Shown here: positions 1 through 34,328 of the stretch, piece after piece
How the letters are laid out: every line of letters starts with the position of its first letter
Position numbering within the stretch: the first letter of the stretch is position 1
Origin: a virus
Taxonomy: Duplodnaviria > Heunggongvirae > Uroviricota > Caudoviricetes
DNA length: 34,328 nucleotides
Virus record (IMG/VR): IMGVR_UViG_2526164597_000016
Reading direction: 5' to 3' (one strand)
Program-made: the position numbers and the translations under genes
The notes under the pieces: model-generated
Seen by the model: the letters and a program-made list of their open reading frames with translations, nothing else
The model's database searches: none
What the model was told of the DNA's origin: nothing

Positions 1-981
1 TTATAACGTCACTCCGCCTTTTAGAGGATTCAGCGCGACGGCATTTTGCAGGTAGTCAGGCGCAAGGTGCGCATAGGCCATCGTCTGCTGAATGCTCGCA
101 TGTCCCAGAATCTGTTGCAGTGCGATTATATTGCCCCCATTCATCATGAAATGGCTTGCGAATGTATGCCGCAGGATGTGGGTTGCCTGATTGGGTGGTA
201 TATCTGGCTTCACTCTGCGTAAAATCCCGCAAAACTTCTCATAATCAACTTTGAATAATTTAGCGCTGGCCTCCTCTTTAACTTTTTTCTCCAGTTCCTC
301 AGAAATCGGCACGGTTCGCTTTTTACCGTTTTTGGTTTTCAGGAAGGTAACCCTGCAATTTGTAATCTGTGCTGGTTTTAGCGTGGCAACTTCCGTCCAT
401 CTTCCTCCAGTGCTCAGACATAAAAGTGCGACAAGTAAGTCATCACCATCCAGAACATTTAACAGTTTTTCGATTTCTGCTTTTTCCAGGAACGTCATTT
501 CAGGGTTGGCCTCCGCCAGTGGCGGCAGTCCGTGAATTGGGTGTTGCCCGGAAAATTCATCCAATTGAATTAATTTTGTGAACATGCCGGATAATCGGTA
601 CATGTCACGGTTTATCGTTGCGGCACTGATACCATCACGTAGTCGCATGGAACGATAATCCATCAAAGCTCTTTTGCTCATCCGGCTCACTGGTATATCA
701 CCTATGCCGCTGATGGTTTTGAGCAGATGATTAAACTCTTTTGTTCCATGCTCGTGGTTTTGCCCGTGATATTTCCACCAGATGTCCAGCAACTCACTCA
801 AAGTTCTGCGATCTGCTCGCTGACCTGCCCATTCTTTCTGGCTGGCGTAGGCGATTGTGTATCGCTCAAATGCTACAGCCTCAGCTTTTCTTTCAAATTT
901 CCTGCGGATGCGTTTTCCGTCGCGACCGCGAGGTCTAATGTCCACTTCATAGCGTCCATCATCGAGCTTCTTAATTGACAT
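1..981 (-). CDS. int: Tyrosine integrase (P2 Int-like); start taken at internal ATG 979-981 preceded by GAGGG; alternative start at 1011
   Basis: Translation contains the tyrosine recombinase motifs HILRHTF (HxxR) and AYAHLAP (catalytic Tyr); N-terminus MSIKKLDDGRYEVDIRP resembles P2 Int; stop codon at 1-3. Confidence 0.85.
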   Translation of the reverse strand: MSIKKLDDGRYEVDIRPRGRDGKRIRRKFERKAEAVAFERYTIAYASQKEWAGQRADRRTLSELLDIWWKYHGQNHEHGTKEFNHLLKTISGIGDIPVSRMSKRALMDYRSMRLRDGISAATINRDMYRLSGMFTKLIQLDEFSGQHPIHGLPPLAEANPEMTFLEKAEIEKLLNVLDGDDLLVALLCLSTGGRWTEVATLKPAQITNCRVTFLKTKNGKKRTVPISEELEKKVKEEASAKLFKVDYEKFCGILRRVKPDIPPNQATHILRHTFASHFMMNGGNIIALQQILGHASIQQTMAYAHLAPDYLQNAVALNPLKGGVTL

Positions 982-1050
982 AAGAAAGCCCTCTGACGCT
1001 GTATTCACCATCTTGGTAACAAATGGTGAAAATGTAATGTTTATAGAGTG

Positions 1051-1344
1051 TTAACCAGTCTGTTTTTCGGAGTGGTCTGATTCTGTTGGTTTTTGCCCAA
1101 TGTGTGCGAGAGCCGGCGCGATCTGACCAGCTTGTGGTGACGTATCACCAGTCATTAACCAGAGCGTATATTTTTTAAATAAAGGCGTATTTGTGACTCG
1201 CATAACGATGCTGAGACCAGGGTCTTTATGCCCACTTTCGTAATTTTTGACTGTTCCTAGAGCTATCCCGCTAATTTCGCTGAATTTCGCCTGTGTTAAG
1301 CCTTCTGCTTTCCTAATCGCTTTCAGTTTTTCGAATGTCTGCAT
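1051..1344 (-). CDS. C: Immunity repressor (P2 C-like, HTH XRE-type)
   Basis: 97 aa; HTH-like segment LTQAKFSEISGIALGTVKNYESG; sits directly upstream of int and faces the cox gene, as in P2. Confidence 0.8.
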   Translation of the reverse strand: MQTFEKLKAIRKAEGLTQAKFSEISGIALGTVKNYESGHKDPGLSIVMRVTNTPLFKKYTLWLMTGDTSPQAGQIAPALAHIGQKPTESDHSEKQTG

Positions 1345-1496
1345 TTGACAGTAACCTATTGGTGACTTATATTCCCGTCAAAAGGTTGTGTATTGGTGAC
1401 CTTTTGAGTGTGTTAGCCAGTCCCTAGAAAGGACAGGGGCGACCTAGAAGGGACTGGATCTAATAAGGGTAACACGAAAGCAAAAAGGGCTAATCA
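1345..1496. promoter_or_regulatory. Lysis/lysogeny switch region with candidate early promoter Pe and operator repeats
   Basis: TTGACA 1345-1350, 17-bp spacer, TATATT 1368-1373 reading rightward toward cox; direct repeat TATTGGTGAC at 1358-1367 and 1391-1400; inverted repeat CAGTCCCT 1418-1425 / AGGGACTG 1449-1456 with nested direct CCTAGAA at 1422-1428 and 1443-1449. Confidence 0.55.
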
Positions 1497-1769
1497 ATGG
1501 AAGTCAATGACTATGTGATTCAGTACCCGATTGATGCGGTACATACGGTTAAGTTTGCAGAGTTACTTGGTAAGCCAGAAACGGCTGTAGTCAAGATGGT
1601 AAAAGAGAATAAATTGCCAGTTATTGAGCTTCGTGATCCAAGTAAGCCGAACGCTCGTGTCGGTGAGAAGTGGGTTTTCATTCCAGAGTTTAATCGCGCT
1701 GTACGAGAGGCGTTTTATAACCGACCAGTTGAACAGCGTGATGCATGGCTTTTGTGGATGGGGTTGTGA
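1497..1769 (+). CDS. cox: Cox/Apl-like excisionase and early-operon regulator
   Basis: 90 aa; first gene of the rightward early operon opposite the repressor; the size and position match P2 Cox. Confidence 0.7.
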   Translation: MEVNDYVIQYPIDAVHTVKFAELLGKPETAVVKMVKENKLPVIELRDPSKPNARVGEKWVFIPEFNRAVREAFYNRPVEQRDAWLLWMGL

Positions 1770-1771
1770 TT

Positions 1772-1942
1772 ATGAGTGAACCGCGTTGTATTGCTCAGTT
1801 ACTGCGTAACGAAAGCCCCAGGGCGATTGACTTCACCATCACCCACGGTAAGGGGCGTAAGGGAATCATTATCCGCACCAAAAAACAGAGTCCGTTAAAA
1901 AAGGCTCTGACCTTTCTGAAAAGCCGGAGGGTCTGGAAATGA
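1772..1942 (+). CDS. Small early protein (P2 orf78 position), start assumed at ATG 1772
   Basis: In-frame ATG immediately after the cox stop (TGAttATG); the stop overlaps the B start (ATGA); basic protein. Confidence 0.4.
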   Translation: MSEPRCIAQLLRNESPRAIDFTITHGKGRKGIIIRTKKQSPLKKALTFLKSRRVWK

Positions 1943-2439
1943 CAGTGATGACGCTCAATCTCGTTGAAAAACAGCCAGCAGCTATGCGCCGGATAATTGG
2001 TAAGCATCTTGCCGTTCCTCGCTGGCAGGAGACATGTGATTATTATAATCAGATGATGGAGCGCGAACGGCTAACGGTTTGCTTTCATGCGCAGTTAAAA
2101 CAGCGTCACGCAACGATGCGTTTTGAAGAAATGAACGACGTCGAACGTGAACGGCTGGTTTGTGCAATTGATGAATTGCGTGGTGCATTCTCAAAACGCC
2201 GTCAGGTTGGCGCAAGTGAGTATGCATATATTAGTTTTTTAACAGTCAGTCAGCGTCGCACTTTATTTATGCATGCCGGATTGACTGAAAAAGAATTCAA
2301 CCAGCCATACTGGCGAATTAATGAAGAGTCATGTTACTGGCGTGATGCTTTATTCCGTGCATTACGTGAATTATTCAGCCTGTTTGAGTATGCACCGACA
2401 ATTCTGACGTCGGTAAAACCAGAGCAATATCTGCATTAA
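1939..2439 (+). CDS. B: Replication protein B-like (P2 gpB, DnaB-helicase loader)
   Basis: 166 aa, identical length to P2 gpB; position between cox and A. Confidence 0.7.
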   Translation: MTVMTLNLVEKQPAAMRRIIGKHLAVPRWQETCDYYNQMMERERLTVCFHAQLKQRHATMRFEEMNDVERERLVCAIDELRGAFSKRRQVGASEYAYISFLTVSQRRTLFMHAGLTEKEFNQPYWRINEESCYWRDALFRALRELFSLFEYAPTILTSVKPEQYLH

Positions 2440-2502
2440 ATAATTAACCAGAGTTTTTAACGCACTTAATTGTGCGGGGCTTCTTTTTGCCTGGAGAAAG
2501 TC

Positions 2503-2727
2503 ATGCATACAGTTTCTGAAAATCAGTGCGGTAAATACGCATTACTGCTGCAACAGGCCAGAACCGAAGCACAGGCCGACGCTGCGACGCGCTTTTCTTC
2601 TCATCTTGACGCCATGATTCGCCACATCACAAAGGCGGAGTTATCCCGCGTGGAGATAGTAGAGCTGCTCAGTCAGGAGTCGGAAAAATTTCACAATATC
2701 GGATTGTCTCGCGGGGAGGTGCTTTGA
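2503..2727 (+). CDS. Early hypothetical protein (P2 orf80 position)
   Basis: ATG 2503 preceded by GGAG at 2490-2493; stop overlaps the next start (ATGA at 2724-2727). Confidence 0.5.
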
Positions 2728-3026
2728 TGTCCTGTTCTCATTCTGTTGTATTACTGAATAACGCCTTAAAAATCGCCGTTATGAAAAATGGCGATTTGTC
2801 TCTTATTCAACTTTGCCTTGATAAAGAAAAACGCGACATAACTGAATCTGTTATCGCAATTTATCAGAATGAATTAAACCTCCTGTCTGATGTGGTCAAT
2901 TTACTTGTTAAACGCGCTGTATTCCACAAGCAAATTTCCTCAGTGGATGAACTGACAAAATTAACGACAGAACTTGCCAGTTATTGCGCTGATGTATCCA
3001 GAAAACTTAACGATAAAAGGAGCTGA
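2724..3026 (+). CDS. Early hypothetical protein (P2 orf81 position)
   Basis: 100-aa ORF translationally coupled to its neighbours; AGGAG precedes the next gene. Confidence 0.5.
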
Positions 3027-3028
3027 TA

Positions 3029-3253
3029 ATGCCGGACAACGTAGATTTTATTCAGGAACAACAGGCTGAATTACTGGAGCGGCAGATTAACGCGGCAAGG
3101 GTAAAACATTGCGGTGCTTCTGCGCTGGTTTGCGAAGAGTGTGACGCGCCAATACCTGCTGCCCGTCGTGCGGCTTATCCGTCAGCCACGCGTTGTGTTT
3201 CCTGTCAGTCAGTCTTTGAAGCAAAAAACAAACATTACCGGAGAACGGCATGA
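3029..3253 (+). CDS. TraR/DksA-family C4 zinc-finger protein (P2 orf82 position)
   Basis: 74 aa with CGASALVCEEC ... CVSC four-cysteine arrangement typical of TraR/DksA C4 zinc fingers. Confidence 0.65.
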   Translation: MPDNVDFIQEQQAELLERQINAARVKHCGASALVCEECDAPIPAARRAAYPSATRCVSCQSVFEAKNKHYRRTA

Positions 3254-3525
3254 GTATTCGTATTGAAATTGGCGAACGTTATGTCGTTACCAGTGACAGC
3301 TTTCAGTTTATTCTCCACGAGAAAAAGAGAGCGGAAAGCGGTAAAAACGCCGGTCAGGAATGGCTGTCGGTGGTTGGTTATTACCCGAAATTAAGCCAGC
3401 TCGTTTCCGGCCTGATGCATCACGATATTCTGACCGGAAGCGCAAAGTCTTTTGCTGATTTAAACGCGCAGGTTGAGCAACTCAGCAAGCGTTGTTCAGA
3501 GGCTTTTGGCTCATATGGCCGTTAA
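3250..3525 (+). CDS. Early hypothetical protein (P2 orf83 position)
   Basis: 91-aa ORF; ATGA overlap with the previous gene. Confidence 0.5.
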   Translation: MSIRIEIGERYVVTSDSFQFILHEKKRAESGKNAGQEWLSVVGYYPKLSQLVSGLMHHDILTGSAKSFADLNAQVEQLSKRCSEAFGSYGR

Positions 3526-5785
3526 AGCCTCCGGGCGTTTTGTCCCTCCGTCAGCATTTGCCGCAGGCACCGGTAAGACGACCGGTGCTTATGCATGGAA
3601 CGCGCCACGCGAGGCCGTCGGGCGCGAAAGACCCCTTACACGTGACGAGATGCGTCAGGTGCAAGGTGTTTTATCCACGATTAACCGCCTGCCTTACTTT
3701 TTGCGCTCGCTGTTTACTTCACGCTATGACTACATCCGGCGCAATAAAAGCCCGGTGCACGGGTTTTATTTCCTCACATCCACTTTTCAGCGTCGTTTAT
3801 GGCCGCGCATTGAGCGTGTGAATCAGCGCCATGAAATGAACACCGACACGTCGTTGCTGTTTCTGGCAGAGCGTGACCACTATGCGCGCCTGCCGGGAAT
3901 GAATGACAAGGAGCTGAAAAAGTTTGCCGCCCGTATCTCATCGCAGCTTTTCATGATGTATGAGGAACTCAGCGATGCCTGGGTGGATGCGCATGGCGAA
4001 AAAGAATCACTGTTTACGGATGAGGCTCAGGCTCACCTGTATGGTCATGTTGCTGGCGCTGCACGAGCTTTCAATATTTCCCCTCTCTACTGGAAAAAAT
4101 ACCGTAAAGGACAGATGACCACGAGGCAGGCATATTCTGCCATTGCCCGTCTGTTTAACGATGAGTGGTGGACTCATCAGCTTAAAGGCCAGCGTATGCG
4201 CTGGCATGAAGCGTTACTGATAGCTGTCGGGGAGGTCAATAAAGACCGTTCTCCTTATGCCAGTAAACACGCCATTCGTGATGTGCGTGCGCGCCGCCAG
4301 GCAAATCTGGAATTTCTTAAATCGTGTGATCTCGAAAACAGGGAAACCGGCGAGCGCATCGACCTTATCAGTAAGGTGATGGGCAGTATTTCTAATCCTG
4401 AAATTCGCCGGATGGAGCTGATGAACACCATTGCTGGTATTGAGCGTTACGCCGCAGCAGAGGGTGATGTGGGGATGTTTATCACGCTCACCGCGCCGTC
4501 AAAGTATCACCCGACACGTCAGGTTGGAAAAGGCGAAAGTAAAACCGTCCAGCTAAATCACGGCTGGAACGATGAGGCATTTAATCCAAAGGATGCGCAG
4601 CGTTATCTCTGCCGCATCTGGAGCCTGATGCGCACGGCATTCAAGGATAATGATTTACAGGTCTACGGTTTGCGTGTCGTCGAGCCACACCACGACGGAA
4701 CGCCGCACTGGCATATGATGCTTTTTTGTAATCCACGCCAGCGTAACCAGATTATCGAAATCATGCGTCGCTATGCGCTCAAAGAGGATGGTGACGAAAG
4801 AGGAGCCGCGCGAAACCGTTTTCAGGCAAAGCACCTTAACCGGGGCGGTGCTGCGGGATATATCGCGAAATACATTTCAAAAAACATCGACGGCTATGCA
4901 CTGGATGGTCAGCTCGATAACGATACCGGCAGGCCGCTGAAAGACACTGCCGCGGCTGTTACCGCATGGGCGTCAACGTGGCGCATTCCGCAATTTAAAA
5001 CGGTTGGCCTGCCGACAATGGGGGCTTACCGTGAACTACGCAAATTGCCTCGCGGCGTCAGCATTGCTGATGAGTTTGACGAACGCGTCGAGGCTGCACG
5101 CGCTGCCGCAGACAGTGGCGATTTTGCGCTGTATATCAGCGCGCAGGGTGGGGCAAATGTCCCGCGCGATTGTCAGACTGTCAGGGTCGCCCGTAGCCCG
5201 TCGGATGACGTTAACGAGTACGAGGAAGAGGTCGAGAGAGTGGTCGGCATTTACGCGCCGCATCTCGGCGCGCGTCATATTCATATCACCAGAACGACGG
5301 ACTGGCGCATTGTGCCGAAAGTTCCGGTCGTTCAGCCTTTGACTTTAAAAAGCGGCATCGCCGCGCCTCGGAGTCCTGTCAATAACTGTGGAAAACTCAC
5401 CGGTGGTGATACTTCGTTACCGGCTCCCACACCTTCTGAGCACGCCGCAGCAGTGCTTAATCTGGTTGATGACGGTGTTATCGAATGGAGTGACCCGGAG
5501 GTCGTGAGGGCGCTCAGAGGTGCATTAAAACACGGTCGGAGAACGCCAAGTCGTCAGCAAAGAAACGGAAGCCCGTTAAAACCACATGAAATTGCACCAT
5601 CGGCCAGACTGACCCGGTCGGAAAGAATGCAAATTACCCGTATCCGCGTTGACCTTGCTCAGAACGGTATCAGGCCGCAGCGATGGGAGCTTGAGGCGCT
5701 GGCGCGTGGCGCGACCGTAAATTATGATGGGAAAACGTTTTCATATCCGATTTCTGATGGTTGGGCGGGATTTGAAACAAACTAA
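3515..5785 (+). CDS. A: Rolling-circle replication initiator / endonuclease (P2 gpA-like); start taken at ATG 3515 (the ORF opens at TTG 3473)
   Basis: About 756 aa; N-terminus MAVKASGRFVPPSAFAAGTGK recognised as P2 gpA-like; position after B and the small ORFs. Confidence 0.85.
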   Translation: MAVKASGRFVPPSAFAAGTGKTTGAYAWNAPREAVGRERPLTRDEMRQVQGVLSTINRLPYFLRSLFTSRYDYIRRNKSPVHGFYFLTSTFQRRLWPRIERVNQRHEMNTDTSLLFLAERDHYARLPGMNDKELKKFAARISSQLFMMYEELSDAWVDAHGEKESLFTDEAQAHLYGHVAGAARAFNISPLYWKKYRKGQMTTRQAYSAIARLFNDEWWTHQLKGQRMRWHEALLIAVGEVNKDRSPYASKHAIRDVRARRQANLEFLKSCDLENRETGERIDLISKVMGSISNPEIRRMELMNTIAGIERYAAAEGDVGMFITLTAPSKYHPTRQVGKGESKTVQLNHGWNDEAFNPKDAQRYLCRIWSLMRTAFKDNDLQVYGLRVVEPHHDGTPHWHMMLFCNPRQRNQIIEIMRRYALKEDGDERGAARNRFQAKHLNRGGAAGYIAKYISKNIDGYALDGQLDNDTGRPLKDTAAAVTAWASTWRIPQFKTVGLPTMGAYRELRKLPRGVSIADEFDERVEAARAAADSGDFALYISAQGGANVPRDCQTVRVARSPSDDVNEYEEEVERVVGIYAPHLGARHIHITRTTDWRIVPKVPVVQPLTLKSGIAAPRSPVNNCGKLTGGDTSLPAPTPSEHAAAVLNLVDDGVIEWSDPEVVRALRGALKHGRRTPSRQQRNGSPLKPHEIAPSARLTRSERMQITRIRVDLAQNGIRPQRWELEALARGATVNYDGKTFSYPISDGWAGFETN

Positions 5786-5896
5786 CAATAATGATTGACA
5801 TGCTTGATTTTGTATTCACAAATCAAGCATCAAGTAAACATCGATGATGAGAAAGAACAATGCTACAATCCCCACAGCATTAGAAGGAGGTTTATC
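5786..5896 (+). promoter_or_regulatory. Promoter/operator region of the methyltransferase gene
   Basis: Perfect inverted repeat TGCTTGATTT 5801-5810 / AAATCAAGCA 5820-5829 (9-bp spacer) next to TTGACA 5795-5800; extended -10-like TGcTACAAT at 5861-5869; AGGAGG 5885-5890 six nt before the TTG start. Confidence 0.5.
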
Positions 5897-6946
5897 TTGA
5901 TTAAGGTTGTTGATTTATTCTGTGGCGCGGGTGGCTTGACTCACGGTCTTCAGAAGTCGGGGCTTAATGTAGTTGCAGGTTATGATATAGATGCAGCCTG
6001 TCGATTTGCCTATGAGACAAATAATAAATCACTCTTTGTCCAGAAAAGTGTTACAGACATTGAGGACGGCGAATTAGTTAAATATTTCGAAGGAGCGAAG
6101 GTTCGAGTTTTGGCTGGTTGTGCCCCATGCCAACCTTTTTCAAGCTATACCAATAGTGCTAAATTAGGGGTAGTACGTTCAAAAGATAAAAGATGGTCTT
6201 TGCTTTATAGCTTTGCTAAGCAAATTAAATTTGCAAAGCCAGATATTATTACAATGGAAAACGTTCCCCGAGTGGTGAATCATAAGGTTTTTAAGGACTT
6301 CATTAAGTCTCTTAAAAATGATGGCTATTTTGTTTGGTATGGGGTGGTGTTTTGTCCAGACTATGGAATGGCACAAAGTCGTTCAAGATTAGTGTTATTG
6401 GCATCAAAATATGGAGAAATAGAAATAATTCCACCAACTCATGAGAAGAATGATTATAAAACGGTGCGAGATATAATCGGTAATCTTCCTGAAATTAGTG
6501 CCGGTGCTGTTCACGCTGGAGATAAACTACATCGCTCTGCATCATTATCTGATATTAATATAAAAAGAATAATGGCATCAAAACCTGGTGGAACATGGCG
6601 TGATTGGCCAGAAGAGCTAAGAGCAAAATGTCATACAAAAGAAAGTGGTTCTACATATACTGCTGTATATGGGAGAATGTGTTGGGATAAACTTGGACCG
6701 ACAATTACAACTCAATGTATTGGATATGGGAATGGACGCTTTGGGCACCCTGTCCAAAATAGAGCATTAAGTTTAAGAGAGGCTGCGCTATTACAGTCAT
6801 TCCCAGAAAAGTATGAGTTTTGGCCTGATGATGTAAAAATTGAAATGAGAACAGTTGCGCGTTTAATAGGTAATGCTGTTCCTGTTAGGCTTGGTGAGGT
6901 CGTAGGTGAAACTATTTTAAAACATTTGTCAGAAATGAATATTTAA
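5897..6946 (+). CDS. DNA (cytosine-5)-methyltransferase (Dcm-like), probable TTG start
   Basis: Motif I DLFCGAGG, motif IV PCQPFS (catalytic Cys), motif VI ENV, motif VIII QSRSR, motif X GNAV; the ORF-track N-terminal extension from 5795 translates the promoter/palindrome and is probably not coding. Confidence 0.85.
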   Translation: MIKVVDLFCGAGGLTHGLQKSGLNVVAGYDIDAACRFAYETNNKSLFVQKSVTDIEDGELVKYFEGAKVRVLAGCAPCQPFSSYTNSAKLGVVRSKDKRWSLLYSFAKQIKFAKPDIITMENVPRVVNHKVFKDFIKSLKNDGYFVWYGVVFCPDYGMAQSRSRLVLLASKYGEIEIIPPTHEKNDYKTVRDIIGNLPEISAGAVHAGDKLHRSASLSDINIKRIMASKPGGTWRDWPEELRAKCHTKESGSTYTAVYGRMCWDKLGPTITTQCIGYGNGRFGHPVQNRALSLREAALLQSFPEKYEFWPDDVKIEMRTVARLIGNAVPVRLGEVVGETILKHLSEMNI

Positions 6947-6958
6947 AACTTATGTCAT

Positions 6959-6980
6959 CCCCCTGTCAAAAAACAGGGGG
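6959..6980. terminator. Hairpin between convergent genes, probable bidirectional terminator
   Basis: CCCCCTG (6959-6965), loop TCAAAAAA, CAGGGGG (6974-6980), lying between the methyltransferase stop (6946) and the ATPase stop (6987). Confidence 0.5.
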
Positions 6981-6986
6981 GTATAA

Positions 6987-8945
6987 TTAGATTCCCTCAA
7001 CTATTTTCATAATTCTAGCTGCATCATTCTTTTTGTCTTGATATTCAGCATAGGCTTGTTTTGATTGCACGATTAGGTCATTATATGTCAATATTTTTCC
7101 ATTGATAGAAAGTAATTGCATATTTATAAAGTGTTGGTTCTCTTGTAAATATCCAGAGCCAACCAGGAATATTACTTCTATATGCGGTATATTTCCACCT
7201 GGGCAATTTTTAGGGTTATTGGAGAACCATTGTGTCGTTGCCTGTACATATTTATTACCTTGTGCGACTAGGTTCATTATATCTGGGTGCACTTTAGGTC
7301 GTTTCATCTCAATAATTACATGCTTGCCAGAAACGGTTTTGAAAGCGATATCAATACGAGCACCGCTAGCAGCATCAGGGTTTATCTGTTTTAGTTCCTT
7401 GGTCAATGTTTGCTCCATAACAGATGTGCCTGTGACTCTTTCCCATGAAGGATCCAATAACCATAAATGATCATATAAATACATTTGTACAGCTCTTTCA
7501 AGCTGATTTTCATCAGTTATTTTTTGGAATTTTTCAATTACTTTAAGGCGTTGCGAAGTAATTTCATAAAACATGCTTGCTTCAATGTCATTGACAGATG
7601 CAAATACATCTTTAAAATTTTCTGATTGAAGGTTGCTTATTTTATCTAATGCATCAAGGTTGTCTTGAATTCTAAGTCTTTCAAAGGCTAATACCGTATT
7701 TTTTAATACGGTTTTTCTTGCTGCTTTTTGTTCTTCCTCATTACCAGAAAAACGGAATGTGTTTACTCGTCCAATTAACTTTTCGGCACTTTCTCTCTCA
7801 TGTTTTTTGAGAGAATTCAGCCATTCACTTACTATTGGAGTATTGCTTTTAACTTCATTTACTCCTTTTTCGCGTCTCCATTTATCCCAATCTTTATCGA
7901 TTAGTTGTAGCGTTCTTTCCAGAAAACCTTTAAGTACAGGGTATCTTGGATCATTCTGTTGTAGTTTTTGACGAGAAGATGTTGCCATATCAGGCTTTTC
8001 GTTATCATCTAGAAAATCGGCGACTATTTCACCGACCAGATAATTGGTGAATACTTTAGCACTTCCAAATTCTAATAATATGTCCTCCTCAAAAACACGT
8101 CCGTGAGAGATTACAGTAATGCTGTTGTTAGATATTTCAGGGTCTTTCTTTAACTGTGATGGCTTAACTACACTGCCAATGTACCCACTAACTTTTACAT
8201 CTTTTCCTTCAAAGGTAATAGTATTTGGTAATATGTTTTTTTGTGTGATGTTTGTGCAGGATTTTATCCTTTCAGGGTCGGATTCGCCAAATTCCCAAAT
8301 GAACTCGAGATCTGAAAGGAAATCTCTATCTGCCGGTGTAATATCGGTCCCATTAATTTTAACTGTAAAGTTATGGTTGGGGCCAATAATGCTAAATCGA
8401 CGAGCTATTCGCTTTCTGAGGTAAGTTTGAGTCCTATCAATGGCTTTTTTTAGTTCAAATAATTTAATTGTAGTGCCGTAAGCAAGATTTTCGGGTATTT
8501 CAAGGGAGTCAGCAATATAGTTTTTTGATTCTTTGATACTTTGCTGTAAATCTTTGACATCTACCTCAAAGGCCTGAGGCTGTTCCCCCTTTTTGTACGA
8601 ATAAACTTGGATTTTATTGGCAAGTGAAAACATGGCAAGCTTACCAATACCTTTTCTGCCCATAACTTGACGTTTTAGATGATCGCTTTTGGCTCTTCCA
8701 TGTTCCCTGCGAGCATAACCGACTTTTAGGAACTTATTAATAATGTCATCTTTAGACATGCCATGACCATCATCTTTAATGATGACCTCTCCTTTCTCAA
8801 CATCAAGTGTAATTTCTACATTTTGAGCATCTGCATCCCATGCATTTGATATAATCTCAGTTAGTACCGCGGGAGTATTGGAATAGAGACTCATCCCTAG
8901 GTGATTTAGCACATTCAAATCAATTTTAATTTCGAAATCTGACAT
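6987..8945 (-). CDS. GHKL (Bergerat-fold, MORC/MutL-like) ATPase with C-terminal PD-(D/E)xK-like nuclease motif; candidate defence or restriction effector
   Basis: N-terminal ATPase motifs EIISNAWDA (N box), DDGHGM (G1), GRKGIGKLA (G2); C-terminal RIDIAF ... HVIIEMKRP fits a D ... E-x-K nuclease signature; AAGGA precedes the ATG; gene is AT-rich by inspection. Confidence 0.7.
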   Translation of the reverse strand: MSDFEIKIDLNVLNHLGMSLYSNTPAVLTEIISNAWDADAQNVEITLDVEKGEVIIKDDGHGMSKDDIINKFLKVGYARREHGRAKSDHLKRQVMGRKGIGKLAMFSLANKIQVYSYKKGEQPQAFEVDVKDLQQSIKESKNYIADSLEIPENLAYGTTIKLFELKKAIDRTQTYLRKRIARRFSIIGPNHNFTVKINGTDITPADRDFLSDLEFIWEFGESDPERIKSCTNITQKNILPNTITFEGKDVKVSGYIGSVVKPSQLKKDPEISNNSITVISHGRVFEEDILLEFGSAKVFTNYLVGEIVADFLDDNEKPDMATSSRQKLQQNDPRYPVLKGFLERTLQLIDKDWDKWRREKGVNEVKSNTPIVSEWLNSLKKHERESAEKLIGRVNTFRFSGNEEEQKAARKTVLKNTVLAFERLRIQDNLDALDKISNLQSENFKDVFASVNDIEASMFYEITSQRLKVIEKFQKITDENQLERAVQMYLYDHLWLLDPSWERVTGTSVMEQTLTKELKQINPDAASGARIDIAFKTVSGKHVIIEMKRPKVHPDIMNLVAQGNKYVQATTQWFSNNPKNCPGGNIPHIEVIFLVGSGYLQENQHFINMQLLSINGKILTYNDLIVQSKQAYAEYQDKKNDAARIMKIVEGI

Positions 8946-9130
8946 ATAGTCGTTCCTTGCTGAGAGTTCATTTTAGTTTCATGCAATCAATAGGTTAGGC
9001 TGAAGATAAAACCTTAAGATAACCAAAGCAAGTGTTCATTAGCGGCTTTGTTTCATGACATGATGTGTGTCGCTTTTTGCATGAAACTGCATTTGTTTCT
9101 TATATCTGCTCTTTTTACATACTGCTAGTG

Positions 9131-9152
9131 TTGACATGGCTTTGACATGGCT
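9131..9152. repeat. Perfect tandem 11-bp direct repeat TTGACATGGCT x2 just upstream of cos
   Basis: Read directly: 9131-9141 and 9142-9152 are identical. Confidence 0.8.
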
Positions 9153-9188
9153 GTGCAACCGCATTAAAACCGCCCCATGAAGCGGGCG

Positions 9189-9207
9189 GGCGAGGCGGGG
9201 AAAGCAC
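9189..9207. other. cos: cos site: 19-nt cohesive-end sequence GGCGAGGCGGGGAAAGCAC
   Basis: Exact match to the P2 cohesive-end 19-mer as I recall it, located just beyond the end of the portal gene as in P2. Confidence 0.7.
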
Positions 9208-9345
9208 TGCGCGCTGGCGGTGGTGCTGATTTTATTTTTTCAGCGTCTCAGCGCGTCGTAATGGCGCTTAGTCTGCCCGTTGAGGCGTTGGTGTGTCTGC
9301 GGGGTGTTTTGTGCGGTGGTGAGCGTGTGAGGGCGTGATGACGGG

Positions 9346-9371
9346 GTGTAAAAAAGCCGCCCGCAGGCGGC
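9346..9371 (-). terminator. Rho-independent terminator of the P-Q operon
   Basis: On the minus strand directly after the Q stop: GCCGCC-TGCG-GGCGGC hairpin followed by a T-run (plus-strand A-run 9346-9355). Confidence 0.65.
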
Positions 9372-9376
9372 GATGT

Positions 9377-10411
9377 TCAACCGTTGTCAGTGTCCAGTGA
9401 GTAGTTTTTAAAGCGGATGACCTCCTGACCGAGCCAGCCGTTTATTTCCCGAATTCTGTCCTGTAACGGGATAAGCTCATTGCGGACAAAGACCTTTGCC
9501 ACTTTCTCAATATCTCCCAGTGACCCGACGTTCTCCGGCTTGCCGCCCATCAACTGAAAGGGGATACGGTGCGCGTCCAGCAGGTCAGCGGCGCTGGCTT
9601 TTTTGATATTAAAAAAATCGTCCTTCGTTGCCACTTCACTGAGCGGGATAATTTTAATGCCGTCGGCTTTCCCCTGTGGGGCATAGAGAAACAGATTTTT
9701 AAAGTTATTGCGGCCTTTCGACTTCACCATGTTTTCGCGAAGCATTTCGATATCGTTGCGGTCCTGCACGGCATCGGTGACGTACATGATGTATCCGGCA
9801 TGTGCGCCGTTTTCGTAATACTTGCGGCGGAACAGCGTGGCCGACTCATTCAGCCAGGCAGAGTTAAGGGCGCTGAGATATTCCGGCAGGCCGTACAGCT
9901 CCTGATTAATATCCGGCTCCAGCAGGTGAAACACGGAGCCGGGCGCGAAGGCTGTCGGCTCGTTGAAGGACGGCACCCACCAGTAAACATCCTCCTCCAC
10001 GCCACGGCGGGTATATTTTGCCGGTGAGGTTTCCAGTCTGATGACCTTACCGGTGGTGCTGTAACGCTTTTCCAGAAACGCATTACCGAACACCAGAAAA
10101 TCCAGCACAAAGCGGCTGAAATCCTGCTGGGAAAGCCACGGATGCGGGATAAATGTCGAGGCCAGAATATTGCGTTTGACGTAAATCGGCGAGCTGTGAT
10201 GCACGGCAGCACGCAGGCTTTTCGCCAGACCGGTAAAGCTGACCGGCGGCTCATACCATCTGCCGTTACTGATGCACTCGACGTAATCCAGAATGTCACG
10301 GCGGTCGAGTACCGGCACCGGCTCACCAAAGGTGAATGCCTCCATTTTCGGGGCGCTGGCGGTGATTGTTTTTGCCGCAGGTCGCGGTGTTTTCCCTTTT
10401 TTCTTACTCAT
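9377..10411 (-). CDS. Q: Portal protein (P2 gpQ)
   Basis: 344 aa, same length as P2 gpQ; start overlaps the P stop (ATGA); adjacent to cos. Confidence 0.9.
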   Translation of the reverse strand: MSKKKGKTPRPAAKTITASAPKMEAFTFGEPVPVLDRRDILDYVECISNGRWYEPPVSFTGLAKSLRAAVHHSSPIYVKRNILASTFIPHPWLSQQDFSRFVLDFLVFGNAFLEKRYSTTGKVIRLETSPAKYTRRGVEEDVYWWVPSFNEPTAFAPGSVFHLLEPDINQELYGLPEYLSALNSAWLNESATLFRRKYYENGAHAGYIMYVTDAVQDRNDIEMLRENMVKSKGRNNFKNLFLYAPQGKADGIKIIPLSEVATKDDFFNIKKASAADLLDAHRIPFQLMGGKPENVGSLGDIEKVAKVFVRNELIPLQDRIREINGWLGQEVIRFKNYSLDTDNG

Positions 10412-12183
10412 CAGTAAAACTCCAGAATGGTGGATGTCAGCGGAGTGCTGATACCGGCGGTGAGTGGCTCATTTAACAGGGCGTGCATGGTCGCCCAGGC
10501 GAGGTCGGCGTGGCTGGCTTCCTCGCTGCGGCTGGCCTCATAGGTGGCGCTGCGTCCGCTGCTGGTCATGGTCTTGCGGATAGCCATGAACGAGCTGGTG
10601 ATGTCGGTGGCGCTGACGTCATATTCCAGACAGCCACGGCGGATAACGTCTTTTGCCTTGAGCACCATTGCAGTTTTCATTTCCGGCGTGTAGCGGATAT
10701 CGCGCGCGGCGGGATAGAACGAGCGCACGAGCTGGAACACGCCGACACCGAGGCCGGTGGCATCAATACCGATGTATTCGACGTTATATTTTTCGGTGAG
10801 TTTGCGGATGGATTCCGCCTGGGTGGCAAAGTCCATGCCTTTCCACTGGTGACGCTCAAGTATTCTGAATTTGCCACCGGCCACCACCGGCGGTGCCAGC
10901 ACCACGCATCCGGCGCTGTCGCCACGGTGTGACGGGTCGTAACCAATCCATACCGGACGTGAGCCGAACGGATTGGCGGCAAACGGAGCATAGTCTTCCC
11001 ATTCTTCCAGCGTGTCGACCATGCAGCGTTGCAGCTCCTCGAACGGGAACACCGACGCCTTGTCGTCAACAAATTCACACATGAACAGGTTTTTAAAATC
11101 GTCGGCGCTGTTTTCACGTTTGAGTTGCTCAATGTCGAACAGCGTGCAGCCGCCTTTCAGGGCGTCCTCAATGGTGACAATCTGCCGCCACTGGCCGTCC
11201 GCACAGAGAAGCCCACCGGCAAGGGCGTTATGACTGACGTCGATTTCCACGCGTTCGGCGGCGCTGGCGCGTCCCCGGTTAAACAGTTCACCCGACCAGA
11301 ACGGGTAGGCGTCGTGCGCCAGCGTGGACGGGGTGGAGAAATAGGTCGAGCGCAGGTGACTCTGTGAGGCCATACCTGATGCCACCTTACGCAGTACCTG
11401 AAAATTCGGGATCCAGAAAATCTCGTCGACGTACAGGTCGCCGTTATGGCTCTGCGCGGTGTTGGAGTTGGTGCCGAGAAAAATCAGTTTTGCGCCGTTA
11501 TTGCCCAGGACAATCGGGTCACCGGTCAGGTCAACGTCAACCAGACGGGCAAAGGCGATGATGTATTCGCGGAACACATACGCCTGCGTTTTACTGGCCG
11601 ACAGAAAAATCTGGTTATGGCCGGTTTTCAGGGCGCGCAGCAGCGCCTCGCGGGAAAAATAAAACGTCGCGCCAATCTGGCGGGATTTCAGGATATCGCG
11701 GATGCGGTGCTCAAGCCCGGCGCGATACCAGTGCAACTGATAGTCGAAAGACTGCTCAAAGAAAATCTGCTCCAGCTTTTCGATGGCCTCGTCACTGAAA
11801 AAATTCTTTTTCGGTTTGCGACGCCCGCCTTTGTTGCGGTTAGCGACGTTCGGATTAAGGTCTGCCTCGTTGCCGGTCTGACTGTAGCGGTTTACCCGTG
11901 CCAGTCGTTCAATCTGGCGTCCCAGCAGGTCAATTTCCTTGAAGTCACCGCCGGTTTTCTGCGGTTTGATGATGAGCTGGGTCAGCCGCGCTTCCAGACT
12001 CATTTCGACACGGCTGATGGGGGCAACGCTGTCCCAGCCGTCGCGCTGTTTCCAGCTCTGCACCGTCGGGCGTTTCATCTGCAACATGGCGGCAATCTGC
12101 GGCACGGAAAACCCCTGCCAGTACAGCAGCGCCGCCTGACGACGCGGGTCGTGTAAAAGAGTGGTGTCTGTGGTGATGGTCAT
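10411..12183 (-). CDS. P: Terminase large (ATPase) subunit (P2 gpP); start at ATG 12181-12183 with GAGG six nt upstream
   Basis: 590 aa from the internal ATG, matching P2 gpP; upstream of Q on the same strand. Confidence 0.9.
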   Translation of the reverse strand: MTITTDTTLLHDPRRQAALLYWQGFSVPQIAAMLQMKRPTVQSWKQRDGWDSVAPISRVEMSLEARLTQLIIKPQKTGGDFKEIDLLGRQIERLARVNRYSQTGNEADLNPNVANRNKGGRRKPKKNFFSDEAIEKLEQIFFEQSFDYQLHWYRAGLEHRIRDILKSRQIGATFYFSREALLRALKTGHNQIFLSASKTQAYVFREYIIAFARLVDVDLTGDPIVLGNNGAKLIFLGTNSNTAQSHNGDLYVDEIFWIPNFQVLRKVASGMASQSHLRSTYFSTPSTLAHDAYPFWSGELFNRGRASAAERVEIDVSHNALAGGLLCADGQWRQIVTIEDALKGGCTLFDIEQLKRENSADDFKNLFMCEFVDDKASVFPFEELQRCMVDTLEEWEDYAPFAANPFGSRPVWIGYDPSHRGDSAGCVVLAPPVVAGGKFRILERHQWKGMDFATQAESIRKLTEKYNVEYIGIDATGLGVGVFQLVRSFYPAARDIRYTPEMKTAMVLKAKDVIRRGCLEYDVSATDITSSFMAIRKTMTSSGRSATYEASRSEEASHADLAWATMHALLNEPLTAGISTPLTSTILEFY

Positions 12184-12356
12184 GAATACCTCGCCGTGAT
12201 GAATACACGGCAAGGCTACTGAGTCGCGCCCCGCGATTCGCTAAGGTGCTGTTGTGTCAGTGATAAGCCATCCGGGACTGATGGCGGAGGATGCGTATCG
12301 TCGGGAAACTGATGCCGACATGTGACTCCTCTAATCACTATTCAGGACTCCTGACA
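12184..12356. promoter_or_regulatory. Divergent late promoter region (P_P leftward, P_O rightward) expected from P2 organisation
   Basis: Intergenic region between divergent P and O; I could not find a clean TGT-N12-ACA Ogr dyad by eye, so this is a positional call only. Confidence 0.4.
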
Positions 12357-13211
12357 ATGGCAAAAAAAGTCTCAAAATTCTTTCGTATCGGCGTTGAGGG
12401 TGACACCTGTGACGGGCGTGTCATCAGTGCGCAGGATATTCAGGAAATGGCCGAAACCTTTGACCCGCGTGTCTATGGTTGCCGCATTAACCTGGAACAT
12501 CTGCGCGGCATCCTGCCTGACGGTATTTTTAAACGTTATGGCGATGTGGCCGAACTGAAGGCCGAAAAGATTGACGATGATTCGGCGCTGAAAGGCAAAT
12601 GGGCGCTGTTTGCGAAAATCACCCCGACCGATGACCTTATCGCGATGAACAAGGCCGCGCAGAAGGTCTACACCTCAATGGAAATTCAGCCGAACTTTGC
12701 CAACACCGGCAAATGTTATCTGGTGGGTCTGGCCGTCACCGATGACCCGGCAAGCCTCGGTACGGAATACCTGGAATTCTGCCGCACGGCAAAACACAAC
12801 CCTCTGAACCGCTTCAAATTAAGCCCTGAAAACCTGATTTCAGTGGCAACGCCCGTTGAGCTGGAATTTGAAGACCTGCCTGAAACCGTGTTCACCGCCC
12901 TGACCGAAAAGGTGAAATCCATTTTTGGCCGCAAACAGGCCAGCGATGACGCCCGTCTGAATGACGTGCATGAAGCGGTGACCGCTGTCGCTGAACATGT
13001 GCAGGAAAAACTGAGCGCCACTGAGCAGCGCCTCGCTGAGATGGAAACTGCCTTTTCCGCACTTAAGCAGGATGTGACTGACAGGGCGGATGAAACCAGT
13101 CAGGCATTCACCCGCCTGAAAAACAGTCTCGACCACACCGAAAGTCTGACCCAGCAGCGCCGCAGCAAGGCCACCGGCGGTGGCGGTGACGCCCTGATGA
13201 CGAACTGCTGA
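12357..13211 (+). CDS. O: Capsid scaffolding protein (P2 gpO)
   Basis: 284 aa from ATG 12357 (MAKKVSKFF...), matching P2 gpO length; C-terminal coiled-coil-like region. Confidence 0.85.
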   Translation: MAKKVSKFFRIGVEGDTCDGRVISAQDIQEMAETFDPRVYGCRINLEHLRGILPDGIFKRYGDVAELKAEKIDDDSALKGKWALFAKITPTDDLIAMNKAAQKVYTSMEIQPNFANTGKCYLVGLAVTDDPASLGTEYLEFCRTAKHNPLNRFKLSPENLISVATPVELEFEDLPETVFTALTEKVKSIFGRKQASDDARLNDVHEAVTAVAEHVQEKLSATEQRLAEMETAFSALKQDVTDRADETSQAFTRLKNSLDHTESLTQQRRSKATGGGGDALMTNC

Positions 13212-13269
13212 CCGGCGTCAGTCAGTCCGGGAAAACCTTCACGATTAACCCTTAATTTCAGGAAAAACT

Positions 13270-14343
13270 ATGCGCCAGGAAACCCGCTTTAAATTTAATG
13301 CCTACCTGTCCCGTGTTGCCGAGCTGAACGGCATCGACGCCGGTGATGTGTCGAAAAAATTCACCGTTGAACCGTCGGTCACTCAGACCCTGATGAACAC
13401 CATGCAGGAGTCCTCTGACTTTCTGACCCGCATCAATATTGTGCCGGTCAGCGAAATGAAAGGGGAAAAAATTGGTATTGGTGTCACCGGCTCCATTGCC
13501 AGCACCACCGACACCGCCGGTGGCACCGAGCGTCAGCCGAAGGACTTCTCGAAGCTGGCGTCAAACAAGTACGAATGCGACCAGATTAATTTCGATTTTT
13601 ATATCCGCTACAAAACGCTGGACCTGTGGGCGCGTTATCAGGATTTCCAGCTCCGTGTCCGTAACGCCATTATCAAACGCCAGTCCCTTGATTTCATCAT
13701 GGCCGGTTTTAACGGCGTGAGGCGTGCCGAAACCTCTGACCGCAGCAGCAATCCGATGCTGCAGGATGTGGCGGTCGGCTGGCTGCAGAAATACCGCAAT
13801 GAAGCCCCGGCGCGCGTGATGAGCAAGGTTACTGACGAGGAAGGTCACACGACCTCTGAGGTCATCCGCGTGGGCAAGGGCGGTGATTATGCCAGCCTTG
13901 ACGCACTGGTGATGGATGCGACCAACAACCTGATTGAGCCGTGGTATCAGGAAGACCCTGACCTTGTGGTGATTGTGGGTCGCCAGCTACTGGCGGACAA
14001 GTATTTCCCCATCGTCAACAGGGAGCAGGACAACAGCGAAATGCTGGCCGCTGACGTCATCATCAGCCAGAAACGCATCGGTAACCTGCCGGCGGTGCGC
14101 GTCCCGTACTTCCCGGCGGATGCGATGCTCATCACGAAGCTGGAAAACCTGTCCATCTACTACATGGATGACAGCCATCGCCGCGTAATTGTGGAAAACC
14201 CGAAACTCGACCGCGTGGAGAACTACGAGTCAATGAACATTGATTACGTGGTGGAAGACTACGCCGCCGGTTGTCTGGTGGAAAAAATTAAGGTCGGTGA
14301 TTTCTCCACACCGGCTAAAGCGACCGCAGAGCCGGGAGCGTAA
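13270..14343 (+). CDS. N: Major capsid protein (P2 gpN)
   Basis: 357 aa, same as P2 gpN; synteny O-N-M. Confidence 0.9.
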   Translation: MRQETRFKFNAYLSRVAELNGIDAGDVSKKFTVEPSVTQTLMNTMQESSDFLTRINIVPVSEMKGEKIGIGVTGSIASTTDTAGGTERQPKDFSKLASNKYECDQINFDFYIRYKTLDLWARYQDFQLRVRNAIIKRQSLDFIMAGFNGVRRAETSDRSSNPMLQDVAVGWLQKYRNEAPARVMSKVTDEEGHTTSEVIRVGKGGDYASLDALVMDATNNLIEPWYQEDPDLVVIVGRQLLADKYFPIVNREQDNSEMLAADVIISQKRIGNLPAVRVPYFPADAMLITKLENLSIYYMDDSHRRVIVENPKLDRVENYESMNIDYVVEDYAAGCLVEKIKVGDFSTPAKATAEPGA

Positions 14344-14346
14344 CCG

Positions 14347-15090
14347 ATGACGAGTCCCGCACAGCGCCACATGATGCGGGTCTCGGCAGCGATGACCGCG
14401 CAGCGGGAAGCCGCCCCGTTGCGACATGCAACTGTCTATGAGCAGATGCTGGTCAAGCTGGCCGCAGACCAGCGCACACTGAAAGCGATTTATTCAAAAG
14501 AGCTGAAGGCCGCAAAAAAACGCGAACTGCTGCCGTTCTGGTTGCCGTGGGTGAACGGCGTGCTGGAGCAGGGCAAAGGTGCACAGGATGACATTCTGAT
14601 GACGGTCATGCTGTGGCGTCTGGATACCGGCGATATTGCCGGTGCGCTGGAGATTGCCCGTTATGCCCTGAAGTACGGGCTGACCATGCCGGGTAAACAC
14701 CGCCGCACCCCGCCGTACATGTTCACCGAGGAGGTGGCGCTTGCGGCCATGCGCGCTCACGCTGCCGGTGAATCCGTGGATATCCGACTGCTGACGGACA
14801 CCCTTGAACTGACCGCTGCTGCTGACATGCCTGATGAAGTGCGCGCAAAGCTGCACAAAATCACCGGTCTGTTTCTGCGTGACGGTGGTGATGCCGCCGG
14901 TGCGCTGGCGCACCTGCAACGTGCGACACAGCTCGACTGTCAGGCAGGCGTCAAAAAAGAGATTGAACGACTGGAGCGGGAGCTGAAACCGAAGCCGGAG
15001 CCGCAGCCAAAAGCGGCCACCCGTACCCCGCGTAAGACCCGGAGCGTGACACCGGCAAAACGTGGACGCCCGAAAAAGAAAGCCAGTTAA
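14347..15090 (+). CDS. M: Terminase small (endonuclease) subunit (P2 gpM)
   Basis: 247 aa, same as P2 gpM; basic Lys/Arg-rich C-terminus. Confidence 0.85.
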   Translation: MTSPAQRHMMRVSAAMTAQREAAPLRHATVYEQMLVKLAADQRTLKAIYSKELKAAKKRELLPFWLPWVNGVLEQGKGAQDDILMTVMLWRLDTGDIAGALEIARYALKYGLTMPGKHRRTPPYMFTEEVALAAMRAHAAGESVDIRLLTDTLELTAAADMPDEVRAKLHKITGLFLRDGGDAAGALAHLQRATQLDCQAGVKKEIERLERELKPKPEPQPKAATRTPRKTRSVTPAKRGRPKKKAS

Positions 15091-15189
15091 CAACCGAATG
15101 CGCCCCGCGCCAGGGCGGCACGCCGGTCAGTGAGGGTGAATCACCTGACACTGCACCGGCGTCCACCGCCCGACTTTTCAGAGGTAGTC

Positions 15190-15699
15190 ATGATGACGCT
15201 GATTATTCCGCGAAAGGAGGCTCCCGTGTCCGGTGAGGGTACGGTGGTCATCCCGCAACCGGCAGGCGACGAGCCGGTGATTAAAAACACGTTCTTTTTT
15301 CCCGATATCGACCCGAAGCGCGTCCGGGAACGTATGCGCCTTGAGCAGACCGTCGCCCCCGCCCGTCTGCGTGAGGCCATCAAGTCAGGCATGGCGGAGA
15401 CGAATGCGGAGCTGTACGAGTACCGCGAACAGAAAATTGCCGCCGGTTTTACGCGTCTGGCGGACGTCCCGGCGGACGACATCGACGGTGAAAGCATCAA
15501 AGTTTTTTACTACGAGCGCGCCGTGTGTGCGATGGCGACCGCGTCGCTTTATGAGCGTTATCGCGGCGTGGATGCCAGTGCGAAAGGCGACAAGAAGGCT
15601 GACAGCATTGACAGCACCATTGATGAACTGTGGCGGGATATGCGCTGGGCGGTGGCGCGTATCCAGGACAAGCCGCGCTGCATCGTGAGTCAAATCTGA
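15190..15699 (+). CDS. L: Head completion protein (P2 gpL)
   Basis: 169 aa from ATG 15190 (GAGG upstream), matching P2 gpL. Confidence 0.8.
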   Translation: MMTLIIPRKEAPVSGEGTVVIPQPAGDEPVIKNTFFFPDIDPKRVRERMRLEQTVAPARLREAIKSGMAETNAELYEYREQKIAAGFTRLADVPADDIDGESIKVFYYERAVCAMATASLYERYRGVDASAKGDKKADSIDSTIDELWRDMRWAVARIQDKPRCIVSQI

Positions 15700-15902
15700 T
15701 GAAGACCTTTGCGCTACAGGGCGACACGCTCGACGCCATTTGTGTCCGGTATTACGGGCGCACTGAGGGCGTGGTCGAAGCCGTTCTCGCCGCAAATCCG
15801 GGACTGGCTGAACTGGGTGCGGTGCTGCCACACGGCACCGCCGTCGAACTGCCCGACGTTCAGACCGCGCCCGTGGCTGAAACTGTCAATCTGTGGGAGT
15901 AA
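15699..15902 (+). CDS. X: Tail protein X (P2 gpX)
   Basis: 67 aa; ATG overlaps the L stop (TGATG); length matches P2 gpX. Confidence 0.75.
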   Translation: MKTFALQGDTLDAICVRYYGRTEGVVEAVLAANPGLAELGAVLPHGTAVELPDVQTAPVAETVNLWE

Positions 15903-15905
15903 CGC

Positions 15906-16187
15906 ATGACAGCAGAAGAAAAAAGCGTCCTGTCGCTTTTCATGATTGGGGTGCTGATTGTTGTCGGCAAGGTGCTTGCCGGTGGTGAACCCATCACCCC
16001 GCGTCTGTTTATCGGGCGCATGTTGCTCGGTGGTTTTGTCTCGATGGTTGCCGGTGTTGTTCTGGTGCAGTTTCCTGACCTGTCACTGCCTGCGGTGTGC
16101 GGTATCGGCTCCATGCTGGGTATCGCCGGTTATCAGGTGATTGAGATTGCCATTCAGCGCCGCTTTAAGGGCAGGGGGAAACCGTAA
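15906..16187 (+). CDS. Y: Holin (P2 gpY)
   Basis: 93 aa with hydrophobic transmembrane segments (LFMIGVLIVVGKVLAG, LLGGFVSMVAGVVLV); immediately precedes the endolysin. Confidence 0.8.
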   Translation: MTAEEKSVLSLFMIGVLIVVGKVLAGGEPITPRLFIGRMLLGGFVSMVAGVVLVQFPDLSLPAVCGIGSMLGIAGYQVIEIAIQRRFKGRGKP

Positions 16188-16684
16188 TGCCGGTTATTAA
16201 CACGCATCAGAATATCGCCGCCTTTCTCGACATGCTGGCCGAGTCCGAAGGGACGGCAAACCATCCGCTGACGAAAAACCGGGGCTATGACGTGATAGTC
16301 ACCGGACTGGACGGGAAGCCGGAAATTTTCACCGACTACAGTGACCACCCGTTCGCACATGGCCGACCGGCGAAGGTGTTTAACCGTCGCGGTGAAAAAT
16401 CCACGGCCTCCGGTCGCTATCAGCAGCTTTACCTGTTCTGGCCGCATTACCGCAAACAGCTTGCCCTGCCGGATTTCAGTCCGTTGTCACAGGACAGACT
16501 TGCCATTCAGTTGATCCGCGAACGCGGTGCACTGGATGACATCCGGGCGGGACGCATTGAGCGCGCCATTTCACGCTGTCGCAATATCTGGGCGTCCCTG
16601 CCGGGAGCCGGTTACGGTCAGCGTGAGCATTCACTGGAAAAACTGGTCACCGTCTGGCGTACCGCTGGCGGCGTACCGGCTTAA
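16187..16684 (+). CDS. K: Endolysin / lysozyme (P2 gpK)
   Basis: 165 aa, same as P2 gpK; TAATG coupling with the holin gene. Confidence 0.85.
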   Translation: MPVINTHQNIAAFLDMLAESEGTANHPLTKNRGYDVIVTGLDGKPEIFTDYSDHPFAHGRPAKVFNRRGEKSTASGRYQQLYLFWPHYRKQLALPDFSPLSQDRLAIQLIRERGALDDIRAGRIERAISRCRNIWASLPGAGYGQREHSLEKLVTVWRTAGGVPA

Positions 16685-16698
16685 ACGGAGTAAACACC

Positions 16699-17124
16699 AT
16701 GAAGAAATTATCCCTTTCACTGATGCTGAACGTGTCGCTGGCGCTGATGCTGGCACTGTCACTGATTTACCCGCAGAGCGTGGCCGTCAATTTTGTCGCT
16801 GCCTGGGCGATTCTGGCGACGGTTATCTGTGTGGTTGCCGGTGGTGTCGGCGTGTATGCCACTGAGTATGTGCTGGAACGCTACGGGCGGGAGCTGCCGC
16901 CGGAATCGCTGGCCGTGAAGATTGTCACGGCGCTGTTTTTGCAGCCGGTGCCGTGGCGCAGACGGGCGGCGGCTCTGGTGGTGATGGTGGCGACGTTTAT
17001 CGCGCTGGTCGCTGCCGGGTGGATTTTTACCGTGCTGATTTATCTCGTGGCGTCGCTGTTTTTCCGGCTGATACGCACGGCCTGTCGTCAGCGTTTTGAG
17101 GGGCGGGAACCATGTCAAAGCTGA
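16699..17124 (+). CDS. lysA: Lysis regulatory membrane protein LysA
   Basis: 141 aa with several hydrophobic helices; position after K. Confidence 0.7.
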   Translation: MKKLSLSLMLNVSLALMLALSLIYPQSVAVNFVAAWAILATVICVVAGGVGVYATEYVLERYGRELPPESLAVKIVTALFLQPVPWRRRAAALVVMVATFIALVAAGWIFTVLIYLVASLFFRLIRTACRQRFEGREPCQS

Positions 17125-17537
17125 TGATTGTGCTGGTTGTGTTGTTATCACTGGCGGTGGCCGGTCTGTTTCTGGCGAAGCATGAAAACGCCAGCCTGCG
17201 CACCTCGCTGGACAGGGCGAACAACGTCGCCAACGGGCAGCAGACGACCATCACCATGCTGAAAAATCAGCTTCATGTTGCCCTCACCAGAGCAGACAAA
17301 AACGAGCTGGCGCAGGTGGCACTGCGTCAGGAACTGGAGAACGCGGCGAAGCGTGAAGCACAGCGCGAGAAAACCATCACGAGGTTACTGAATGAAAACG
17401 AAGATTTTCGCCGCTGGTACGGCGCTGGCCTGCCTGATGCTGTGCGCCGGTTGCACCAGCGCCCGGCCTGCACCGACGCCAGTGATTGTCGCCAACGCCT
17501 GCCCGAAAGTGAGCCTTTGCCCGATGCCGGGCAGTGA
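17112..17537 (+). CDS. lysB: LysB, Rz-like inner-membrane spanin
   Basis: N-terminal transmembrane helix followed by a charged coiled-coil-like region. Confidence 0.7.
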   Translation: MSKLMIVLVVLLSLAVAGLFLAKHENASLRTSLDRANNVANGQQTTITMLKNQLHVALTRADKNELAQVALRQELENAAKREAQREKTITRLLNENEDFRRWYGAGLPDAVRRLHQRPACTDASDCRQRLPESEPLPDAGQ

Positions 17538-17682
17538 CCCGGAGACGAACGGCGATTTAAGTGCCGATATCCGACAGCTTGAGAACGCGCTGGCACGCTG
17601 TGCCAGCCAGGTAAAAATGATTAAACACTGTCAGGACGAAAACGATGCTCAAACCCGACAGCCTGCGCAGGGCGCTGACTGA
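17392..17682 (+). CDS. lysC: LysC, Rz1-like outer-membrane lipoprotein spanin, begins inside lysB in another frame
   Basis: Signal peptide with lipobox LCAGC; Pro-rich mature region; embedded/overlapping arrangement as in P2. Confidence 0.7.
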   Translation: MKTKIFAAGTALACLMLCAGCTSARPAPTPVIVANACPKVSLCPMPGSDPETNGDLSADIRQLENALARCASQVKMIKHCQDENDAQTRQPAQGAD

Positions 17683-18112
17683 TGCCGTCACGGTGCTGAA
17701 AACCAGTCCCGAGATGCTGCGGATATTCGTGGATAACGGGAGTATTGCCTCCACACTGGCGACGTCGCTGTCATTCGAAAAGCGTTACACGCTCAACGTG
17801 ATTGTGACCGACTTTACCGGTGATTTTGACCTGCTCATCGTGCCGGTGCTGGCGTGGCTGCGGGAAAATCAGCCAGACATCATGACCACCGACGCAGGCC
17901 AGAAAAAGGGCTTCACGTTTTATGCAGACATCAACAATGACAGCAGCTTTGATATCAGCATCAGTCTGATGCTGACCGAGCGCACGCTGGTCAGTGAGGT
18001 GGACGGCGCACTGCATGTGAAGAATATCCCGGAACCTCCGCCGCCGGAGCCGGTCACCCGCCCGGTGGAGCTTTATATCAATGGTGAACTGGTGAGCAAG
18101 TGGGATGAATGA
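17645..18112 (+). CDS. R: Tail completion protein R (P2 gpR)
   Basis: 155 aa, same as P2 gpR. Confidence 0.8.
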   Translation: MLKPDSLRRALTDAVTVLKTSPEMLRIFVDNGSIASTLATSLSFEKRYTLNVIVTDFTGDFDLLIVPVLAWLRENQPDIMTTDAGQKKGFTFYADINNDSSFDISISLMLTERTLVSEVDGALHVKNIPEPPPPEPVTRPVELYINGELVSKWDE

Positions 18113-18557
18113 GTTTAAGCGTTTTGAAGACCGGCTGACCGGACTGATTGAGTCGCTGTCACCGTCAGGGCGTCGGCGACTGAGTGCCGAACTGGCAAAA
18201 CGTCTGCGACAGAGTCAGCAGCGTCGGGTGATGGCACAGAAAGCCCCGGACGGCACACCCTACGCGCCACGCCAGCAGCAGAGCGCCAGAAAAAAGACTG
18301 GTCGTGTTAAGCGAAAAATGTTTGCGAAACTTATTACCAGTCGTTTTTTGCATATCCGCGCCAGCCCGGAGCAGGCATCAATGGAATTTTACGGCGGGAA
18401 GTCGCCGAAAATCGCCAGTGTGCATCAGTTCGGTCTGTCGGAAGAAAACCGGAAAGACGGTAAGAAAATTGATTATCCGGCGCGTCCTCTGCTCGGCTTT
18501 ACCGGTGAGGATGTGCAGATGATTGAAGAGATTATCCTGGCTCACCTTGAGCGTTAG
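18105..18557 (+). CDS. S: Tail completion protein S (P2 gpS)
   Basis: 150 aa, same as P2 gpS. Confidence 0.8.
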   Translation: MNEFKRFEDRLTGLIESLSPSGRRRLSAELAKRLRQSQQRRVMAQKAPDGTPYAPRQQQSARKKTGRVKRKMFAKLITSRFLHIRASPEQASMEFYGGKSPKIASVHQFGLSEENRKDGKKIDYPARPLLGFTGEDVQMIEEIILAHLER

Positions 18558-18587
18558 TTTTATCCAGACAGAGGCTGATGCGCAATT

Positions 18588-18622
18588 AAACATTGAGCGG
18601 CCATGCTGGTCGCTCAATGTTT
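18588..18622. terminator. Perfect 12-bp stem hairpin between S and the reverse-strand cargo gene; possible bidirectional terminator
   Basis: AAACATTGAGCG 18588-18599, 11-nt loop, CGCTCAATGTTT 18611-18622; there is no clean U-tract on either side. Confidence 0.4.
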
Positions 18623-18628
18623 AGAGGT

Positions 18629-19414
18629 TTATGAGTGATTTTTATTTGATGCTTTGTATTCTAAAACCTTCTTATTGGCGTAAAAGAATTTTGTATATGA
18701 CAGGAATATAACCAGACCTGAAGTGAAATAGACGAGGGATAGTATTAATAATGCTTTTTTGTGACTGTTATTATCTTTAATCTCCTGGCTTAACCATTCG
18801 GAGTCCTCCTCGTTTAGCTGTAAGAGCTTATTGCAGGCGATTTCAGGAAGTGTGTCTTTTATAAATACGTTTTGCAGTCTCTTGCAATCGGCAAGGCTAT
18901 AAGTTTTATTAAATTCAACTGCTTTATTTTTGAAGGATAAAAGAACTTTGTCACTATAAACATAGTACATCATATTTTTATATGGTATGCCTATGGCATC
19001 TCTTACTATAGCGGATTGTTTGTTGTGTATATAACATGCGAAGAGAATATAAATAATACTGGCCAGAATTACAATTATTGTTTTAATTATGTGTGGTGGT
19101 TTTGTTATGTCACCCCAGATGCGAGCAAGGAAAAAATACGATGTTTTTAGTTTTCCATCAATCAGTCCCTGCTGTATCATTCTCACATTTTCAATGCCTG
19201 ATACATTGATTCCGTTAATTATTTTAAATAGTTGAATGTCGCGCCACTCGCGGTCAAGTCTTTTTAATTTTTTGTCTGAATATCCAAAATTGAAATAATG
19301 TGCAATAAGCCTCATAAGGTTACTTTTACCAAAGCTAAAAAATGCTAATACTGCAAAGCTACAAAGGAAAAAAACGATTAGCCCCCACACATTAGTCACA
19401 TTATAGCTGACCAT
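18629..19414 (-). CDS. Accessory (moron) membrane protein of unknown function, about 3 TM helices (P2 orf30 position)
   Basis: 261 aa, AT-rich and on the opposite strand to the flanking tail genes; strong AAGGAG before the ATG; hydrophobic segments VWGLIVFFLCSFAVLAFFSF, IIKTIIVILASIIYILFACYI, ALLILSLVYFTSGLVIFLSY. Confidence 0.6.
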   Translation of the reverse strand: MVSYNVTNVWGLIVFFLCSFAVLAFFSFGKSNLMRLIAHYFNFGYSDKKLKRLDREWRDIQLFKIINGINVSGIENVRMIQQGLIDGKLKTSYFFLARIWGDITKPPHIIKTIIVILASIIYILFACYIHNKQSAIVRDAIGIPYKNMMYYVYSDKVLLSFKNKAVEFNKTYSLADCKRLQNVFIKDTLPEIACNKLLQLNEEDSEWLSQEIKDNNSHKKALLILSLVYFTSGLVIFLSYTKFFYANKKVLEYKASNKNHS

Positions 19415-19497
19415 TACGCTCTCCTTGAATGTTGTCTGGTAGTTCTACAAATGAATCCAGATAGCATAACTTTTATATATTGTGCAATCTCACATGC
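19415..19497. promoter_or_regulatory. Candidate late promoter for the V operon and promoter of the divergent cargo gene
   Basis: TATATA at 19474-19479 upstream of V; partial Ogr-like dyad TGT-N11-ACA at 19433-19449, which is not the canonical N12 spacing. Confidence 0.3.
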
Positions 19498-20133
19498 ATG
19501 AACACTCTCGCAAATATTCAGGAACTCGCGCGCGCACTGCGCAACATGATTCGCACCGGCCTTGTCGTCGAAACCGACCTTAACGCCGGTCGCTGCCGTG
19601 TGCAGACCGGCGGCATGTGCACCGACTGGCTTCAGTGGCTGACCTGTCGTGCCGGGCGTTCGCGCACATGGTGGGCACCTTCCGTGGGAGAGCAGGTGCT
19701 GATTCTGGCCGTGGGCGGTGAACTTGACACGGCGTTTGTTCTGCCGGGGATTTATTCCGGCGATAACCCCGCGCCGTCTGCGTCGGCGGATGCCCTGCAT
19801 ATCCGTTTCCCTGACGGGGCGGTGATTGAGTATGAACCCGAAACCAGTGCACTCACGGTAAGCGGAATTAAAACGGCCAGCGTGACGGCTTCTGATTCTG
19901 TTACTGCCACGGTGCCGGTGGTCATGGTGAAAGCGTCAACCCGCATCACCCTGGACACACCGGAGGTGGTCTGCACCAACAGGCTGATTACCGGCACGCT
20001 GGAAGTGCAGAAGGGCGGGACGATGCGCGGCAACATTGAACACACCGGCGGTGAACTCTCATCAAACGGTAAGGTACTGCATACCCATAAACACCCCGGC
20101 GACAGCGGCGGCACAACCGGGAGTCCTCTATGA
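19498..20133 (+). CDS. V: Baseplate spike / assembly protein V (P2 gpV)
   Basis: 211 aa from ATG 19498 (MNTLANIQELARAL...), matching P2 gpV. Confidence 0.85.
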   Translation: MNTLANIQELARALRNMIRTGLVVETDLNAGRCRVQTGGMCTDWLQWLTCRAGRSRTWWAPSVGEQVLILAVGGELDTAFVLPGIYSGDNPAPSASADALHIRFPDGAVIEYEPETSALTVSGIKTASVTASDSVTATVPVVMVKASTRITLDTPEVVCTNRLITGTLEVQKGGTMRGNIEHTGGELSSNGKVLHTHKHPGDSGGTTGSPL

Positions 20134-20477
20134 CAGCGCGTTATCTCGGAATGAATCGCAGTGATGGCCTGACTGTCACTGACCTTGAGCATATCAGCCA
20201 GAGTATCGGCGATATCCTGCGCACGCCGGTCGGCTCACGGGTGATGCGTCGTGATTACGGCTCGTTGCTGGCGTCAATGATTGACCAGCCGCAGACCCCG
20301 GCGCTTGAGTTGCAGATTAAGGTCGCCTGTTACATGGCCGTGCTGAAATGGGAACCCCGCGTCACCCTGTCATCCGTCACCACGGCGCGCAGTTTTGACG
20401 GGCGAATGACGGTCACGTTAACCGGTCAGCACAACGACACCGGCCAGCCACTTTCGTTAACCATCCCTGTGAGTTGA
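20130..20477 (+). CDS. W: Baseplate protein W (gp25-like)
   Basis: 115 aa, same as P2 gpW; ATGA coupling with V. Confidence 0.85.
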   Translation: MTARYLGMNRSDGLTVTDLEHISQSIGDILRTPVGSRVMRRDYGSLLASMIDQPQTPALELQIKVACYMAVLKWEPRVTLSSVTTARSFDGRMTVTLTGQHNDTGQPLSLTIPVS

Positions 20478-20481
20478 AACC

Positions 20482-21390
20482 ATGCCGATTATCGACCTGA
20501 ACCAGCTACCCGCACCGGATGTGGTCGAGGAGCTGGACTTTGAAACCATTCTTGCCGAACGCAAGGCGACACTGATTTCCCTTTACCCGGAAGACCAGCA
20601 GGAGGCGGTCGCCCGTACCCTGACGCTGGAATCTGAGCCTCTCGTCAAACTGCTGGAGGAAAATGCTTATCGTGAGCTTATCTGGCGTCAGCGTGTGAAT
20701 GAGGCTGCACGGGCGGTGATGCTGGCCTGTGCCGCCGGTAATGACCTTGATGTGATTGGTGCCAATTACAACACCACACGCCTGATTATCACCCCGGCAG
20801 ATGATTCGACCCTCCCGCCGACACCGGCCGTGATGGAATCTGACACCGATTATCGTCTGCGTATTCAGCAGGCGTTTGAAGGTTTAAGCGTCGCCGGGTC
20901 GGTGGGGGCCTATCAGTATCATGGTCGAAGTGCCGACGGGCGTGTCGCAGATATCTCTGTCACCAGTCCTTCTCCGGCCTGCGTCACCATCTCTGTGCTG
21001 TCACGTGAAAATAACGGTGTGGCATCCGAAGACCTGCTGGCGGTGGTGCGCAACGCCCTTAATGGTGAGGACGTCAGACCGGTGGCCGACCGCGTGACCG
21101 TGCAGTCTGCCGCCATCGTTGAATACCAGATAAACGCCACGCTTTACCTTTACCCTGGCCCCGAAAGCGAACCCATCCGCGCTGCTGCCGTGAAAAAACT
21201 GGAAGCGTACATCACGGCACAACACCGGCTGGGGCGTGACATCCGTCTGTCTGCCATTTATGCCGCTTTGCATGTGGAAGGCGTGCAGCGTGTCGAGCTG
21301 GCCGCACCACTGGCCGACATCGTGCTCAACAATACGCAGGCGTCTTTCTGTACCGAATACCGCGTCGTGACCGGAGGCTCGGATGAGTGA
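20482..21390 (+). CDS. J: Baseplate wedge protein J
   Basis: 302 aa, same as P2 gpJ. Confidence 0.85.
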   Translation: MPIIDLNQLPAPDVVEELDFETILAERKATLISLYPEDQQEAVARTLTLESEPLVKLLEENAYRELIWRQRVNEAARAVMLACAAGNDLDVIGANYNTTRLIITPADDSTLPPTPAVMESDTDYRLRIQQAFEGLSVAGSVGAYQYHGRSADGRVADISVTSPSPACVTISVLSRENNGVASEDLLAVVRNALNGEDVRPVADRVTVQSAAIVEYQINATLYLYPGPESEPIRAAAVKKLEAYITAQHRLGRDIRLSAIYAALHVEGVQRVELAAPLADIVLNNTQASFCTEYRVVTGGSDE

Positions 21391-21913
21391 TTCGCGACTG
21401 CTGCCGACCGGCTCATCACCGCTTGAAGTTGCCGCCGCAAAAGCCTGTGCGGAAATTGAAAAGACACCGGTCAGTATTCGTGAGCTGTGGAACCCGGATA
21501 CCTGTCCGGCAAATCTGCTGCCGTGGCTGGCGTGGGCGTTTTCGGTCGACAGGTGGGATGAAAAGTGGCCGGAAGCGACAAAACGCGCCGTTATCCGCGA
21601 TGCCTATTTCATCCACTGTCATAAAGGCACTATCGGCGCAATCCGGCGTGTGGTGGAGCCGCTCGGCTATCTCATCAACGTGACGGAGTGGTGGGAAAAC
21701 AGTGACCCGCCCGGCACCTTCCGCCTTGATATTGGTGTACTGGAAAGCGGTATCACAGAGGCAATGTATCAGGAAATGGAACGGCTGATTGCTGATGCCA
21801 AACCTGCAAGCCGTCACCTTATTGGTCTGAACATTACCCGGGACATTCCCGGCTACCTGTTCGCCGGTGGTGTGGCTTATGACGGCGATGTAATTACGGT
21901 TTACCCCGGATAA
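21383..21913 (+). CDS. I: Baseplate / tail protein I
   Basis: 176 aa, same as P2 gpI; overlaps the J end. Confidence 0.85.
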   Translation: MSDSRLLPTGSSPLEVAAAKACAEIEKTPVSIRELWNPDTCPANLLPWLAWAFSVDRWDEKWPEATKRAVIRDAYFIHCHKGTIGAIRRVVEPLGYLINVTEWWENSDPPGTFRLDIGVLESGITEAMYQEMERLIADAKPASRHLIGLNITRDIPGYLFAGGVAYDGDVITVYPG

Positions 21914-21923
21914 GTGAGGAATA

Positions 21924-24173
21924 ATGAGCACAAAATTCAGAACCGTTATCACCACTGCTGGTGCAGCAAAGCTGGCAGCGGCAACCGCGCCGGGAGGGCG
22001 GAAGGTCAACATTACCACGATGGCCGTCGGGGATGGCGGTGGTAAATTGCCTGTCCCGGATGCCGGACAGACCGGGCTTATCCACGAAGTCTGGCGACAT
22101 GCGCTGAACAAAATCAGCCAAGACAAACGAAACAGTAATTATATTATCGCAGAGCTGGTTATTCCGCCGGAGGTGGGCGGTTTCTGGATGCGTGAGCTTG
22201 GCCTGTACGATGATGCTGGAACGTTAATTGCCGTGGCGAACATGGCTGAAAGTTATAAGCCAGCTCTTGCCGAAGGCTCAGGGCGTTCGCAGACCTGCCG
22301 CATGGTCATCATCGTCAGCAGTGTGGCCTCAGTGGCGCTGACCATTGACACCACAACGGTGATGGCAACGCAGGATTACGTTGATGACAAAATTGCAGAA
22401 CATGAACAGTCACGACGTCACCCGGACGCCTCGCTGACCGCCAAAGGTTTTACTCAGTTAAGCAGTGCGACCAACAGCACGTCTGAAACACTCGCCGCAA
22501 CACCAAAAGCGGTAAAAGCAGCATATGACCTTGCTAACGGGAAATACACTGCACAGGACGCCACCACAGCGCGAAAAGGCCTTGTCCAGCTCAGTAGTGC
22601 CACCAACAGCACGTCTGAAACGCTCGCCGCAACACCAAAAGCGGTAAAAGCAGCATATGACCTTGCTAACGGGAAATACACTGCACAGGACGCCACCACC
22701 GCGCGAAAAGGCCTTGTCCAGCTCAGTAGCGCCACCAACAGCGATTCTGAAACGCTTGCGGCAACGCCAAAGGCGGTTAAGACAGCGTATGACCTTGCTA
22801 ACGGGAAATACACTGCACAGGATGCCACCACAGCGCGAAAAGGTCTTGTCCAGCTCAGTAGCGCCACCAACAGTGATTCTGAAACGCTGGCTGCAACACC
22901 AAAAGCGGTGAAGTCTGCCTATGACAATGCTGAAAAACGTCTTCAGAAAGATCAGAACGGTGCGGATATTCCTGATAAAGGACGCTTCCTGAGTAACATT
23001 AATGTTTACAGCAAAGGTGAAGTGGATAAGAAAAAGGGAATGCGAAAGTATTCGTTTGCAGCCCCTGCAAATGTCGTTGCCGGGAAGTGGTATCCCGTTA
23101 TCTTTCGCCGTGCTGCCAGCCTTTCAGGAGAAATGGCATCCCGCGTCGTTATTTCAACTGGTTGTTATAACGGCGATTATGTAATGAATAACTGCGAGTT
23201 TAATGGCATGGTTATGCCCGGAGGCTGGACCGATCGTGGTTCATATGCGGCAGGTTATTTCTGGACGTATCAGACTAATGAGCGTTCAATCCATTCCATT
23301 GTTACAAGCCTGAAAGATGATGATGTATGTAGTGTTTTTTATGTTGAAGCCAGAGCTTTCCCTGTACAAATTCTTGCAGAGGAAGGGCTAACGGTTATTG
23401 TTCCGACAGAGGATTATGTCGTCGGTCAAACGACATATAAGTGGGGGGCAACTAATCCCGCTACAGAAAGCACGAACGCACAGGCTATTCTGGATTTTAA
23501 AAATGGGCGCGGTTATTACTGCTCACATCCATTTATTTCCAGCCTTTCAGGAAATGCTGCAACAGCAACGAAGTTAGCGAATGCAAGAAATATTAATGGT
23601 GTCAGATTTGATGGTTCTGCCGATATAAATATTAATACACTGGTATCCAGAAACCGTGTTACTGCATTAGGTGGGAGCTCAAAGGGTACACCAGGTATTC
23701 AGATGTATGAGGCATACAACAATGGCTACCCAACAGCCTATGGTAATGTGCTTCATCTCACTGGCGTAACCGCAGTAGGAGAGGGTGAGTTACTTATTGG
23801 CTGGAGTGGAACCAGCGGTGCTCATGCTCCGGCATATATTCGCTCCCGACGAGATACCACAGATGCTAACTGGTCTGGATGGGCGCAACTATATACAACT
23901 GCTCATAAACCCTCAGCGGGAGATGTTGGTGCATACACCAAAGCTGAGTCAGATTCACGTTATGTGAGAGACATGCGACTGGGCGGTGCATCTACATATA
24001 AACCAGCAAATAATGGTACTACATGGACGCATCAGGCTCCGTCAGGTTGCGTATATACCGGCATTATTGTTCAGGATACCGGCTCAAACTCTGCCGATAA
24101 CATTGGTGGCGTATATTACAGGCCGGTGCAGAAATACATTAACGGGACATGGTATAACGTGGCGCAGGTATAA
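21924..24173 (+). CDS. H: Tail fibre protein H with internal tandem repeats
   Basis: 749 aa; conserved N-terminal tail-fibre region, repeat block, then divergent C-terminal receptor-binding part; followed by G. Confidence 0.85.
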   Translation: MSTKFRTVITTAGAAKLAAATAPGGRKVNITTMAVGDGGGKLPVPDAGQTGLIHEVWRHALNKISQDKRNSNYIIAELVIPPEVGGFWMRELGLYDDAGTLIAVANMAESYKPALAEGSGRSQTCRMVIIVSSVASVALTIDTTTVMATQDYVDDKIAEHEQSRRHPDASLTAKGFTQLSSATNSTSETLAATPKAVKAAYDLANGKYTAQDATTARKGLVQLSSATNSTSETLAATPKAVKAAYDLANGKYTAQDATTARKGLVQLSSATNSDSETLAATPKAVKTAYDLANGKYTAQDATTARKGLVQLSSATNSDSETLAATPKAVKSAYDNAEKRLQKDQNGADIPDKGRFLSNINVYSKGEVDKKKGMRKYSFAAPANVVAGKWYPVIFRRAASLSGEMASRVVISTGCYNGDYVMNNCEFNGMVMPGGWTDRGSYAAGYFWTYQTNERSIHSIVTSLKDDDVCSVFYVEARAFPVQILAEEGLTVIVPTEDYVVGQTTYKWGATNPATESTNAQAILDFKNGRGYYCSHPFISSLSGNAATATKLANARNINGVRFDGSADININTLVSRNRVTALGGSSKGTPGIQMYEAYNNGYPTAYGNVLHLTGVTAVGEGELLIGWSGTSGAHAPAYIRSRRDTTDANWSGWAQLYTTAHKPSAGDVGAYTKAESDSRYVRDMRLGGASTYKPANNGTTWTHQAPSGCVYTGIIVQDTGSNSADNIGGVYYRPVQKYINGTWYNVAQV
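22455..22982 (+). repeat. Four tandem copies of a 132-bp (44-aa) unit inside H (phage tail-fibre repeat)
   Basis: Units start at 22455, 22587, 22719 and 22851 (LSSATNS(T/D)SETLAATPKAVKAAYDLANGKYTAQDATTARKGLVQ); the last copy degenerates. Confidence 0.85.
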
Positions 24174-24176
24174 TTT

Positions 24177-24704
24177 ATGCAGCATTTAAAAAATATTACG
24201 GCGGGTAATCCAAAAACGGTTGAACAATATCAATTGACAAAGAACTTTGATGTTGTCTGGTTTTTTTCAGAAGATGGTAAGAACTGGTACGAAGAACAAA
24301 AGTATTTTGCTGATGACACGATAAAAATAGCGTACGACAAAGATAATATCATCCGCTATGTGGAAAAGGATGTGACAGCTATCAGACCGGATGGATTAAG
24401 TGTTGTTGAAGTGGCGGATATTACTGCTAACCGACGGGCGGACATTTCAGGGAACTGGATGTTTAAGGATGGCACAGTGATCAAACGAATTTATACGGCA
24501 GAGGAATTGCAACTGCAGGCAGAAAACCGGAAAGCCAGACTTCTTGCAGATGCTGAATCCGTGATTTTGCCGCTAGAGCGTGCTGTCAGGCTGAACATGG
24601 CAACAGAGGAGGAGCGCACACGGCTGGAGGCTTGGGAACGCTACAGCGTTGTGGTCAGTCGTGTGGATCCTGCAAATCCTGAATGGCCGGAAATGCCGCA
24701 ATAA
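24177..24704 (+). CDS. G: Tail fibre assembly chaperone G
   Basis: 175 aa, same as P2 gpG; immediately downstream of H. Confidence 0.8.
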
Positions 24705-24985
24705 GTTGTATGAACTCTGGTGTGAGCTTACATATCTATGGCACAGAGTAAAGCCTAATCTGACAGTCCGCTCTGTGCCAGGAGCGGAAGTTGCCAAGAG
24801 AACTCTTGCAAAGGTATGATAACGTAGGTGCTAAATAATCATGAACCATAATAAATTAAAGGTTTTTAAGTTAACTCTATGGCGTTTCTTTTGCATGATG
24901 ATTTTTTATTTATTATATAAAGCTTAAATATACATAATATTTAGCTTCATTTTTTTAGGTATTTTAAAGATTTAGAGGAATGTGA

Positions 24986-25921
24986 ATGGCTACTTATGCT
25001 TCTTATTTACCAGAATCACAAATTATCACTTTGTGCAAGGATTTCCCAGCGTTTACTGATCCTGAAAAATTAGATGGATTCATTAATCCAGAACAGTTTG
25101 GCGTGTTTTTTCATGAGTGGATTCATTTTCTTCACAATATTTCCACAATTAATGGGTTTTCTATTTTTTGCACGCAAAACATCCTGTGGTCTAATTTTCG
25201 CTGGGCAATGGACAATCAGGATGTATGTCTTGGTTCAAATGACATGGATCCAGCACATATCGAATCAAACAAAAATTTTCTCAGTTACATTCGTTCCAAT
25301 AGGAGTCTGCATAAATGTAACTTACCTTATTATGTAAAAGTAAACGACTTGTATTTTGAGGATGCAATAATCCATGACATGGAGGTTGCTGACGGTAGTG
25401 TTATATGTACATCATTAATAAAGTGTAGAATTTCTCATTCTGAAAACAAATACGATCTAGATTTAGGCGTGCTTGAAATACTTGAATCCGCAGCTTTTAT
25501 GCTTGAATGTAAGTGTATTAATGCGATGAATGGCTTCCCTCAAGAGGCACCCTTTTATCCGTATCATACTATCAAGGGCTTAGCAGCGAAAATTGCTCCG
25601 TCATTAAATGATGAAGATATTATTTGTTGTATGTTAGCTTCTTTGCAATCTAATAACCCTCCCCAAGTATTATTCAATCTACTACATAAATGTGAATTAT
25701 TACATTCTGATTGTAGGTATGAACATCTAGTGGCGGAGGTGAAAAAACAATTAAGCGAACAAGATCAAATAATAAGCGAGTCACTTAATCAAATAATTCA
25801 AATGATTCCTGTTGATGAACCGATGGGAAACTTTATCAAGCTTACTCTTAACAGAATAAGTAACAATTTGAACTATAGAAAGCAAAAACCGTTTTTTGAG
25901 TTAGATATAATAAAAAAATAG
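24986..25921 (+). CDS. Accessory protein with HExxH motif (possible zinc metallopeptidase-like), in the P2 Z/fun position
   Basis: 311 aa; AT-rich; GAGGA six nt before the ATG; motif FFHEWIHFLHN contains H-E-x-x-H. Confidence 0.6.
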   Translation: MATYASYLPESQIITLCKDFPAFTDPEKLDGFINPEQFGVFFHEWIHFLHNISTINGFSIFCTQNILWSNFRWAMDNQDVCLGSNDMDPAHIESNKNFLSYIRSNRSLHKCNLPYYVKVNDLYFEDAIIHDMEVADGSVICTSLIKCRISHSENKYDLDLGVLEILESAAFMLECKCINAMNGFPQEAPFYPYHTIKGLAAKIAPSLNDEDIICCMLASLQSNNPPQVLFNLLHKCELLHSDCRYEHLVAEVKKQLSEQDQIISESLNQIIQMIPVDEPMGNFIKLTLNRISNNLNYRKQKPFFELDIIKK

Positions 25922-25938
25922 CAGAAAAAACTGAGTTT

Positions 25939-26328
25939 ATGAATGAAGTAATACAGAAATTCGGTGGTTGCACTATCATCCAGGTAAGACATGGAGATGA
26001 TAATGAACCACAGCGTGATATTATGTATGACTTTTGCTTACCTGAAAATAATGATTCAATTTTATTTGGTTCGAAAATGCTACGCGCTTGTTTTCACTTT
26101 ATATTTATTCACTTTAAACTTTCTGGTGAAATCATGAAGACAGAAGAATTAAATATTTCGCCGCGTAATAAATGCCCATTTTATACTGTTTGCTGTGCAT
26201 CAATTCGAGCTAATAATAGTAATATCTGCGCTGAATCCCCTTGGAAATCAATGTCTATTGATGACAACAAAGGTTGTTATTATGCAGCAGCGATTAAAGC
26301 TACTAACCCACCAGTTTTGCCGGATTAA
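25939..26328 (+). CDS. Small Cys-rich accessory protein, co-oriented 17 bp downstream of the HExxH gene
   Basis: 129 aa with eight Cys (GGCTII, DFCLPE, RACFHF, CPFYTVCCA, NICAES, KGCYY); AT-rich; weak ribosome-binding site. Confidence 0.5.
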   Translation: MNEVIQKFGGCTIIQVRHGDDNEPQRDIMYDFCLPENNDSILFGSKMLRACFHFIFIHFKLSGEIMKTEELNISPRNKCPFYTVCCASIRANNSNICAESPWKSMSIDDNKGCYYAAAIKATNPPVLPD

Positions 26329-26463
26329 GAATAGTGTTCTATCTGATAAATATAAAATATTTAAGGTCAGGTCTGCTTATCGCTCAAAGCAGACTGTCAG
26401 ATTTGATAACGTTTGGGCTATGTAAACCGTCAGTTGGAAAATGAGTGAGTGCAAGTCAGGACA

Positions 26464-26490
26464 GGCGGGCGGATTGCCCGCCTTTTCTTT
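26464..26490 (+). terminator. Rho-independent terminator closing the accessory operon
   Basis: GGCGGGC 26464-26470, loop GGATT, GCCCGCC 26476-26482, then TTTTCTTT. Confidence 0.7.
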
Positions 26491-26586
26491 ATCTGTTGTT
26501 TCATCCACTGACCAGCCAGGTCAAATAGCGCCTCATGCTCTGCACAACAGAAAATAGTTGCACCCATTAACCACGGAGTTAAACGG

Positions 26587-27777
26587 ATGAGTGACTATCA
26601 TCACGGCGTGCAGGTGCTGGAGATTAACGACGGCACACGCGTCATTTCCACCGTATCCACTGCCATTGTCGGCATGGTCTGCACGGCCAGCGATGCGGAT
26701 GCGGAAACCTTCCCCCTCAATAAACCTGTGCTGATTACCAATGTGCAGAGTGCAATTGCAAAGGCCGGTAAAAAAGGCACGCTGGCGGCATCGTTGCAGG
26801 CCATCGCTGACCAGTCAAAACCGGTCACCGTTGTCGTGCGCGTGGAAGACGGCACCGGTGATGACGAGGAAACGAAACTCGCGCAGACCGTTTCTAATAT
26901 TATCGGCACCACTGACGAAAACGGTCAGTACACCGGACTGAAAGCCCTGCTGGCGGCGGAGTCGGTAACCGGTGTTAAACCGCGTATTCTTGGTGTGCCG
27001 GGGCTGGATACCAAAGAGGTGGCTGTTGCACTGGCATCAGTCTGTCAGAAGCTGCGCGCTTTCGGATATATCAGCGCATGGGGCTGTAAGACCATTTCCG
27101 AGGTGAAAGCCTACCGCCAGAATTTCAGCCAGCGTGAGCTGATGGTCATCTGGCCGGATTTCCTCGCATGGGATACGGTCACCAGTACCACCGCCACCGC
27201 GCATGCCACCGCCCGTGCGCTGGGTCTGCGCGCTAAAATCGACCAGGAGCAGGGCTGGCATAAAACGCTGTCCAACGTTGGGGTAAACGGTGTTACCGGC
27301 ATCAGCGCATCTGTATTCTGGGATTTGCAGGAGTCCGGCACCGATGCTGACCTGCTTAACGAGTCAGGCGTCACTACGCTGATTCGCCGTGACGGTTTCC
27401 GCTTCTGGGGTAACCGTACCTGCTCTGATGACCCGCTGTTCCTCTTTGAAAACTACACCCGCACCGCGCAGGTGCTGGCCGACACGATGGCTGAGGCGCA
27501 CATGTGGGCGGTGGACAAGCCCATCACCGCAACGCTGATTCGCGACATCGTTGACGGCATCAATGCCAAATTCCGTGAGCTGAAAACAAACGGCTATATC
27601 GTGGATGCGACCTGCTGGTTCAGCGAAGAATCCAACGATGCGGAAACCCTCAAGGCCGGAAAACTGTATATCGACTACGACTATACCCCGGTGCCTCCTC
27701 TCGAAAACCTGACCCTGCGCCAGCGTATTACTGATAAATACCTGGCAAGTCTGGTCACCTCGGTTAACAGCAATTAA
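26587..27777 (+). CDS. FI: Tail sheath protein FI
   Basis: 396 aa, same as P2 gpFI. Confidence 0.9.
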   Translation: MSDYHHGVQVLEINDGTRVISTVSTAIVGMVCTASDADAETFPLNKPVLITNVQSAIAKAGKKGTLAASLQAIADQSKPVTVVVRVEDGTGDDEETKLAQTVSNIIGTTDENGQYTGLKALLAAESVTGVKPRILGVPGLDTKEVAVALASVCQKLRAFGYISAWGCKTISEVKAYRQNFSQRELMVIWPDFLAWDTVTSTTATAHATARALGLRAKIDQEQGWHKTLSNVGVNGVTGISASVFWDLQESGTDADLLNESGVTTLIRRDGFRFWGNRTCSDDPLFLFENYTRTAQVLADTMAEAHMWAVDKPITATLIRDIVDGINAKFRELKTNGYIVDATCWFSEESNDAETLKAGKLYIDYDYTPVPPLENLTLRQRITDKYLASLVTSVNSN

Positions 27778-27789
27778 GGAGCCTGACCG

Positions 27790-28308
27790 ATGGCAATGCC
27801 GCGCAAACTCAAGTTAATGAACGTCTTTCTGAACGGCTACAACTATCAGGGCGTCGCGAAGTCCGTCACGCTGCCAAAACTGACCCGTAAGCTCGAAAAC
27901 TATCGCGGTGCGGGGATGAACGGCAGCGCACCGGTAGACCTCGGCCTTGATGACGATGCGCTGTCAATGGAGTGGTCGCTCGGTGGCTTCCCGGATTCGG
28001 TTATCTGGGAGCTTTACGCCGCAACCGGTGTGGATGCCGTACCGATTCGTTTTGCAGGCTCTTACCAGCGCGACGATACCGGCGAAACGGTGGCCGTCGA
28101 GGTGGTCATGCGTGGACGTCAGAAAGAAATCGACACCGGCGAGGGCAAACAGGGAGAAGACACCGAGTCGAAAATCTCCGTGGTCTGCACCTATTTCCGG
28201 CTGACGATGGACGGTAAGGAGCTGGTCGAAATCGACACCATCAACATGATTGAGAAGGTGAACGGCGTCGACCGGCTGGAGCAACACCGCCGCAATATCG
28301 GCCTGTGA
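27790..28308 (+). CDS. FII: Tail tube protein FII
   Basis: 172 aa, same as P2 gpFII. Confidence 0.9.
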   Translation: MAMPRKLKLMNVFLNGYNYQGVAKSVTLPKLTRKLENYRGAGMNGSAPVDLGLDDDALSMEWSLGGFPDSVIWELYAATGVDAVPIRFAGSYQRDDTGETVAVEVVMRGRQKEIDTGEGKQGEDTESKISVVCTYFRLTMDGKELVEIDTINMIEKVNGVDRLEQHRRNIGL

Positions 28309-28364
28309 TTTTCATCCGGTCAGCCTGGCTGACCGGTTAACCCCGATTCAGAAGTGAGAAAACC

Positions 28365-28640
28365 ATGAACAAAGAAAACGTCATTACCCTGGACAATCCG
28401 GTCAAACGTGGTGAGCAGGTTATCGAACAGGTCACGCTGATGAAACCCAATGCCGGGACGCTACGCGGTGTCAGTCTGGCTGCAGTCGCGAACTCCGAAG
28501 TCGATGCACTGATTAAAGTGCTGCCGCGCATGACGGCACCGATGCTGACCGAGCAGGAAGTCGCCGCGCTGGAACTGCCTGACCTTGTGGCGCTGGCCGG
28601 TAAGGTGGTCGGTTTTTTGTCGCCGAACTCGGTGCAGTGA
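28365..28640 (+). CDS. E: Tail assembly chaperone E
   Basis: 91 aa; lies between the tube and tape-measure genes; contains a slippery site near its 3' end. Confidence 0.8.
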   Translation: MNKENVITLDNPVKRGEQVIEQVTLMKPNAGTLRGVSLAAVANSEVDALIKVLPRMTAPMLTEQEVAALELPDLVALAGKVVGFLSPNSVQ

Positions 28641-28792
28641 CGTTTCCGAAAAATCTCTCGGTCGATGACCTGATGGCGGATGTGGCAGTGATATTTCACT
28701 GGCCGCCATCAGAACTGTATCCCATGAGCCTGACCGAACTCATCACATGGCGCGAAAAGGCGCTCCGGCGAAGCGGAAACACGAATGAGTAA
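28365..28792 (+). CDS. E': Tail assembly chaperone E+E' produced by programmed -1 frameshift at T TTT TTG (28613-28619)
   Basis: Slippery heptamer sits in the E zero frame (GGT TTT TTG); the -1 frame stays open to TAA at 28790-28792, overlapping the T start at 28785, which is the conserved arrangement. Confidence 0.7.
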
Positions 28793-31232
28793 CAATGTAA
28801 AATTACAGGTATTGCTCAGGGCTGTTGACCAGGCATCCCGCCCGTTTAAATCCATCCGCACAGCGAGCAAGTCGCTGTCGGGGGATATCCGGGAAACACA
28901 AAAATCACTGCGCGAGCTGAACGGTCACGCATCCCGTATTGAGGGATTTCGCAAGACCAGTGCGCAGCTCGCCGTGACTGGTCATGCACTTGAAAAGGCA
29001 CGGCAGGAAGCCGAAGCCCTTGCCACACAGTTTAAAAACACCGAACGTCCGACCCGTGCTCAGGCGAAAGTGCTGGAATCCGCAAAGCGAGCGGCGGAGG
29101 ACTTACAGGCGAAATATAACCGCCTGACGGATTCCGTTAAACGCCAGCAGCGGGAACTGGCCGCTGTGGGAATTAATACCCGCAATCTTGCACATGATGA
29201 GCAGGGACTGAAAAACCGTATCAGTGAAACCACCGCACAGCTTAACCGGCAGCGTGACGCGCTGGCGCGTGTCAGTGCGCAACAGGCAAAACTTAACGCA
29301 GTAAAACAGCGCTATCAGGCAGGAAAGGAGCTGGCCGGAAATATGGCCTCAGTGGGCGCTGCCGGTGTGGGGATTGCGGCGGCGGGAACGATGGCCGGTG
29401 TTAAGCTGCTGATGCCCGGTTATGAATTTGCGCAGAAAAACTCAGAATTACAGGCCGTGCTCGGTGTGGCAAAAGACTCCGCCGAAATGGCCGCGCTACG
29501 CAAGCAGGCGCGCCAGCTCGGCGACAATACCGCCGCCTCGGCGGATGATGCGGCCGGTGCACAGATAATCATCGCGAAAGCGGGTGGGGATGTTGATGCC
29601 ATTCAGGCGGCAACGCCGGTCACGCTGAATATGGCGCTGGCGAACCGTCGCACGATGGAAGAAAACGCCGCCCTGCTGATGGGGATGAAATCTGCCTTTC
29701 AGCTTTCAAACGATAAGGTTGCTCATATCGGGGATGTTCTCTCCATGACGATGAACAAAACCGCCGCCGATTTTGACGGTATGAGCGATGCGCTGACCTA
29801 TGCCGCACCTGTGGCAAAAAATGCCGGTGTCAGCATTGAAGAAACCGCCGCAATGGTCGGGGCGCTGCATGATGCAAAAATCACAGGCTCAATGGCGGGG
29901 ACGGGAAGCCGTGCCGTGTTAAGCCGCCTGCAGGCACCGACGGGAAAAGCATGGGATGCACTCAAAGAGCTTGGCGTGAAAACCTCAGACAGCAAGGGAA
30001 ACACCCGGCCAATATTTACCATTCTGAAAGAAATGCAGGCCAGTTTTGAGAAAAACCGGCTCGGTACTGCCCAGCAGGCTGAATACATGAAAACTATTTT
30101 CGGGGAGGAGGCCAGCTCAGCCGCCGCCGTGCTGATGACCGCCGCCTCAACCGGAAAGCTGGACAAACTGACCGCTGCGTTTAAAGCCTCAAACGGGAAG
30201 ACTGCCGAGCTGGTAAATATCATGCAGGACAACCTCGGCGGTGACTTTAAGGAGTTTCAGTCCGCTTATGAGGCGGTGGGGACAGACCTGTTTGACCAGC
30301 AGGAAGGCGCACTGCGCAAGCTCACACAGACGGCCACAAAGTATGTGTTAAAACTCGACGGCTGGATCCAGAAAAACAAATCACTGGCGTCAACCATTGG
30401 CATCATTGCCGGTGGCGCGCTGGCGCTTATTGGCATCATCGGTGCAATTGGTCTTGTAGCCTGGCCGGTTATCACTGGCATCAATGCTATCATCGCGGCA
30501 GCAGGCGCAATGGGGGCAATCTTCACGACGGTTGGCAGTGCTGTTATGACGGCCATCGGGGCGATTAGCTGGCCGGTTGTGGCCGTGGTGGCCGCCATTG
30601 TCGCCGGGGCGTTGCTTATCCGTAAATACTGGGAGCCTGTCAGCGCATTCTTTGGCGGTGTGGTGGAAGGGCTGAAAGCGGCATTTGCGCCGGTGGGGGA
30701 ACTGTTCACGCCACTTAAGCCGCTGTTTGACTGGCTGGGTGAAAAGTTACAGGCCGCGTGGCAGTGGTTTAAAAACCTGATTGCCCCGGTTAAAGCCACC
30801 CAGGACACCCTGAACCGTTGCCGTGACACGGGCGTCATGTTCGGGCAGGCACTGGCTGACGCGCTGATGCTGCCGCTTAATGCGTTCAACAAACTGCGCG
30901 GCGGTATTGACTGGGTACTGGAAAAACTCGGCGTCATCAACAAAGAGTCAGGCACGCTTGACCAGACTGCCGCCAGAACTCATGCCGCCACGTATGGCAC
31001 CGGTGGTTATATTCCGGCGACCAGCTCTTATGCTGGCTATCAGGCTTATCAGCCAGTTACGGCACCGGCTGGCCGCTCTTATGTGGACCAGAGTAAAAAC
31101 GAATATCACATCAACCTGACGGGCGGTACTGCGCAGGGGACACAGCTCGACCGCCAGTTACAGGATGCGCTCGAAAAATACGAGCGGGATAAACGTGCGC
31201 GCGCCCGTGCCAGCATGATGCATGACGGTTAA
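28785..31232 (+). CDS. T: Tail tape measure protein T
   Basis: 815 aa, same as P2 gpT; Ala/Gly-rich with hydrophobic segments typical of tape-measure proteins. Confidence 0.9.
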   Translation: MSNNVKLQVLLRAVDQASRPFKSIRTASKSLSGDIRETQKSLRELNGHASRIEGFRKTSAQLAVTGHALEKARQEAEALATQFKNTERPTRAQAKVLESAKRAAEDLQAKYNRLTDSVKRQQRELAAVGINTRNLAHDEQGLKNRISETTAQLNRQRDALARVSAQQAKLNAVKQRYQAGKELAGNMASVGAAGVGIAAAGTMAGVKLLMPGYEFAQKNSELQAVLGVAKDSAEMAALRKQARQLGDNTAASADDAAGAQIIIAKAGGDVDAIQAATPVTLNMALANRRTMEENAALLMGMKSAFQLSNDKVAHIGDVLSMTMNKTAADFDGMSDALTYAAPVAKNAGVSIEETAAMVGALHDAKITGSMAGTGSRAVLSRLQAPTGKAWDALKELGVKTSDSKGNTRPIFTILKEMQASFEKNRLGTAQQAEYMKTIFGEEASSAAAVLMTAASTGKLDKLTAAFKASNGKTAELVNIMQDNLGGDFKEFQSAYEAVGTDLFDQQEGALRKLTQTATKYVLKLDGWIQKNKSLASTIGIIAGGALALIGIIGAIGLVAWPVITGINAIIAAAGAMGAIFTTVGSAVMTAIGAISWPVVAVVAAIVAGALLIRKYWEPVSAFFGGVVEGLKAAFAPVGELFTPLKPLFDWLGEKLQAAWQWFKNLIAPVKATQDTLNRCRDTGVMFGQALADALMLPLNAFNKLRGGIDWVLEKLGVINKESGTLDQTAARTHAATYGTGGYIPATSSYAGYQAYQPVTAPAGRSYVDQSKNEYHINLTGGTAQGTQLDRQLQDALEKYERDKRARARASMMHDG

Positions 31233-31246
31233 GGAGGTGACGAAAA

Positions 31247-31726
31247 ATGATGCTCGCGTTAGGTATGTTTGTTTTTATGCGCCAGACGCTGCCACACCAG
31301 ACCATGCAGCGTGAATCAGATTATCGCTGGCCGTCAAATTCCTGTATCGGTAAACGGGATGCCTTTCAGTTTCTCGGTGTGGGTGAGGAAAACATCACGC
31401 TTGCCGGTGTGCTTTATCCTGAACTGACCGGCGGGAAGCTGACGATGACCACGCTCAGGCTGATGGCAGAGGAAGGCCGGGCGTGGCCGTTGCTGGATGG
31501 CACCGGCATGATTTACGGCATGTATGTCATCAGCAGGGTGAGTGAAACAGGGAGTATTTTCTTTGCAGACGGCACACCCCGGAAAATTGATTTTACGCTG
31601 TCGCTCACCCGCGTTGATGAATCACTGGCCGCGCTTTATGGCGATATCGGTAAACAGGCGGAATCGCTCATCGGTAAGGCTGGCAGTATGGCGACTAAAT
31701 TCACGGGTATGACGGGGGCGGGATAA
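31247..31726 (+). CDS. U: Tail protein U
   Basis: 159 aa, same as P2 gpU. Confidence 0.85.
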   Translation: MMLALGMFVFMRQTLPHQTMQRESDYRWPSNSCIGKRDAFQFLGVGEENITLAGVLYPELTGGKLTMTTLRLMAEEGRAWPLLDGTGMIYGMYVISRVSETGSIFFADGTPRKIDFTLSLTRVDESLAALYGDIGKQAESLIGKAGSMATKFTGMTGAG

Positions 31727-32889
31727 TGCTGGATGCACTGACATTTGATGCAGGCAGTACGCTGACGCCGGATTACATGCTGATGCTCGACAGCAGGGAT
31801 ATTACCGGCAATATCAGCGACCGTCTGATGAGTATGACCCTGACGGATAACCGGGGTTTTGAGGCTGACCAGCTTGATATTGAACTGAACGATGCCGACG
31901 GGCAGGTCGGGCTGCCGGTTCGTGGCGCTGTCCTGACGGTGTATATCGGCTGGAAAGGTTTTGCCCTGGTATGCAAAGGGAAATTCACCGTTGATGAGGT
32001 TGAACACCGGGGCGTGCCGGATGTGGTCACCATCCGCGCCCGGAGTGCAGATTTCCGCGGGACGCTCAATTCCCGCCGTGAAGGTTCCTGGCATGACACC
32101 ACGCTCGGTGCGATTGTTGAGGCGATAGCCTCCCGTAACAGGCTGGAAGCCAGTGTCGCTCCGTCACTGGCCGGAATTAAAATCCCGCACATCGACCAGT
32201 CGCAGGAGTCTGATGCGAAATTCCTGACCCGTCTTGCAGAACGCAACGGCGGTGAGGTGTCGGTAAAAATGGGAAAATTGTTGTTTCTCAAAGCGGGGCA
32301 GGGGGTGACGGCCAGCGGTAAGAAAATCCCGCAGGTCACCATCACCCGCAGCGACGGCGACCGTCATCATTTTGCGATTGCTGACCGTGGAGCCTACACC
32401 GGCGTAACGGCAAAGTGGTTACACACCAAAGACCCGAAGCCGCAAAAGCAGAAGGTAAAACTGAAACGCAAAAAGAAAGAAAAACACCTGCGCGCACTGG
32501 AGCACCCGAAAGCGAAACCGGTCAGGCAGAAGATAGCGCCCAAAGTGCCGGAAGCGCGCGAAGGTGAATACATGGCCGGTGAGGCTGATAACGTTTTTGC
32601 CCTGACCACGGTATATGCCACGAAAGCACAGGCCATGCGCGCCGCTCAGGCGAAGTGGGACAAACTGCAACGGGGCGTTGCGGAGTTCTCCATCAGCCTT
32701 GCCACTGGTCGGGCTGATATTTACACGGAAACGCCGGTCAGAGTGTCAGGCTTTAAGCGCGTCATAGACGAGCAGGACTGGACAATCACTAAGGTGACAC
32801 ATTTTCTGAATAATAGCGGCTTCACGACGTCCTTGGAGCTTGAGGTCAGGCTTTCTGATGTGGAGTACGAAACAGAAGATGATGAGTGA
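31726..32889 (+). CDS. D: Tail protein D (late control gene D)
   Basis: 387 aa, same as P2 gpD; TAATG coupling with U. Confidence 0.85.
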   Translation: MLDALTFDAGSTLTPDYMLMLDSRDITGNISDRLMSMTLTDNRGFEADQLDIELNDADGQVGLPVRGAVLTVYIGWKGFALVCKGKFTVDEVEHRGVPDVVTIRARSADFRGTLNSRREGSWHDTTLGAIVEAIASRNRLEASVAPSLAGIKIPHIDQSQESDAKFLTRLAERNGGEVSVKMGKLLFLKAGQGVTASGKKIPQVTITRSDGDRHHFAIADRGAYTGVTAKWLHTKDPKPQKQKVKLKRKKKEKHLRALEHPKAKPVRQKIAPKVPEAREGEYMAGEADNVFALTTVYATKAQAMRAAQAKWDKLQRGVAEFSISLATGRADIYTETPVRVSGFKRVIDEQDWTITKVTHFLNNSGFTTSLELEVRLSDVEYETEDDE

Positions 32890-32970
32890 TGTTTTTATTT
32901 TATCTATTTGTTTTATAAGGATAAATTAACTAGAATGGCACTATCAACAAAACCGGAAGAGGTGCTCGCG

Positions 32971-33189
32971 ATGTTTCATTGTCCTTTATGCCAGCATGCC
33001 GCACATGCGCGTACAAGCCGCTATATCACTGACACGACAAAAGAGCGTTATCACCAGTGTCAGAACGTGAATTGCAGCGCCACGTTCATCACCTATGAGT
33101 CGGTACAGAGATACATCGTGAAGCCGGGAGAAGTCCACGCCGTAAGGCCGCACCCGTTGCCGTCAGGGCAGCAAATTATGTGGATGTGA
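32971..33189 (+). CDS. ogr: Late gene transcriptional activator Ogr (zinc finger)
   Basis: 72 aa from MFHCPLCQHAAHARTSRY...; CPLC ... CQNVNC zinc-binding cysteines; last phage gene before att. Confidence 0.85.
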   Translation: MFHCPLCQHAAHARTSRYITDTTKERYHQCQNVNCSATFITYESVQRYIVKPGEVHAVRPHPLPSGQQIMWM

Positions 33190-33199
33190 TCACAAAAAT

Positions 33200-33227
33200 A
33201 GCCCCTCAGTTGAGGGGCTTTATTTAT
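33200..33227 (+). terminator. Rho-independent terminator after ogr
   Basis: AGCCCCTC 33200-33207, loop AGTT, GAGGGGCT 33212-33219, followed by TTATTTAT. Confidence 0.7.
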
Positions 33228-33232
33228 GGTCG

Positions 33233-33251
33233 ATGTGGACGCTATGTGGAC
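33233..33251 (+). promoter_or_regulatory. Direct repeats ATGTGGAC x2, candidate integrase arm-type binding sites in the phage arm of attR
   Basis: Identical 8-mers at 33233-33240 and 33244-33251, about one helical turn apart, between ogr and host DNA. Confidence 0.4.
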
Positions 33252-33317
33252 AGCGGTTGACATAAATCCATTTATATCATCAGGTTAGGTGCTTTTTTGT
33301 GACACCATCCCTGTCTT

Positions 33318-33344
33318 CCCCCACATGATGTGGGGGTTTTTTTT
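33318..33344 (+). terminator. Strong rho-independent terminator (probably host-side, or overlapping the att core)
   Basis: CCCCCACAT-G-ATGTGGGGG (33318-33336) followed by T8 (33337-33344). Confidence 0.7.
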
Positions 33345-33425
33345 ATCCTCAATTTGCCTGCTGCTTAATGCATTGCAGATGATTTGCTTCCGTTATACTA
33401 GCGTCAGTTGATAGCGGGAGTATTT

Positions 33426-34328
33426 ATGAATCAATCTTATGGACGGCTGGTCAGTCGGGCGGCGATTGCTGCGACGGCGATGGCTTCGTTGCTATTGCTG
33501 ATTAAAATTTTTGCATGGTGGTATACCGGGTCGGTGAGTATTCTCGCCGCGCTGGTGGATTCGCTGGTGGATATCGGCGCGTCGTTGACGAATTTACTGG
33601 TGGTGCGATATTCCCTGCAACCTGCCGACGATAATCACTCGTTTGGTCACGGTAAAGCAGAGTCCCTCGCGGCGCTGGCGCAAAGTATGTTTATCTCCGG
33701 TTCGGCACTATTCCTGTTTTTGACGGGTATTCAACATCTGATATCTCCAACACCGATGACAGATCCAGGCGTCGGGGTTATCGTGACAATTGTGGCGCTA
33801 ATTTGTACGATTATCCTTGTCTCGTTTCAGCGTTGGGTGGTGCGCCGGACGCAAAGCCAGGCGGTGCGGGCTGATATGCTACATTACCAGTCTGATGTTA
33901 TGATGAACGGCGCAATTCTGCTGGCGCTGGGGTTGTCCTGGTACGGCTGGCATCGCGCCGATGCTCTGTTTGCATTGGGAATCGGCATCTATATTTTATA
34001 TAGCGCGTTACGCATGGGATATGAGGCGGTACAGTCATTACTGGATCGCGCATTGCCTGATGAGGAACGGCAAGAAATTATTGATATCGTGACTTCCTGG
34101 CCGGGTGTTAGCGGCGCTCACGATCTTCGCACGCGGCAGTCAGGGCCGACCCGCTTTATTCAGATTCATTTGGAAATGGAAGACTCTCTGCCTTTGGTTC
34201 AGGCACATATGGTGGCGGATCAGGTAGAGCAGGCTATTTTACGGCGTTTTCCGGGATCGGATGTGATTATCCATCAGGACCCCTGTTCCGTCGTACCCAG
34301 GGAGGGTAAACGGTCTATGCTTTCATAA
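33426..34328 (+). CDS. fieF: Host cation-efflux pump FieF (YiiP), CDF family, complete
   Basis: 300 aa, [35 protein letters not shown] ... [15 protein letters not shown], recognised as enterobacterial FieF; the ORF-track start at 33408 is an upstream extension. Confidence 0.9.

Follow-up and report, generated by a model that had tools for sequence, protein, structure and literature searches.

Assignment of the C-cox intergenic region of a P2-like Escherichia coli prophage to the WPhi-type (immunity class III) lysis-lysogeny switch

Positions 1345-1496 of the window (the whole stretch of 34,328 nucleotides that was analysed; IMG/VR record IMGVR_UViG_2526164597_000016) almost certainly constitute the lysis-lysogeny transcriptional switch of a WPhi-type (immunity class III), P2-like Escherichia coli prophage at cpxP-fieF, and no evidence contradicting this explanation was found in the analysis. 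The assignment draws on sequence identity, the anatomy of the region and an attP copy of the Cox box, which come from the present analysis, and on published WPhi experiments for the promoter starts, C binding and repression, and Cox repression; the exact 12-mer of the published Cox repeat, the Pc hexamers and the manner in which Cox blocks Pc are what we infer. The switch is already known in experimental detail for WPhi and, as it stands, contains nothing new: its dissection reportedly goes back to 1999 and has used primer extension, operator mutagenesis, EMSA, SPR and DNA-bending assays, in work credited to Liu & Haggard-Ljungquist (1999) and Ahlgren-Berg et al. (2007, 2009).

Window 1000-1800 was 99.9% identical to coliphage WPhi (AJ245959, AY135739/NC_005056) and, at the same value, to approximately 20 further phage records; over window 1300-1520, which includes the C-cox intergenic region, identity to WPhi was 100%. 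On a larger scale, window 1-5772 was aligned with WPhi 22712-28486 at 97.5%, structural genes come after this segment, and the whole window is, judged by its sequence, a P2-like prophage. The version of int annotated in WPhi (981 nt) corresponds to window 1-981, and the start of the window coincides exactly with the int stop codon. The host gene fieF forms the right flank of the window; the prophage's own left flank lies outside it, and the left neighbour of an identical switch in E. coli 120899 is cpxP. The prophage is located at the WPhi site, cpxP-fieF, in E. coli. Among complete E. coli genomes, 260 of 5,426 (approximately 5%) carry the WPhi-type switch, as a single chromosomal copy. WPhi itself (Peduovirus Wphi, immunity class III; AJ245959, NC_005056) shares the integration locus, C, Cox, intergenic DNA, Pe, O1/O2, Cox repeat and Pc, with no difference within window 1345-1496, and differs from the prophage in cargo regions (window 5773-9188, 18560-19497, approximately 22650-24118, and 24782-26371). 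The C and Cox proteins were each 100% identical to their WPhi counterparts, compared with 46% (over 93 aa) and 45% identity, respectively, to those of P2. Coordinates of the features are collected in Table 1.

Table 1. Features of the C-cox region, in window coordinates
Feature	Position	Strand	Basis and details
int (integrase)	1-1011	-	ORF; Pfam Int_N and Phage_integrase; AJ245959 annotation
C immunity repressor, 97 aa, HTH	1051-1344	-	ORF; Pfam HTH_3
Pe -35 hexamer, TTGACA	1345-1350	+	Sequence; AJ245959 Pe feature is window 1343-1379
C half-site O1, TATTGGTGAC, in Pe spacer	1357-1366	+	Published O1 sequence (PMC1904263)
Pe -10 hexamer, TATATT	1368-1373	+	Promoter scan
Inverted repeat A, TCAAAAGGT (1378-1386) / ACCTTTTGA (1399-1407)	1378-1407	.	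9/9 complementary, 12-nt loop
C half-site O2, TATTGGTGAC, approximately +12 to +21 of Pe	1391-1400	+	34 bp from O1 (PMC1904268)
Inverted repeat B, CCAGTCCCT (1417-1425) / AGGGACTGG (1449-1457)	1417-1457	.	9/9 complementary
Probable Cox box 1, CCTAGAAAGGACAGG; 12-nt core 1423-1434	1423-1437	+	Sequence; 12-nt repeat statement in PMC5009727
Probable Cox box 2, CCTAGAAGGGACTGG; 12-nt core 1443-1454	1443-1457	+	Sequence; attP copy
Pc promoter	1461-1497	-	Promoter feature of AJ245959
cox, 90 aa: lytic repressor and excision directionality factor	1497-1769	+	ORF; Pfam Phage_Cox, E = 9e-24

A near-consensus rightward promoter abutting the repressor start codon had been described in the first-pass annotation, and this TTGACA-N17-TATATT element proved to be the mapped Pe of WPhi. 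With its 17-nt spacer it scored 11/12 and was the sole sigma-70-like match in a consensus scan of 1000-1800; its -35 hexamer adjoins CAT (1342-1344), the complement of the C start codon. In WPhi, the Pe and Pc transcripts share 82 nt, and the Pc start lies 60 nt from O2 (PMC1904263), which places the starts near 1380 (Pe) and 1461 (Pc); from these distances and the end of the annotated Pe feature, A1380 is the probable start of the Pe transcript.

The target of WPhi C is published as two directly repeated 10-bp half-sites, 34 bp apart from centre to centre and flanking the Pe -10 (PMC1904263, PMC1904268), with TATTGGTGAC as O1 (PMC1904263). Exact copies of TATTGGTGAC in the 34-kb window were restricted to 1357-1366 and 1391-1400, which reproduces the 34-bp spacing; the earlier proposal that repeats flanking the -10 are repressor operators thus coincides with the published half-sites, whereas the position it gave for the first copy, 1358-1367, is off by one nucleotide. 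Of 5,000 dinucleotide shuffles of the 152-bp region, 0.6% contained an exact direct repeat of 10 nt or longer. The protein encoded beside these sites is of WPhi type in length (97 aa), domain (Pfam HTH_3) and sequence (identical to WPhi C). WPhi C is a dimer that bends its target; replacement of O1 abolished repression in vivo, C still bound the remaining half-site in vitro, and relief of repression by point mutations required both half-sites to be mutated (PMC1904263, PMC1904268). The synthetic Pe/operator insert of pEE938, an active and C-repressible promoter (PMC1904263), is exactly window 1345-1400.

Imperfect half-sites were also recorded. Matches with up to one mismatch numbered 7 in the window (1.7 expected), among them a 9/10 copy, TATTTGTGAC, at 1188-1197 (+), in the same orientation, inside C and 169 bp to the left of O1; this copy lies outside the published EMSA fragments, whose left primer starts at 1307. 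Natural variants of the half-sites were found in the first two bases, as CATTGGTGAC for O1 and AATTGGTGAC or TGTTGGTGAC for O2, at loci L005 (STYP1), L003 and L004 (Yersinia phages vB_YpM_22 and 476A), L038, L051 and L054, and the remainder of the half-sites, ATTGGTGAC / TTGGTGAC, was invariant.

For Pc, the hexamers were assigned as a probable -35 of TTGATT (1497-1492) and a probable -10 of TGTTAC (1474-1469), with a start near 1461. Both are weak (4/6 and 3/6 matches), and Pc was missed by the consensus promoter scan of 1000-1800; its -35 as assigned adjoins the cox ATG, in mirror image of the arrangement of Pe and C. The face-to-face pair of Pe and Pc with its 82-nt overlap was recognised through identity to the annotated record, and Pe also through the scan. 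Taken together with the WPhi experiments, the layout suggests a switch in which C (leftward) and cox (rightward) diverge and the two promoters between them face each other, such that a strong early promoter Pe (start near 1380) would drive cox and the replication genes and a weak Pc (minus strand, start near 1461) would drive C and int. C dimers on the half-sites O1 and O2, both of which would be needed in vivo, would bend the DNA and shut Pe; Cox on the CCTAGAA(A/G)GGAC repeat just downstream of the Pc start would shut Pc, and Cox at a related box in the attP P' arm would direct excision.

The motif CCTAGAA, present twice in the second repeat system, opens a direct repeat of 15 nt, CCTAGAAAGGACAGG / CCTAGAAGGGACTGG, whose copies are 13/15 identical and 20 bp apart; the 12-nt cores, CCTAGAAAGGAC and CCTAGAAGGGAC, match at 11/12 positions and have the form CCTAGAA(A/G)GGAC. 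According to PMC5009727, which cites Ahlgren-Berg et al. 2009, the target of WPhi Cox in the Pe-Pc region is a direct repeat of 12 nt, and the P2 cox-boxes are not bound by WPhi Cox. Besides the operators, the CCTAGAAAGGAC / CCTAGAAGGGAC family is the only direct repeat in the Pe-Pc region, and for this reason the published Cox repeat is probably 1423-1434/1443-1454. A Phage_Cox protein (by Pfam) and an imperfect 12-nt direct repeat (11/12) thus both occur here, the match of the latter to the published repeat being the probable one. Because Cox is also the excision factor, its site was expected again at attP. A search of the whole WPhi genome for CCTAGAAGGGACTGG with up to 3 mismatches returned only the two switch boxes and CCTATAAGGGACTGG at 22642-22656, a 14/15 copy in the attP P' arm, with the core on one side and the Int P' arm sites on the other, at a position equivalent to the annotated Cox-binding site of P2; CCTATAAGGGACTGG was also found in attL of the E. 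coli 120899 prophage. Within the window no further copies of the 12-mer or 15-mer were found as candidate distal Cox sites, the attP/attL copy lying just beyond its left end. Cox would block Pc by occlusion, or by oligomer wrapping as proposed for P2 Cox (PMC3936717). Among natural variants, the Cox boxes were invariant except for one A-to-G change in box 2 (the L048 group).

Leaders of relatives were compared using 80 IMG/VR loci with Cox 77-100% identical to WPhi Cox, together with phages R18C and P37, which yielded 41 distinct Pe-to-cox leaders with the C-type layout. All 41 had a -35 of TTGACA, TTGACT or TTGATT abutting or overlapping CAT, with a -10 approximately 17 nt further on. The putative operators were wholly different between leader types, and the cox-proximal segment was far more conserved than the operators. 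This segment contains box-like units, roughly T-N-T-A-R-A-M-G-G, with a phasing of approximately 10-11 bp (for example GCTAGAACGTT / TTCAAACGGTT / TAGAAAGGGCT), and the phased box-like repeats were retained where Cox was 77-86% identical yet the operators were unrelated; the retention of these units while operators differ links the second repeat system with Cox and not with C. A scan of genome contigs also returned distant C homologues of 36-69% identity; mainly the enterobacterial ones have the same promoter and half-site layout, at spacings of approximately 22-34 bp, and L010-L012, L020, L027 and L032 (enterobacterial and related) have the layout in common and not the operator sequence; these homologues serve as context and are no test of WPhi's own sites.

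Two further observations were made in the relatives. In the leaders upstream of cox of several heteroimmune relatives (L079, L035 (phage P37), L072 and L092), the Pe-spacer sequence, compared by eye, recurs downstream in inverted rather than direct orientation, as in L079 (GGTTCCTACTTTGAGAC ... GTCTAAAGGTAAGAACC, 14/17) and P37 (12/15); according to the accessible literature, direct repeats seem to serve all C repressors of P2-like phages (PMC2995052). Phage fiAA91-ss (L006, 2093-3593) has the WPhi int, C and switch, with an IS21 (istA/istB) inserted in cox, and its interpretation as a mosaic breaking inside cox was rejected in favour of this insertion.

Two perfect inverted repeats were identified in the region. 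The inverted repeat CCAGTCCCT / AGGGACTGG (repeat B) that the first-pass annotation had reported in the second repeat system is present as described; it encloses the Cox repeat and spans approximately +38 to +78 of the Pe RNA and approximately +5 to +45 of the Pc RNA. Repeat A, absent from that description, encloses O2 and begins at the Pe transcript start. An inverted repeat of at least 9 nt arose by chance in 3.7% of shuffles of the 152-bp region, which has two. Heteroimmune relatives have both repeats in corresponding positions, and the arms differ in sequence; examples of repeat A arms are CCCGAAAAGGT / ACCTTTTCGGG, CAAGGTTC / GAACCTTG and CTCAATGGTTTTA / TAAAACCATTGAG. A GGATC (GATC Dam site; window 1455-1459), next to the Pc start, follows the right arm of repeat B in nearly all of 39 aligned leaders. 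In P2 (L008, approximately 2431-2458) the Pe-Pc overlap has a perfect 8-bp inverted repeat, TTTAGTGC ... GCACTAAA, and a stem in the transcript overlap may be general to P2-like switches.

In predicted RNA folds, the stem of repeat B was seen on both strands. The stem of repeat A formed when the minus strand (Pc direction) was folded and when the first 44 nt of the Pe leader were folded alone, and it was absent from the 132-nt Pe-strand fold. When RNAalifold was applied to a raw MAFFT alignment of 39 leaders, no structure was predicted; the arms were visibly misaligned, and alignment-free tests were therefore used, namely per-sequence folds and comparison of arm complementarity in cis and in trans. 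The minimum-energy fold of the first 44 transcribed nt was a 5'-terminal hairpin in nearly all of 36 distinct heteroimmune types. The arms of repeat A were more complementary within than between sequences, both in longest run (8.86 vs 6.86) and in duplex energy (-14.2 vs -10.3 kcal/mol), and 0 of 20,000 permutations reached the observed run and energy values, a test inflated by the relatedness of the sequences. For repeat B, a core stem CCAGYC / GRCTGG is kept in relatives, with double changes at position 4 (G-C to A-T), 5 (T-A to C-G) and 6 (C-G to T-A or G-C); a permutation p of approximately 0.01 for these compensatory changes is likewise inflated by relatedness, and fold z-scores of repeat B were -2 to -4.5 in most types. 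No match was obtained in an Rfam scan of 1000-2000 at E values up to 1, and no terminator in a scan of 1000-1800; repeat B as an intrinsic terminator was rejected, there being no T-run after the stem. The stems are unmentioned in the accessible P2 and WPhi literature.

Several other readings of the region were weighed. The first-pass annotation had noted that the repressor N-terminus differs from P2 C and had proposed that the prophage has its own immunity specificity; the former was borne out by the 46% identity, and heteroimmunity to P2 was judged correct, but the latter is refuted because the sequence is identical to that of WPhi. The distance from P2 C is what favoured a new specificity particular to this prophage; set against it are the identity of C, Cox and the complete intergenic region to WPhi and the presence of the same switch in 260 complete E. 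coli genomes and many phage records, so that its probability is negligible, and on sequence the immunity type is that of WPhi class III, other than the class I of P2. The same annotation had offered the second repeat system as a Cox/Apl binding array or as the Pc promoter region. The first of these fits the published Cox repeat. The second, that the repeats are Pc itself, would suit their place in the part of the intergenic region nearer to cox, where Pc has to be, and is very improbable: Pc is annotated on the minus strand at 1461-1497, its published start 60 nt from O2 (PMC1904263) leaves the repeats downstream, and no promoter-like hexamers were found by the scan at 1417-1457 on the minus strand. 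The boxes lie at approximately +5 to +39 of Pc, which makes the repeat a probable Cox operator and not Pc. On a further reading, Cox would bind three sites, the additional one being an inverted box formed by the left arm of repeat B (1417-1425, minus-strand sequence AGGGACTGG), and the inverted repeat would be a by-product of box orientation. The 9-mer AGGGACTGG occurs 4 times in the WPhi genome (0.14 expected), 3 of the 4 falling in the two known Cox target regions, and both orientations of P2 cox-boxes occur within one target (PMC3936717); on the other hand, the left arm matches the 15-nt box in its 3' nine bases only (11/15), beyond the 3-mismatch search, the accessible literature (PMC5009727) mentions a direct repeat only, and in relatives the arms stay complementary while the boxes between them have the other consensus given above. 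A third box is accordingly regarded as unlikely.

It is also possible, although we lean against it, that the inverted repeats act as RNA, as stem-loops at the Pe 5' end (repeat A) and at approximately +5 of Pc (repeat B), both inside the 82-nt sense/antisense overlap; the stems could then stabilise the mRNAs or take part in an antisense interaction of the two transcripts, and such a function would be compatible with the assignment of the same DNA as protein sites. The predicted folds, the near-universal 5'-terminal hairpin, the better pairing of repeat A arms within sequences, and the z-scores and compensatory changes of repeat B are in its favour. So is the published observation that Pe-cat output was approximately 100-fold lower with native flanks than with the minimal 1345-1400 insert, which is without both complete stems, an effect of the flanks that was left unexplained (PMC1904263); the drop might be related to the stems or to the convergent Pc. 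Against an RNA-level role stand the modest z-scores of window folds (Pe strand, -1.7; Pc strand, -2.5), the failure of RNAalifold to return a structure from the raw alignment, and the lack of an Rfam family at the repeats. Covariation is moreover also expected of symmetric protein sites on DNA, palindromic operators in some relatives supply part of the repeat A signal, and related sequences are not independent, which inflates the permutation tests. The more specific proposal, modelled from these folds, that the repeat pair represents conserved, covarying RNA stem-loops and the 82-nt sense/antisense overlap a structured RNA module is considered doubtful.

The WPhi-type assignment was also compared with other known switches. 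P2 (immunity class I) resembles WPhi in its small HTH C, winged-helix Cox and face-to-face Pe and Pc, and in a Pe -35 that adjoins the C start, direct half-sites that flank the Pe -10 and binding of Cox to the attP P' arm. It differs in half-sites of 8 bp (GTTTAGAT) placed 22 bp apart (10 bp and 34 bp in WPhi), in a transcript overlap of approximately 35 nt (82 in WPhi), and in its Cox, which uses at least six cox-boxes of 9 bp, TTAAA(G/C)NC(A/C), and, unlike WPhi Cox, activates P4 PLL (PMC5009727). The switch is not of class I: GTTTAGAT is absent from 1345-1496 and C is only 46% identical. P2 Hy dis has C and Cox of the same family and direct-repeat half-sites, here of 8 bp, 26 bp apart and flanking the -35 rather than the -10 (PMC1904268). 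Phage 186 is alike in its convergent promoters, pR and pL, and in Apl, a repressor and excision factor that acts on helically phased direct repeats (PMC7498355); unlike WPhi, it has a two-domain CI of 196 aa that binds inverted repeats and distal sites, and a CII-dependent establishment promoter (PMC1904263). The window is not of the 186 type: its repressor has 97 aa and a single HTH domain, its operators are direct repeats, no cII is annotated in the rightward operon, and the gene order (cox, orf78, B) is that of P2 and WPhi. Lambda Xis-type directionality factors are likewise small winged-helix proteins that assemble head-to-tail on direct repeats and bend DNA (PMC7498355); lambda Xis has no part in the lysis-lysogeny promoters, whereas Cox couples both functions.

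Outside the switch, several segments of the prophage were characterised. Window 5773-9188, after gene A, has no WPhi match and contains a C5 cytosine DNA methylase at 5795-6946 (+; Pfam DNA_methylase, E = 1e-55) and, convergent with it at 6987-8945 (-), a protein of 652 aa with a HATPase_c_3 domain and matches to PADLOC 'REase_II' models (E = 2e-91); by these matches the 5795-8945 pair looks like a restriction-modification system carried as cargo at a P2 hot spot. Three ORFs (261 aa at 18629-19414 (-), 311 aa at 24986-25921 (+) and 129 aa at 25939-26328 (+)) lie in segments that WPhi lacks, between tail genes S and V and between G and FI; no Pfam or PADLOC match was found for them, and they may be cargo or defence genes.

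The practical value of the result is one of annotation, in that the prophage is assigned to WPhi immunity class III and, on this sequence basis, should confer immunity against WPhi and phages closely related to it, and none against P2. Comparative by-products of possible interest for work on P2-like switches, each a small increment, are the Cox box shared by the switch and the attP P' arm, the helically phased arrays in relatives, the covarying inverted repeats at both transcript starts and the inverted operator arrangement in several relatives. The sole candidate for novelty is that a pair of inverted repeats is conserved where the two transcripts start, and we regard this as a modest, tentative lead. 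5'-terminal stem-loops are known mRNA stabilisers in E. coli. If the RNA reading were true, the stems might account for the lower Pe output with native flanks reported in 2007 (PMC1904263), and the P2-like switch would have a post-transcriptional layer, acting through mRNA stabilisation or through kissing-loop antisense pairing.

Follow-up and report, generated by a model that had tools for sequence, protein, structure and literature searches.

What does a P2-like prophage carry at the site where phage P2 keeps tin and old, and does that cargo belong to a system that already has a name? The question was put to a 34,328-nucleotide stretch of viral DNA (IMG/VR record IMGVR_UViG_2526164597_000016), hereafter "the window". 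A first-pass annotation had suggested that the two genes found there, a DNA methyltransferase and an ATPase-nuclease, form a methylation-linked restriction module that matches no named system. The guess about restriction agrees with what we find (a family-model score of 751 bits and a conserved linkage to an m5C methylase); the claim of novelty does not. Very probably, the island is moron cargo of the P2 tin/old hotspot that encodes a two-gene Type II restriction-modification (R-M) system of the HgiDII/BbrUII family. The cassette is already annotated and is an ordinary R-M pair, not a new defence system.

The cargo island and its setting

The island is ∼3.4 kb long, with a GC content of ∼0.36 compared with ∼0.54 for its flanks. 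In the composition of the window, GC lies between 0.33 and 0.40 over positions 5800-9000 and between 0.50 and 0.59 on either side. Homology to P2-like phages ends directly after gpA (3473-5785), and P2 DNA homology is absent from that point to ∼9154, where it restarts ahead of gpQ (9377-10411, minus strand). The extent of the cargo is therefore taken as ∼5786-9153. The interval originally proposed, 5786-9188, was correctly located, and only its right end had to be drawn in. The right limit of the hotspot is the backbone sequence GGCGAGGCGGGGAAAGCAC, which we take to be P2 cos (Table 1). The description of the hotspot as filled by two AT-rich convergent genes between gpA and gpQ/cos flanks was borne out. 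The island contains these two genes only, with stop codons 40 nt apart and a hairpin between them, and includes no controller (C) protein. No homology to tin or old was detected in either cargo protein using domain and PADLOC profiles.

The shared hairpin noted in the first-pass annotation was recovered with a dG of −17.6 kcal/mol and a z score of −3.1 relative to shuffled sequences. It is likely to be a bidirectional terminator; its T-tracts are weak, and this role is therefore inferred. A perfect inverted repeat (ATGCTTGATTT / AAATCAAGCAT) lies between the gpA stop codon, which it follows closely, and the methylase gene; it may serve as a gpA terminator or as an operator. A consensus promoter scan returned 9 matches versus 10.5 expected from shuffles. 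Given this lack of excess, no promoter assignments are claimed.

Table 1. Coordinates of features of the island and its right border (positions in the window)
Feature	Position	Strand	Basis or remark
AT-rich cargo island, P2 gpA-cos-gpQ (tin/old) hotspot	5786..9153	.	GC drop and loss of P2-like homology
Perfect 11-bp inverted repeat ATGCTTGATTT / AAATCAAGCAT, 9-nt spacer	5800..5830	.	Sequence scan
Ribosome-binding site AGAAGGAGG	5882..5890	+	6 nt ahead of methylase TTG start
C5-cytosine DNA methyltransferase, 349 aa	5897..6946	+	PF00145, TIGR00675, PADLOC MTase_II
Hairpin between convergent stop codons	6957..6982	.	10-bp stem
BbrUII/HgiDII-family restriction endonuclease, paraMORC3 architecture, 652 aa	6987..8945	-	NF050001.1, PADLOC REase_II
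C-terminal PD-(D/E)xK nuclease domain, residues 479-652	6990..7511	-	
Middle S5/transducer-like beta-rich domain (∼191-330), then helical linker (∼334-475)	7521..8375	-	AF2 secondary structure
N-terminal GHKL ATPase domain, ∼ residues 1-190	8376..8945	-	HATPase_c_3, invariant residues, Foldseek
Nuclease-gene upstream (promoter/regulatory) region	8946..9153	-	3 copies of GTTTCATG(C), direct and inverted
Presumed P2 cos cohesive-end sequence GGCGAGGCGGGGAAAGCAC	9188..9206	+	Backbone, right limit of hotspot; sequence read directly

That this position is a variable defence site, as the first-pass annotation had stated, agrees with Rousset 2022 (PMC9122126), where the P2 gpA-gpQ interval is a defence hotspot whose short cassettes are exchanged among P2-like phages. 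Type II and Type III R-M systems are already known from such hotspots, and the EcoO109I R-M system is carried by P4-like satellites (Rousset 2022, PMC9122126). Because a P2 tin/old hotspot carrying classical R-M has thus been described, the discovery value of the island is small. The window cassette lies outside the set of systems tested in that study. Among the entries listed in its supplementary tables, the domain arrangement "DNA_methylase + HATPase_c_3" is present, and the exact island proteins have no sequence match. The island has in common with the P2 cargo its insertion site beside cos and the logic of swapped short cassettes, but is not homologous to Tin or to Old, the latter being an ABC ATPase with a TOPRIM nuclease.

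The methyltransferase

The methylase open reading frame (5795-6946, plus strand) matches the Pfam DNA_methylase domain PF00145 (1.3e-55), TIGR00675 and PADLOC MTase_II (3e-88). Translation most likely begins at the TTG at 5897, the start used in both the PhiR44_1 and the RefSeq annotations. The exact protein is already annotated as "DNA cytosine methyltransferase". The expected m5C motifs are present: FCGAGG (I), P77-C78 (IV), ENV at residues 121-123 (VI), QSRSR at 160-164 (VIII) and GNAVP at 325-329 (X). These motifs and the target-recognition region (∼ residues 181-280) are kept in 54 homologues linked to the restriction endonuclease, with the latter region aligning without gaps at identities of 0.42 to 0.65.

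The ATPase-nuclease

In the product of the convergent gene a GHKL ATPase is joined to a PD-(D/E)xK nuclease, as first proposed; PF00145 in the methylase, HATPase_c_3 in this protein (residues 26-149, 2.3e-25) and fold matches uphold the domain calls for both genes. GHKL motif I is formed by E30 and N34, motif II by D58, G60 and G62 (DDGHGM), and the lid (motif III) by G96-RKGIGK-L103. The catalytic residues of the nuclease are E483, D498, D532, E546-x-K548 and Q562. The DDGHGM and E-x-K motifs singled out in the first-pass annotation are invariant, as are the other GHKL residues and the PD-(D/E)xK catalytic residues, in 28 homologues of 44 to 82% identity.

Foldseek superposes the N-terminal and middle domains on Hsp90/TRAP1 (E ∼1e-14), the middle domain aligning with that of Hsp90. 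Together with the helical linker, the middle domain is probably the region that clamps DNA and reads its sequence. Note that fold searches using the whole protein were swamped by Hsp90, and the nuclease fold became visible with a separate model of the C-terminal domain, which resembles the nuclease cores of McrC and of MspJI/AspBHI-type enzymes. A PDB sequence search with the 652-aa protein found no solved family member and gave only GHKL-domain matches to HtpG, TRAP1 and MutL.

Family membership and existing names

The 652-aa protein scores 751.4 bits against NF050001.1, the NCBIfam equivalog "BbrUII/HgiDII family restriction enzyme" (cutoff 550), and the alignment is full length, with residues 4-651 covering profile positions 1-658 of 659. 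PADLOC REase_II matches it at 2.3e-91. Membership of this family is established, as are the domain architecture and the catalytic residues. PGAP annotation in RefSeq is mixed: of the E. coli genomes that match, some carry the exact protein under the BbrUII/HgiDII name and others list it as "ATP-binding protein". The GenBank record of phage PhiR44_1, on which a literature search found no paper, labels the pair "ParaMORC3" and "Dcm". The former name goes back to Iyer, Abhiman and Aravind 2008 (PMC2292703), in which paraMORC3 proteins have GHKL and S5 domains and, at the C terminus, a restriction-endonuclease-fold domain with the residues E-D-ExK; they are prevalent in Proteobacteria and Bacteroidetes, their genes share R-M operons with Dcm genes, and they were proposed to loop DNA. 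This architecture is identical to that of the 652-aa protein, in which the ATP-binding motifs are intact, the middle domain is S5-like and the nuclease is of the E-D-ExK type. ParaMORC3 is a second name for the BbrUII/HgiDII endonuclease family, with no difference in kind. The pair or its family had therefore been named by NF050001, PADLOC REase_II, RefSeq, the PhiR44_1 record and Iyer 2008. The first-pass annotation had itself held that strong homology to a characterised system would count against novelty, and such homology is what was found.

Both prototypes resemble the island pair. The HgiDII system of Herpetosiphon giganteus Hpa2 (GTCGAC, m5C) has an m5C methylase of ∼350 aa, like that of the island, and an endonuclease of ∼650 aa with an N-terminal GHKL domain (PMC2441816) and a C-terminal nuclease. 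Its host and context differ from the E. coli P2-like prophage hotspot considered here, and the likeness is drawn through NF050001, the model that is named after HgiDII and that the 652-aa protein passes. M.HgiDII is an experimentally characterised m5C methylase of GTCGAC (PMC5867850). BbrUII (BbrII) of Bifidobacterium breve UCC2003 belongs to the same endonuclease family by NCBIfam name, and is chromosomal in an actinobacterial host, unlike the island. PMC5867850 and PMC5005818 describe M.BbrUII as an m5C homologue of M.HgiDII that recognises GTCGAC; they contradict the introduction of another paper, in which it is called an N6-adenine methylase. BbrUII also acts as a barrier against incoming DNA.

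From family membership, the island pair is predicted to share the GTCGAC specificity. The grounds for this prediction are the NCBIfam equivalog call and the conserved target-recognition region of the methylase. Avoidance of GTCGAC in the window is uninformative, since the 4 sites present do not differ significantly from the 6.8 expected.

Linkage to the methylase and alternative readings

A homologous m5C methylase, 35 to 56% identical, adjoins the nuclease gene in 58 of 80 distant genomes from diverse phyla. Within the gammaproteobacterial clade of the window protein, the tree places a convergent methylase at every locus except one (L016), and the convergent pair recurs at 45 to 59% identity in Alcanivorax, Mannheimia and Shewanella. 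Linkage to the methylase and co-conservation with it are established; chance neighbourhood would not be expected to produce co-travel at ∼50% identity together with a conserved target-recognition region. In the other ∼22 of the 80, no methylase lies next to the nuclease gene. These solo members sit among other defence genes and pass NF050001 at 712 to 796 bits, so that passing the model is no proof of classical R-M behaviour; most of them belong to one of two separate clades, the Cenarchaeum paralogues and the Actinobacteria.

The solo members bear on the most serious alternative, in which the nuclease would be a self-sufficient Shedu-type defence (type I-D, GHKL-DUF4263) like VcSduA and the methylase an independent orphan or anti-restriction enzyme. 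VcSduA, from the V. cholerae WASA lineage, shares the architecture of the 652-aa protein and is described as "previously annotated as paraMORC3"; it acts alone in E. coli, needs both its ATPase and its nuclease residues, is encoded by a single non-toxic gene, and provides non-abortive, DNA-targeting defence (PMC12137116). As described, it joins a GHKL ATPase to a DUF4263-type PD-(D/E)xK nuclease, and its E27 and K557 are equivalent to E30 and K548 of the 652-aa protein. VcSduA has no methylase, however, whereas the 652-aa protein is locked to one. Shedu is a single protein with no modification partner, and here a methylase adjoins the gene in nearly all of the clade, travels with it across phyla with its target-recognition region conserved, and is missing largely from the two solo clades. 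No large V. cholerae cluster was present among the 120 closest relatives of the 652-aa protein, which places VcSduA probably below ∼44% identity. We consider this alternative improbable for the island. The related suggestion in the first-pass annotation, an orphan methylase beside an independent effector, is likewise not favoured in the window clade, although the quarter or so of members without a methylase keeps it from being absurd for the family as a whole.

A modification-dependent (Type IV-like) nuclease, striking foreign methylated DNA while the methylase serves an unrelated role, is a very remote prospect. GHKL/MORC proteins have been associated with the reading of epigenetic marks (Iyer 2008, PMC2292703), and the resemblance of the C-terminal domain to McrC and MspJI/AspBHI-type cores points the same way. 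Against this, domain searches of the 652-aa protein revealed no recognisable modified-base reader (SRA, EVE or PUA), conserved pairing with one methylase lineage suits protection and not targeting, and HgiDII and BbrUII, after which the family is named, are Type IIP enzymes of the classical kind (PMC2441816, PMC5867850, PMC5005818); the reading was rejected. Least credible of all, and also rejected, is assignment of the methylase to DISARM (DrmMII) or Druantia (DruM), or of the ATPase to MZA as MzaB: DrmMII (1.4e-90) and DruM (3.5e-74) are among the best PADLOC matches of the methylase and the GHKL domain matches MzaB weakly, but this similarity is generic to m5C methylases and GHKL domains, the MzaB equivalog scores 31.7 bits against a cutoff of 850, and a two-gene, 3.4-kb island has no room for the partner genes DrmA/B/C, DruA-E or MzaA/C/D/E.

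Proposed mechanism and relation to Shedu

For the R-M cassette, we propose the following scheme. The 349-aa methylase would place 5-methylcytosine on the family target site, predicted to be GTCGAC, and so shield the chromosome, the prophage and progeny DNA, while the C-terminal PD-(D/E)xK domain of the partner would cut unmethylated sites of incoming DNA. By analogy with MutL, Hsp90 and MORC, ATP binding would most likely cause the GHKL and transducer domains to dimerise, so that DNA would be clamped and two FokI/NucS-like nuclease domains would meet. Convergent genes with a shared terminator hairpin would each have a separate promoter. The lysogen would gain restriction of phages and plasmids that bear unmethylated sites. 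As with other Type II R-M pairs, loss of the prophage is probably penalised (addiction), and the cassette may stabilise it.

The interest that remains is mechanistic, and concerns the role of the ATPase domain and the existence of methylase-less members. The BbrUII/HgiDII family overlaps the recently validated GHKL-type Shedu. We tentatively raise a broader reading, which we think somewhat doubtful: HgiDII-family "Type II" enzymes, rather than being plain Type IIP enzymes, may belong to the lineage of GHKL-type Shedu (VcSduA) and work as GHKL clamp nucleases driven by ATP, with the cognate m5C methylase providing self/non-self discrimination in most members and some other means of self-protection in about a quarter. 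If this were true, the P2 cassette would be a convenient E. coli model joining classical R-M and Shedu. Small and natively expressed from a prophage of E. coli, it would lend itself in practice to work on that link. Among the solo members, one Cenarchaeum genome encodes six paralogues of the nuclease family.

The island and its borders

The first feature of the window is the integrase of a P2-like prophage, the same one that is adjoined by cpxP in E. coli APEC O2-211. Its gpA-gpQ island contains two convergent ORFs, a C5-cytosine methyltransferase (the methylase) and a GHKL-ATPase/nuclease (the REase), and has a GC content of 0.33-0.40, versus 0.50-0.59 on both flanks. Two AT-rich, opposite-strand genes in the gpA-cos-Q interval had been described in the first-pass annotation, and the ORFs, the drop in GC and the flanking genes agree with this. 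Its positions were also right, except that the cargo stops ~35 nt short of where it had been taken to end, as similarity to other P2-like phages picks up again at ~9154. The sequence GGCGAGGCGGGGAAAGCAC at 9188-9206 is presumably the P2 cohesive-end (cos) sequence. A perfect tandem duplication of the 11-mer TTGACATGGCT (9131-9152) lies exactly at the junction of cargo and P2 backbone, ~35 nt before cos. Each copy includes a TTGACA −35-like hexamer; the duplication may have been left behind by recombination or may serve as a promoter element. The gpA-gpQ interval was established as a defence hotspot by Rousset et al. 2022 (PMC9122126), and a DNA_methylase + HATPase_c_3 arrangement is among the rows of their locus table.

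Features of the island and its immediate neighbours
Feature	Position	Strand	Remarks
Replication gene A	3473-5785		left neighbour of island
C5-cytosine methyltransferase ORF	5795-6946	+	Pfam PF00145, 1.3e-55
Hairpin, 10-bp stem	6957-6982		between convergent stops; dG −17.6 kcal/mol, z −3.1
REase ORF, 652 aa	6987-8945	−	HATPase_c_3 at N-terminus
Portal gene Q	9377-10411	−	right neighbour of island

Gene products and family assignment

Translation of the methylase most likely starts from the TTG at 5897, giving 349 aa; this codon is preceded by a ribosome-binding site (AGAAGGAGG) and is also the start chosen in public annotations and for the closest proteins in the databases. The protein matches PADLOC Type II MTase models (3e-88). 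Over its whole length, the REase scores 751 bits against NF050001.1 (“BbrUII/HgiDII family restriction enzyme”), an NCBIfam equivalog model with a curated cutoff of 550 bits, and it matches PADLOC Type II REase models (2e-91). When 28 homologues (44-82% identity) were aligned, the GHKL motifs (E30, N34, D58-G60-G62 in DDGHGM, G96-RKGIGK-L103) and the full PD-(D/E)xK set (E483, D498, D532, E546-x-K548, Q562) were both invariant, bearing out the proposal of an ATPase and an E-x-K nuclease in one protein. The accompanying claim that the pair belongs to no named system must be withdrawn, since the profile searches and existing annotations place it in a known family. Names for this family date from 1991 and 2008, and public records already annotate the present sequence accordingly.

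The stop codons of the two ORFs are 40 nt apart, on either side of the hairpin. No promoters were assigned because a scan for consensus promoters did not exceed the level in shuffled sequence. The convergent layout, the terminator-like hairpin and the lack of a controller protein among the island's two ORFs suggest that each gene has an independent promoter. Three copies of GTTTCATG(C) occur 5' of the REase start (8975-9088), two of them forming a perfect 12-nt inverted repeat (AGTTTCATGCAA / TTGCATGAAACT, 90 nt apart). These look like operator sites, though the island has no regulator gene.

Occurrence

Of 5,426 complete E. coli genomes, 30 contain the locus (99.7-100% identity), flanked in all 30 by the replication endonuclease and portal genes. 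In RefSeq the products are called “BbrUII/HgiDII family restriction enzyme” (“ATP-binding protein” in older records) and “DNA cytosine methyltransferase”. Identical proteins are encoded by at least 1,000 contigs. In phage PhiR44_1 (PV340563.1), which was propagated on E. coli C, the cassette is found again, its genes labelled “ParaMORC3” and “Dcm protein”. P2-like prophages in other genera have the REase/methylase cassette as well, at other insertion points: in Mannheimia between tail gene D and the regulatory region (locus L004, 5001-7996), between repressor and integrase in Shewanella baltica (L005, 5001-8132), and beside the CI repressor gene in V. cholerae (L006, 6001-7979; 61% identity, the only relative found in that species). 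Apparently this phage group captured the cassette repeatedly.

Linkage of REase and methylase

In every close or intermediate relative from Alcanivorax, Mannheimia and Shewanella (45-59% identity), a convergent m5C methylase of ~350 aa lies immediately downstream. When one genome per species was scanned, relatives turned up in 344 stretches; the 80 best loci (36-44% identity) come from Proteobacteria, Bacteroidota, Chloroflexi, Actinobacteria, Acidobacteria and archaea. An adjacent m5C methylase, 35-56% identical to that of the window, was found at 58 of these 80; it is convergent in gammaproteobacterial loci and elsewhere usually upstream on the same strand. In a neighbour-joining tree, every locus in the clade of the window's REase has a convergent methylase except one (L016). 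This pattern marks the two genes as a co-inherited R-M pair, not chance neighbours. Among 54 linked methylases, the target-recognition region (residues ~181-280; 0.42-0.65 identity, gapless) is as conserved as the catalytic motifs, which argues for a single shared specificity. Note that at the distant loci L007-L010, L025, L040 and L075 the convergent methylase does not abut the REase but lies ~415-450 bp away, a gap in which a small additional ORF or a regulator would fit.

At ~22 of the 80 best loci no homologous methylase is adjacent. Among the genes around them, Pfam models identified one DNA_methylase and one N6_N4_Mtase, the remainder being other defence genes (e.g., GmrSD, an AspBHI-like enzyme, AAA_15, PLD, HNH). 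Most solo members belong to one of two clades, an Actinobacteria group and six Cenarchaeum paralogues of one genome, and solo members reach 712-796 bits on NF050001, so this model cannot tell linked from solo. The archaeal sponge-symbiont genome concerned (Cenarchaeum MAG chromosome OY282369.1) has at least six full-length GHKL-nuclease paralogues (L034, L041, L043, L048, L053, L083); each passes the BbrUII/HgiDII model and lacks a homologous methylase next to it.

Mechanism and alternatives

We conclude that the cassette is very likely a prophage-borne Type II R-M system, and the methylation-linked restriction module first suggested is upheld by the family match and the conserved methylase pairing. 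The methylase would mark the family's site, and the nuclease would cut DNA lacking the mark. The site is predicted, with reasonable confidence, to be GTCGAC. M.HgiDII was characterised by experiment as an m5C methylase for this sequence, which the homologous m5C enzyme M.BbrUII also recognises (PMC5867850; PMC5005818). One introduction calls M.BbrUII an N6-adenine methylase (PMC5829577); we regard this as a slip, and m5C is favoured by the two former papers as well as by homology to M.HgiDII. Going by MutL, Hsp90 and MORC, the GHKL domain probably dimerises when it binds ATP; the dimer would close on DNA as a clamp and bring together two non-specific FokI/NucS-like cleavage domains.

R.HgiDII was assigned an N-terminal GHKL domain in 2008, its C-terminal domain being left unassigned (Orlowski and Bujnicki, PMC2441816). 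The REase shares its architecture with paraMORC3, defined that year as GHKL + S5 + a C-terminal restriction-endonuclease-fold domain with E-D-ExK motifs, and occurring in R-M operons alongside cytosine methylases (Iyer, Abhiman and Aravind, PMC2292703). The same layout is seen in VcSduA of pandemic V. cholerae, which joins a GHKL ATPase to a DUF4263 nuclease and was “previously annotated as paraMORC3”; alone it defends in E. coli with no toxicity, requiring the ATPase glutamate and the nuclease lysine (PMC12137116). This single-gene activity, like the solo loci, would fit an orphan methylase beside a Shedu-like solo effector, but the co-inheritance of the methylase, at most of the best loci and nearly throughout the window's clade, makes that arrangement improbable. 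VcSduA itself is probably only a distant relative, because the 120 nearest relatives of the REase include no large V. cholerae cluster. A Type IV-like reading is highly unlikely, and gene content together with the scores practically excludes that the pair belongs to DISARM, Druantia or MZA. The remaining value of the Type II R-M cassette lies in the ATPase mechanism of the BbrUII/HgiDII family and its relation to GHKL-type Shedu.

Other cargo positions

The second P2 cargo position (Z/fun site, 24986-26328, flanked by tail-fibre assembly gene G and sheath gene FI) holds two ORFs of 311 aa and 129 aa in different frames, with no Pfam or PADLOC matches. The window probably carries a frameshift here, because APEC O2-211 has a single 447-aa hypothetical protein at this site. 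At the P2 orf30 position, where the virion-morphogenesis gene and baseplate gene V are the neighbours, an opposite-strand ORF of 261 aa (18629-19414, minus), without Pfam or PADLOC matches and “hypothetical” in RefSeq, is another uncharacterised moron.

What the first reader, a model, noticed from the sequence alone, without database searches (positions are those of the whole stretch)
5795..5899. Methyltransferase gene has a TTG start behind a strong SD and a perfect 10-bp palindrome in its promoter
The longest ORF begins at ATG 5795, but that extension translates straight through a perfect inverted repeat (TGCTTGATTT N9 AAATCAAGCA, 5801-5829) and an extended -10-like TGcTACAAT (5861-5869). 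AGGAGG (5885-5890) sits six nt before an in-frame TTG (5897) that immediately precedes motif I (DLFCGAGG). The palindrome is a candidate operator, for example autoregulation by the methyltransferase or control by a regulator encoded elsewhere, as seen in controlled restriction-modification systems. A TTG start would also set a low translation rate.
Basis: seen in the sequence. Interest (0 to 1): 0.5.

Follow-up and report, generated by a model that had tools for sequence, protein, structure and literature searches.

The report
Methylase start and promoter; private palindrome
The DNA methylase gene of a restriction-modification cassette carried by a P2-like prophage does start at a conserved TTG behind a strong ribosome-binding site and a conserved promoter, as databases already annotate, but the neat palindrome upstream occurs only in this one lineage and shows no sign of being a shared control site.

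Summary
The window is a P2-like prophage, about 99.9% identical to Escherichia phage PhiR44_1. In the known gpA-to-cos/gpQ cargo hotspot it carries an HgiDII/BbrUII-family Type II restriction-modification pair.

- **Start codon:** The TTG at 5897 with AGGAGG six nt upstream is correct. It is already the RefSeq and GenBank start. It is TTG in 13 of 14 related lineages (64-100% protein identity) and GTG in the other. In five lineages no other start is possible.
- **Promoter:** The extended -10 (TGCTACAAT) is real and conserved. A conserved TCGATG sits 17 nt upstream of its TACAAT hexamer.
5795 is TTG, not ATG. No in-frame ATG or GTG lies upstream.
- **Palindrome:** It is real. The arms are 11 nt and perfect (5800-5830), with p about 0.001 locally. 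It lies upstream of the conserved promoter block, centred near -61.
- **Palindrome distribution:** It is found only in 99-100% identical copies and is absent from all 13 other lineages.
- **No operator context:** There is no significant second copy. The cassette has no regulator gene, and the methylase has no N-terminal DNA-binding domain.

The operator reading is therefore unsupported, though not excluded. The palindrome is more likely a lineage-specific junction product, perhaps a hairpin on early-operon read-through. Low interest.

The parts
3473..5785 (+). Replication gene gpA. It is the last gene of the P2-type early operon and the left border of the cargo hotspot.
   Evidence: Pfam Phage_GPA, 413 bits. 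Homology to other P2-like phages ends at about 5772-5777.
5800..5830 (.). Perfect inverted repeat ATGCTTGATTT-N9-AAATCAAGCAT. It is specific to this lineage and lies at the backbone/cargo junction, centred about 61 nt upstream of the predicted transcription start.
   Evidence: p about 0.001 locally. Absent in 13 other lineages. An exact-pattern scan of viral contigs found it only in contigs with a 99-100% identical methylase. The left arm is shared with phage pro147, which has different cargo.
5839..5846 (+). Conserved CATCGATG. The hexamer TCGATG (5841-5846) sits 17 nt upstream of TACAAT, in the -35 position.
   Evidence: TCGATG in 12 of 14 lineages and TCGAAG in 2, with the spacer sequence free to vary.
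5861..5869 (+). Extended -10 promoter element TGCTACAAT. The predicted transcription start is near 5874-5876.
   Evidence: TGNTACAAT is invariant in 14 lineages, 26-30 nt before the start codon. The transcription start is inferred, not mapped.
5885..5890 (+). Shine-Dalgarno AGGAGG, six nt before the start codon.
   Evidence: A GGAGG-type SD is conserved in the enterobacterial lineages.
5897..6946 (+). m5C DNA methyltransferase gene (349 aa) with a TTG start.
   Evidence: Pfam PF00145, 189.6 bits, starting at residue 2 of the short form. Annotated start in RefSeq and GenBank. TTG in 13 of 14 lineages.
6959..6980 (.). GC-rich hairpin CCCCCTGT-N6-ACAGGGGG between the convergent M and R genes. It is a putative shared terminator.
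   Evidence: Read. The function is inferred, and there is no clear T run on either strand.
6987..8945 (-). Restriction gene (652 aa): a GHKL/paraMORC3-type ATPase fused to a nuclease, of the BbrUII/HgiDII family.
   Evidence: NCBIfam NF050001, 751 bits against a cut-off of 550. Pfam HATPase_c_3. PADLOC REase_II. PhiR44_1 annotation 'ParaMORC3'.
9003..9031 (-). Candidate promoter of the restriction gene: TTGCTT-N17-TATCTT.
   Evidence: TTG(A/C)(T/A)T-N17-TATCTT is conserved at the same place in L014, L015, L016, L023 and L024. Inferred, not mapped.
9189..9207 (+). GGCGAGGCGGGGAAAGCAC, which matches the 19-nt P2 cohesive end as I recall it. It marks the right border of the cargo region.
   Evidence: Exact match located. 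Its identity as cos rests on my knowledge of P2. The hotspot is described as cos-adjacent in PMC9122126.

Best explanation
**What the region is.** It is the 5' control region of the m5C methyltransferase gene of an HgiDII/BbrUII-family Type II restriction-modification cassette. The cassette rides in the gpA-to-cos/gpQ cargo hotspot of a P2-like prophage.

**How the gene is expressed.**
- The methylase is translated from TTG 5897, six nt after AGGAGG.
- It is transcribed from its own sigma-70 promoter: TCGATG (5841-5846), then N14, then TGC-TACAAT (5861-5869).
- This gives a leader of about 21-23 nt. The layout travels with the gene.
- There is no controller protein. In the E. coli-type cassettes the restriction gene is convergent, with its own promoter.
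- Inferred: the strong SD with a weak TTG start sets a fixed, moderate methylase level. During lytic growth the gene can also be read through from the early operon.

**What the palindrome is.**
- The 11-bp palindrome (5800-5830) lies outside this conserved unit, at the junction between phage backbone and cargo.
- Its left arm belongs to a short post-gpA segment also found in phage pro147, which carries different cargo. A homologous segment is seen in the L014/L023 relatives.
- Its right arm sits in an 18-nt block that has been replaced relative to those relatives.
- It is most likely a lineage-specific product of an inverted, templated copy of the left flank (template switch or recombination).
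- If it acts at all, it more probably acts as a hairpin on read-through RNA at the 3' end of the gpA transcript than as an operator.
For: Shown by tool results:
- **Identity of the element:** 99.9% identity to PhiR44_1, with 'Dcm protein' and 'ParaMORC3' annotated. R matches NF050001 at 751 bits. M matches PF00145 from residue 2 of the short form.
- **Start codon:** the RefSeq start is at 5897. 13 of 14 lineages have TTG at the homologous codon. Five have an in-frame stop and no alternative start upstream.
- **Distant relatives:** relatives at 37-56% identity use ATG and lack this promoter.
- **Promoter:** TCGATG-N14-TGN-TACAAT sits 26-30 nt before the start in all 14 lineages, including a V. 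cholerae island where M and R are co-directional.
- **Palindrome is private:** it is absent from the other lineages. Every other copy of the region found is identical to the window.
- **Right arm is derived:** the 18 nt between TTGATTTT and TCAAGTAAAC match L023 at 2 of 18 positions while both flanks align.
- **Left arm is shared:** it is present after gpA in pro147. There is no hairpin after gpA in P2, Wphi, P22H4 or YpM_115.
- **Phage repressor sites differ:** the immunity region carries direct repeats of TATTGGTGAC, unrelated to the palindrome.

Inferred rather than shown: the transcription start, the effect of TTG on translation rate, and the template-switch origin.
Against: - A perfect 11-bp palindrome is unlikely by chance (p about 0.001). 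It is invariant in all 30 E. coli genomes that carry the cassette. Those copies are so alike that this says little, but it does not exclude selection.
- One other lineage (L015) has a different perfect 16-bp palindrome at nearly the same distance from the -10: 47.5 nt against 49 nt. This could hint at a position-specific role.
- The hairpin has only 3 G-C pairs in 11 and no U tract, so it is a poor intrinsic terminator.
- No transcript or protein data were available.
Confidence: 0.7

Rival explanations
1. The palindrome is an operator. A dimeric regulator encoded elsewhere in the phage or host binds the two 11-bp half-sites centred near -61 and activates or represses the methylase promoter.
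For: - The symmetry is perfect and statistically unusual.
- The position resembles a class I activator site.
- L015 carries an unrelated perfect palindrome at almost the same distance from the -10.
- A 3-mismatch copy lies at 8900-8924, inside the first codons of the restriction gene.
Against: - It is absent from 13 other lineages that keep the promoter.
- The 8900-8924 match is at chance level: about 0.16 such matches are expected per shuffled window. It also lies in a conserved coding sequence.
- Half-sites are not enriched in the window.
- The cassette has no regulator gene.
- The phage immunity operators are unrelated direct repeats.
- The methylase has no N-terminal DNA-binding extension.
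Confidence: 0.12
2. The palindrome works at the RNA level. It forms a stem-loop at the 3' end of the early (gpA) transcript. That stem-loop stabilises the transcript or partly blocks read-through into the methylase gene, insulating the cargo from the early operon.
For: - It begins 15 nt after the gpA stop and lies upstream of the methylase promoter, so it is present only in read-through RNA.
- The predicted stem is 11 bp, at -14.3 kcal/mol in context.
Against: - There is no U tract, only 3 G-C pairs, and the RNA z-score is only -1.7.
- Other P2-like phages have no hairpin after gpA.
- It is not conserved in relatives.
Confidence: 0.2
3. The regulatory site of this promoter is the conserved CATCGATG at the -35 position, not the upstream palindrome. 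It could, for example, be a near-cognate site that shares the TCGA core with GTCGAC and is bound or modified by the system's own proteins.
For: - TCGATG is kept in 12 of 14 lineages (TCGAAG in the other two), although three of its six positions do not match the -35 consensus.
- The neighbouring spacer has diverged to near-random between the window and L039.
- It is an 8-bp palindrome, the size of a restriction-type site.
Against: - It can be explained as a -35 hexamer held at a set strength.
- L025 and L026 have TCGAAG, which breaks the symmetry.
- The specificity of this enzyme pair is unknown. GTCGAC is only the specificity reported for HgiDII (PMC5867850).
Confidence: 0.1

Closest known systems
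HgiDII / BbrUII family Type II restriction-modification systems (M.HgiDII methylates GTCGAC; the R enzyme is a GHKL/paraMORC3 ATPase-nuclease)
   Same: - R matches the NCBIfam equivalog NF050001 above its cut-off.
- It has an N-terminal GHKL domain, as described for R.HgiDII (PMC2441816) and paraMORC3 (PMC2292703).
- The partner is an m5C methylase.
   Different: - The specificity of this pair was not determined.
- Here the pair is cargo of a P2-like prophage, with convergent genes.
- The promoter and TTG-start layout are shared only by the gammaproteobacterial clade (64% identity or more). More distant members lack it.
Controller (C) protein-regulated restriction-modification systems (such as PvuII, AhdI, Esp1396I)
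   Same: A palindromic sequence upstream of a restriction-modification gene is the kind of feature that serves as a C-box operator in those systems (my knowledge of the family).
   Different: - There is no C gene in the cassette.
- There is a single palindrome rather than paired C-boxes in front of a C gene.
- It is not conserved among relatives and has no counterpart at the R promoter.
Methyltransferase autoregulation through an N-terminal helix-turn-helix region (SsoII, Ecl18kI, EcoRII, MspI type)
   Same: It is an m5C methylase with an inverted repeat upstream of its gene.
   Different: With the TTG start, motif I begins at residue 6, so there is no N-terminal DNA-binding region.
P2-like phage cargo hotspot between gpA and cos/gpQ (tin/old region of P2)
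   Same: - The location is the same, between gpA and the cos-proximal end next to gpQ (PMC9122126, PMC13586616).
- The cargo is AT-rich: 36.9% GC against 50.7% for the window.
   Different: The cargo here is a classical Type II restriction-modification pair, not old/tin or one of the newer defence systems.

Membership tests
HgiDII/BbrUII-family Type II restriction-modification system | The restriction protein matches the family model above its curated cut-off. | tested here: met
   NF050001 restrict_BbrUII equivalog, 751.4 bits against a cut-off of 550, covering residues 4-651.
HgiDII/BbrUII-family Type II restriction-modification system | An adjacent m5C DNA methyltransferase. | tested here: met
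   PF00145 at 189.6 bits and TIGR00675 at 130 bits. The genes are 40 nt apart and convergent.
HgiDII/BbrUII-family Type II restriction-modification system | Recognition and methylation of GTCGAC. | not testable with these tools
   The specificity is known for M.HgiDII (PMC5867850). It needs bisulfite or EM-seq, or cleavage assays, for this pair.
C-protein-controlled restriction-modification system | A small helix-turn-helix controller gene within the cassette. | tested here: not met
   Between gpA and cos only M and R are annotated, plus a 41-aa ORF next to cos. Other ORFs of at least 40 aa lie inside or antisense to M and R. The small ORF was not scanned against Pfam.
C-protein-controlled restriction-modification system | An operator (C-box) conserved among related systems and placed in front of the regulated genes. 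| tested here: not met
   The palindrome is absent in 13 related lineages. There is no significant copy at the R promoter.
Methyltransferase autoregulation via an N-terminal HTH (SsoII type) | An N-terminal DNA-binding extension preceding motif I. | tested here: not met
   Motif I starts at residue 6 of the 349-aa protein. The upstream frame is closed by stops in five lineages.
Methylation-sensitive promoter control (CfrBI type) | The system's own recognition site inside the promoter. | tested here: inconclusive
   There is no GTCGAC in 5786-9170. However, the true specificity of this enzyme is unknown, and a conserved CATCGATG sits at the -35 position.
Extended -10 sigma-70 promoter | A TGn motif directly upstream of a -10 hexamer close to TATAAT, at a suitable distance from the gene. 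| tested here: met
   TGC-TACAAT at 5861-5869, conserved in 14 lineages at 26-30 nt from the start codon. The transcription start was not mapped.
Intrinsic (Rho-independent) terminator | A G+C-rich stem followed by a U tract. | tested here: not met
   There are 3 G-C pairs in 11 and no T run. The terminator scan did not report it. The RNA z-score is -1.7.

The most novel reading that the evidence does not exclude
The upstream palindrome, together with the unrelated perfect palindrome at the same distance in L015, marks a slot at about -60. Different lineages of this cassette would have acquired operators there for unlinked host or phage regulators. This would tie methylase expression to the state of the carrier phage without any controller protein in the cassette. 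The deeply conserved CATCGATG at the -35 position could then be a second, family-wide control site.
Probability: 0.1. Interest if true: 0.45.

Novelty: new member of a known kind. Interest (0 to 1): 0.15.

Why it matters
As it stands, this is mostly confirmation. The gene start is already correctly annotated, and the cassette is a known type of restriction-modification system in a known phage cargo hotspot.

Two modest points are new:
- A non-ATG start, a strong ribosome-binding site and an extended -10 promoter with an unusual conserved -35 (TCGATG) travel with this methylase across hosts from E. coli to Vibrio. This suggests a fixed, controller-free way of setting methylase level in this family.
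- The eye-catching palindrome is a private feature of one lineage. It should not be annotated as an operator without experiments.

Tried and rejected
- **Looking for palindrome variants with compensatory changes.** I ran an exact-pattern scan of IMG/VR, promoter-pattern scans of IMG/VR and the metagenome collection, and BLAST of E. coli genomes and phages. Only identical copies turned up, so no covariation test was possible.
- **Genome-contig scan with the methylase**. It returned only distant relatives (37-56% identity). These served as an outgroup, since they have ATG starts and no shared promoter.
- **Plasmids.** No relevant match.
- **A general post-gpA hairpin in P2-like phages.** Rejected: P2, Wphi, P22H4 and YpM_115 have none.
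- **Intrinsic terminator.** Rejected.
- **Known binding sites.** By eye, the palindrome does not fit the P2 late-promoter TGT-N12-ACA dyad, the CRP, IHF or LexA consensus, or a XerCD/dif-type site. This rests on my own knowledge of the consensus sequences.
- **Second promoter from the perfect TTGACA at 5795-5800.** Rejected: no usable -10 lies at 16-18 nt, and the scan reported none.
- **A shared 'TTGA...TCAA' dyad at a fixed centre in several lineages.** Rejected as a real motif: the half-site spacing differs in every lineage and the arms are only 4-5 nt.
- **Similarity between the palindrome arm and CTTGATTT upstream of the restriction gene in relatives.** That sequence is the -35 of the R promoter.
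- **WonAB**, from a paper that mentions paraMORC. It is unrelated.
- **Rfam.** No match in the window.

Full report
**1. What the window is.**
- The region around the finding is 99.9% identical to Escherichia phage PhiR44_1, a P2-like phage.
- In that record the three genes here are annotated as replication protein GpA, 'Dcm protein' and 'ParaMORC3'.
- In the window, gpA is 3473-5785 (+) (Pfam Phage_GPA).
- The methylase ORF is 5795/5897-6946 (+). It matches PF00145 at 189.6 bits.
- A 652-aa GHKL protein is convergent at 6987-8945 (-).
- That protein matches the NCBIfam equivalog 'BbrUII/HgiDII family restriction enzyme' at 751 bits against a cut-off of 550. It also matches PADLOC Type II REase models.
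- R.HgiDII is described as a GHKL-domain restriction enzyme (PMC2441816). The paraMORC3 family is described as GHKL plus S5 plus a C-terminal nuclease domain, typically linked to restriction-modification genes (PMC2292703). M.HgiDII is an m5C enzyme for GTCGAC (PMC5867850).
- The portal gene gpQ is at 9377-10411 (-).
- GGCGAGGCGGGGAAAGCAC at 9189-9207 matches the P2 cohesive end as I recall it.
- The pair therefore sits in the gpA-to-cos/gpQ hotspot, which is known to hold variable defence cargo in P2-like phages (PMC9122126, PMC13586616).
- The cargo is 36.9% G+C against 50.7% for the window.
- 30 of 5426 complete E. coli genomes carry the region, all at 99.8% identity or more.

**2. Checking the observation.**
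- The coordinates are right for the inverted repeat, the TGCTACAAT, the AGGAGG and the TTG at 5897.
- The repeat is one base longer per arm than reported: 5800-5810 and 5820-5830, perfect, with 9 nt between the arms.
- It is unlikely by chance. It appears in 0.12% of dinucleotide shuffles of the 111-nt intergenic region. The whole window has 2 such repeats against 0.13 expected.
- One statement is wrong: the long ORF opens at TTG 5795, not ATG. The only in-frame start-type codons upstream of 5897 are three TTGs. There was never an upstream ATG competing with 5897.

**3. The start codon.**
- RefSeq annotates the 349-aa form from 5897 (WP_000598783.1), and so does GenBank PhiR44_1.
- The Pfam model aligns from residue 36 of the long ORF, which is residue 2 of the short form.
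- Most homologues are 341-357 aa, and the close ones begin MIKVVDLFCGAGG.
- I collected DNA for 13 further lineages at 64-90% protein identity. They are L014, L023, L024, L015, L016, L051, L025, L026, L036, L052, L037, L038 and L039.
- The homologous codon is TTG in 12 of them and GTG in the V. cholerae one.
- In L024, L025, L026, L036 and L037 an in-frame stop lies 3-138 nt upstream with no other start codon in between. There the TTG is the only possible start.
- Neighbouring wobble positions vary (ATT/ATA, AAG/AAA, GTT/GTG/GTA) while the TTG does not. That fits selection for a weak initiation codon. This is an inference, since expression was not measured.
- Distant relatives at 37-56% identity use ATG.

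**4. The promoter.**
- Aligned on the -10, all 14 lineages share TCGATG (TCGAAG in L025 and L026), then 14 variable nt, then TGN-TACAAT. The start codon follows 26-30 nt later, and the enterobacterial lineages have a GGAGG-type SD.
- Between the window and the V. cholerae locus the spacer has diverged to near-random. Even so, CCATCGATG and TGCTACAAT are kept.
- In that V. cholerae locus M and R are co-directional and overlapping, next to an integrase.
- The promoter therefore belongs to the methylase gene and travels with it.
- The predicted transcription start is near 5874-5876, giving a leader of about 21-23 nt. This is inferred from promoter geometry.
- The consensus scan did not list this promoter because TCGATG matches only 3 of 6 positions of TTGACA. 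Extended -10 promoters tolerate a weak -35 (established knowledge).
- The fidelity of the non-consensus positions of TCGATG is noteworthy and unexplained. It forms an 8-bp palindrome, CATCGATG, in most lineages.

**5. The palindrome.**
- It lies to the left of the conserved block, spanning about -76 to -46 from the predicted start.
- None of the 13 other lineages has it. A scored search for inverted repeats upstream of the -35 gave chance-level results everywhere except in two places:
  - the window (score 11, reached by 1 of 300 shuffles);
  - L015, which has a different perfect palindrome, TTTTATAG/CTATAAAA (reached by 12 of 300 shuffles), centred 47.5 nt from the -10 against 49 nt in the window.
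- An exact-pattern scan found the palindrome only in seven IMG/VR contigs whose methylase is 99-100% identical. The promoter-pattern scans returned the same kind of copy, including four metagenome contigs identical to the window across this region.
- The left arm region (AATGATTGACATGCTTGATTTTG) follows gpA in phage pro147, which carries reverse-transcriptase cargo.
- A homologous xTTGATTT sits at the same distance from the -10 in L014 and L023. The right arm is unique to the window.
- In the alignment, the 18 nt between TTGATTTT and TCAAGTAAAC match L023 at 2 of 18 positions, while both flanks align and the length is the same.
- The right arm is thus an exact inverted copy of the adjacent left flank, placed in a replaced block. 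That is the signature expected of a template-switch or similar junction event. This is an inference.
- Other P2-like phages (P2, Wphi, P22H4, YpM_115) have no hairpin after gpA.

**6. Tests of the operator idea.**
- Half-sites are not enriched in the window: 17 matches at 2 mismatches or fewer against 13.4 expected.
- The full dyad at 3 mismatches or fewer has one further match, 8900-8924, inside the first codons of the restriction gene. About 0.16 such matches are expected by chance, and the sequence there is fixed by a conserved peptide.
- The restriction gene has its own conserved promoter candidate, TTGCTT-N17-TATCTT at 9031-9003, with no dyad.
- The cassette has no third gene.
- The methylase has no N-terminal extension.
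- There is no GTCGAC in the cargo.
- The phage immunity region carries direct repeats of TATTGGTGAC, unrelated to the palindrome.
- Nothing supports an operator, but the copies that carry the palindrome are too similar to one another to test constraint.

**7. Tests of the RNA reading.**
- The stem-loop would exist only in read-through RNA from the early operon.
- It folds at -14.3 kcal/mol in a 65-nt context (z = -1.7), has 3 G-C pairs in 11 and no U tract.
- The terminator scan does not report it.
- A role as a 3' stabiliser or weak barrier remains possible but is not indicated.

**8. Verdict.**
- The start-codon and promoter parts of the finding are right. They are already reflected in public annotation.
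- The palindrome is a real and improbable sequence feature, but it is private to one lineage. It is best explained as a junction product without a demonstrated role.
- The system is an ordinary member of a known restriction-modification family in a known phage hotspot.
- Interest is low. The most useful residue is the conserved TTG / SD / extended -10 / TCGATG architecture of this methylase clade.

Noticed in passing
window 5839-5846, and the same position in L014-L016, L023-L026, L036-L039, L051, L052: The -35 position of the methylase promoter is a conserved TCGATG, usually within CATCGATG. It is kept across 64-100% identity relatives while the spacer next to it diverges freely. This is more conservation than a weak -35 hexamer would seem to need.
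   Followed up: partly
L015 about 815-830: The 83%-identity relative has an unrelated perfect 16-bp palindrome, TTTTATAGCTATAAAA. It is centred 47.5 nt upstream of the -10, almost the same position as the window's palindrome (49 nt).
   Followed up: partly
window 8900-8924: GGTGATTTAGCACATTCAAATCAAT is a 3-mismatch copy of the palindrome core. It lies inside codons 8-15 of the restriction gene. It is at chance level statistically and is constrained by a conserved peptide.
   Followed up: partly
window 9003-9031 (-): There is a candidate restriction-gene promoter, TTGCTT-N17-TATCTT. A conserved CAGCAAGGAA ribosome-binding region lies before ATG 8945. Five related loci share both.
   Followed up: partly
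window 9078-9092 and about 9154-9170 (-), and related loci: ATGCA-containing repeats (ATGCAGTTTCATGCA, TTTTAATGCGGTTGCAC) lie between cos and the restriction gene. They recur in most related phages and may be packaging (cos-region) elements.
   Followed up: no
window 9131-9151 (-): There is a tandem direct repeat, GCCATGTCAA A GCCATGTCAA, just inside the cos-proximal end of the cargo region.
   Followed up: no
window 1357-1366 and 1391-1400: Direct repeats of TATTGGTGAC lie between the divergent repressor-like gene (1051-1344, -) and cox-like gene (1497-1769, +). They are probably the immunity operators. CTAGAA(A/G)GGAC repeats follow at about 1424-1453.
   Followed up: no
window 18587-18623; also 17955-17975 and 28316-28336: Other perfect inverted repeats in the window: one with 13-nt arms and an 11-nt loop, and two with 10-nt arms and a 1-nt loop. 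None was examined.
   Followed up: no
window 5872-5880 and 5917-5925: An imperfect 9-nt inverted repeat (CCACAGCAT / ATTCTGTGG) brackets the leader, the SD and the first codons of the methylase mRNA. It appears not to be conserved in L014.
   Followed up: no
L014 about 463-482 and L015 about 477-497: In the 186-like relatives the methylase follows a small gene preceded by a LexA-box-like sequence (CTGTATGTTTATACAG / CTGTATATAAATACAG). This suggests an SOS-controlled tum-type gene upstream of the same cassette.
   Followed up: no
L039/L040 (Vibrio cholerae) 3501-6549: The same methylase promoter drives a co-directional, overlapping M-R pair. The pair lies next to an integrase and an HNH/ScoMcrA-like gene, outside any P2-like phage. 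The called start there is GTG, with no clear SD.
   Followed up: partly

Follow-up and report, generated by a model that had tools for sequence, protein, structure and literature searches.

The Type II enzyme R.HgiDII carries an N-terminal GHKL domain, and in the survey of Orlowski and Bujnicki (2008) its C-terminal domain was left 'unassigned to any known fold'. The paraMORC3 proteins, reported in the same year (Iyer, Abhiman and Aravind, 2008; PMC2292703), consist of a GHKL ATPase followed by an S5 domain and, at the C-terminus, a restriction-endonuclease fold bearing an E-D-ExK signature; roles in restriction-modification (R-M) were proposed for them. More recently, Gu et al (bioRxiv 2023.08.10.552793; Mol Cell 2025) classed DUF4263 proteins bearing HATPase_c_3 as Shedu type I-D and counted 602 Shedu genes within R-M loci. 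One type I-D protein, VcSduA of V. cholerae, defends directly and non-abortively, and substitution of either its ATPase site (E27A) or its nuclease site (K557A) abolishes defence (Adams et al, Nat Microbiol 2025; PMC12137116). With regard to genomic location, the cos-proximal gpA-gpQ region of P2-like phages is a hotspot of swappable anti-phage systems, represented in P2 itself by old and tin (Rousset et al, 2022; PMC9122126).

We analysed a stretch of 34,328 nucleotides, referred to as the window, that constitutes a P2-like E. coli prophage with an integrase gene (positions 1-1011, minus strand) and genes for gpA, gpQ, the terminase gpP, capsid, lysis and tail. Two convergent genes, here called R and M, lie between the replication endonuclease gpA on the left (3473-5785, plus strand; Pfam Phage_GPA, E 7e-124; PGAP 'replication endonuclease') and the gene annotated as portal protein gpQ on the right (9377-10411, minus strand; Pfam Phage_portal). 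The right border of this cargo slot, as read from the sequence, is GGCGAGGCGGGGAAAGCAC at 9189-9207, which we take to be the P2-type cos cohesive-end sequence. The R/M island has a GC content of 35-38%, against 52-60% in its flanks. Among 5426 complete E. coli genomes, 2155 contained the flanks of the 3.7-kb query and 30 the whole cargo; near-identical phages carried divergent alleles (L043, L046 and L085). The island is thus what hotspot cargo should look like: an insert of variable content and foreign composition, lying between gpA and cos/gpQ. MORC, GHKL and Dcm go unmentioned in Rousset et al (2022) and in a 2026 preprint on the P2/P4 hotspots. The other low-GC cargo ORFs gave nothing with PADLOC, Pfam or NCBIfam, and a promoter scan of 5600-9500 returned 9 sites where 10.5 were expected, hence no usable signal.

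The R gene occupies 6987-8945 and encodes a protein of 652 amino acids from an ATG start; it lies on the minus strand, which the initial annotation had not given, with its stop codon at 6987-6989. That annotation had also implied that the fusion of a GHKL ATPase to a nuclease was new. This did not hold. The R protein matched the curated NCBIfam equivalog NF050001, 'BbrUII/HgiDII family restriction enzyme', at 751.4 bits (cutoff 550) over its full length (aa 4-651 on model positions 1-658 of 659), and PADLOC called it REase_II (E 2.3e-91), with a match to MzaB also returned. An identical protein in RefSeq E. coli genomes already bears the BbrUII/HgiDII family name from PGAP, and a further identical copy is found in Escherichia phage PhiR44_1 (PV340563.1; host E. 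coli C), whose depositors labelled the R/M pair 'ParaMORC3' and 'Dcm protein'. The family has at least 575 representatives at the 50% identity level (E<=1e-30), nearly all of them full-length. By profile, R is therefore a member of the BbrUII/HgiDII restriction-enzyme family. The fusion is accordingly not an unrecognised one: the family is named and annotated in RefSeq, and its architecture is that of paraMORC3 and Shedu type I-D. The domains had been read correctly, and what they make up is a known enzyme, located at a phage defence hotspot that is itself documented.

All of the motifs on which that reading was based are present, far above chance: EIISNAWDA at aa 30-38, DDGHGM at 58-63, GRKGIGKLA at 96-104, RIDIAF at 530-535 and IIEMKRP at 544-550. 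The GHKL ATPase domain comprises aa 1-190 (8376-8945, minus strand) and includes motif I (E30/N34/D37), motif II (D58-G62), motif III (G96-K102) and motif IV (G157-T158). Pfam HATPase_c_3 matched aa 26-149 (E 2.3e-25). Sixty-one homologues sharing 32-68% identity were aligned; E30, N34, D37, D58, G60, G62, G96-K102 and G157 were invariant among them, and T158 was kept in 59. An AlphaFold2 model built from the same alignment was confident (mean pLDDT 85.2, pTM 0.72; 80-95 over the ATPase domain). Profile match, invariant motifs and predicted structure thus agree on an N-terminal Bergerat-fold ATPase. The more specific label, 'MORC/MutL-type', stood only as far as the GHKL fold itself. With the whole chain as query, the best solved structures in Foldseek were the N and middle domains of the Hsp90 family (TRAP1, Hsc82 and GRP94; E about 1e-14), in alignments of 400-470 columns that extended through the Hsp90 middle domain. 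At the sequence level, HtpG and MutL were weak matches, and with regard to MORC sensu stricto R gave the generic HATPase_c_3 match only; Pfam found no zinc-finger domain in the protein. ATPase and middle domain are therefore structurally closest to Hsp90/TRAP1, and not to MORC or MutL in particular.

The ATPase is followed by an alpha/beta, transducer-like middle domain (aa 191-333; 7947-8375, minus strand), delimited from the AlphaFold2 secondary structure and pLDDT. Its R325 (7971-7973) was invariant among the 61 homologues and may act as the sensor of the ATP gamma-phosphate. Next comes a predicted helical linker or arm (aa 334-490; 7476-7946, minus strand) of six helices (334-368, 370-378, 381-396, 403-433, 442-474 and 479-490), four of them long (31-35 residues), with pLDDT of 75-93. 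The middle of the protein had been described as coiled-coil-like. Its helicity is upheld by these roughly 150 residues of long helices in the model, which do not specifically indicate a coiled coil as such. Together with the periphery of the nuclease, the arm is the least conserved part of the protein, with a mean identity to the query of 0.31.

The C-terminal domain (aa 491-652; 6990-7475, minus strand) contains the residues expected of a PD-(D/E)xK nuclease, namely E511 (7413-7415), D532 (7350-7352), E546 (7308-7310), K548 (7302-7304), Q562 (7260-7262) and Y566 (7248-7250). D532 and E546 have 13 residues between them, as originally stated. Conservation among the 61 homologues was high (E511 and Q562 in 59, D532 in 58, E546, K548 and Y566 in 60), and the predicted order of elements, helix (E511)-strand (D532)-strand (E546-x-K548)-helix (Q562)-strand-helix-strand, is that of the PD-(D/E)xK core. 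Pfam gave nothing significant for the C-terminus of the query on its own. Indeed, aa 470-652 scored 17.3 bits against SduA_C (PF14082, DUF4263, the Shedu nuclease), below the gathering score of 27. We therefore took the assignment from homologues, profiles and structure. SduA_C was matched by 16 of 30 C-termini from the family, and a homologue with 68% identity to R passed its gathering score. When the C-terminal alignment was run as a profile against PDB sequences, NucS was the sole match, with an E value of 1.2 that carries no weight by itself. The best 50 whole-chain Foldseek matches all belonged to the Hsp90 family, which masked the nuclease, so that a separate model of the domain was needed; its closest structural neighbour was NucS/EndoMS, a mismatch endonuclease. 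On these models the domain can be placed with confidence in the NucS/Shedu branch of PD-(D/E)xK enzymes, with E511, D532, E546, K548 and Q562 as its predicted catalytic set. The fusion originally proposed thus holds, on family profiles, conserved residues and the predicted structure alike. A missing nuclease fold, unconserved catalytic residues or a missing GHKL fold had been named as grounds for abandoning it; both folds were found, and the residues are conserved.

The adjacent C5-methyltransferase that had been pointed out beside R is real. M (5897-6946, plus strand) encodes a C5 DNA cytosine methyltransferase of 349 amino acids (PF00145, E 1.3e-55; PADLOC MTase_II, E 3e-88). Translation likely starts at the TTG at 5897 and not at the maximal-ORF start at 5795; an AGGAGG lies 8 nt upstream of this codon, and PGAP chose the same start. 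The convergent stop codons of M and R are 40 bp apart. A GC-rich hairpin, CCCCCTGT-CAAAAA-ACAGGGGG, can be read in the gap at 6959-6980, overlapping a terminator-like site reported at 6976-6997, and is likely to be a bidirectional terminator. Neither a controller (HTH, C) protein nor Vsr is encoded in the window.

We then asked how constant this pairing is, in 80 viral or prophage loci with relatives of R at 26-100% identity. A homologue of the window's C5 methylase stood beside the R relative in 79, typically at a spacing of about 50 bp and in either convergent or co-directional orientation. The one exception (L036) has a KAP NTPase and an unannotated protein of 739 amino acids as neighbours. 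The pairing recurs at chromosomal sites of unrelated context, where an HTH controller-like gene sometimes accompanies it, and the identities of R and M drop in parallel across loci. Vsr, which usually goes along with m5C systems, was adjacent as a separate gene in 17 of the 80. So constant a methylase is the signature of ordinary restriction-modification, and this near-obligate linkage supports the earlier suggestion that R works with its neighbour in an R-M-like manner. The target-recognition region of M (TRD, aa 172-288) could be aligned in 77 of the 80 loci and was at least as conserved as the catalytic core, which argues for a largely conserved recognition sequence.

BbrUII is an isoschizomer of SalI. 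Sources disagree on the product of M.BbrUII, given as m5C in some and as m6A in others. M.HgiDII has been characterised experimentally as an m5C methylase of GTCGAC (PMC5867850), and RT(m5C)GAY is among the major m5C motifs of Bifidobacterium breve (PMC5829577). In combination with the conservation of the TRD, these data point to GTCGAC or a near variant. Going by the family name and the TRD, the recognition site is therefore probably GTCGAC or a close variant of it, with the internal C converted to m5C. GTCGAC occurs 4 times in the window, against about 10 expected under a Markov model, and is absent from the island; the counts are uninformative, since the sites are too few and a prophage that methylates itself need not avoid them.

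Family membership, intact ATP and PD-(D/E)xK sites, a nuclease fold and a near-obligate methylase partner are thus established in silico. We consider it very probable that R is the endonuclease of a two-gene BbrUII/HgiDII-family Type II R-M system, which serves the prophage as defence and addiction cargo in the gpA-cos-gpQ hotspot, with M protecting DNA and R cutting it where it is unmethylated. The architecture that R shares with VcSduA raises a different reading, in which it would belong to the Shedu type I-D immune nucleases: a stand-alone enzyme that would sense infection and cut, under the control of its GHKL domain, without strict sequence specificity, beside a methylase that is unrelated or simply co-resident. 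For such a stand-alone system, a C5 methylase that is adjacent in all but one of 80 loci and diverges together with R would be superfluous. Moreover, NF050001 was built on real restriction enzymes, PADLOC gave no match of R to a Shedu model at E up to 0.01, and the score of the query against SduA_C stayed below the gathering score. We regard this reading as improbable. Since the single-gene organisation of VcSduA is lacking here, with M adjacent in the window as in the survey, while every feature of a Type II R-M system that could be checked was found, we favour a Type II R-M enzyme.

Two further readings are concerned with what the nuclease would recognise. The initial annotation had drawn an analogy with MutL/MutH or Vsr, according to which R would belong to a methyl-directed repair or nicking module whose GHKL domain licenses a nick by hemimethylation, thereby repairing damage from m5C deamination. 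It is true that MutL-type GHKL ATPases license PD-(D/E)xK nucleases such as MutH, an analogy also made by Iyer et al, and that the nearest structure to the nuclease domain is a mismatch endonuclease. However, MutL models scored 20-25 bits on R, against cutoffs of 180-937, and the best of them (25.5 bits, cutoff 180) covered aa 26-69 only, so that R is not a MutL. A MutS-like or other mismatch-recognition partner is absent, the location is a phage defence hotspot, and the family is named after restriction enzymes that cut both strands. Where Vsr is present it is a separate third gene, so that the task of repair is already taken. Given these points and the methylase linkage, the analogy is unnecessary, and we think a repair function highly improbable. 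Least probable of all, in our estimate, is a modification-dependent, Type IV-like nuclease directed against foreign methylated or otherwise modified DNA, in which case the neighbouring methylase would have a different, non-target specificity. In its favour, reading of DNA modifications has been suggested for some Shedu and GHKL-associated systems, and Type IV enzymes are also carried in phage hotspots. Nevertheless, near-obligate linkage with one methylase of conserved TRD is the opposite of the Type IV pattern, and Pfam detected no modified-base reader domain (SRA, EVE or PUA) in R. Both the repair analogy and the Type IV reading were thus considered and rejected, on the methylase linkage, the MutL scores, the separate Vsr and the absence of a reader domain.

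If R and M form a Type II system, M would methylate host and prophage DNA at the recognition site, and R would cleave unmethylated incoming DNA through its C-terminal PD-(D/E)xK domain (E511, D532, E546-x-K548 and Q562), methylation blocking recognition of the site. If R follows VcSduA and the GHKL ATPases as a whole, binding of ATP at the N-terminus may cause two protomers to dimerise. The middle domains and helical arms could then close as a clamp on the DNA, which would place two nuclease domains for a double-strand cut at the palindrome. R-M systems can stabilise their carrier through post-segregational killing. The prophage-borne pair should thus shield the lysogen from other phages and, through killing of this kind, also stabilise the prophage.

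The invariance of the ATPase motifs indicates that ATP matters to the R family. Every one of them is kept throughout, arguing that turnover of ATP is important, and this suggests a more specific idea, namely that Type II enzymes of the HgiDII family are ATP-gated GHKL clamps, that is, sequence-specific and methylation-sensitive versions of the Shedu type I-D nucleases. We put this forward tentatively, rating its chances at somewhat under even. HgiDII has been described as a Type II enzyme of the ordinary kind, whose assays normally contain no ATP, which would speak against a strict requirement. If this is right, ATP may be dispensable for cleavage and the clamp model wrong in detail. If the idea is correct, it would define a GHKL-driven, ATP-dependent Type II subtype, and methylase-less immune nucleases such as VcSduA would represent, together with ordinary R-M, two states of one evolving module.

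In the main, our findings confirm existing annotation, of a named R-M family and a documented P2 defence hotspot. They also tie a classical restriction-enzyme family to the paraMORC3/Shedu type I-D architecture, which has recently been validated as defence; we found no statement of this link in the searchable literature. The nuclease fold of the HgiDII family, left open in the 2008 survey, becomes assignable. Because they combine a defined DNA target with a protective methylase, these enzymes should be a convenient system for working out what a GHKL domain does in a fused nuclease, a question that extends to VcSduA and, by extension, to the prokaryotic relatives of MORC.

How, then, does this locus relate to the systems already described? 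Some of them have the slot or only part of the build in common with it. The old and tin exclusion genes of P2 occupy the same cos-proximal position between gpA and gpQ and are likewise low-GC, swappable anti-phage cargo, but their proteins and mechanism are unrelated, OLD being an ABC-ATPase/TOPRIM nuclease. NucS/EndoMS (2vld) resembles R in the nuclease; it has a NucS N-domain in place of the GHKL ATPase and no methylase partner. Canonical Shedu SduA proteins (B. cereus, 8ti8/8ti9; E. coli, 8ps4) similarly lack both GHKL domain and methylase and carry other N-terminal sensors (sPC4/Whirly and others). MutL-MutH and eukaryotic MORC proteins have an ATPase of the HATPase_c_3 type for which DNA-clamping logic has been proposed, and MutL is coupled to a PD-(D/E)xK nuclease, MutH. 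MutL and MutH, however, are separate chains, whereas R unites ATPase and nuclease in one; R also lacks the MutL C-terminal domain, shows no CW or coiled-coil features of MORC, and is structurally nearer to Hsp90/TRAP1.

Others share the whole build. Like VcSduA, which is of similar length, R combines GHKL motifs I-IV with a PD-(D/E)xK domain, probably of the DUF4263 type, and E27 and K557 of VcSduA correspond to E30 and K548. VcSduA nevertheless works as a single gene, which lacks a methylase and which E. coli tolerates by itself, in contrast to the cognate C5 methylase of the R family. P0047, a homologue of the query from V. cholerae, is a protein clearly distinct from VcSduA, as judged from its motif I Glu at about residue 45. 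With paraMORC3, to which we liken it by architecture, R has in common intact GHKL ATP-binding motifs, a middle domain and a C-terminal restriction-endonuclease fold with the E-D-ExK residues; where paraMORC3 has its S5 fold, R has the predicted alpha/beta domain of aa 191-333, which aligns with Hsp90 middle domains. Many of the nuclease-bearing paraMORC3 genes are stand-alone (Iyer et al), whereas those of the R family are almost always linked to a methylase. Finally, R is linked to R.HgiDII and R.BbrUII by its full-length match to NF050001, by the N-terminal GHKL domain noted for R.HgiDII and by a C5 methylase partner of the M.HgiDII type. These enzymes reside in the chromosome of Herpetosiphon or Bifidobacterium, and the present system in a P2-like prophage of E. 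coli; and the C-terminal domain that was without a fold for R.HgiDII in 2008 is, in silico, here a PD-(D/E)xK nuclease of the NucS/Shedu type.

A restriction-modification pair occupies the same slot in three related prophage loci (L043, L046 and L085) whose flanks are nearly identical to those of the window, with 97% identity in gpA, 99-100% in the portal protein and 100% in the terminase. The slot holds the same restriction-modification family in each, whereas the proteins themselves are diverged, the restriction enzyme being 37% or 26% identical and the methyltransferase 56% or 39% identical to those of the window. This is cassette swapping inside one restriction-modification family, and the group with 26-27% identity in the restriction enzyme may differ in specificity from the window system. 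The prophage of E. coli PCN033 (L001) is otherwise near-identical to that of the window, and its restriction-modification pair is intact despite a portal gene (10678-11696) annotated as frameshifted; because of that annotation, this prophage copy may be defective. Among the 80 viral or prophage loci encoding relatives of the restriction enzyme, L036 (5929-7953) is the only one without an adjacent C5 methylase. One neighbour is a KAP-family P-loop NTPase of 709 aa, the other a 739-aa protein that carries no annotation. Within the family, L036 may be a Shedu-like derivative that does without a methylase.

A perfect 8-bp GC-rich hairpin (6959-6980; arms CCCCCTGT/ACAGGGGG, loop CAAAAA) lies exactly in the gap where the stop codons of the convergent methyltransferase and restriction genes face each other. 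It is likely to be a bidirectional terminator, and the two genes may also control each other's transcription at this point. Between the restriction gene and the portal gene is GGCGAGGCGGGGAAAGCAC (9189-9207), which we take to be the P2 cos cohesive end; terminator-like hairpins were found on the minus strand at 9356-9371 and 9170-9189.

A second low-GC patch (34-42% GC) is bounded by the genes for tail-fibre assembly gpG (24177-24704) and sheath gpFI (26587-27777), an interval that is the P2 Z/fun slot. Two plus-strand ORFs here, of 311 aa (24986-25921) and 129 aa (25939-26328), had no match in Pfam, PADLOC or NCBIfam. Both match one and the same PHROG, phrog_15354 (441 aa, function unknown), and the shorter corresponds to phrog_36473. 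Since they cover the front (positions 1-311) and back (319-440) of phrog_15354, the gene is either split or a recurrent two-gene form. The Z/fun slot of Escherichia phage PhiR44_1 (PV340563.1), which carries an identical restriction enzyme, holds other genes. At the P2 orf30 position, flanked by the genes for tail completion (gpS) and baseplate (gpV), a leftward 261-aa ORF (18629-19414, minus strand; phrog_2407, function unknown) is inserted, again with no match in Pfam, PADLOC or NCBIfam; PhiR44_1 has no corresponding insert there. The adjoining 128-aa ORF (19414-19800, minus strand), which overlaps gpV on the opposite strand, is probably spurious.

When 6-bp palindromes were counted over the whole window against a Markov expectation, several GC-rich ones were strongly rarer than expected: GCCGGC (2 observed, 29 expected), GGCGCC (0, 14), CAGCTG (0, 14) and TGGCCA (2, 14). 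GTCGAC was just mildly low (4 observed, 10 expected). The literature on M.BbrUII is conflicting: it is described as an N6-adenine methylase in PMC5829577, whereas PMC5867850 treats it (ABE95799) as a 5mC methylase, aligned with M.HgiDII and bearing the C5 motifs. Of the two assignments, C5 is the one that agrees with the methylase family seen in the window.

Follow-up and report, generated by a model that had tools for sequence, protein, structure and literature searches.

Fixed-position TGCAT motifs and a lineage-specific tandem 11-mer in the cos flank of a P2-like prophage carrying paraMORC3

The cos site and its surroundings

The window, by which we mean the whole stretch of 34,328 nucleotides that was analysed (IMG/VR record IMGVR_UViG_2526164597_000016), is a P2-like prophage (Table 1). 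Open reading frames and Pfam matches place cos between the accessory region on the gpA side and the portal gene Q, with P and M nearby, and the annotation of PhiR44_1 is concordant with this arrangement. The interval 8946-9207 comprises the flank on the mature right end of a standard P2-type cos and the short upstream region of the cargo gene paraMORC3, for which the interval towards cos is the sole upstream region. An alternative annotation of the paraMORC3 product is a restriction enzyme of the BbrUII/HgiDII family. The site GTCGAC, which we take to be recognised by HgiDII and BbrUII, does not occur in the interval and shows no depletion across the window, and a cargo-enzyme site was rejected as an explanation of the interval on these grounds. 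In other Peduoviridae lineages, homologues of paraMORC3 (89, 78, 75 and 68% identity) are all immediate left-hand neighbours of cos, at a nearly constant distance from ATG to cos (246-272 bp), and the linkage to cos holds across five diverged lineages. PMC2292703 describes paraMORC3 proteins as combining a GHKL-S5 module with a C-terminal domain of the restriction-endonuclease fold, an architecture typical of restriction-modification contexts.

The 19-mer GGCGAGGCGGGGAAAGCAC had been named as the P2 cohesive end in an earlier sequence-only reading of this DNA, and the identification was right: it matches the cosR annotated in P2 (NC_001895, 33575-33593) letter for letter. A 55-bp P2/P4 cos core was defined by Ziermann & Calendar 1990, as cited in PMC5694545, PMC9594776 and PMC9122126. 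Since TGCGCGC is all that P4-type loci retain beyond the right end of the 19-mer, and high conservation on the left begins at about -29/-35 from the cut site, we infer that the limits of this core would lie at -29 and +26, corresponding to 9160-9214 in the window. The minimal functional region is reportedly roughly 125 bp. From -29 through the 19-mer the window differs from P2 at two positions; at 9160 it carries a C where 71 of 76 relatives carry a T. The hairpin sequence at 9170-9189 is almost invariant across the family, and in the family alignment a strongly conserved ATGCAaCTGCATTAAAACCGcCCCATGAAGCGGGCG extends up to the cut site. An identical flank is found in PhiR44_1, whose recorded host is E. 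coli C. The 8946-9207 flank belongs to an ordinary P2-like packaging site with the normal family-wide architecture, at which cleavage and packaging would be carried out by gpM and gpP.

Table 1. Features of the window around cos. Negative offsets are distances to the cut site.
Feature	Coordinates	Strand	Remarks
C5 cytosine methyltransferase	5795-6946	+	Adjoins paraMORC3, downstream of gpA
Cargo gene paraMORC3 (GHKL ATPase)	6987-8945	-	Pfam HATPase_c_3; PhiR44_1 and RefSeq annotations; transcription runs away from cos
Perfect 12-nt inverted repeat, AGTTTCATGCAA / TTGCATGAAACT	8975-8986 / 9077-9088	+ (left arm)	Contains two GTTTCATG copies
GTTTCATG copy 1	8976-8983	+	Inside left arm of inverted repeat
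Exact match to IHF consensus WATCAANNNNTTR (AATCAATAGGTTA)	8985-8997	+	One of two exact matches in the window
GTTTCATG copy 2	9050-9057	+	Lineage-specific
TGCATGAAACTGCAT: TGCAT #2 (9078, -111) and #3 (9088, -101)	9078-9092	+	The two motifs are 10 bp apart
GTTTCATG copy 3 (CATGAAAC on + strand)	9080-9087	-	Overlaps TGCAT #2, part of TGCATGAAACTGCAT
Module b, TGCTAGTGTTGACATGGCTT	9123-9142 (-66 to -47)	+	Weakly conserved family element
First TTGACATGGCT copy	9131-9141	+	Right half of module b; aligns with CTGGCGCGGCT (186), CTGACCTGGGT (L137) and CTGACGTGGCT (L095)
Second TTGACATGGCT copy	9142-9152	+	In low-information spacer slot; perfect tandem
Proximal TGCAA/(T)GCAT pair, TGCAACCGCAT	9154-9164	+	Family consensus ATGCAACTGCAT, at -35 and -29
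55-bp P2/P4 cos core: 29 bp CGCATTAAAACC...GCGGGCG, 19-mer, TGCGCGC	9160-9214	+	Matches family consensus
G+C hairpin CCGCCC(N8)GGGCGG, then TTTTAATG on minus strand	9170-9189	-	Abuts cut site; terminator-like in consensus scan
cos cohesive-end 19-mer GGCGAGGCGGGGAAAGCAC, staggered-nick region	9189-9207	+	Single exact match in window; 0 expected by chance
Portal gene Q	9377-10411	-	Right of cos; Pfam Phage_portal
gpP, terminase large subunit	10411-12213	-	Right of cos; Pfam Terminase_5, HTH_23, Terminase_6N, Terminase_6C; N-terminal HTH at aa 22-79; candidate reader of repeats
gpM, terminase small subunit	14347-15090	+	Pfam Phage_term_smal; candidate reader of repeats

TGCAT motifs at fixed distances from the cut site

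We aligned the left flanks of 120 IMG/VR loci carrying the exact 19-mer on the cut site and dereplicated them to 76 P2/P4-type flanks differing by more than 10%; 186, P4 and Ralstonia phage RSY1 were compared besides. The pentamer TGCAT recurs in these flanks at four places. At -111 ± 1 it is exact in 60 of the 76 flanks and within one mismatch in 74, and at -101 ± 1 the corresponding figures are 64 and 73. A more distal motif (#1), found between -125 and -119 and usually at -124, is exact in 46 and within one mismatch in 64, and the proximal motif at -29 is present in all 76 if one mismatch is allowed, and exact in 71. Elsewhere in the flank the background of TGCAT is 0.0013 per position. The distance from these motifs to the cut hardly varies within the family. 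From about -95 to -36 the 76 flanks show poor sequence conservation, but the architecture of motifs is conserved.

The window has TGCAT exactly at -111 and -101; its -29 position reads CGCAT, and TGCAT #1 is absent from it. The positions -124, -111, -101 and -29 are also occupied in P2, 186, P4 and RSY1. The intervening sequence is unrelated among these distant relatives, and the RSY1 spacer is G+C-rich. The sister lineages L137 and L138, and also L139, show the same TGCAT positions, and TGCATGAAAyTGCAT is conserved in L137 and L138. Further afield, phiCTX has YGCAG at -110, -99, -37 and -28, and HP1 has its own CACGGAAA repeats at equivalent places. The quantitative demonstration of this family-wide, fixed-position array is the most useful by-product of the analysis. 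An array held in place from the enterobacterial phages P2, 186 and P4 to a Ralstonia phage provides a concrete candidate for a terminase recognition element beyond the 55-bp core.

Gene orientation beside cos bears on what the array might do. In 186 the gene beside cos, orf97, is transcribed towards it and stops at a terminator that is annotated upstream of the array, and in P4 the array follows psu, which is also directed towards cos. Because these two neighbours run towards cos, the array does not lie upstream of a leftward gene in either genome. In P4-type loci the similarity breaks off 7 bp rightwards of the 19-mer, at the start of a hotspot of their own, but the left-flank architecture is kept. 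According to PMC9122126, P4 depends on the P2 terminase and cos is the only region homologous between P2 and P4. From the gene orientation in 186 and P4, and from the retention of the left flank in P4-type satellites, we conclude that the TGCAT array is best read as a packaging-related signal and not as a promoter of the cargo gene. The suggestion that repeats on this side of cos could be recognised by terminase therefore survives in part: family-wide repeats do exist there, but they are the TGCAT motifs and not the 11-mer and 8-mer to which the suggestion had been attached.

The tandem 11-mer and the motifs on the cargo side

The perfect tandem of two TTGACATGGCT units that had been described at 9131-9152 was borne out, and ends 36 bp before the 19-mer. 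By a hand calculation, about 0.008 perfect 22-bp tandems are expected in 34 kb, and the tandem is hence a real duplication. Tandem Repeats Finder (TRF) reported one more perfect short tandem, at window positions 33550-33572, and slips of this kind are thus not rare in this DNA.

The first copy falls on a weakly conserved element of the family, module b, with the consensus CCAGnGCTGGCGCGGCT at about -66 to -46. A position weight matrix (PWM) for -66 to -46 built from the other 75 flanks gave the window 12.2 bits in register, the highest score among 381 offsets (shuffle p = 2e-4), the median for members being 10.7 bits. Judging by this in-register score, the first 11-mer copy and the TGCTAGTG upstream of it are the window lineage's form of module b; all differences between this copy and CTGGCGCGGCT of 186 are transitions. 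The second copy lies in a slot with approximately zero information content in the family alignment. In a two-slot alignment, L137 reads CTGACCTGGGT followed by TTTGCTAGGGA, L138 reads CTGATCTGGGT followed by TCTGCTAGGAA, and L139 reads TTGGCGGGCTT followed by TTGCTTATGTC. The total length in all three is that of the window, the first slot being related and the second not. The equal length and the unrelated second slot of these sisters indicate that the perfect repeat replaced the second slot at constant length, which could have come about by duplication followed by loss or by slippage homogenisation. The tandem 11-mer is therefore a lineage-specific and slightly polymorphic variant of a weak module plus spacer, with the spacing held constant, and in itself is of minor interest.

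The polymorphism was seen in a single strain. Two copies, which give the canonical spacing from array to cut, were present in 29 of 30 E. coli genomes, in PhiR44_1, in the IMG/VR loci that were read and in one metagenome contig. E. coli GPEC1366 carries three copies, and the additional 11 bp shift its array to -122/-112, a displacement that no other flank in the set shows. Neither the 30 E. coli genomes nor the other carriers that were read included a one-copy allele. Two open reading frames are annotated across this region in PhiR44_1, with window equivalents at 9039-9164 (- strand) and 9177-9338 (+ strand). Both are very likely spurious, since the 11-bp copy variant would put a frameshift into the former and the latter runs across the cut site.

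The lineage-specific repeats and the array differ in how widely they are distributed. BLAST against phage genomes covered the whole interval only in PhiR44_1, which has the same cargo, all other P2-like phages aligning only from window position 9154 rightwards. In a set of 5,426 complete E. coli genomes, the cos part had a match in 2,122 and the cargo-side part in only 30. At the level of alignable sequence, these matches assign the tandem and the 8-mer GTTTCATG to a cargo-linked segment, and among the 76 flanks GTTTCATG occurs only in the cargo lineage of the window. The proposed role of these repeats in packaging is not supported, as it was put, by alignment to other P2-like cos regions, where the 11-mer tandem and GTTTCATG are both absent. 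Scans with an exact pattern for the repeat junction returned two IMG/VR loci, one metagenome contig and zero representative genomes; these scans missed loci with the same cargo and a T at 9160. A protein-guided scan of representative genomes confirmed no relatives, and plasmids gave no match to the cargo-side intergenic region. A recombination scar at the BLAST homology break (9153/9154) was considered as the origin of the tandem and rejected, as the motif architecture continues leftwards in register.

The two TTGACATGGCT units might instead form a pair of sites, spaced by one turn of the helix, at which terminase or a host architectural protein binds, with two copies selected for this. The first copy is in register with module b, the unit of 11 bp is close to one helical turn, and apart from one extra base it looks like the TGCAT unit of P4 (GTGCATGGCT / TTGCATG). 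P2 has TGATATGGCT at -86 and TGATGGCT at -54, and a TGAyATGGCT-like site might for this reason be more than filler, a repeated site that is really bound. That the copies are perfectly identical and that a one-copy allele is lacking could likewise reflect selection for two sites. However, the nearest sister lineages, 186, P4 and RSY1 have unrelated sequence in the second slot, which carries next to no information in the family alignment, a three-copy allele exists, and the tandem is confined to one cargo lineage. On balance we regard paired sites as unlikely.

Copy number also raises the idea of a contingency locus, in which the 11-bp repeat switches packaging competence or cargo expression by phase variation. 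The copy number does vary (two versus three), and each unit shifts by 11 bp a spacing that the family otherwise holds within ±1. Against this, one of the 30 E. coli genomes differs and every other carrier read has two copies, two units make a very short array, no promoter spans the repeat, and no promoter or open reading frame depends on it; we give this idea hardly any credence. A related proposal takes the distance from TGCAT to the cut as a strict ruler for terminase, kept at -111/-101 from E. coli to Ralstonia, and the 11-bp unit as a spacer of one turn, so that slippage between two and three copies would reduce or stop packaging of the prophage with no gene touched. This seems very unlikely to us; if true, it would give a host lineage a cis-acting and reversible way to keep the paraMORC3/Dcm cargo with the phage immobilised.

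The recurrence of GTTTCATG at about 8972, 9050 and 9081 that had been noted was confirmed, with exact starts at 8976 (+), 9050 (+) and 9080 (-). Three copies in 34 kb are not remarkable in themselves, with 1.7 expected and 27 of 100 shuffles reaching three; a rough post-hoc estimate puts the chance of all three falling within 112 bp at about 3e-5. For the perfect 12-nt inverted repeat, our own estimate of the expected number is about 0.008, and one of its arms lies 30-41 nt upstream of the paraMORC3 ATG. The recurrence of GTTTCATG is in part a shadow of the TGCAT array, and the clustering and the inverted repeat are statistically unusual. In L137 and L138, where paraMORC3 is 89% identical, CTTGCAATG stands in place of the 9050 copy and GGTTTCTAAC in place of the 8976 copy; neither 8-mer nor the left arm of the inverted repeat is conserved there, and ATGACATGAT (9054-9063), beside copy 2, is conserved. 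The IHF match lies outside the conserved array and abuts an arm of the inverted repeat.

The same interval had been called the promoter region of the GHKL gene, with a -35-like TTGACA in each 11-mer. The interval does lie between cos and that gene and each unit does contain TTGACA, but the hexamer is on the + strand, opposite to the gene, and no promoter rose above shuffled controls. A consensus scan of 8850-9450 found no promoter. With a PWM the best site on the + strand was TTGACA(9142)-17-TAAAAC(9165) at 10.1 bits, which points away from paraMORC3, and the best on the - strand was TTGCTT(9031)-17-TATCTT(9008) at 8.3 bits, both below the 95th percentile of the best sites in shuffles (11.0, either strand). 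A sigma-70 promoter drawn from the TTGACA of the 11-mer was rejected on these results. Two other candidates were set aside on inspection by hand. A sigma-54 site, TGGC-N9-CGCA at about 9148-9163, keeps the GG-N10-GC spacing and is otherwise poor, with no downstream gene, and an Ogr/delta activator site, TGT-N13-ACA at 9128-9146, has N13 where N12 is required and is not conserved.

The best promoter-like site on either strand could mean that the second copy creates a weak rightward promoter (TTGACA at 9142-9147, 17 bp, TAAAAC at 9165-9170) reading across cos and antisense to Q and P. Its -35 is perfect and its spacer is of 17 bp, but besides its score below the shuffle percentile the -10 is without the critical final T and does not pass the consensus tool, no + strand gene occurs before 12291, and the -35 is absent in all other lineages. 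Such a promoter is extremely improbable.

A regulatory role towards paraMORC3 itself would make GTTTCATG and the inverted repeat an operator pair or a leader, with TTGACA as a -35. The interval is the only upstream region the gene has, and the position of the inverted-repeat arm before the ATG, with an exact IHF consensus abutting it, would suit such a role. In P2 the old-tin transcript starts are annotated at 33424 and 33426, within the same flank; by our reading its hexamers would be a -35 TTGAAT overlapping TGCAT #1 and a -10 TAAAAA. However, in addition to the strand of TTGACA and the outcome of the promoter scans, the 8976 and 9050 motifs and the left arm are unconserved upstream of the paraMORC3 genes of L137 and L138, and the overall counts of IHF patterns are at chance level. 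The folding of a transcript that takes in the two arms is no better than that of shuffles (z = +0.65), and a structured RNA leader or attenuator formed from the GTTTCATG repeats was rejected on this result and on the unconserved arms. Taken as an account of the repeats, paraMORC3 regulation is rather improbable. The lineage-specific 8976 and 9050 motifs and the inverted repeat are possibly part of a paraMORC3 promoter or leader, and since the promoter of this gene was not located, an overlap of regulatory and packaging signals, by analogy with Pold of P2, is possible.

A packaging role for the array and comparison with known systems

The account that we favour, and consider reasonably probable as a whole, is that of a standard P2 cos in which the TGCAT motifs are recognition sites and the 11-mer tandem is a lineage variant that keeps length. 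The helically phased TGCAT repeats would be recognised by the P2 terminase through gpM, the N-terminal helix-turn-helix of gpP, or both, and the bound terminase would position the nuclease on the 19-mer, akin to the R sites of lambda cosB. The second 11-mer copy would be a product of slippage or homogenisation that overwrote the low-information spacer slot with the length unchanged, and the tandem would have no separate function beyond holding length and helical phase. The GTTTCATG at 9080 would be a fragment of the TGCAT array, and those at 8976 and 9050 would be lineage-specific sequence in the upstream region of paraMORC3, for which a function is unsupported.

In lambda, cosB comprises R sites for gpNu1 and the IHF site I1, and lies on the terminase-gene side of cos. 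The flank described here is similar in having short repeated motifs at fixed distances from the nick site with an A+T-rich segment between them, an arrangement by which terminase is presumably positioned on cosN. It differs in that motif, spacing and proteins are unrelated, and that the array of the window is on the mature right end, across cos from P and M. Depending on the direction in which P2 is packaged relative to the TGCAT flank, the role of this flank could be like that of cosQ, in termination, instead of like that of cosB. P2 is reported to mature monomeric circles, and a single P2 site may therefore serve both initiation and termination. In PMC9594776, cosmids with longer cos flanks were transduced about 2000-fold better, and its authors suggest flank length as a possible cause; with such an effect suggested, the array may be useful in the design of P2/P4 cosmids.

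Among the relatives, phiCTX (NC_003278) has annotated direct repeats R3-R6 and an IHF site, with R4-R6 across cos. It resembles the window in belonging to the P2 family and in having its YGCAG motifs close to the TGCAT positions, and differs in the repeat sequence, in additional AATTACCTTT repeats further out and in its cohesive end. The P2 old-tin promoter provides a case of a leftward cargo gene expressed from within the cos flank, whereas at the homologous position the window shows nothing like its hexamers. P2 and P4 themselves share with the window the identical 19-nt end and the same location between the cargo hotspot on the gpA side and gpQ. Unlike them, the window has a -95 to -36 segment specific to its cargo lineage, with the perfect 11-bp tandem, lacks TGCAT #1 (-124) and reads CGCAT at the proximal position.

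Rousset et al. 2022 (PMC9122126) describe a cos-adjacent defence hotspot in P2 with cargo between gpA and cos. The location of the cargo is the same here, where it consists of the C5 methyltransferase and paraMORC3. Each hotspot cargo having its own diverged packaging flank constrains the exchange of defence cassettes next to cos. Where that paper treats cos as a conserved boundary, the flank to the left of cos has, in the lineages compared here, diverged with each type of cargo.

Repeat variants around cos

The TGCAT repeats that recur left of the packaging site cos across the P2/P4 family vary in number and sequence. At the IMG/VR cos locus L009, four copies were found at 10-bp steps, from -131 to -101 relative to the cut site, and three are present in the near-identical loci L036, L082 and L101. 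L009 carries an outer-side tandem expansion of the TGCAT unit, with the distance to cos unaltered. The proximal repeat reads CGCAT at 9160 in the window, in phage PhiR44_1 and in some E. coli genomes; a T occupies position 9160 in the same-cargo loci L131-L135 and in 71 of the 76 dereplicated family flanks. Small slippage duplications in the window are not confined to the cos flank, since a second perfect one, CGCTGGTGGATT, lies far to its right.

Features of the window
Feature	Position	Strand	Remark
IHF consensus, exact, AATCAATAGGTTA	8985-8997	+	adjoins left arm of a 12-nt inverted repeat
Hypothetical protein ORF	9039-9164	-	short; annotated in PhiR44_1 at homologous position
Hypothetical protein ORF	9177-9338	+	short; annotated in PhiR44_1 at homologous position
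N-terminal helix-turn-helix of gpP	aa 22-79; gene 10411-12213	-	Pfam Terminase_5, HTH_23
132-bp tandem repeat	22470-22909		3.3 copies, 92% matches; TRF score 726
Perfect short tandem duplication, CGCTGGTGGATT	33550-33572		x1.9; second such in window

Candidate DNA-binding features and short reading frames

The N-terminal helix-turn-helix of gpP makes the large terminase subunit itself a candidate for the sequence-specific reader of the cos-flank repeats. L137 carries a version of the IHF consensus with one mismatch, and the IHF pattern was not enriched in the window, where total matches were at chance level. Late activators of the Ogr/delta type recognize TGT-N12-ACA. A TGT-N13-ACA arises across the 11-mer tandem repeat (9128-9146), and was rejected as such a site because its spacing is wrong and it is not kept in other lineages.

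Both short ORFs annotated over this region are probably spurious. Both the tandem repeat and the TGCAT array lie within the leftward one, which the three-copy 11-mer allele would put out of frame; the rightward one runs across the cos cut site.

Linkage of paraMORC3 to cos and possible exchange through the core

Homologues of the cargo ATPase gene paraMORC3, with 89, 78, 75 and 68% identity, lie directly left of cos in Peduoviridae lineages (IMG/VR L137-L142; window counterpart 6987-9207) whose cohesive-end variants differ. The distance from the paraMORC3 ATG to cos is almost invariant among them (246-272 bp). That all these homologues adjoin cos at near-constant distance suggests that the gene has been tied to cos long and stably, rather than newly inserted into a hotspot.

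Metagenome contig OGXH01008230.1 (L127) carries the same paraMORC3 and two-copy flank as the window left of cos, and on the right diverges past TGCGCGC into A+T-rich unknown genes, like P4-type hotspots; its distal end appears unrelated. Either the assembly is chimeric at the shared core, or the contig reflects a genuine exchange via the cos core.

Among IMG/VR loci, a near-identical cos-left flank type is paired both with P2-type right flanks, towards gpQ (L017, L010), and with right flanks of the P4-hotspot type (L012, L042, L064). This pairing suggests that phage and satellite may recombine inside the 55-bp core.

Follow-up and report, generated by a model that had tools for sequence, protein, structure and literature searches.

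Between the tail genes S and V of a P2-like prophage lies a gene of deviant base composition, read against both neighbours. The questions raised by this locus are what the gene is, whether it is inserted cargo, and what its product does for phage or host. The window, that is, the whole stretch of DNA analysed (34,328 nucleotides), holds a P2-like prophage, 99.97 % identical to the prophage of E. coli APEC O2-211.

Identity and anatomy of the S/V cassette

The gene is antisense to the late operons and lies between S and V, as read from the ORF list, PHROG matches and the annotations of P2 and APEC O2-211. The protein has 261 aa. It matches PHROG 2407 over its entire length (E = 3.2e-148, residues 1-261 of 261). 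Compared with P2 Orf30 (AAD03281), 255/261 aa are identical (98 %, full length, same slot and strand); DNA identity to P2 orf30 is 97.6 %. At this level of identity the feature is almost certainly phage P2 orf30 itself, as an allele. P2 orf30 is a long-catalogued gene, and the feature is already known. The name of the P2 entry is 'putative 30.4 kDa protein'; the P2 record tags the gene 'nonessential'. Gene length, S/V slot, antisense orientation, terminator hairpin and PV/Ogr region are the same in P2 and in the window. The sequence-only reading had placed the gene at the P2 orf30 position; the link to P2 holds and was understated, since an allele with 98 % aa identity is present. The features of the locus are as follows.

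18105..18557, + strand: left flank, gpS (tail completion), with which the late O operon ends (PHROG 26, E = 4e-58; P2 annotation)
18565..19497, unstranded: complete cassette, which some P2-like phages have and others lack (alignment of three sequences: window, P2, pro483)
18588..18622, unstranded: hairpin with a perfect 12-bp stem between the convergent S and orf30 stops, likely a bidirectional terminator (RNA fold)
18629..19414, - strand: orf30 CDS, 261 aa, ATG start (ORF list; exact match to protein WP_000255495.1 in the protein collection)
19415..19497, unstranded: 83-bp divergent control region from the orf30 ATG to the V ATG, with the late promoter PV inside; the orf30 promoter must also fit here
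19421..19426, - strand: Shine-Dalgarno sequence AAGGAG, 6 nt before the orf30 ATG (direct reading)
19429..19456, + strand: putative Ogr/Delta activator-binding site of PV (transferred from P2 misc_feature 10239-10266; stretch near-identical in P2)
19498..20133, + strand: right flank, gpV (baseplate spike), with which the V operon opens (PHROG 6142 / PHROG 11; P2 annotation; PGAP annotation in APEC O2-211)

The six substitutions relative to P2 Orf30 all fall within aa 97-141 (A97T, I121F, F125L, K132E, A135V, I141T). The two genes differ at 12 nt, almost all inside one patch of ~160 bp, and this clustering suggests a recombination tract.

GC is 0.31-0.37 across 18600-19500 and 0.55-0.63 on both sides (gene ~33 %, flanks ~57 %). 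GC at codon positions 1/2/3 is 0.38/0.27/0.34 in orf30, versus ~0.6/0.45/0.65 in S, V, W and J. Every lineage of the orf30 family has 30-37.5 % GC, whatever the flank. AT-richness was considered as a mark of recent acquisition and rejected on these values. Where the site is empty, as in pro483, a 66-bp spacer separates S and V, and the cassette stands in its place (alignment). Two moron traits are thus found: deviant GC and presence/absence polymorphism among collinear phages. The earlier description as inserted cargo stands as to a present/absent cassette. It must be qualified in two respects: relative to empty-site phages the entire spacer is replaced, with the PV promoter region in it, and the hairpin is shared with the late O operon.

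An SD of the type AAGGAG or AAGGA lies at similar distance in most printed distant homologues; the homologue at locus L022 is without SD. The arms of the hairpin are AAACATTGAGCG / CGCTCAATGTTT, starting 6 nt past the orf30 TAA. On the orf30 strand the RNA folds at -22.4 kcal/mol (z = -5.5; 0/200 shuffles fold equally well), and the RNA fold on the + strand is also strong. The U-tracts beside it are short on both strands (UUUAAUU / UUUAGAGGUUU). It was not called by a consensus terminator scan, which is attributed to its loop of more than 8 nt. The P2 record labels the equivalent hairpin 'putative rho-independent terminator for O operon', on the strand opposite to orf30; the hairpin would accordingly be read as serving two converging transcripts. 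A terminator of its own, another moron trait, is likely provided to orf30 by this hairpin, with a weak U-tract. Opposite strand, own SD and hairpin stability argue for an autonomous unit. The cassette would comprise a divergent promoter region, the ORF and the bidirectional terminator hairpin, set between the late O and V operons.

The transferred Ogr site lies only ~15 nt from the orf30 ATG. From its position, the only room for an orf30 promoter must overlap the PV promoter and the Ogr site. No canonical sigma-70 promoter was found by a consensus scan upstream of orf30. A TATAAA at 19472-19477 (- strand) is a weak promoter candidate, found manually, that overlaps the PV region; it is not accepted as evidence. 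The control region differs by 1 nt in alleles L026 and L027 and by ~5 nt in L025, and their orf30 coding sequences are 7-14 % different.

Predicted protein and family distribution

Orf30 is very probably an accessory inner-membrane protein, as predicted from hydropathy, charge and model. Kyte-Doolittle profiles with 19-residue windows give three segments above 2.0, at aa 9-28, 109-129 and 221-240; the same three TM segments are found in the AF2 model and agree with the family charges. The sequence-only description (a 261-aa, antisense, AT-rich gene between S and V with about three TM segments, a strong SD and a perfect-stem hairpin past the stop) was borne out by ORF list, hydropathy, GC, PHROG, direct reading and fold. 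The protein parts are as follows.

19331..19390, - strand: TM1, aa 9-28, N-terminus predicted outside (hydropathy; family net charge of the N-tail -1; AF2 helix 4-28)
19091..19330, - strand: cytoplasmic loop, aa 29-108, most conserved part of the family (charge, column entropy, invariant columns, AF2)
19028..19090, - strand: TM2, aa 109-129 (hydropathy; AF2)
18755..19027, - strand: periplasmic domain, aa 130-220, a four-stranded sheet (141-173) plus helices, with the Cys pair C177/C194 (AF2, charge, Cys count)
18695..18754, - strand: TM3, aa 221-240; then a basic tail in the cytoplasm, aa 241-261 (hydropathy, AF2, charge)

Median net charges over 36 members are -1 (N-tail), +5.5 (loop 1), -1 (loop 2) and +2 (C-tail). 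The periplasmic loop has a median of 2 Cys, the rest of the protein 0 (36 members); C194 is invariant, and conservation of C177 is at least 90 %. The charge pattern and the conserved Cys pair point to an N-out/C-in topology. The positive-inside pattern with three TM segments recurs across the family, from which the inner-membrane location is predicted only. The cytoplasmic loop has the lowest mean column entropy (2.03 bits), the motif D-x-Q-L-F-K/R-x-x-N-G-I-N-V ... D-A ... G-x-L, an invariant G68 and an invariant or nearly invariant G87; its predicted helices are 48-67, 74-86 and 91-94 (AF2 pLDDT 83-94). Q61, D/N76 and I212 likewise count among the conserved positions of the protein. The AF2 model (mb731ec2eb132, 28-sequence alignment) has pLDDT 84 and pTM 0.73. 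Orf30 would have a periplasmic N-terminus, a basic helical cytoplasmic loop of ~80 aa, a disulfide-bearing beta/alpha periplasmic domain of ~90 aa and a basic cytoplasmic C-tail.

Window Orf30 has no match in Pfam at E <= 1, nor to DUF6216 at E <= 5, nothing meaningful in NCBIfam, and 0 families in PADLOC-DB 2.0 at E <= 1. Its 28 relatives give only isolated chance-level matches in PADLOC. A PDB sequence-profile search yields TM-composition noise only, and no structural, enzymatic or transporter signature was matched. Pfam DUF6216 (PF19723), of the same length class (~250-270 aa), is weakly matched by 10/28 family members. P0028, whose gene fills the S/V slot in a P2-like prophage of Sodalis, exceeds the gathering score over its full length (28.9 bits against 27.3; aa 10-255 aligned to 10-265 of the 270 model positions). 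Window Orf30 itself is below the 27.3-bit threshold, and the link is remote, transitive via relatives only. One literature paper mentions the name DUF6216, and it is unrelated.

The family is very small: 44 representatives were found in a set of 1.84 billion proteins. Identity within it falls to 16-25 %, while that of the flanking V stays at 66-86 %. Nearly every member with readable context lies antisense in the same S/V slot of P2-like phages (12/12 IMG/VR loci, 3 Serratia, Rahnella, Sodalis, an Enterobacter MAG and 4 E. coli loci). Host genera with the slot filled are Escherichia, Serratia, Rahnella, Sodalis and Enterobacter. All phage records with the family are Peduovirus (21/21); plasmids have none (0/72,556). 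No consistently adjacent partner gene was found across the loci compared. The term moron site, used in the sequence-only reading, is right as to an accessory unit and too modest for a slot and orientation kept by distant homologues across genera.

P2-like prophages are present in ~30 % of complete E. coli genomes (1615/5426, scored by V-W). Of complete genomes, 464 (~9 %) have orf30 and 1024 have an empty S-V junction; some two thirds of the P2-like prophages in E. coli lack the gene. In E. coli, orf30 or nothing is apparently the usual content of the slot. The isolated phages pro483, HQ103 and S164 are without it. orf30 is dispensable. A 741-bp ORF at the S/V site of phage R18C was considered as a divergent Orf30 and rejected: the copy in E. 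coli 09-02E is on the sense strand, with a weak HNH_5 signal and a family-HMM score below 0.

orf30 survives without a functional phage. Intact copies of the family occur in prophages that have undergone deletion (S. rubidaea; E. coli CP029371, where Q-S is deleted). Syntenic chromosomal orphans occur in two Enterobacter genomes beside host genes (MCP, ECF sigma, DsbD-like).

Evolutionary rates and candidate functions

The protein evolves fast under coding constraint. dN/dS of orf30 is 0.42-0.54 in 13/15 allele pairs; values of 0.25 and 1.24 come from the two pairs that have diverged least. At similar dS the neighbours give 0.03-0.23 (R), 0-0.07 (S), 0-0.19 (W) and 0.01-0.11 (J), and V gives 0.12-0.24, with one near-identical pair at 0.35. 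The Enterobacter orphans give 0.21. All E. coli alleles examined, up to 14 % different in DNA, encode 261 aa and have no indels; length kept in this way and pairwise dN/dS below 1 argue for a real gene. Rates above those of the tail neighbours, and family identity far below that of V, suggest conflict-type evolution. TM helices have the highest share of variable sites, and dN/dS of ~0.5 can instead reflect relaxed constraint on them.

Superinfection exclusion and abortive infection are both compatible with everything found. Whether Orf30 has an anti-phage role of any kind is close to evenly balanced, with a slight lean towards it. Tentatively preferred is superinfection exclusion at the inner membrane by the product of this single gene. 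Orf30 would be made from the prophage and act alone in phage-phage conflict. It would hinder the trans-envelope DNA delivery of incoming phages, in the manner of P22 SieA, T4 Imm and HK97 gp15. Incoming phages would meet the variable TM and periplasmic parts, and assembly or host contact would fall to the conserved loop in the cytoplasm. Action specifically at DNA entry is possible and put forward with reserve. Intact copies in deleted prophages, and orphans under constraint, suggest a benefit on the host side without virion production. With its promoter interleaved with the Ogr-dependent PV, orf30 could be switched off in the lytic phase of the resident phage.

The main rival is a pore-forming abortive-infection effector, which is unlikely. 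In it, Orf30 is a latent pore or membrane disruptor (DUF6216, possibly SLATT-like), whose loop senses a phage product, and the cell is depolarised and killed before the invader matures. Strongest conservation in the cytoplasmic loop is what a sensor or gating module would show, and with the most conserved part cytoplasmic a sensor/effector fits at least as well as a periplasmic blocker; the loop, at ~80 residues, is nevertheless small for an autonomous sensor. AT-richness in every lineage would suit low or silenced expression of a toxic protein. The weak DUF6216 matches, with the Sodalis protein above the gathering score, point the same way, but DUF6216 is itself without described function. 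One family member (P0050) matches the PADLOC model 'RTasSLATT', but the match is single, borderline (E = 0.0025) and in TM-rich sequence (aa 113-228). Another, from Rahnella (P0059), has the UniProt name 'SMODS and SLOG-associating 2TM effector domain-containing protein'. Against these, no SLATT model of Pfam (SLATT_1-6) or NCBIfam is matched by any of the 36 members at E <= 5. SMODS, SLOG and RT genes are not found beside orf30; S and V tail genes stand there in all phage loci. SLATT proteins (Burroughs et al. 2015) are likewise membrane proteins of conflict-prone loci. Orf30 differs in having three TM segments, not two, and a periplasmic insert of ~90 aa between TM2 and TM3, and in being without nucleotide-signalling or RT partners. 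SLATT membership of the family was considered and is not confirmed by PADLOC, Pfam, NCBIfam or cluster names.

A lysogenic-conversion factor outside defence, acting in envelope physiology (e.g. stress signalling, transport, colicin or tailocin tolerance), is rather improbable. Purifying selection on the Enterobacter chromosomal orphan, copies in decayed prophages and the lack of any matched defence model agree with it. A generic host benefit would hardly account for the near-restriction to a single slot in a single phage family, and fast protein evolution and the lack of an enzymatic or transporter signature also speak against it.

Still less probable is a function in the phage cycle, in which Orf30, made in lytic growth, would tune when P2 lyses the cell, how its DNA enters or how sibling virions are excluded, a helpful and not essential role. 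The orf30 promoter must interleave with PV and the Ogr site, and the gene is near the lysis cassette and adjoins the spike gene V in every phage lineage; linkage to this membrane-piercing spike could reflect functional coupling. Yet orf30 is transcribed against both late operons, is lacking in most P2-like prophages of E. coli and in viable phage isolates, and is intact where no particles can form and where no phage is present.

It is highly improbable that orf30 is a passenger without function, an AT-rich insertion that is selfish or in decay and has an ORF only by chance; dN/dS, invariant residues and orphans already effectively refute this. More than 25 years without an assigned function, the lack of a recognised domain and dN/dS above that of the neighbours would agree with it, but the 261-aa ORF is intact without indels across diverged E. 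coli alleles, dN/dS is well below 1 (lowest in the orphans), invariant residues and architecture are kept at 16-25 % identity across genera, and a confident AF2 fold arises from 28 sequences.

Comparison with known exclusion and defence loci

In the model phage P2, three further accessory loci are anti-phage genes or rich defence hotspots. To our knowledge, no P2-lysogen exclusion phenotype beyond old, tin and fun has been described in > 25 years. Full-text literature searches on orf30 and DUF6216 found no paper with a function for orf30. In the P2 defence-hotspot surveys searched, the term orf30 is absent and the S/V slot is not described as a defence locus. New here are family size, cross-genus slot lock, raised dN/dS, orphan survival, topology prediction and the weak DUF6216 link. 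orf30 is now a sharply defined single-gene candidate with a predicted topology, a conserved cytoplasmic motif, a putative periplasmic disulfide domain, natural allelic series and empty-site natural knock-outs.

Orf30 and its distant relatives may, with due caution, constitute an unrecognised class of single-protein inner-membrane anti-phage factors, slot-locked to S/V of Peduoviridae, kept AT-rich across genera, diversified by an arms race and plausibly directed against contractile-tail DNA delivery. If this is true, the best-studied temperate E. coli myovirus has an overlooked fourth exclusion function, present in ~9 % of complete E. coli genomes. Exclusion at the inner membrane would bring a new protein family into a class of which few members are understood in mechanism, and would be relevant to host-range prediction in phage therapy. 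If Orf30 is without phenotype, it is an ordinary ORFan moron.

P22 SieA is comparable by analogy only. It is likewise a prophage-borne single gene for an inner-membrane protein. SieA has several sequence types below 30 % identity (PMC10883804). Several divergent types are thus common to both, and those of Orf30 additionally share one genomic slot. Sequence or fold relationship between SieA and Orf30 is not detectable, and none was found to the characterised exclusion proteins of the SieA, Imm and HK97 gp15 class. The activity of SieA is demonstrated (block of DNA injection; escape mutations in the ejection proteins gp16 and gp20), whereas the role of Orf30 is only predicted. P2 is a contractile-tail phage, and its delivery machinery differs from that of P22.

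A type II R-M system is located at 5795-8945 of the window, as hotspot cargo.

The S/V site and the TO and Z regions are listed as the three loci of horizontally acquired genes in P2-like phages (PMC3091744). Like orf30, the genes old, tin and fun/Z are AT-rich, dispensable and variably present at fixed gaps of the P2 backbone. The TO and Z hotspots hold many unrelated systems, whereas the S/V slot holds nearly always this one family or nothing.

Anatomy of orf30 and identity with its P2 counterpart

Antisense gene of 261 codons, AT-rich, lying between two tail genes. The gene and its immediate surroundings comprise:

18105–18557: gpS, tail completion, left flank
18588–18622: hairpin with a perfect 12-bp stem, starting 6 nt past the orf30 stop
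18629–19414, minus strand: orf30, preceded by the Shine-Dalgarno sequence AAGGAG 6 nt ahead of the ATG
19498–20133: gpV, spike, right flank

GC content is 0.31–0.37 across orf30 and 0.55–0.63 in both flanks; the deficit touches all three codon positions (0.38/0.27/0.34 at positions 1/2/3, against about 0.6/0.45/0.65 in S, V, W and J). The hairpin (−22.4 kcal/mol, z = −5.5) is far stronger than shuffled controls. Membrane segments are three and clear-cut by hydropathy (aa 9–28, 109–129 and 221–240). Every element of the anatomy described in the sequence-only reading (antisense, AT-rich, about three membrane segments, AAGGAG, 12-bp hairpin, S and V flanks) is confirmed in place. That reading also assigned the gene to the P2 orf30 position, which is borne out and understated: a 2.2-kb region spanning the annotated orf30 of phage P2 is 97.6% identical, and 255 of 261 amino acids are shared with P2 Orf30. 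On these identities the gene is an allele of P2 orf30 itself, rather than a look-alike at the same site. The six substitutions all fall within aa 97–141. Nucleotide differences are almost wholly confined to a patch of some 160 bp (18990–19150) covering TM2 and its edges, the remaining gene being almost identical; the patch resembles a short tract of recombination between orf30 alleles. An identical protein is on record as WP_000255495.1, a 'hypothetical protein' in every source. The feature is already catalogued as P2 orf30; the observation itself is real and accurately described.

In the P2 record orf30 is marked 'nonessential', and the hairpin, read on the opposite strand, is labelled a putative rho-independent terminator of the late O operon. 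The record also puts the Ogr activator site of PV, a late promoter, about 15 nt away from the start codon of orf30. When the window and P2 are aligned to pro483, a related viable phage without orf30, the cassette (about 18565–19497) stands in place of a 66-bp S–V spacer. The replaced segment takes in sequence immediately upstream of V; the PV promoter region therefore differs according to whether a phage carries orf30. Between the start codons of orf30 and V lie 83 bp, which differ by 1 nt in the E. coli alleles L026 and L027 and by about 5 nt in the allele L025; the orf30 coding sequences of these three alleles are 7–14% different. Any orf30 promoter must sit within these 83 bp or inside the 5′ part of V, and must therefore overlap PV and the Ogr site. 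No sigma-70 promoter for orf30 was found by consensus scan of that region. An AT-rich TATAAA/TATATA block (19472–19479) could be a candidate promoter element for either strand. A mutually exclusive switch would be an attractive arrangement, in which the lysogen expresses orf30 and PV becomes active once Ogr appears.

The window as a whole is a P2-like prophage flanked by cpxP and fieF, 99.965% identical to a prophage in E. coli APEC O2-211. Its TO hotspot (5795–8945, between A and the portal gene Q) holds an AT-rich type II restriction-modification pair and lacks old/tin:

5795–6946, plus strand: C5 cytosine methyltransferase (PADLOC MTase_II/DrmMII, E = 1e-90)
6987–8945, minus strand: 652-aa restriction enzyme, convergent to the methyltransferase (REase_II, E = 2e-91), named by PGAP merely 'ATP-binding protein'

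The Z/fun hotspot (24986–26328), which lies between G and FI, contains two AT-rich ORFs, of 311 aa (HEWIH motif) and 129 aa; neither has a Pfam or PADLOC match, and in APEC O2-211 they are a single 447-aa ORF. The two prophages differ by a lone 1-nt gap somewhere along their length; the frame break adjoins an A-run at about 25910–25920, and the cargo gene therefore looks frameshifted or sequence-error-prone. The tail-fibre gene H carries internal direct repeats of about 132 bp at 22464–22931 (self-matches at offsets of 132 and 264 bp, 86–91% identity, by BLAST against the APEC copy).

The S/V slot and its occupants

The S/V site, the TO region and the Z region are the three sites of horizontally acquired genes in P2-like phages, and Orf30 is given as 'unknown' (PMC3091744). 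Other genes are reported at the S/V site in R18C and in a Burkholderia phage. No paper found assigns a function to orf30, and the term is absent from the P2 defence-hotspot surveys searched. Nearly all relatives with readable surroundings lie between S and V of a P2-like phage or prophage, antisense to the late genes. This conservation of slot and strand is the most informative result. Relatives in this arrangement are:

Three Serratia prophages
One Rahnella and one Sodalis prophage
An Enterobacter MAG
Twelve IMG/VR contigs
Four further E. coli loci

Compared with the window, V of these loci is 66–86% and R 56–81% identical, the Orf30 homologue only about 16–40%. Encoded in 21 of 50,697 phage records, all Peduovirus, and in 0 of 72,556 plasmids. 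Every family member has 30–37.5% GC, in flanks of 49–61%; AT-richness is therefore maintained family-wide, and is ruled out as a mark of recent arrival.

Among 5,426 complete E. coli genomes, P2-type V–W genes occur in 1,615 (1,852 places), P2-type orf30 in 464 (483 places) and an empty, uninterrupted S–V junction in at least 1,024. The E. coli slot therefore appears mostly empty or occupied by orf30, with a minority of other cargo. One alternative cargo, in E. coli 09-02E (L028, NZ_AP022650.1, 1720–2460), is a 246-aa ORF with CxxC...H...CxxC spacing, likened to ORF16 of phage R18C by length (741 bp) and position alone; it is rejected as an Orf30 relative, being unrelated, on the sense strand and with a weak HNH signal (HNH_5, E = 0.0095).

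The orf30 homologue and convergent S overlap at their 3′ ends by 11–29 nt in prophages of Serratia and Sodalis, as called in the records (L004, 8779–8801; L005, 8776–8804; L030, 8794–8804), which leaves no space for a P2-like intergenic terminator hairpin. L017 (P2-like contig IMG/VR UViG_3300013815_000003, 5965–6900) has two more same-strand ORFs in the slot, upstream of its orf30 homologue. They encode a 180-aa protein containing HEFVH (HExxH) and a 133-aa lipoprotein (lipobox LTGC; Pfam DUF7480, E = 2e-21), and may form a toxin/immunity-like pair beside the spike gene. In the Enterobacter MAG (L022, JBCNNT010000016.1, 7996–8817) the orf30 homologue is separated from S by another cargo gene, which has the orientation of the late genes and encodes 273 aa. 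Its product combines two TM segments at the N-terminus with an acidic, helical C-terminal domain and has no Pfam or PADLOC match.

Protein family, topology and selection

Five clusters only (97, 88, 85, 80 and 39% identity) were recovered by word-indexed search of 5.8 billion proteins, and 44 members at E < 0.001 by exhaustive profile search of 1.84 billion representatives; about 25 of the 44 are full-length proteins of 250–270 aa that share this architecture. In a 36-sequence alignment, members other than the E. coli group are 15–38% identical to the window Orf30; G68, C194 and I212 are invariant and D76, G87, C177 and L208 nearly so. Loop 1 is the best-conserved region (motif D-x-Q-L-F-(K/R)-x-x-N-G-I-N-V...D-A...G-x-L). 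Family-wide net charges (N-tail −1, loop 1 +5.5, loop 2 −1, C-tail +2) and the confinement of cysteines (median two) to loop 2 are consistent with a predicted topology of N-terminus out, loop 1 cytoplasmic, loop 2 periplasmic and C-terminus in. A disulfide in loop 2 is probable. The AlphaFold2 model (28-sequence alignment) is confident (pLDDT 84, pTM 0.73), with three TM helices, a small cytoplasmic domain built of helices (48–67, 74–86 and 91–94) and, on the periplasmic side, a four-stranded sheet (141–173) packed on helices.

The window Orf30 is unrecognised by Pfam, PADLOC and NCBIfam. Weak matches to Pfam DUF6216 occur in 10 of 28 relatives, and the Sodalis prophage copy exceeds the gathering score over its full length; judged by these matches, Orf30 is classed as a remote outlier of this uncharacterised family. 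A SLATT identity, suggested by one UniProt name and one borderline PADLOC match among relatives, was not reproduced by Pfam and NCBIfam scans of 36 members and has no support from gene neighbourhood. Structure searches with Orf30 gave generic helical matches only, and no homology to any characterised protein was found.

All six E. coli alleles compared are indel-free, with 261 codons. Pairwise dN/dS is 0.42–0.54 in 13 of 15 pairs (0.25 and 1.24 in the two least-diverged), with dN of 0.06–0.13 in well-diverged pairs; six alleles are too few for site-wise tests. At comparable dS, neighbours have dN/dS of 0.03–0.23 (R), 0–0.07 (S), 0–0.19 (W), 0.01–0.11 (J) and 0.12–0.24 (V; 0.35 in one near-identical pair). 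The gene is therefore a constrained coding sequence, and its protein changes at five to ten times the rate of the structural proteins encoded next to it. Sites are most often variable in TM1 (70%) and TM2 (52%), less so in the periplasmic domain (32%) and least in the cytoplasmic loop (21%) and C-tail (14%). The pattern fits an arms race and also relaxed constraint on lipid-facing helices.

Retention without a functional phage and proposed role

An S. rubidaea prophage without head genes keeps an intact orf30 copy. In E. coli 'strain C' (L023, NZ_CP029371.1, 6084–6998) a deletion in a P2-like prophage fuses a fragment of Q (portal) to one of S, removing head and lysis genes; orf30 and the V–H tail genes are intact. 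The TO region of this prophage holds an 'ABC-three component system'. Three Enterobacter genomes hold orphan copies (32–35% GC) among ordinary chromosomal genes (chemoreceptor, ECF-sigma, DsbD-like), outside any recognisable prophage:

L020, 7001–7789
L021, 6977–7768
L003, 1–788

L020 and L021 are syntenic over 14.7 kb at about 94% DNA identity, with dN/dS of 0.21 for the orf30-family gene. The protein is thus kept where virions cannot be made.

The cassette is dispensable, antisense and apparently autonomous, and encodes a predicted inner-membrane protein of conserved architecture that needs no neighbouring partner. Fast-evolving, kept to one slot of one phage family and retained without a functional phage. 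Orf30 would act from the prophage, serving the lysogen in its conflicts with other phages. Phage exclusion at the DNA-entry step is the top-ranked reading, held tentatively. An abortive-infection effector that forms a pore, with the conserved cytoplasmic loop gating it, is unlikely, and a conversion function outside defence somewhat more so. A role in P2's own lytic cycle is improbable. A functionless passenger is effectively excluded. Nothing found shows anything unusual in the activity of orf30.

Well-defined, common single-gene ORFan of a model phage, with an evolutionary signature that recommends it for a simple plating assay. SieA of P22, a prophage-expressed inner-membrane protein with three sequence types of less than 30% identity, blocks DNA delivery (PMC10883804), and would be the closest functional analogue of Orf30, by likeness in lifestyle, not ancestry.

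Follow-up and report, generated by a model that had tools for sequence, protein, structure and literature searches.

The window analysed here, a 34,328-nucleotide stretch of viral DNA (IMG/VR record IMGVR_UViG_2526164597_000016), belongs to a complete P2-like prophage and, in its G-FI (Z/fun) hotspot, carries a horizontally acquired AT-rich cassette at positions 24798-26366. The cassette encodes one gene, not two. Its product is a 447-aa, cytoplasmic-looking protein belonging to PHROG 15354. In the window an A8 tract has lost one A, which divides the gene into two open reading frames, of 311 aa (ORF1) and 129 aa (ORF2). This allele is probably null or strongly hypomorphic. Taken as a whole, we read the locus as that of a one-gene, metal-dependent candidate defense or exclusion protein of which this prophage carries a frameshifted copy, a reading that we hold to be moderately probable.

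The cassette (1,569 bp, plus strand) has a GC content of 0.327, compared with 0.516 in the remaining window. Along the sequence, GC lies at 0.29-0.36 over approximately 24750-26400, with both flanks at 0.51-0.60. The borders of the cassette were set by alignment to P2, P2-EC67, and P2SIDE7: conservation of the backbone with P2-like phages stops at approximately 24797 and restarts at the right arm (26372-26403) of an imperfect inverted repeat, the left arm of which (24757-24788) is part of the P2-like conserved backbone. The two 32-nt arms, which are 78% complementary, bracket the cargo, and the annotation of AJ512685 places a “left inverted repeat” and a “right inverted repeat” at the equivalent positions. 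The left conserved neighbor is the tail-fiber assembly gene equivalent to P2 G (24177-24704, plus strand; Pfam Caudo_TAP, E 5.6e-33), which RefSeq names “tail fiber assembly protein” in identical prophages, and the right conserved neighbor is the tail sheath gene FI (26587-27777, plus strand), a “phage tail sheath protein” in the RefSeq annotation of identical prophages. The GC profile and the flanking gene matches bear out the view, taken earlier from the letters alone, that an AT-rich insert lies between G and FI, and they support its description as foreign cargo at the Z/fun accessory locus of a P2-like prophage. The cassette is carried by 13 of 5,426 complete E. coli genomes.

Candidate expression signals surround the gene. 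At the left junction, where -35/-10 signals are annotated in P2-EC67, a candidate sigma-70-like promoter (TTGCCA-18-TATGAT, 24791-24820, plus strand) is recognizable purely as a consensus match, with 10 of 12 positions in agreement; promoter-like sites show no enrichment in the region (6 versus 7.6 expected). A Shine-Dalgarno sequence, GAGGA (24975-24979, plus strand), can be read 6 nt 5' of the ATG at 24986. Downstream, a Rho-independent terminator with a 9-bp GC-rich stem and a T-run (26463-26493, plus strand) precedes the FI promoter, its hairpin at 26463-26483 having a folding energy of -20.1 kcal/mol (z -3.3). The same terminator is common to P2, P2-EC67, and P2SIDE7. The clean terminator that had been assigned to the insert is thus present, with its hairpin and T-run, but it is a conserved element of the P2 backbone and not part of the insert.

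That the cassette holds a single gene is evident from both protein and DNA comparisons. ORF1 (24986-25921, plus strand) comprises the N-terminal 311 codons of the gene and ends at a premature TAG resulting from the frameshift. The C-terminal part continues in the -1 frame (25918-26328, plus strand) and includes the callable ORF2 (25939-26328, 129 aa), which starts 17 nt past the ORF1 stop. The site of the 1-nt deletion is an A7 homopolymer (25912-25918, plus strand) that is A8 in intact alleles. ORF1 has the same sequence as the first 311 residues of WP_000257039.1, the intact 447-aa protein, and the two ORFs match successive parts of the 441-position PHROG 15354 profile, at 1-311 (ORF1, E 1.3e-202) and 319-440 (ORF2, E 3.3e-62). 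Close homologues are without exception single proteins (27/27; 440-494 aa) that cover both ORFs, and they run through the junction uninterrupted (...ELDIIKKIAEKTEFMNEV...). The family profile matches 849 clusters (E <= 1e-3), nearly all of the full-length ones end to end, and among distant full-length members, too, one protein of roughly 440-500 aa nearly always covers ORF1 and ORF2. At the DNA level, 11 of the 13 copies in E. coli genomes are 1 nt longer, have the A8 tract, and are annotated as one 447-aa coding sequence (CDS), as can be seen when APEC O2-211 (A8) is aligned with MS1679 (A7); A8 is also found in all four IMG/VR copies. In silico insertion of one A restores the intact 447-aa protein. 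Exact copies of the intact sequence were counted on 936 contigs, compared with 15 for each split product. A second cluster, PHROG 36473 (129 positions), which ORF2 matches with an E value of 5.4e-94, appears to be merely the split-off C-terminal fragment.

Three alternative accounts of the split were weighed. The sequence-only reading had proposed a two-gene operon, with an HExxH protein of 311 aa and a Cys-rich partner of 129 aa encoded separately; the two might then work together, for instance as toxin and antitoxin or as protease and regulator. Both ORFs are indeed open in the window, one with HEWIH at aa 43-47 and the other with eight Cys and an ATG of its own; MS1679 and GPEC1054 each have two CDSs in the RefSeq annotation, a 129-position PHROG exists, and the split fragments might still associate noncovalently. 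Against this, every homologue down to 18% identity is one protein, and all that separates the window copy from the one-gene allele is a homopolymer indel of 1 nt, the prophage being otherwise 100.0% identical over 24.3 kb to the A8-bearing prophage of APEC O2-211. The contig counts are strongly in favor of the intact form, the predicted structure is one compact body, the ribosome-binding site of ORF2 is merely GAG, 3 nt before its ATG, and the start Met of ORF2 is not conserved among family members. The two ORFs are therefore real but are not two genes; the supposed partner is the last 129 residues of the same 447-aa protein, and we regard a functional operon as exceedingly improbable. An error of homopolymer sequencing or assembly, with an intact 447-aa gene in the real prophage and no biological split, deserves much more weight, although we place it somewhat below even. 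The missing base is a single A within an A8 run, a classic error site of 454 and nanopore reads; everything else in the prophage agrees with the A8 copy in APEC O2-211, the split products are found on only approximately 1.6% of contigs, and the IMG/VR copies are uniformly A8. However, the same split products recur on 15 contigs from separate submissions, two finished genomes among them, and in vivo slippage of A8 tracts also occurs.

The third account is that the A7 allele still yields full-length protein through -1 ribosomal frameshifting or transcriptional slippage, or that the tract is a phase-variable on/off or dosage switch for a gene described as potentially toxic. The context invites this idea: ATA-ATA-AAA-AAA-TAG holds a canonical X_XXY_YYZ heptamer (A_AAA_AAA, 25912-25918, in the zero frame) with a stop codon directly 3', a -1 slip would give ...IIKKIAEKTEF..., the same as in the intact protein, and near-identical prophages hold both alleles. 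However, the sequence 3' of the heptamer has no stimulatory structure (z -0.9; 37 of 200 shuffles fold equally well), nearly all copies of the gene are in frame, and the tract is not kept in the family: Enterobacter has AAAAAAG, Sodalis has an in-frame A7 followed by G, and Aeromonas lacks the tract. In E. coli, A7 is also short for transcriptional slippage to be efficient. With neither the stimulatory structure present nor the tract and two-frame arrangement conserved in homologues, we consider programmed frameshifting and phase variation highly improbable.

We then considered what the intact protein might do, beginning with the residues that the family conserves. The HExxH(xxHN) motif HEWIHFLHN (25112-25138, plus strand) falls on a predicted helix in the AlphaFold2 model. 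H43, E44, H47, H50, and N51 are invariant among 26 homologues; across 61 members, reaching down to approximately 19% identity, the H and E of HExxH are invariant and the second H is kept in at least 90%. On its own, an HExxH string would be weak evidence, because shuffling the 311-aa sequence produces one in 2.2% of cases, but its invariance across 61 divergent homologues makes it meaningful. Conservation of the motif among homologues, on which the earlier proposal had been made to depend, was thus confirmed in both sequence sets. A second conserved element, LEILESAAFMLE (25472-25507, plus strand), is a Glu-rich helix in the model and supplies a candidate third metal ligand: G161, E164, E167, and E174 are invariant in the 26 sequences, and E167 (E162 in the numbering of P0001, the model input) is invariant in the 61. 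The third element is a putative metal-binding (Cys4) module of the form CPxxxxC ... C..PW ... C (26173-26283, plus strand). Its four Cys (C397, C403, C415, and C431 in full-length numbering) are invariant in both the 26- and 61-sequence sets, as are P398, R408, and P419-W420 alongside them. Thus, of the eight Cys to which the sequence-only reading had drawn attention in ORF2, all are present but only these four are conserved. In sum, the family-wide invariants at approximately 19% identity are the H-E of HExxH, one Glu, a Tyr, an Arg, and the four C-terminal Cys.

The intact protein was modeled with AlphaFold2 as P0001, which is the RefSeq intact sequence minus its 5 N-terminal residues. The model is a single body across the junction (pLDDT 91.9, pTM 0.92). 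It places HExxH on helix 30-46 and the invariant Glu on helix 157-175 (P0001 numbering), with a five-stranded sheet between the two helices. By sequence inspection, the protein has 20 Cys and no signal peptide, and a secreted virulence factor is therefore unlikely.

No kinship links the family to P2 Fun(Z), to Lit, or to any curated profile, solved structure, or viral predicted structure that was searched. Pfam and NCBIfam gave no family match for either ORF, for intact homologues, or for 61 diverse members. Isolated weak matches to DUF2934 and SNaCT12 were seen, each in one of the 61. None of the 5,027 models of PADLOC-DB v2.0.0, which cover known and candidate systems as of 2023, matched ORF1, ORF2, P0002, or P0027. 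Profile searches of solved structures returned only chance matches (E about 0.8), and Foldseek found no structural neighbor of the model in the PDB or BFVD. Membership in a known peptidase family, which the protease-like motif had brought to mind, could accordingly not be demonstrated by profile or Foldseek searches. PHROG 15354 and PHROG 36473 are unannotated clusters (“unknown function”). The literature searched by accession, by PHROG identifier, and for HExxH or metallopeptidase defense genes in prophage hotspots does not describe the family, nor do the P2-hotspot papers mention it. A tblastn search with ORF1 gave no match in 50,697 deposited phage genomes; the gene is known as cargo of prophages and viral contigs and within other elements.

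The places in which homologues occur give anecdotal evidence, from approximately 14 nonredundant loci. Homologues are always lone cargo, AT-rich in every host checked. Two occupy P2-type hotspots in divergent P2-like phages. In one of these divergent phages, a homologue of 24% identity comes directly after the genes for the tail fiber and Caudo_TAP; in a P2-like phage of high GC, another has the repressor and a DUF4062 gene as neighbors. In large gut phages, lone homologues on the opposite strand are found in tail modules (loci L023-L034). Beyond phages, one homologue is cargo of a Tn7-like transposon and another is ICE cargo adjoining an ApeA-HEPN gene. In islands, one copy lies approximately 4 kb from a complete retron I-A, one adjoins an LmuA/Avs1a-like MBL and a caspase, and one is found beside an NB-ARC protein and an integrase. 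Two copies in Aeromonas are surrounded by what look like housekeeping genes, and a scan of species-representative genomes gave 2 loci only. E. coli carriers are mostly APEC or diarrhoeagenic isolates.

The intact protein would be an enzyme that depends on metal. A zincin-like hydrolase or peptidase is the most likely kind, with zinc bound by HExxH...E and a structural or sensing metal bound by a Cys4 site. It may be expressed in the lysogen from its own promoter and may act alone as an anti-phage or inter-MGE exclusion factor. The prophage protease Lit suggests a mode of action, in which the protein could cleave a host or phage protein once infection is sensed. The contexts of the homologues make an exclusion role for the intact gene plausible. 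To this extent the phage-exclusion role proposed from the sequence survives, but not as a two-gene module. A bolder form of the proposal is that the gene represents a new single-gene family of anti-phage or anti-MGE immunity, with a fold absent from PDB and BFVD, in which infection activates an HExxH...E metal center, coupled to the invariant Cys4 site, that destroys a host or phage target. Here the Cys4 site would be a zinc or Fe-S sensor, the gene would have spread as cargo through P2-like prophages, other phages, Tn7-like transposons, and ICEs, and the A8 tract of the E. coli clade might add on/off switching. We put this form forward tentatively, as a possibility that falls well short of even.

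The main rival to a defense role is a factor of lysogenic conversion or MGE fitness, such as an anti-defense protein, a regulator-cleaving protease, a protein for stress or metal handling, or a virulence factor of avian or diarrhoeagenic E. coli. The G-FI (Z/fun) locus is a defense-enriched hotspot with three validated systems plus fun (PMC9519451; bioRxiv 10.1101/2024.10.15.618418), and P2 hotspots also hold cargo beyond defense, namely partition systems and cytolethal distending toxin (PMC9122126). This last point fits the rival, as do the lack of similarity to any validated defense protein in PADLOC, the predominance of APEC and diarrhoeagenic strains among the carriers, and the copies that lie amid housekeeping genes. 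However, the gene is found repeatedly at variable sites, whether in unrelated phages, in a Tn7-like element, in an ICE, or in integrative islands, across several genera and phage groups and often with bona fide defense genes adjacent, a pattern typical of defense cargo and not of host-specific virulence factors. We therefore consider a nondefense role rather unlikely and retain the candidate exclusion protein as our working interpretation.

If the candidate exclusion protein is what this gene encodes, it would add a new mechanism to single-gene immunity, one of the metalloprotease type, for which the main precedent so far is Lit. At the Z/fun locus of P2-like prophages, anti-phage genes have been shown experimentally, and most of the cargo is unannotated. 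The family is sizeable, at 849 clusters at 50% identity, and its size, together with a very confident model that has no neighbor in the solved or viral predicted structures, the sharply conserved HExxH/Glu/Cys4 signature, and the mobile lifestyle, makes it a cheap and well-defined immunity candidate. The analysis also corrects an annotation: the 311-aa and 129-aa “hypothetical proteins” of RefSeq, and apparently PHROG 36473 as well, represent pieces of a single gene, and the error is a recurring one. In practical terms, a clone taken from the window prophage would carry the frameshifted allele.

Comparison with named systems places the gene more precisely. P2 Fun(Z), the T5-exclusion and FUdR-sensitivity gene at the G-FI locus, resembles the cassette in occupying the same hotspot as AT-rich, nonessential cargo flanked by the same conserved backbone and terminator. 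However, it is a 528-aa protein encoded leftward on the minus strand, whereas the window gene is on the plus strand, and it has no link to an HExxH family and no Pfam match. The best BLASTP alignment to Fun(Z) (NP_046777.1) covers 10 residues with an E value of 1.9. The suggestion that the insert might simply be Z/fun is thus contradicted by strand, length, and the absence of BLASTP similarity. Lit, from the e14 prophage (Peptidase_U49), is an HExxH zinc protease that cuts EF-Tu and aborts T4 infection. As a prophage-borne, single-gene, cytoplasmic HExxH protein, it is the best precedent for a lone prophage metalloprotease that excludes phage. Kinship was rejected, with an hhalign probability of 0.2% against the family profile and no Peptidase_U49 match in Pfam scans, in which Lit itself matches PF10463 at 1.7e-112; Lit is also shorter (297 aa) and has no Cys4 C-terminal module. 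Zincins (clan MA) carry HExxH on a conserved alpha-helix, a feature that the family is predicted to share from its sequence and model. Neither zincins/gluzincins (clan MA, e.g., M32 carboxypeptidases) nor the M75/EfeO metal-binding domain gave a profile or Foldseek match, and the family differs from them in the five-stranded sheet modeled between the HExxH and Glu helices and in its extra Cys4 module. Finally, unlike the validated defenses of P2 hotspots, the window gene matches 0 of 5,027 PADLOC models, but it resembles the single-gene systems among them (e.g., Rst_DUF4238, Tin, and PD-T4/PD-lambda at the fun locus) in its organization and distribution: like them, it is a lone, AT-rich gene with its own candidate promoter, patchy in occurrence (13/5,426 complete E. 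coli genomes) and swapped among MGEs.

The window comprises a complete P2-like prophage. It opens with an integrase gene (1-1011, minus strand), continues with the replication gene gpA (3473-5785) followed by capsid and tail genes, and reaches a CDF-type cation transporter gene, starting at 33408, that fits the host flank. GC content drops to 0.29-0.36, from 0.51-0.60 on either side, in the interval flanked by the tail-fibre assembly gene (Caudo_TAP, E 5.6e-33; 24177-24704) and the sheath gene (26587-27777). In alignments with P2, P2-EC67, and another P2 isolate, the P2-type backbone ends at about 24797 and restarts at about 26367-26372. Because this alignment sets both its limits, the cargo measures 1,569 bp; its GC content is 0.327, compared with 0.516 for the remainder of the window. 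The AT-rich insert that a sequence-only reading had placed in the G-FI hotspot of P2 is real and correctly positioned. That reading also correctly located both open reading frames (ORF1, 24986-25921; ORF2, 25939-26328), the HEWIH motif, ORF2's eight cysteines, and the terminator hairpin, but the terminator is not part of the insert, because it lies within backbone common to all P2-type sequences compared. This backbone terminator is located downstream of the gene, a strong Shine-Dalgarno sequence (GAGGA) lies 6 nt 5' of the ATG, and a promoter-like site at the left cargo junction (24791-24820) matches at 10/12 positions, where P2-EC67 has annotated promoter signals.

Z/fun has been described as a second defence-enriched locus of P2, with three validated systems besides fun (PMC9519451), and as a mixed-purpose hotspot in a hotspot-annotation preprint (bioRxiv 10.1101/2024.10.15.618418). 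Other cargo occupies the same locus elsewhere: in P2-EC67 (AJ512685, 210-1121) the protein is 303 aa long and has an Mrr_cat restriction-endonuclease domain (E 4.3e-5), in P2SIDE7 (2770-3315 of its locus) it is 181 aa long and has no Pfam match, and in MK907236-type phages it is annotated as SMEK domain-containing. Around the window's cargo lies an imperfect inverted repeat (24757-24788 and 26372-26403), whose counterpart in the Z-region record AJ512685 is labelled "left/right inverted repeat". The repeat pairs the backbone of the left junction with that of the right, and the conserved left-junction backbone (24740-24797) also folds into hairpins (-22.6 kcal/mol, z -2.3). Nilsson-type Z-region records annotate these elements too, and they may be the recombination substrate for swapping of cargo.

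ORF1 and ORF2 are almost certainly the two parts of a single gene that a 1-nt indel interrupts. The operon of two genes with a separate Cys-rich partner, as originally proposed, is not supported by the homologues, the PHROG 15354 profile, the A8/A7 alleles, and the structural model. Along the 441 positions of that profile, ORF1 covers 1-311 (E 1.3e-202) and ORF2 covers 319-440 (E 3.3e-62). The 27 homologues retrieved from a 5.8-billion-protein collection are, bar one fragment, 440-494 aa long, and their junction is uninterrupted (...ELDIIKKIAEKTEFMNEV...). When 1.84 billion representatives were searched exhaustively with the profile, 849 clusters matched at E <= 1e-3, 187 of these at E <= 1e-30, and nearly all full-length members (440-500 aa) of the larger set align end to end. 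AlphaFold2 modeled the intact chain, with 26 homologues, as a single compact body (pLDDT 91.9, pTM 0.92). Among complete E. coli genomes, 13 of 5,426 contain the cassette; 10 of the 12 full-length copies have one additional base and a single annotated CDS, strain H3 provides an eleventh one-CDS copy with 95% of the cassette covered, and MS1679 and GPEC1054 carry cassettes identical to the window with two CDSs. The exact intact sequence was found in 936 contigs, and the exact 311-aa and 129-aa products in 15 contigs each. RefSeq lists the latter two as "hypothetical proteins" (WP_000257038.1 and WP_001006509.1); these entries and the 129-position PHROG 36473 appear not to be independent families but to have arisen artefactually when the frameshifted allele was annotated. 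Most of the few cassette carriers are isolates of avian or chicken origin or have CDC-type human isolate names (e.g., O169:H41), and the exact protein is also reported in Salmonella and Yersinia enterocolitica assemblies.

The one-CDS and two-CDS alleles differ as A8 versus A7 at window position 25912-25918, and inserting one A in silico brings back the 447-aa protein. An A8 prophage in APEC O2-211 is 100.0% identical to the window over 24.3 kb. Given this near-identical A8 prophage and the nature of the indel, the split arose either very recently, as a mutation by slippage, or through an assembly error in the homopolymer; if A7 is real, the window allele is probably inactive. Alternatively, the A7 allele could be read through in a programmed or phase-variable manner: its tract reads A_AAA_AAA with TAG immediately after, and either a -1 ribosomal slip or transcriptional addition of an A would yield the exact intact protein. 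We consider this improbable, however, as the heptamer lacks a stimulatory structure on its 3' side (fold z -0.9), the tract is not conserved among homologues (AAAAAAG in Enterobacter, none in Aeromonas), and all four IMG/VR copies (4/4) have A8.

Across 26 sequences, H43-E44-x-x-H47-x-x-H50-N51, G161, E164, E167, E174, P192-Y193, Q221, R298, C397-P398, C403, R408, C415, P419-W420, and C431 are invariant. Extending the alignment to 61 sequences, with identities as low as about 19%, leaves invariant the first His and the Glu of HExxH, E167, Y193, R298, and the four cysteines, with the second His of HExxH at least 90% conserved (residues are given in full-length numbering; this alignment follows that of P0001, the modeled sequence, which is 5 lower). 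An HExxH string arises by chance in 2.2% of shuffles, so the case for this predicted site stands on conservation, not on the string alone. By the same alignment, only four of the eight cysteines in ORF2 matter. The model puts HExxH on helix 30-46; a five-stranded sheet separates it from helix 157-175, which carries the invariant Glu. This arrangement fits a putative zincin-like HExxH...E site plus a separate, likewise putative, Cys4 metal site.

Homologues are always solitary, with a GC content of 0.31-0.43 versus 0.44-0.59 in their hosts. In a high-GC P2-like phage (L021/L018, 28% identical), the gene sits between an HTH_3 repressor plus DUF4062 gene and tail genes; in large gut-metagenome phages (L023-L034) it is a lone opposite-strand gene in an apparent tail module whose neighbours have no Pfam match. 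Elsewhere it is cargo of a Tn7-like element in Rheinheimera (L035; TnsA, TnsB, TnsC), lies on a plasmid-like contig with ParA and Phd/YefM (L019), or is found within a T4SS conjugative element of Sodalis (L011) alongside a transposase and an ApeA-HEPN gene. It adjoins a caspase-domain protein and an LmuA/Avs1a-like MBL in Pseudomonas (L036), and an integrase and a 900-aa NB-ARC protein at L040. In Enterobacter (L007), a complete retron I-A (RT, ATPase, HNH) is about 4 kb away with IS elements between. Further copies occur in a Serratia island with an HNH gene and Rhs (L037), next to fis in an island with a DUF5906 gene (L038), and, in Aeromonas, twice amid ordinary chromosomal genes (L010, L012). 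The 350-aa DUF4062 protein near the distant homologue (L021, 6900-7952) and the three-gene Pseudomonas block (L036, 5410-8698), which includes a 354-aa protein of unknown function alongside the caspase-domain and MBL genes, may themselves be uncharacterised defence genes.

At the other classic P2 hotspot (old/tin position, gpA-portal gene; 5795-8945), the cargo is likewise AT-rich (GC about 0.36-0.37). Its plus-strand gene, at 5795-6946, encodes a C-5 cytosine DNA methyltransferase (PF00145, E 1.3e-55); convergent with it, on the minus strand at 6987-8945, is the gene for a 652-aa HATPase_c_3 protein that matches the "REase_II" models of PADLOC (E 2.3e-91) and PHROG 6203. The pair looks like a type II R-M-like module. 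A third AT-rich insert (18629-19800, minus strand, GC 0.34) lies inside the late tail and baseplate genes and is another unannotated cargo pair: a 261-aa ORF belonging to PHROG 2407, a family of unknown function, and a 128-aa ORF with an overlapping stop, with no Pfam or PADLOC match for either. Within tail-fibre gene H (21924-24173), a 132-bp unit (44 aa) is repeated 3.3 times in tandem at 22470-22909 (92% matching, strong AT skew). GC content falls in the C-terminal half of gene H, a pattern that exchange of a receptor-binding module would explain.

Pfam, NCBIfam, and PADLOC gave zero family matches for both ORFs, the intact homologues, or 61 diverse members, and a profile search of PDB sequences gave chance matches only. 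With the confident model, Foldseek found no structural neighbour (best E 1.1 in PDB, 0.73 in BFVD), and neither model topology nor profiles placed the protein in a known peptidase family. Within the searchable paper library, no mention of the 447-aa protein, its accessions, or PHROG 15354 was found. The HExxH/Cys4 family is uncharacterised, structurally novel, and mobile. We judge a role in defence or inter-MGE conflict to be an evenly balanced prospect, and peptidase chemistry to be somewhat less likely than not. Cargo of unknown function is expected in P2 hotspots, and the window copy is broken; in its favour, the family is well delimited, has a wide distribution, and resembles no defence protein described so far, and its intact allele merits a phage-challenge test.

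The intact protein has 20 cysteines and, by inspection, no signal peptide. We propose that its gene would be expressed during lysogeny, without dependence on the late operon, and that the product would be a cytoplasmic metalloenzyme acting alone as an exclusion or defence factor, in which the Cys4 module could have a structural or sensor role. It differs from P2 Fun(Z), whose identity with the cargo had been raised as a possibility and is rejected: Fun(Z) is 528 aa long, encoded on the minus strand, and without similarity to the cargo protein. Among prophage-encoded exclusion proteases with an HExxH motif, Lit is the classic example, and profile comparison with it (Peptidase_U49) gave a probability of 0.2%. 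The likeness that we draw to Lit concerns mode of action: plausibly, an infection cue would activate the cargo protein, which would then hydrolyse an essential host or phage protein.

Follow-up and report, generated by a model that had tools for sequence, protein, structure and literature searches.

What is the region 33190-33425 that separates the last gene of a P2-like prophage from the host gene fieF, and what does an insertion at this place do to the host sequence? The window, i.e., the whole stretch of 34,328 nucleotides analyzed here, runs from the integrase stop codon through a complete P2-like gene set and ogr into host fieF. The original prediction regarded the region as an attR junction that might involve the 3' end of the small RNA CpxQ.

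The place itself has been used by phages and by experimenters. The cpxP-fieF interval is listed as the insertion site of Wphi1, a P2-type prophage, in the genome of E. coli W (PMC3032704). The WPhi attB has the coordinate 4104392 in MG1655, and L-413C has the same core (Nilsson et al., PMC3448106). In other reports, an STEC O157 prophage and PhiESI of Salmonella Infantis occupy the cpxP-fieF interval as well. The pIT5 plasmids employ WPhi Int, and the site serves there as an engineering landing pad (PMC12765450).

The prophage and its flanks

Three genes frame the analysis:

1-981, minus strand: int, tyrosine integrase (Pfam Int_N and Phage_integrase)
32971-33189, plus strand: ogr, late-gene activator, the last phage gene before attR (Pfam Ogr_Delta, E 1e-21)
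33426-34328, plus strand: fieF, host CDF metal exporter (Pfam Cation_efflux and ZT_dimer; RefSeq annotation)

The window opens, at position 1, on the final base of the int stop codon. The int gene thus marks the prophage end opposite to attR and adjoins attL, and its product is the partner of the att sites. This integrase is identical to Int of coliphage WPhi in 325 of 326 aa (99.7%). The ogr product is a 72-aa Ogr_Delta zinc-finger protein, whose gene is labelled ogrK in matching genomes. The fieF ATG is at 33426.

The segment 32900-33347 has 97-99% identity to WPhi, R18C, L-413C, fiAA91-ss, and many other Peduoviridae. Lysogens with a very similar right end also exist. NZ_AP022036.1 has an attR that is 100% identical to that of the window, in a shorter prophage. 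APEC O2-211 carries a near-identical prophage: its first 2.5 kb (the int-cox region) are 100% identical to the window, and nine differences are found on the host side, two of them upstream of fieF and seven within fieF.

The attR junction and the common core

To find the limits of phage and host DNA, a 451-bp query across the region was compared with complete E. coli genomes. It matches all 5426 of them, mostly only with its positions 152-451, which correspond to the window from 33301 onward. The genomes that match only from 33301 have cpxP directly upstream of the match, i.e., they are empty sites. The ogr-side sequence is matched by 94 phage records. In the free phage genomes among these (WPhi, R18C, L-413C, and others), the match to the window extends as far as 33347, and their sequence then runs into int. 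Since empty sites match from 33301 and free phages match to 33347, the segment 33301-33347 is the common core.

33301-33347, plus strand: common core (O), 47 bp, GACACCATCCCTGTCTTCCCCCACATGATGTGGGGGTTTTTTTTATC; bounded on the left by the match to empty sites and on the right by that to free phages
33348-33425, plus strand: host B' arm, the unaltered upstream region of fieF; colinear with empty sites, 99-100% identity from 33301 through fieF

The same 47 bp are present in the WPhi attP, in the empty E. coli site (attB), in the attL of related lysogens, and in the attR of the window. This identity was checked by four- and five-way alignments of att sites (attB, attL, attR, and two attP), and the five-way alignment has the classical attB/attL/attR/attP pattern. 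The core itself is carried by 62 phage records. Between the end of the phage-only sequence and fieF there are 125 bp, and between the end of the shared core and fieF there are 78 bp. Within the B' arm we note TATACT at 33394-33399 and GGGAG at 33416-33420. L001 is aligned to the window over 33348-33400 with full identity; strain SNPs start only at 33360.

The region 33190-33425 is almost certainly the attR (P-O-B') of a WPhi-type P2-like prophage at its normal cpxP-fieF attachment site. The predicted attR next to fieF is therefore borne out, with its place between the ogr stop codon and fieF and its limits given by empty sites and free phages. The predicted alignment to an uninfected cpxP-fieF region gave the match from 33301 rightwards. 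It had also been stated that the prophage ends within about 230 bp of fieF; this holds when counted from the ogr stop codon, the phage-only end being the one 125 bp upstream.

The attL was expected to lie outside the window, and a duplicated core was to be sought there. Both expectations agree with related lysogens, which have the same 47 bp next to the cpxP 3'UTR. In APEC O2-211, the attL consists of the cpxP 3'UTR, the 47 bp, and then the WPhi P' arm with GTGTGGACACTATGTGGACAC, which ends 13 bp before the int stop codon. The attL core of this lysogen lies 116-162 bp to the left of the window start, so that the window misses it by 115 bp. The attL state of the strain studied here can be inferred from such near-identical lysogens. 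Its left junction would be expected to contain the cpxP 3'UTR, the 47-bp core with A at the polymorphic loop position described below, and a P' arm with GTGTGGACACTATGTGGAC.

The phage arm

From left to right, the order of elements in 33190-33425 is the ogr stop codon, the ogr terminator, two Int arm repeats, the IHF region, the core, host DNA, and fieF. Nothing was found that contradicts the assignment of this region to attR. The elements of the phage (P) arm are as follows:

33200-33227, plus strand: intrinsic terminator of ogr (and of the late operon); terminator scan, 8-bp stem-loop at 33200-33219 and then TTATTTAT
33233-33240 and 33244-33251, plus strand: two predicted direct arm-type Int repeats, ATGTGGAC; tandem motif and homology to P2
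33261-33300, plus strand: part of the P arm that is probably bent by IHF; alignment with P2 puts its "IHF" protein_bind feature here

P2 is the natural reference for this arrangement. In its record AF063097, the interval from ogr to int has annotations for a terminator, an Int P arm, IHF, the core, Cox, and an Int P' arm. The element order and spacing of P2 attP are the same as here, and the arm repeats and the A/T-rich IHF region align. In particular, the P2 "rho-independent terminator for ogr transcript and F operon" maps to 33198-33221, and its "Int P arm" footprint corresponds to 33230-33257.

Two terminators had been predicted from the letters of the region, and the terminator scan called both, the second at 33318-33344 as predicted. 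The scan found 3 terminator-like sites against 0.7 expected in shuffles. A GC-rich hairpin followed by a U tract, as required of an intrinsic terminator, is present at both 33200-33219 and 33318-33336. The fold of 33190-33232 has -16.7 kcal/mol (z -4.1). The T tract of the ogr terminator is weak and interrupted (TTATTTAT).

The two ATGTGGAC repeats are spaced 11 bp start to start. The composite ATGTGGACNNNATGTGGAC, i.e., the tandem pair, is found once in the window, whereas shuffles give a chance expectation of 0.01. The bare 7-mer TGTGGAC is not enriched in the window (3 found, 3.9 expected), and its count was dropped as stand-alone evidence for Int sites, being not significant. For this reason the case for Int sites rests on the tandem arrangement and on the homology to P2. 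The arm repeats of P2-type integrases have the consensus tgTGGaCa (Nilsson et al., PMC3448106), and ATGTGGAC fits it. The same ATGTGGAC pair is present in the WPhi attP, and a matching pair, GTGTGGACACTATGTGGACAC, is found on the P' arm (in the WPhi attP and in the attL of a related lysogen). Each arm thus has at least two direct arm-type repeats: ATGTGGAC twice on P and GTGTGGACACTATGTGGACAC on P'. The two plausible arm-type sites of the original prediction are this pair, and its assignment as a putative Int site of the P arm is well supported by the consensus and by the alignment with P2.

The best match to the IHF consensus in the probable bending region is TATCATCAGGTTA at 33275-33287, with 12 of 13 positions as in WATCARNNNNTTR (one mismatch). 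Binding of IHF and Int to the P arm of the window is predicted from the P2 annotation. In comparison with the P arm of WPhi, 33230-33300 has two substitutions (33255 C/T and 33262 C/T) and is otherwise identical.

On the plus strand, no sigma-70 consensus sites were called in 32850-33500. A perfect TTGACA is present at 33257-33262, with no usable -10 at a distance of 16-18 bp. It was considered as a promoter for fieF or for the CpxQ remnant at attR described in the next section, and rejected; we read it as a part of the IHF/arm region.

The core and the small RNA CpxQ

CpxQ is an sRNA of the cpxP 3'UTR, reported in 2016 by Chao and Vogel and by Grabowicz et al. In MG1655, RefSeq cpxQ (b4716) has a length of 58 nt, from a start 10 nt beyond the stop codon of cpxP to a U8 tract. 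According to published work, CpxQ begins with U, its U7 pairs with nhaB, and C11 lies in the 5' seed (PMC10250213, PMC6755755); the RefSeq numbering agrees with the U start, U7, and C11. Against this reference, 33301-33344 is identical to CpxQ nt 15-58. The common core is therefore CpxQ nt 15-58 plus 3 nt.

33301-33344, plus strand: 5'-truncated CpxQ copy, nt 15-58 of 58; comparison with RefSeq cpxQ
33318-33344, plus strand: CpxQ/cpxP intrinsic terminator; terminator scan, stem-loop 33318-33336, T8 at 33337-33344

It had been suggested that the second terminator is that of cpxP/CpxQ and that the phage integrates in or beside the 3' end of the sRNA. RefSeq places MG1655 cpxQ at exactly this sequence, and the integration is within the sRNA. 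The CpxQ terminator, with an 8-bp GC-rich stem, a 3-nt loop, and U8, is much stronger than the ogr hairpin and now stands between ogr and fieF. The whole CpxQ fold has -17.4 kcal/mol. It consists of a small hairpin AGACA-CCAUCCC-UGUCU (nt 14-30), the terminator (nt 32-50), and then U8.

The copy at attR is incomplete. Its terminator and U8 are present, and the 5' seed nt 1-14 (UUUUCCUUGCCAUA) and the cpxP 3'UTR context are missing. Upstream of 33301 the window has GGTGCTTTTTTGT in place of the seed. Phage DNA (ogr and the P arm) stands before the copy in place of cpxP, and the cpxP promoter and the RNase E context are absent. The attR copy is a remnant and does not amount to a CpxQ gene; it is attL, beyond the window, that has the functional copy. 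Directly read attL junctions in related lysogens have the complete cpxP 3'UTR/CpxQ rebuilt. All 5426 genomes keep a copy that covers at least 80% of a 70-nt query composed of the cpxP 3'UTR and the core.

Rfam at gathering thresholds has no match in the window, and no family named CpxQ was matched. The only informative Rfam match is Hrs1, on the opposite strand and below the threshold; its score falls from 44.5 to 31.8 bits at attR.

The site is empty in 4591 of the 5426 complete E. coli genomes (84.6%), with cpxP, core, and fieF colinear, and about 14.5% of complete E. coli genomes have a WPhi-type attR. In a few genomes this core is used by other P2-like elements, whose integrase is 68% identical and whose arm repeats read TGTAGAC. 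In a set with one genome per species, the 42-nt core is found exactly in 115 stretches from many genera of Enterobacteriaceae. The attB is so exactly conserved across these genera because the site lies in CpxQ, and this conserved site gives WPhi-type phages a broad choice of hosts.

Position of strand exchange

One nucleotide of the core is polymorphic in E. coli, and a dyad-symmetric motif lies at the left end of the core:

33328, plus strand: polymorphic loop nucleotide, CpxQ nt 42 (third loop nt of the terminator); A in the window, A or C in E. coli
33305-33311, plus strand: candidate strand-exchange (overlap) region CCATCCC; inverted repeat GACA 33301-33304 / TGTC 33312-33315

The loop base is C in MG1655 and in about a quarter of E. 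coli genomes. With a 3'UTR query of the A allele, 4108 genomes are at least 99% identical, and 1317 fall in the band of 95-99%, which corresponds to one mismatch; in both genomes read from this band (n=2) the mismatch is C at the loop base. In phages, the loop base is A in every att core read, and 51 of 62 phage core records are at least 99% identical to the A-allele core of the window.

The two junctions of lysogens differ in this respect. With an attR query that has C in the loop, at least 60 lysogens give a match of 100% identity. About 165 genomes in total appear to have C at attR, as judged by second-place matches that need a C-allele core. Four lysogens had their attL read directly (M217, Sanji, CFS3273, and O157:H16 98-3133), and A was found in all four. 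In M217, Sanji, and CFS3273 the C at attR follows from the 100% match to the C-allele attR query; in O157:H16 98-3133 both junctions were read directly, with A at attL and C at attR. These four lysogens span two P' arm types, the arm of O157:H16 98-3133 being the different one. No perfect C-allele attL was found in 530 + 262 lysogens (about 792) with queries of either P' arm type, and none exceeded 99.1% identity; the search sees perfect matches only, so that a C-allele attL with a second mismatch would escape it. The lysogens are partly clonal, and clonality inflates the raw counts: M217 and Sanji share one ISEc12-disrupted prophage. At least two independent integrations stand behind the pattern of alleles.

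The simplest reading is that phages carry A, hosts carry A or C, and the strand exchange occurs to the left of 33328. If so, attL would take the right half of the core from the phage, and attR would keep that of the host. The polymorphism thus places the crossover between 33301 and 33327: the natural variation of E. coli between A and C suffices, with no experiment, to assign the strand exchange to the leftmost 27 bp of the core. We also considered whether C at attR could stem from phages that carry C and recombine to the right of the loop. This was rejected: every phage core inspected has A, and a crossover right of the loop predicts about 29% C-allele attL, against 0 among about 792 lysogens. 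The variant core of phage ev239 was tried as a second crossover marker and abandoned, as no ev239-type lysogens are present in the E. coli collection, where the search gave only 78%-identical arm remnants.

The inverted repeat GACA/TGTC with its 7-nt spacer is the first hairpin of CpxQ and lies at the far left of the identity block. We propose CCATCCC together with GACA/TGTC as candidate core-type sites and overlap; the cleavage positions within them are conjectural.

The integration could proceed as follows. Int would bridge arm and core sites, with the P arm bent by IHF. The strand exchange would take place to the left of 33328, toward the left end of the core, with CCATCCC as its probable place. 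At attL, the product would join host-left to phage-right and yield a complete CpxQ with a tail of phage DNA. At attR, it would join phage-left to host-right and leave a seedless CpxQ remnant and the terminator just upstream of fieF. Such a logic would be shared with tRNA-targeting phages that carry the 3' end of the target gene. The attR would then serve as a substrate of excision dependent on Int, IHF, and Cox. Complete E. coli genomes include about 790 lysogens against the 4591 empty sites; circular or free phage forms and tandem lysogens were also seen.

Consequences for CpxQ and fieF

Integration swaps the CpxQ tail for an identical or near-identical phage copy. The original prediction stated that the prophage could alter or replace part of the sRNA. 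The replacement of the tail stands; "alter" is too strong, as the phage copy is identical or differs in one loop nucleotide. In K-12-type (C-allele) hosts, lysogeny would change this one nucleotide. The A at the attR of the window suggests an A-allele host, in which case there would be no sequence change in this strain. On the other side, the terminator before fieF and the 78 bp between the core and fieF are retained. At attR, ogr and the late operon replace cpxP as the transcription unit that leads up to the CpxQ terminator.

It is possible but unlikely that the insertion measurably changes CpxQ or fieF regulation and host physiology, i.e., leads to lysogenic conversion. One route is the swap of the CpxQ tail, by C42 to A in K-12-type hosts or by variant phage cores. 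The tail at attL is indeed phage-derived, with one loop nt different in C-allele hosts, and altered phage cores exist (a G-to-T change of the stem in SEN5, a C inside the U tract in ev239). However, the A/C position sits in the hairpin loop of the terminator, and non-lysogens commonly have either allele, which argues for neutrality. Another route is the separation of fieF from the strongly Cpx-induced cpxP transcript. No consensus promoter was called in the remaining 78-bp upstream region of fieF, which would favor such an effect, but the same strong terminator stands before fieF in lysogens and non-lysogens, and the host sequence from 33348 on matches empty sites, with strain SNPs only from 33360. 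The route that remains is antisense transcription into CpxQ at attL by Pc-C-int transcripts. It is consistent with the minus strand at attL, on which the search gave no intrinsic terminator from int to the core, so that C-int transcripts would face CpxQ.

A broader form of the same idea, which we regard as quite improbable, is that WPhi-type phages are allele-replacing vectors for a stress sRNA, and that the tail swap or the uncoupling alters Cpx output as a lysogenic conversion. Every lysogen (about 15% of complete E. coli genomes) would then carry a CpxQ whose 3' portion is phage DNA. This portion would include at least nt 42-58, as marked by the loop nucleotide, and probably all that is 3' of about nt 25. 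If this were true, CpxQ termination, Hfq binding, stability, or the output of the Cpx regulon would be changed via the sRNA tail. The drivers would be C42-to-A, the SEN5 change of stem G to U, and the C in the U tract of ev239, and further ones would be convergent Pc-int transcription at attL and the uncoupling of fieF from cpxP read-through.

It is very unlikely that the CpxQ remnant of attR or attP is itself expressed, through read-through from ogr and the late operon, as an Hfq-binding seedless decoy or a chimeric sRNA. The interrupted U tract of the ogr terminator may leak, the remnant keeps the first CpxQ hairpin, the terminator, and U8, and the core is kept in the 62 phage records, which belong to several genera of Peduoviridae. 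The role of the core in recombination fully explains this retention, however. Moreover, the plus strand has no promoter-like site from ogr to the core, phage lineages differ in the sequence 5' of the core, where a seed would be expected to be conserved, and the nt 1-14 seed used for nhaB and cfa is missing.

Finally, a purely host second terminator, with the phage beside the sRNA and the true core a short sequence elsewhere in 33226-33317, is a reasonable view from the window alone, as attR to the right of the crossover is host-derived, but it has practically no chance and is already refuted by free phages (WPhi AY135739, R18C, L-413C, FSL SP-004, and others) that hold the whole 47 bp, hairpin and T8 included, between ogr and int.

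Relation to known systems

The preferred reading, an attR of a WPhi-type prophage whose core is the 3' part of CpxQ, describes a routine element: the attachment site is published, the att architecture is the textbook P2 type, and the kind of element is known. Compared with WPhi, the window has the same insertion site, an identical core, and Int with 325 of 326 identical residues. It is another isolate of the same module, with no difference in kind. P2 itself differs in the core, which is unrelated, 27 bp long (AAAAAATAAGCCCGTGTAAGGGAGATT), and directed to other loci; identity over the core is only 18/57. The WPhi-type core is longer than that of P2 (47 bp) and restores the 3' end of an RNA gene. 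It is long because attB is the CpxQ body and terminator.

Integration at the 3' ends of RNA genes is familiar. Phage 186 integrates in tRNA-Ile, Fels-2 and SopEPhi in ssrA, and P2-like prophages at rybB and cyaR. The rybB ncRNA, cyaR RNA, and ssrA are listed as sites of P2-type prophages or islands (PMC3032704), and long cores that keep tRNA genes intact have been described (PMC3448106). Like other phages and islands that target RNA genes, the element studied here carries the 3' part of the gene, and the gene is rebuilt at attL. As in these elements, the identity block runs from the crossover to the gene end, and a dyad-symmetric RNA hairpin lies at the likely crossover. Unlike the tRNA, tmRNA, and sRNA targets, CpxQ is a 3'UTR-derived, RNase E-processed sRNA and not a free-standing RNA gene. 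A 3'UTR-derived sRNA thus joins the tRNA, tmRNA, and sRNA genes that are targeted and rebuilt by phages.

P2-type integrases have been treated as inserting "between other genes" (PMC3448106, a paper older than the discovery of CpxQ). What has passed as an "intergenic" WPhi attB is in fact the CpxQ body and terminator. In the literature searched, no CpxQ paper also contains both "prophage" and "attachment site", and the only CpxQ paper that also contains "integrase" uses it for a lambda-att cloning step. The cpxP-fieF site is therefore known, and its overlap with CpxQ, an annotation-level point, appears to be unremarked in the searched literature. The overlap is relevant to users of pIT5 who work on envelope stress: the landing-pad cargo sits directly after a tail-replaced CpxQ and upstream of fieF.

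The primary description of the WPhi attB is said to be that of Ahlgren-Berg et al. in 2009, with a "47-nt identity at 88.6 min". Such a 47-nt identity of WPhi would agree with the 47 bp found here.

Core usage and variant cores

The CpxQ core is also used by a second integrase lineage, which is 68% identical to the Int of the window. The core of this lineage is identical to that of the window over 45 bp, from 33303 onward, while its arm repeats read TGTAGAC instead of TGTGGAC. This integrase is carried by a 32-kb circular E. coli "plasmid", which is really a circular P2-like phage, by Salmonella phage SEN5, and by Enterobacter phage phiT5282H.

L002 2400-2660, L011 (SEN5) and L013 (comparison loci): second integrase lineage

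In some phages the core departs from the CpxQ tail of the host. The core of SEN5 reads GTGGGGT, with the last stem G lost, and the core of ev239 (L012) has a C within the T tract. Judging from these sequences, lysogens of the SEN5 and ev239 types would have an altered CpxQ terminator if the crossover position supported by the data is right.

The E. coli CpxQ core was also found in fifteen records of "Yersinia" phages (L-413C, vB_YpM_22, HQ103, P37, and others). No matching attB had been found in the Yersinia genomes sequenced by the time of an earlier study (PMC3448106), which suggests that the lysogenic hosts of these phages are Enterobacteriaceae such as E. coli.

Possible antisense transcription at the attL side and the Hrs1 family

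In the attL of a related lysogen (L014), the stretch from the core to the int stop codon yielded no intrinsic terminator on the minus strand, so that transcripts of C-int starting at Pc could, as far as the sequence indicates, run antisense into CpxQ and cpxP in lysogens.

L014 1086-1200: attL P' arm, directly left of window position 1

The Rfam family RF02628 "Hrs1" fits the cpxP 3'UTR solely in reverse orientation; no Rfam family named CpxQ was matched.

L001 1472-1544, minus: Hrs1 match in the intact site (RF02628, 44.5 bits)
window 33278-33344, minus: Hrs1 match in attR (RF02628, 31.8 bits)

Hrs1 is the CpxQ homologue of Erwinia, because its source paper locates hrs1 between cpxP and fieF, on the strand shared with both genes. 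The Rfam Hrs1 model thus appears to be reverse-complemented.

Multiple, disrupted and possible remnant elements

The order of features in the E. coli SZQ1 chromosome (L028, NZ_CP173996.1 4586989-4592247) is D, ogr, a cargo gene, an attP-like junction, int, C, cox, which indicates that a tandem pair of P2-like prophages occupies the cpxP-fieF site. ISEc12 (IS21 family) splits the gene for the replication endonuclease of the prophage in M217 and Sanji; thus the prophage of this lineage is probably immobilised and inherited clonally. In Citrobacter amalonaticus P55 the CpxQ core is present twice, as exact copies only 1.8 kb apart, which could mark a prophage remnant or a small element integrated at the same site.

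L018 3083-7948 (M217) and L019 3357-8222 (Sanji): ISEc12-interrupted replication endonuclease region
L062 1047-1088 and 2885-2926: CpxQ core copies of P55

Cargo slot and int start

The interval from ogr to the P arm appears to be a variable cargo slot. Some relatives have a minus-strand hypothetical gene there, of 408-714 bp depending on the phage; it is absent in the window.

L027 291-698 (E. coli 23CRST027) and L002 1690-2337, minus: hypothetical gene of the ogr-P arm interval

The int ORF of the window is open for 10 codons further upstream, to another ATG (982-1011, minus), which gives a longest ORF of 336 aa versus 326 aa in the WPhi and RefSeq annotations. It is the shorter product, beginning MSIKKL, that agrees with all relatives.
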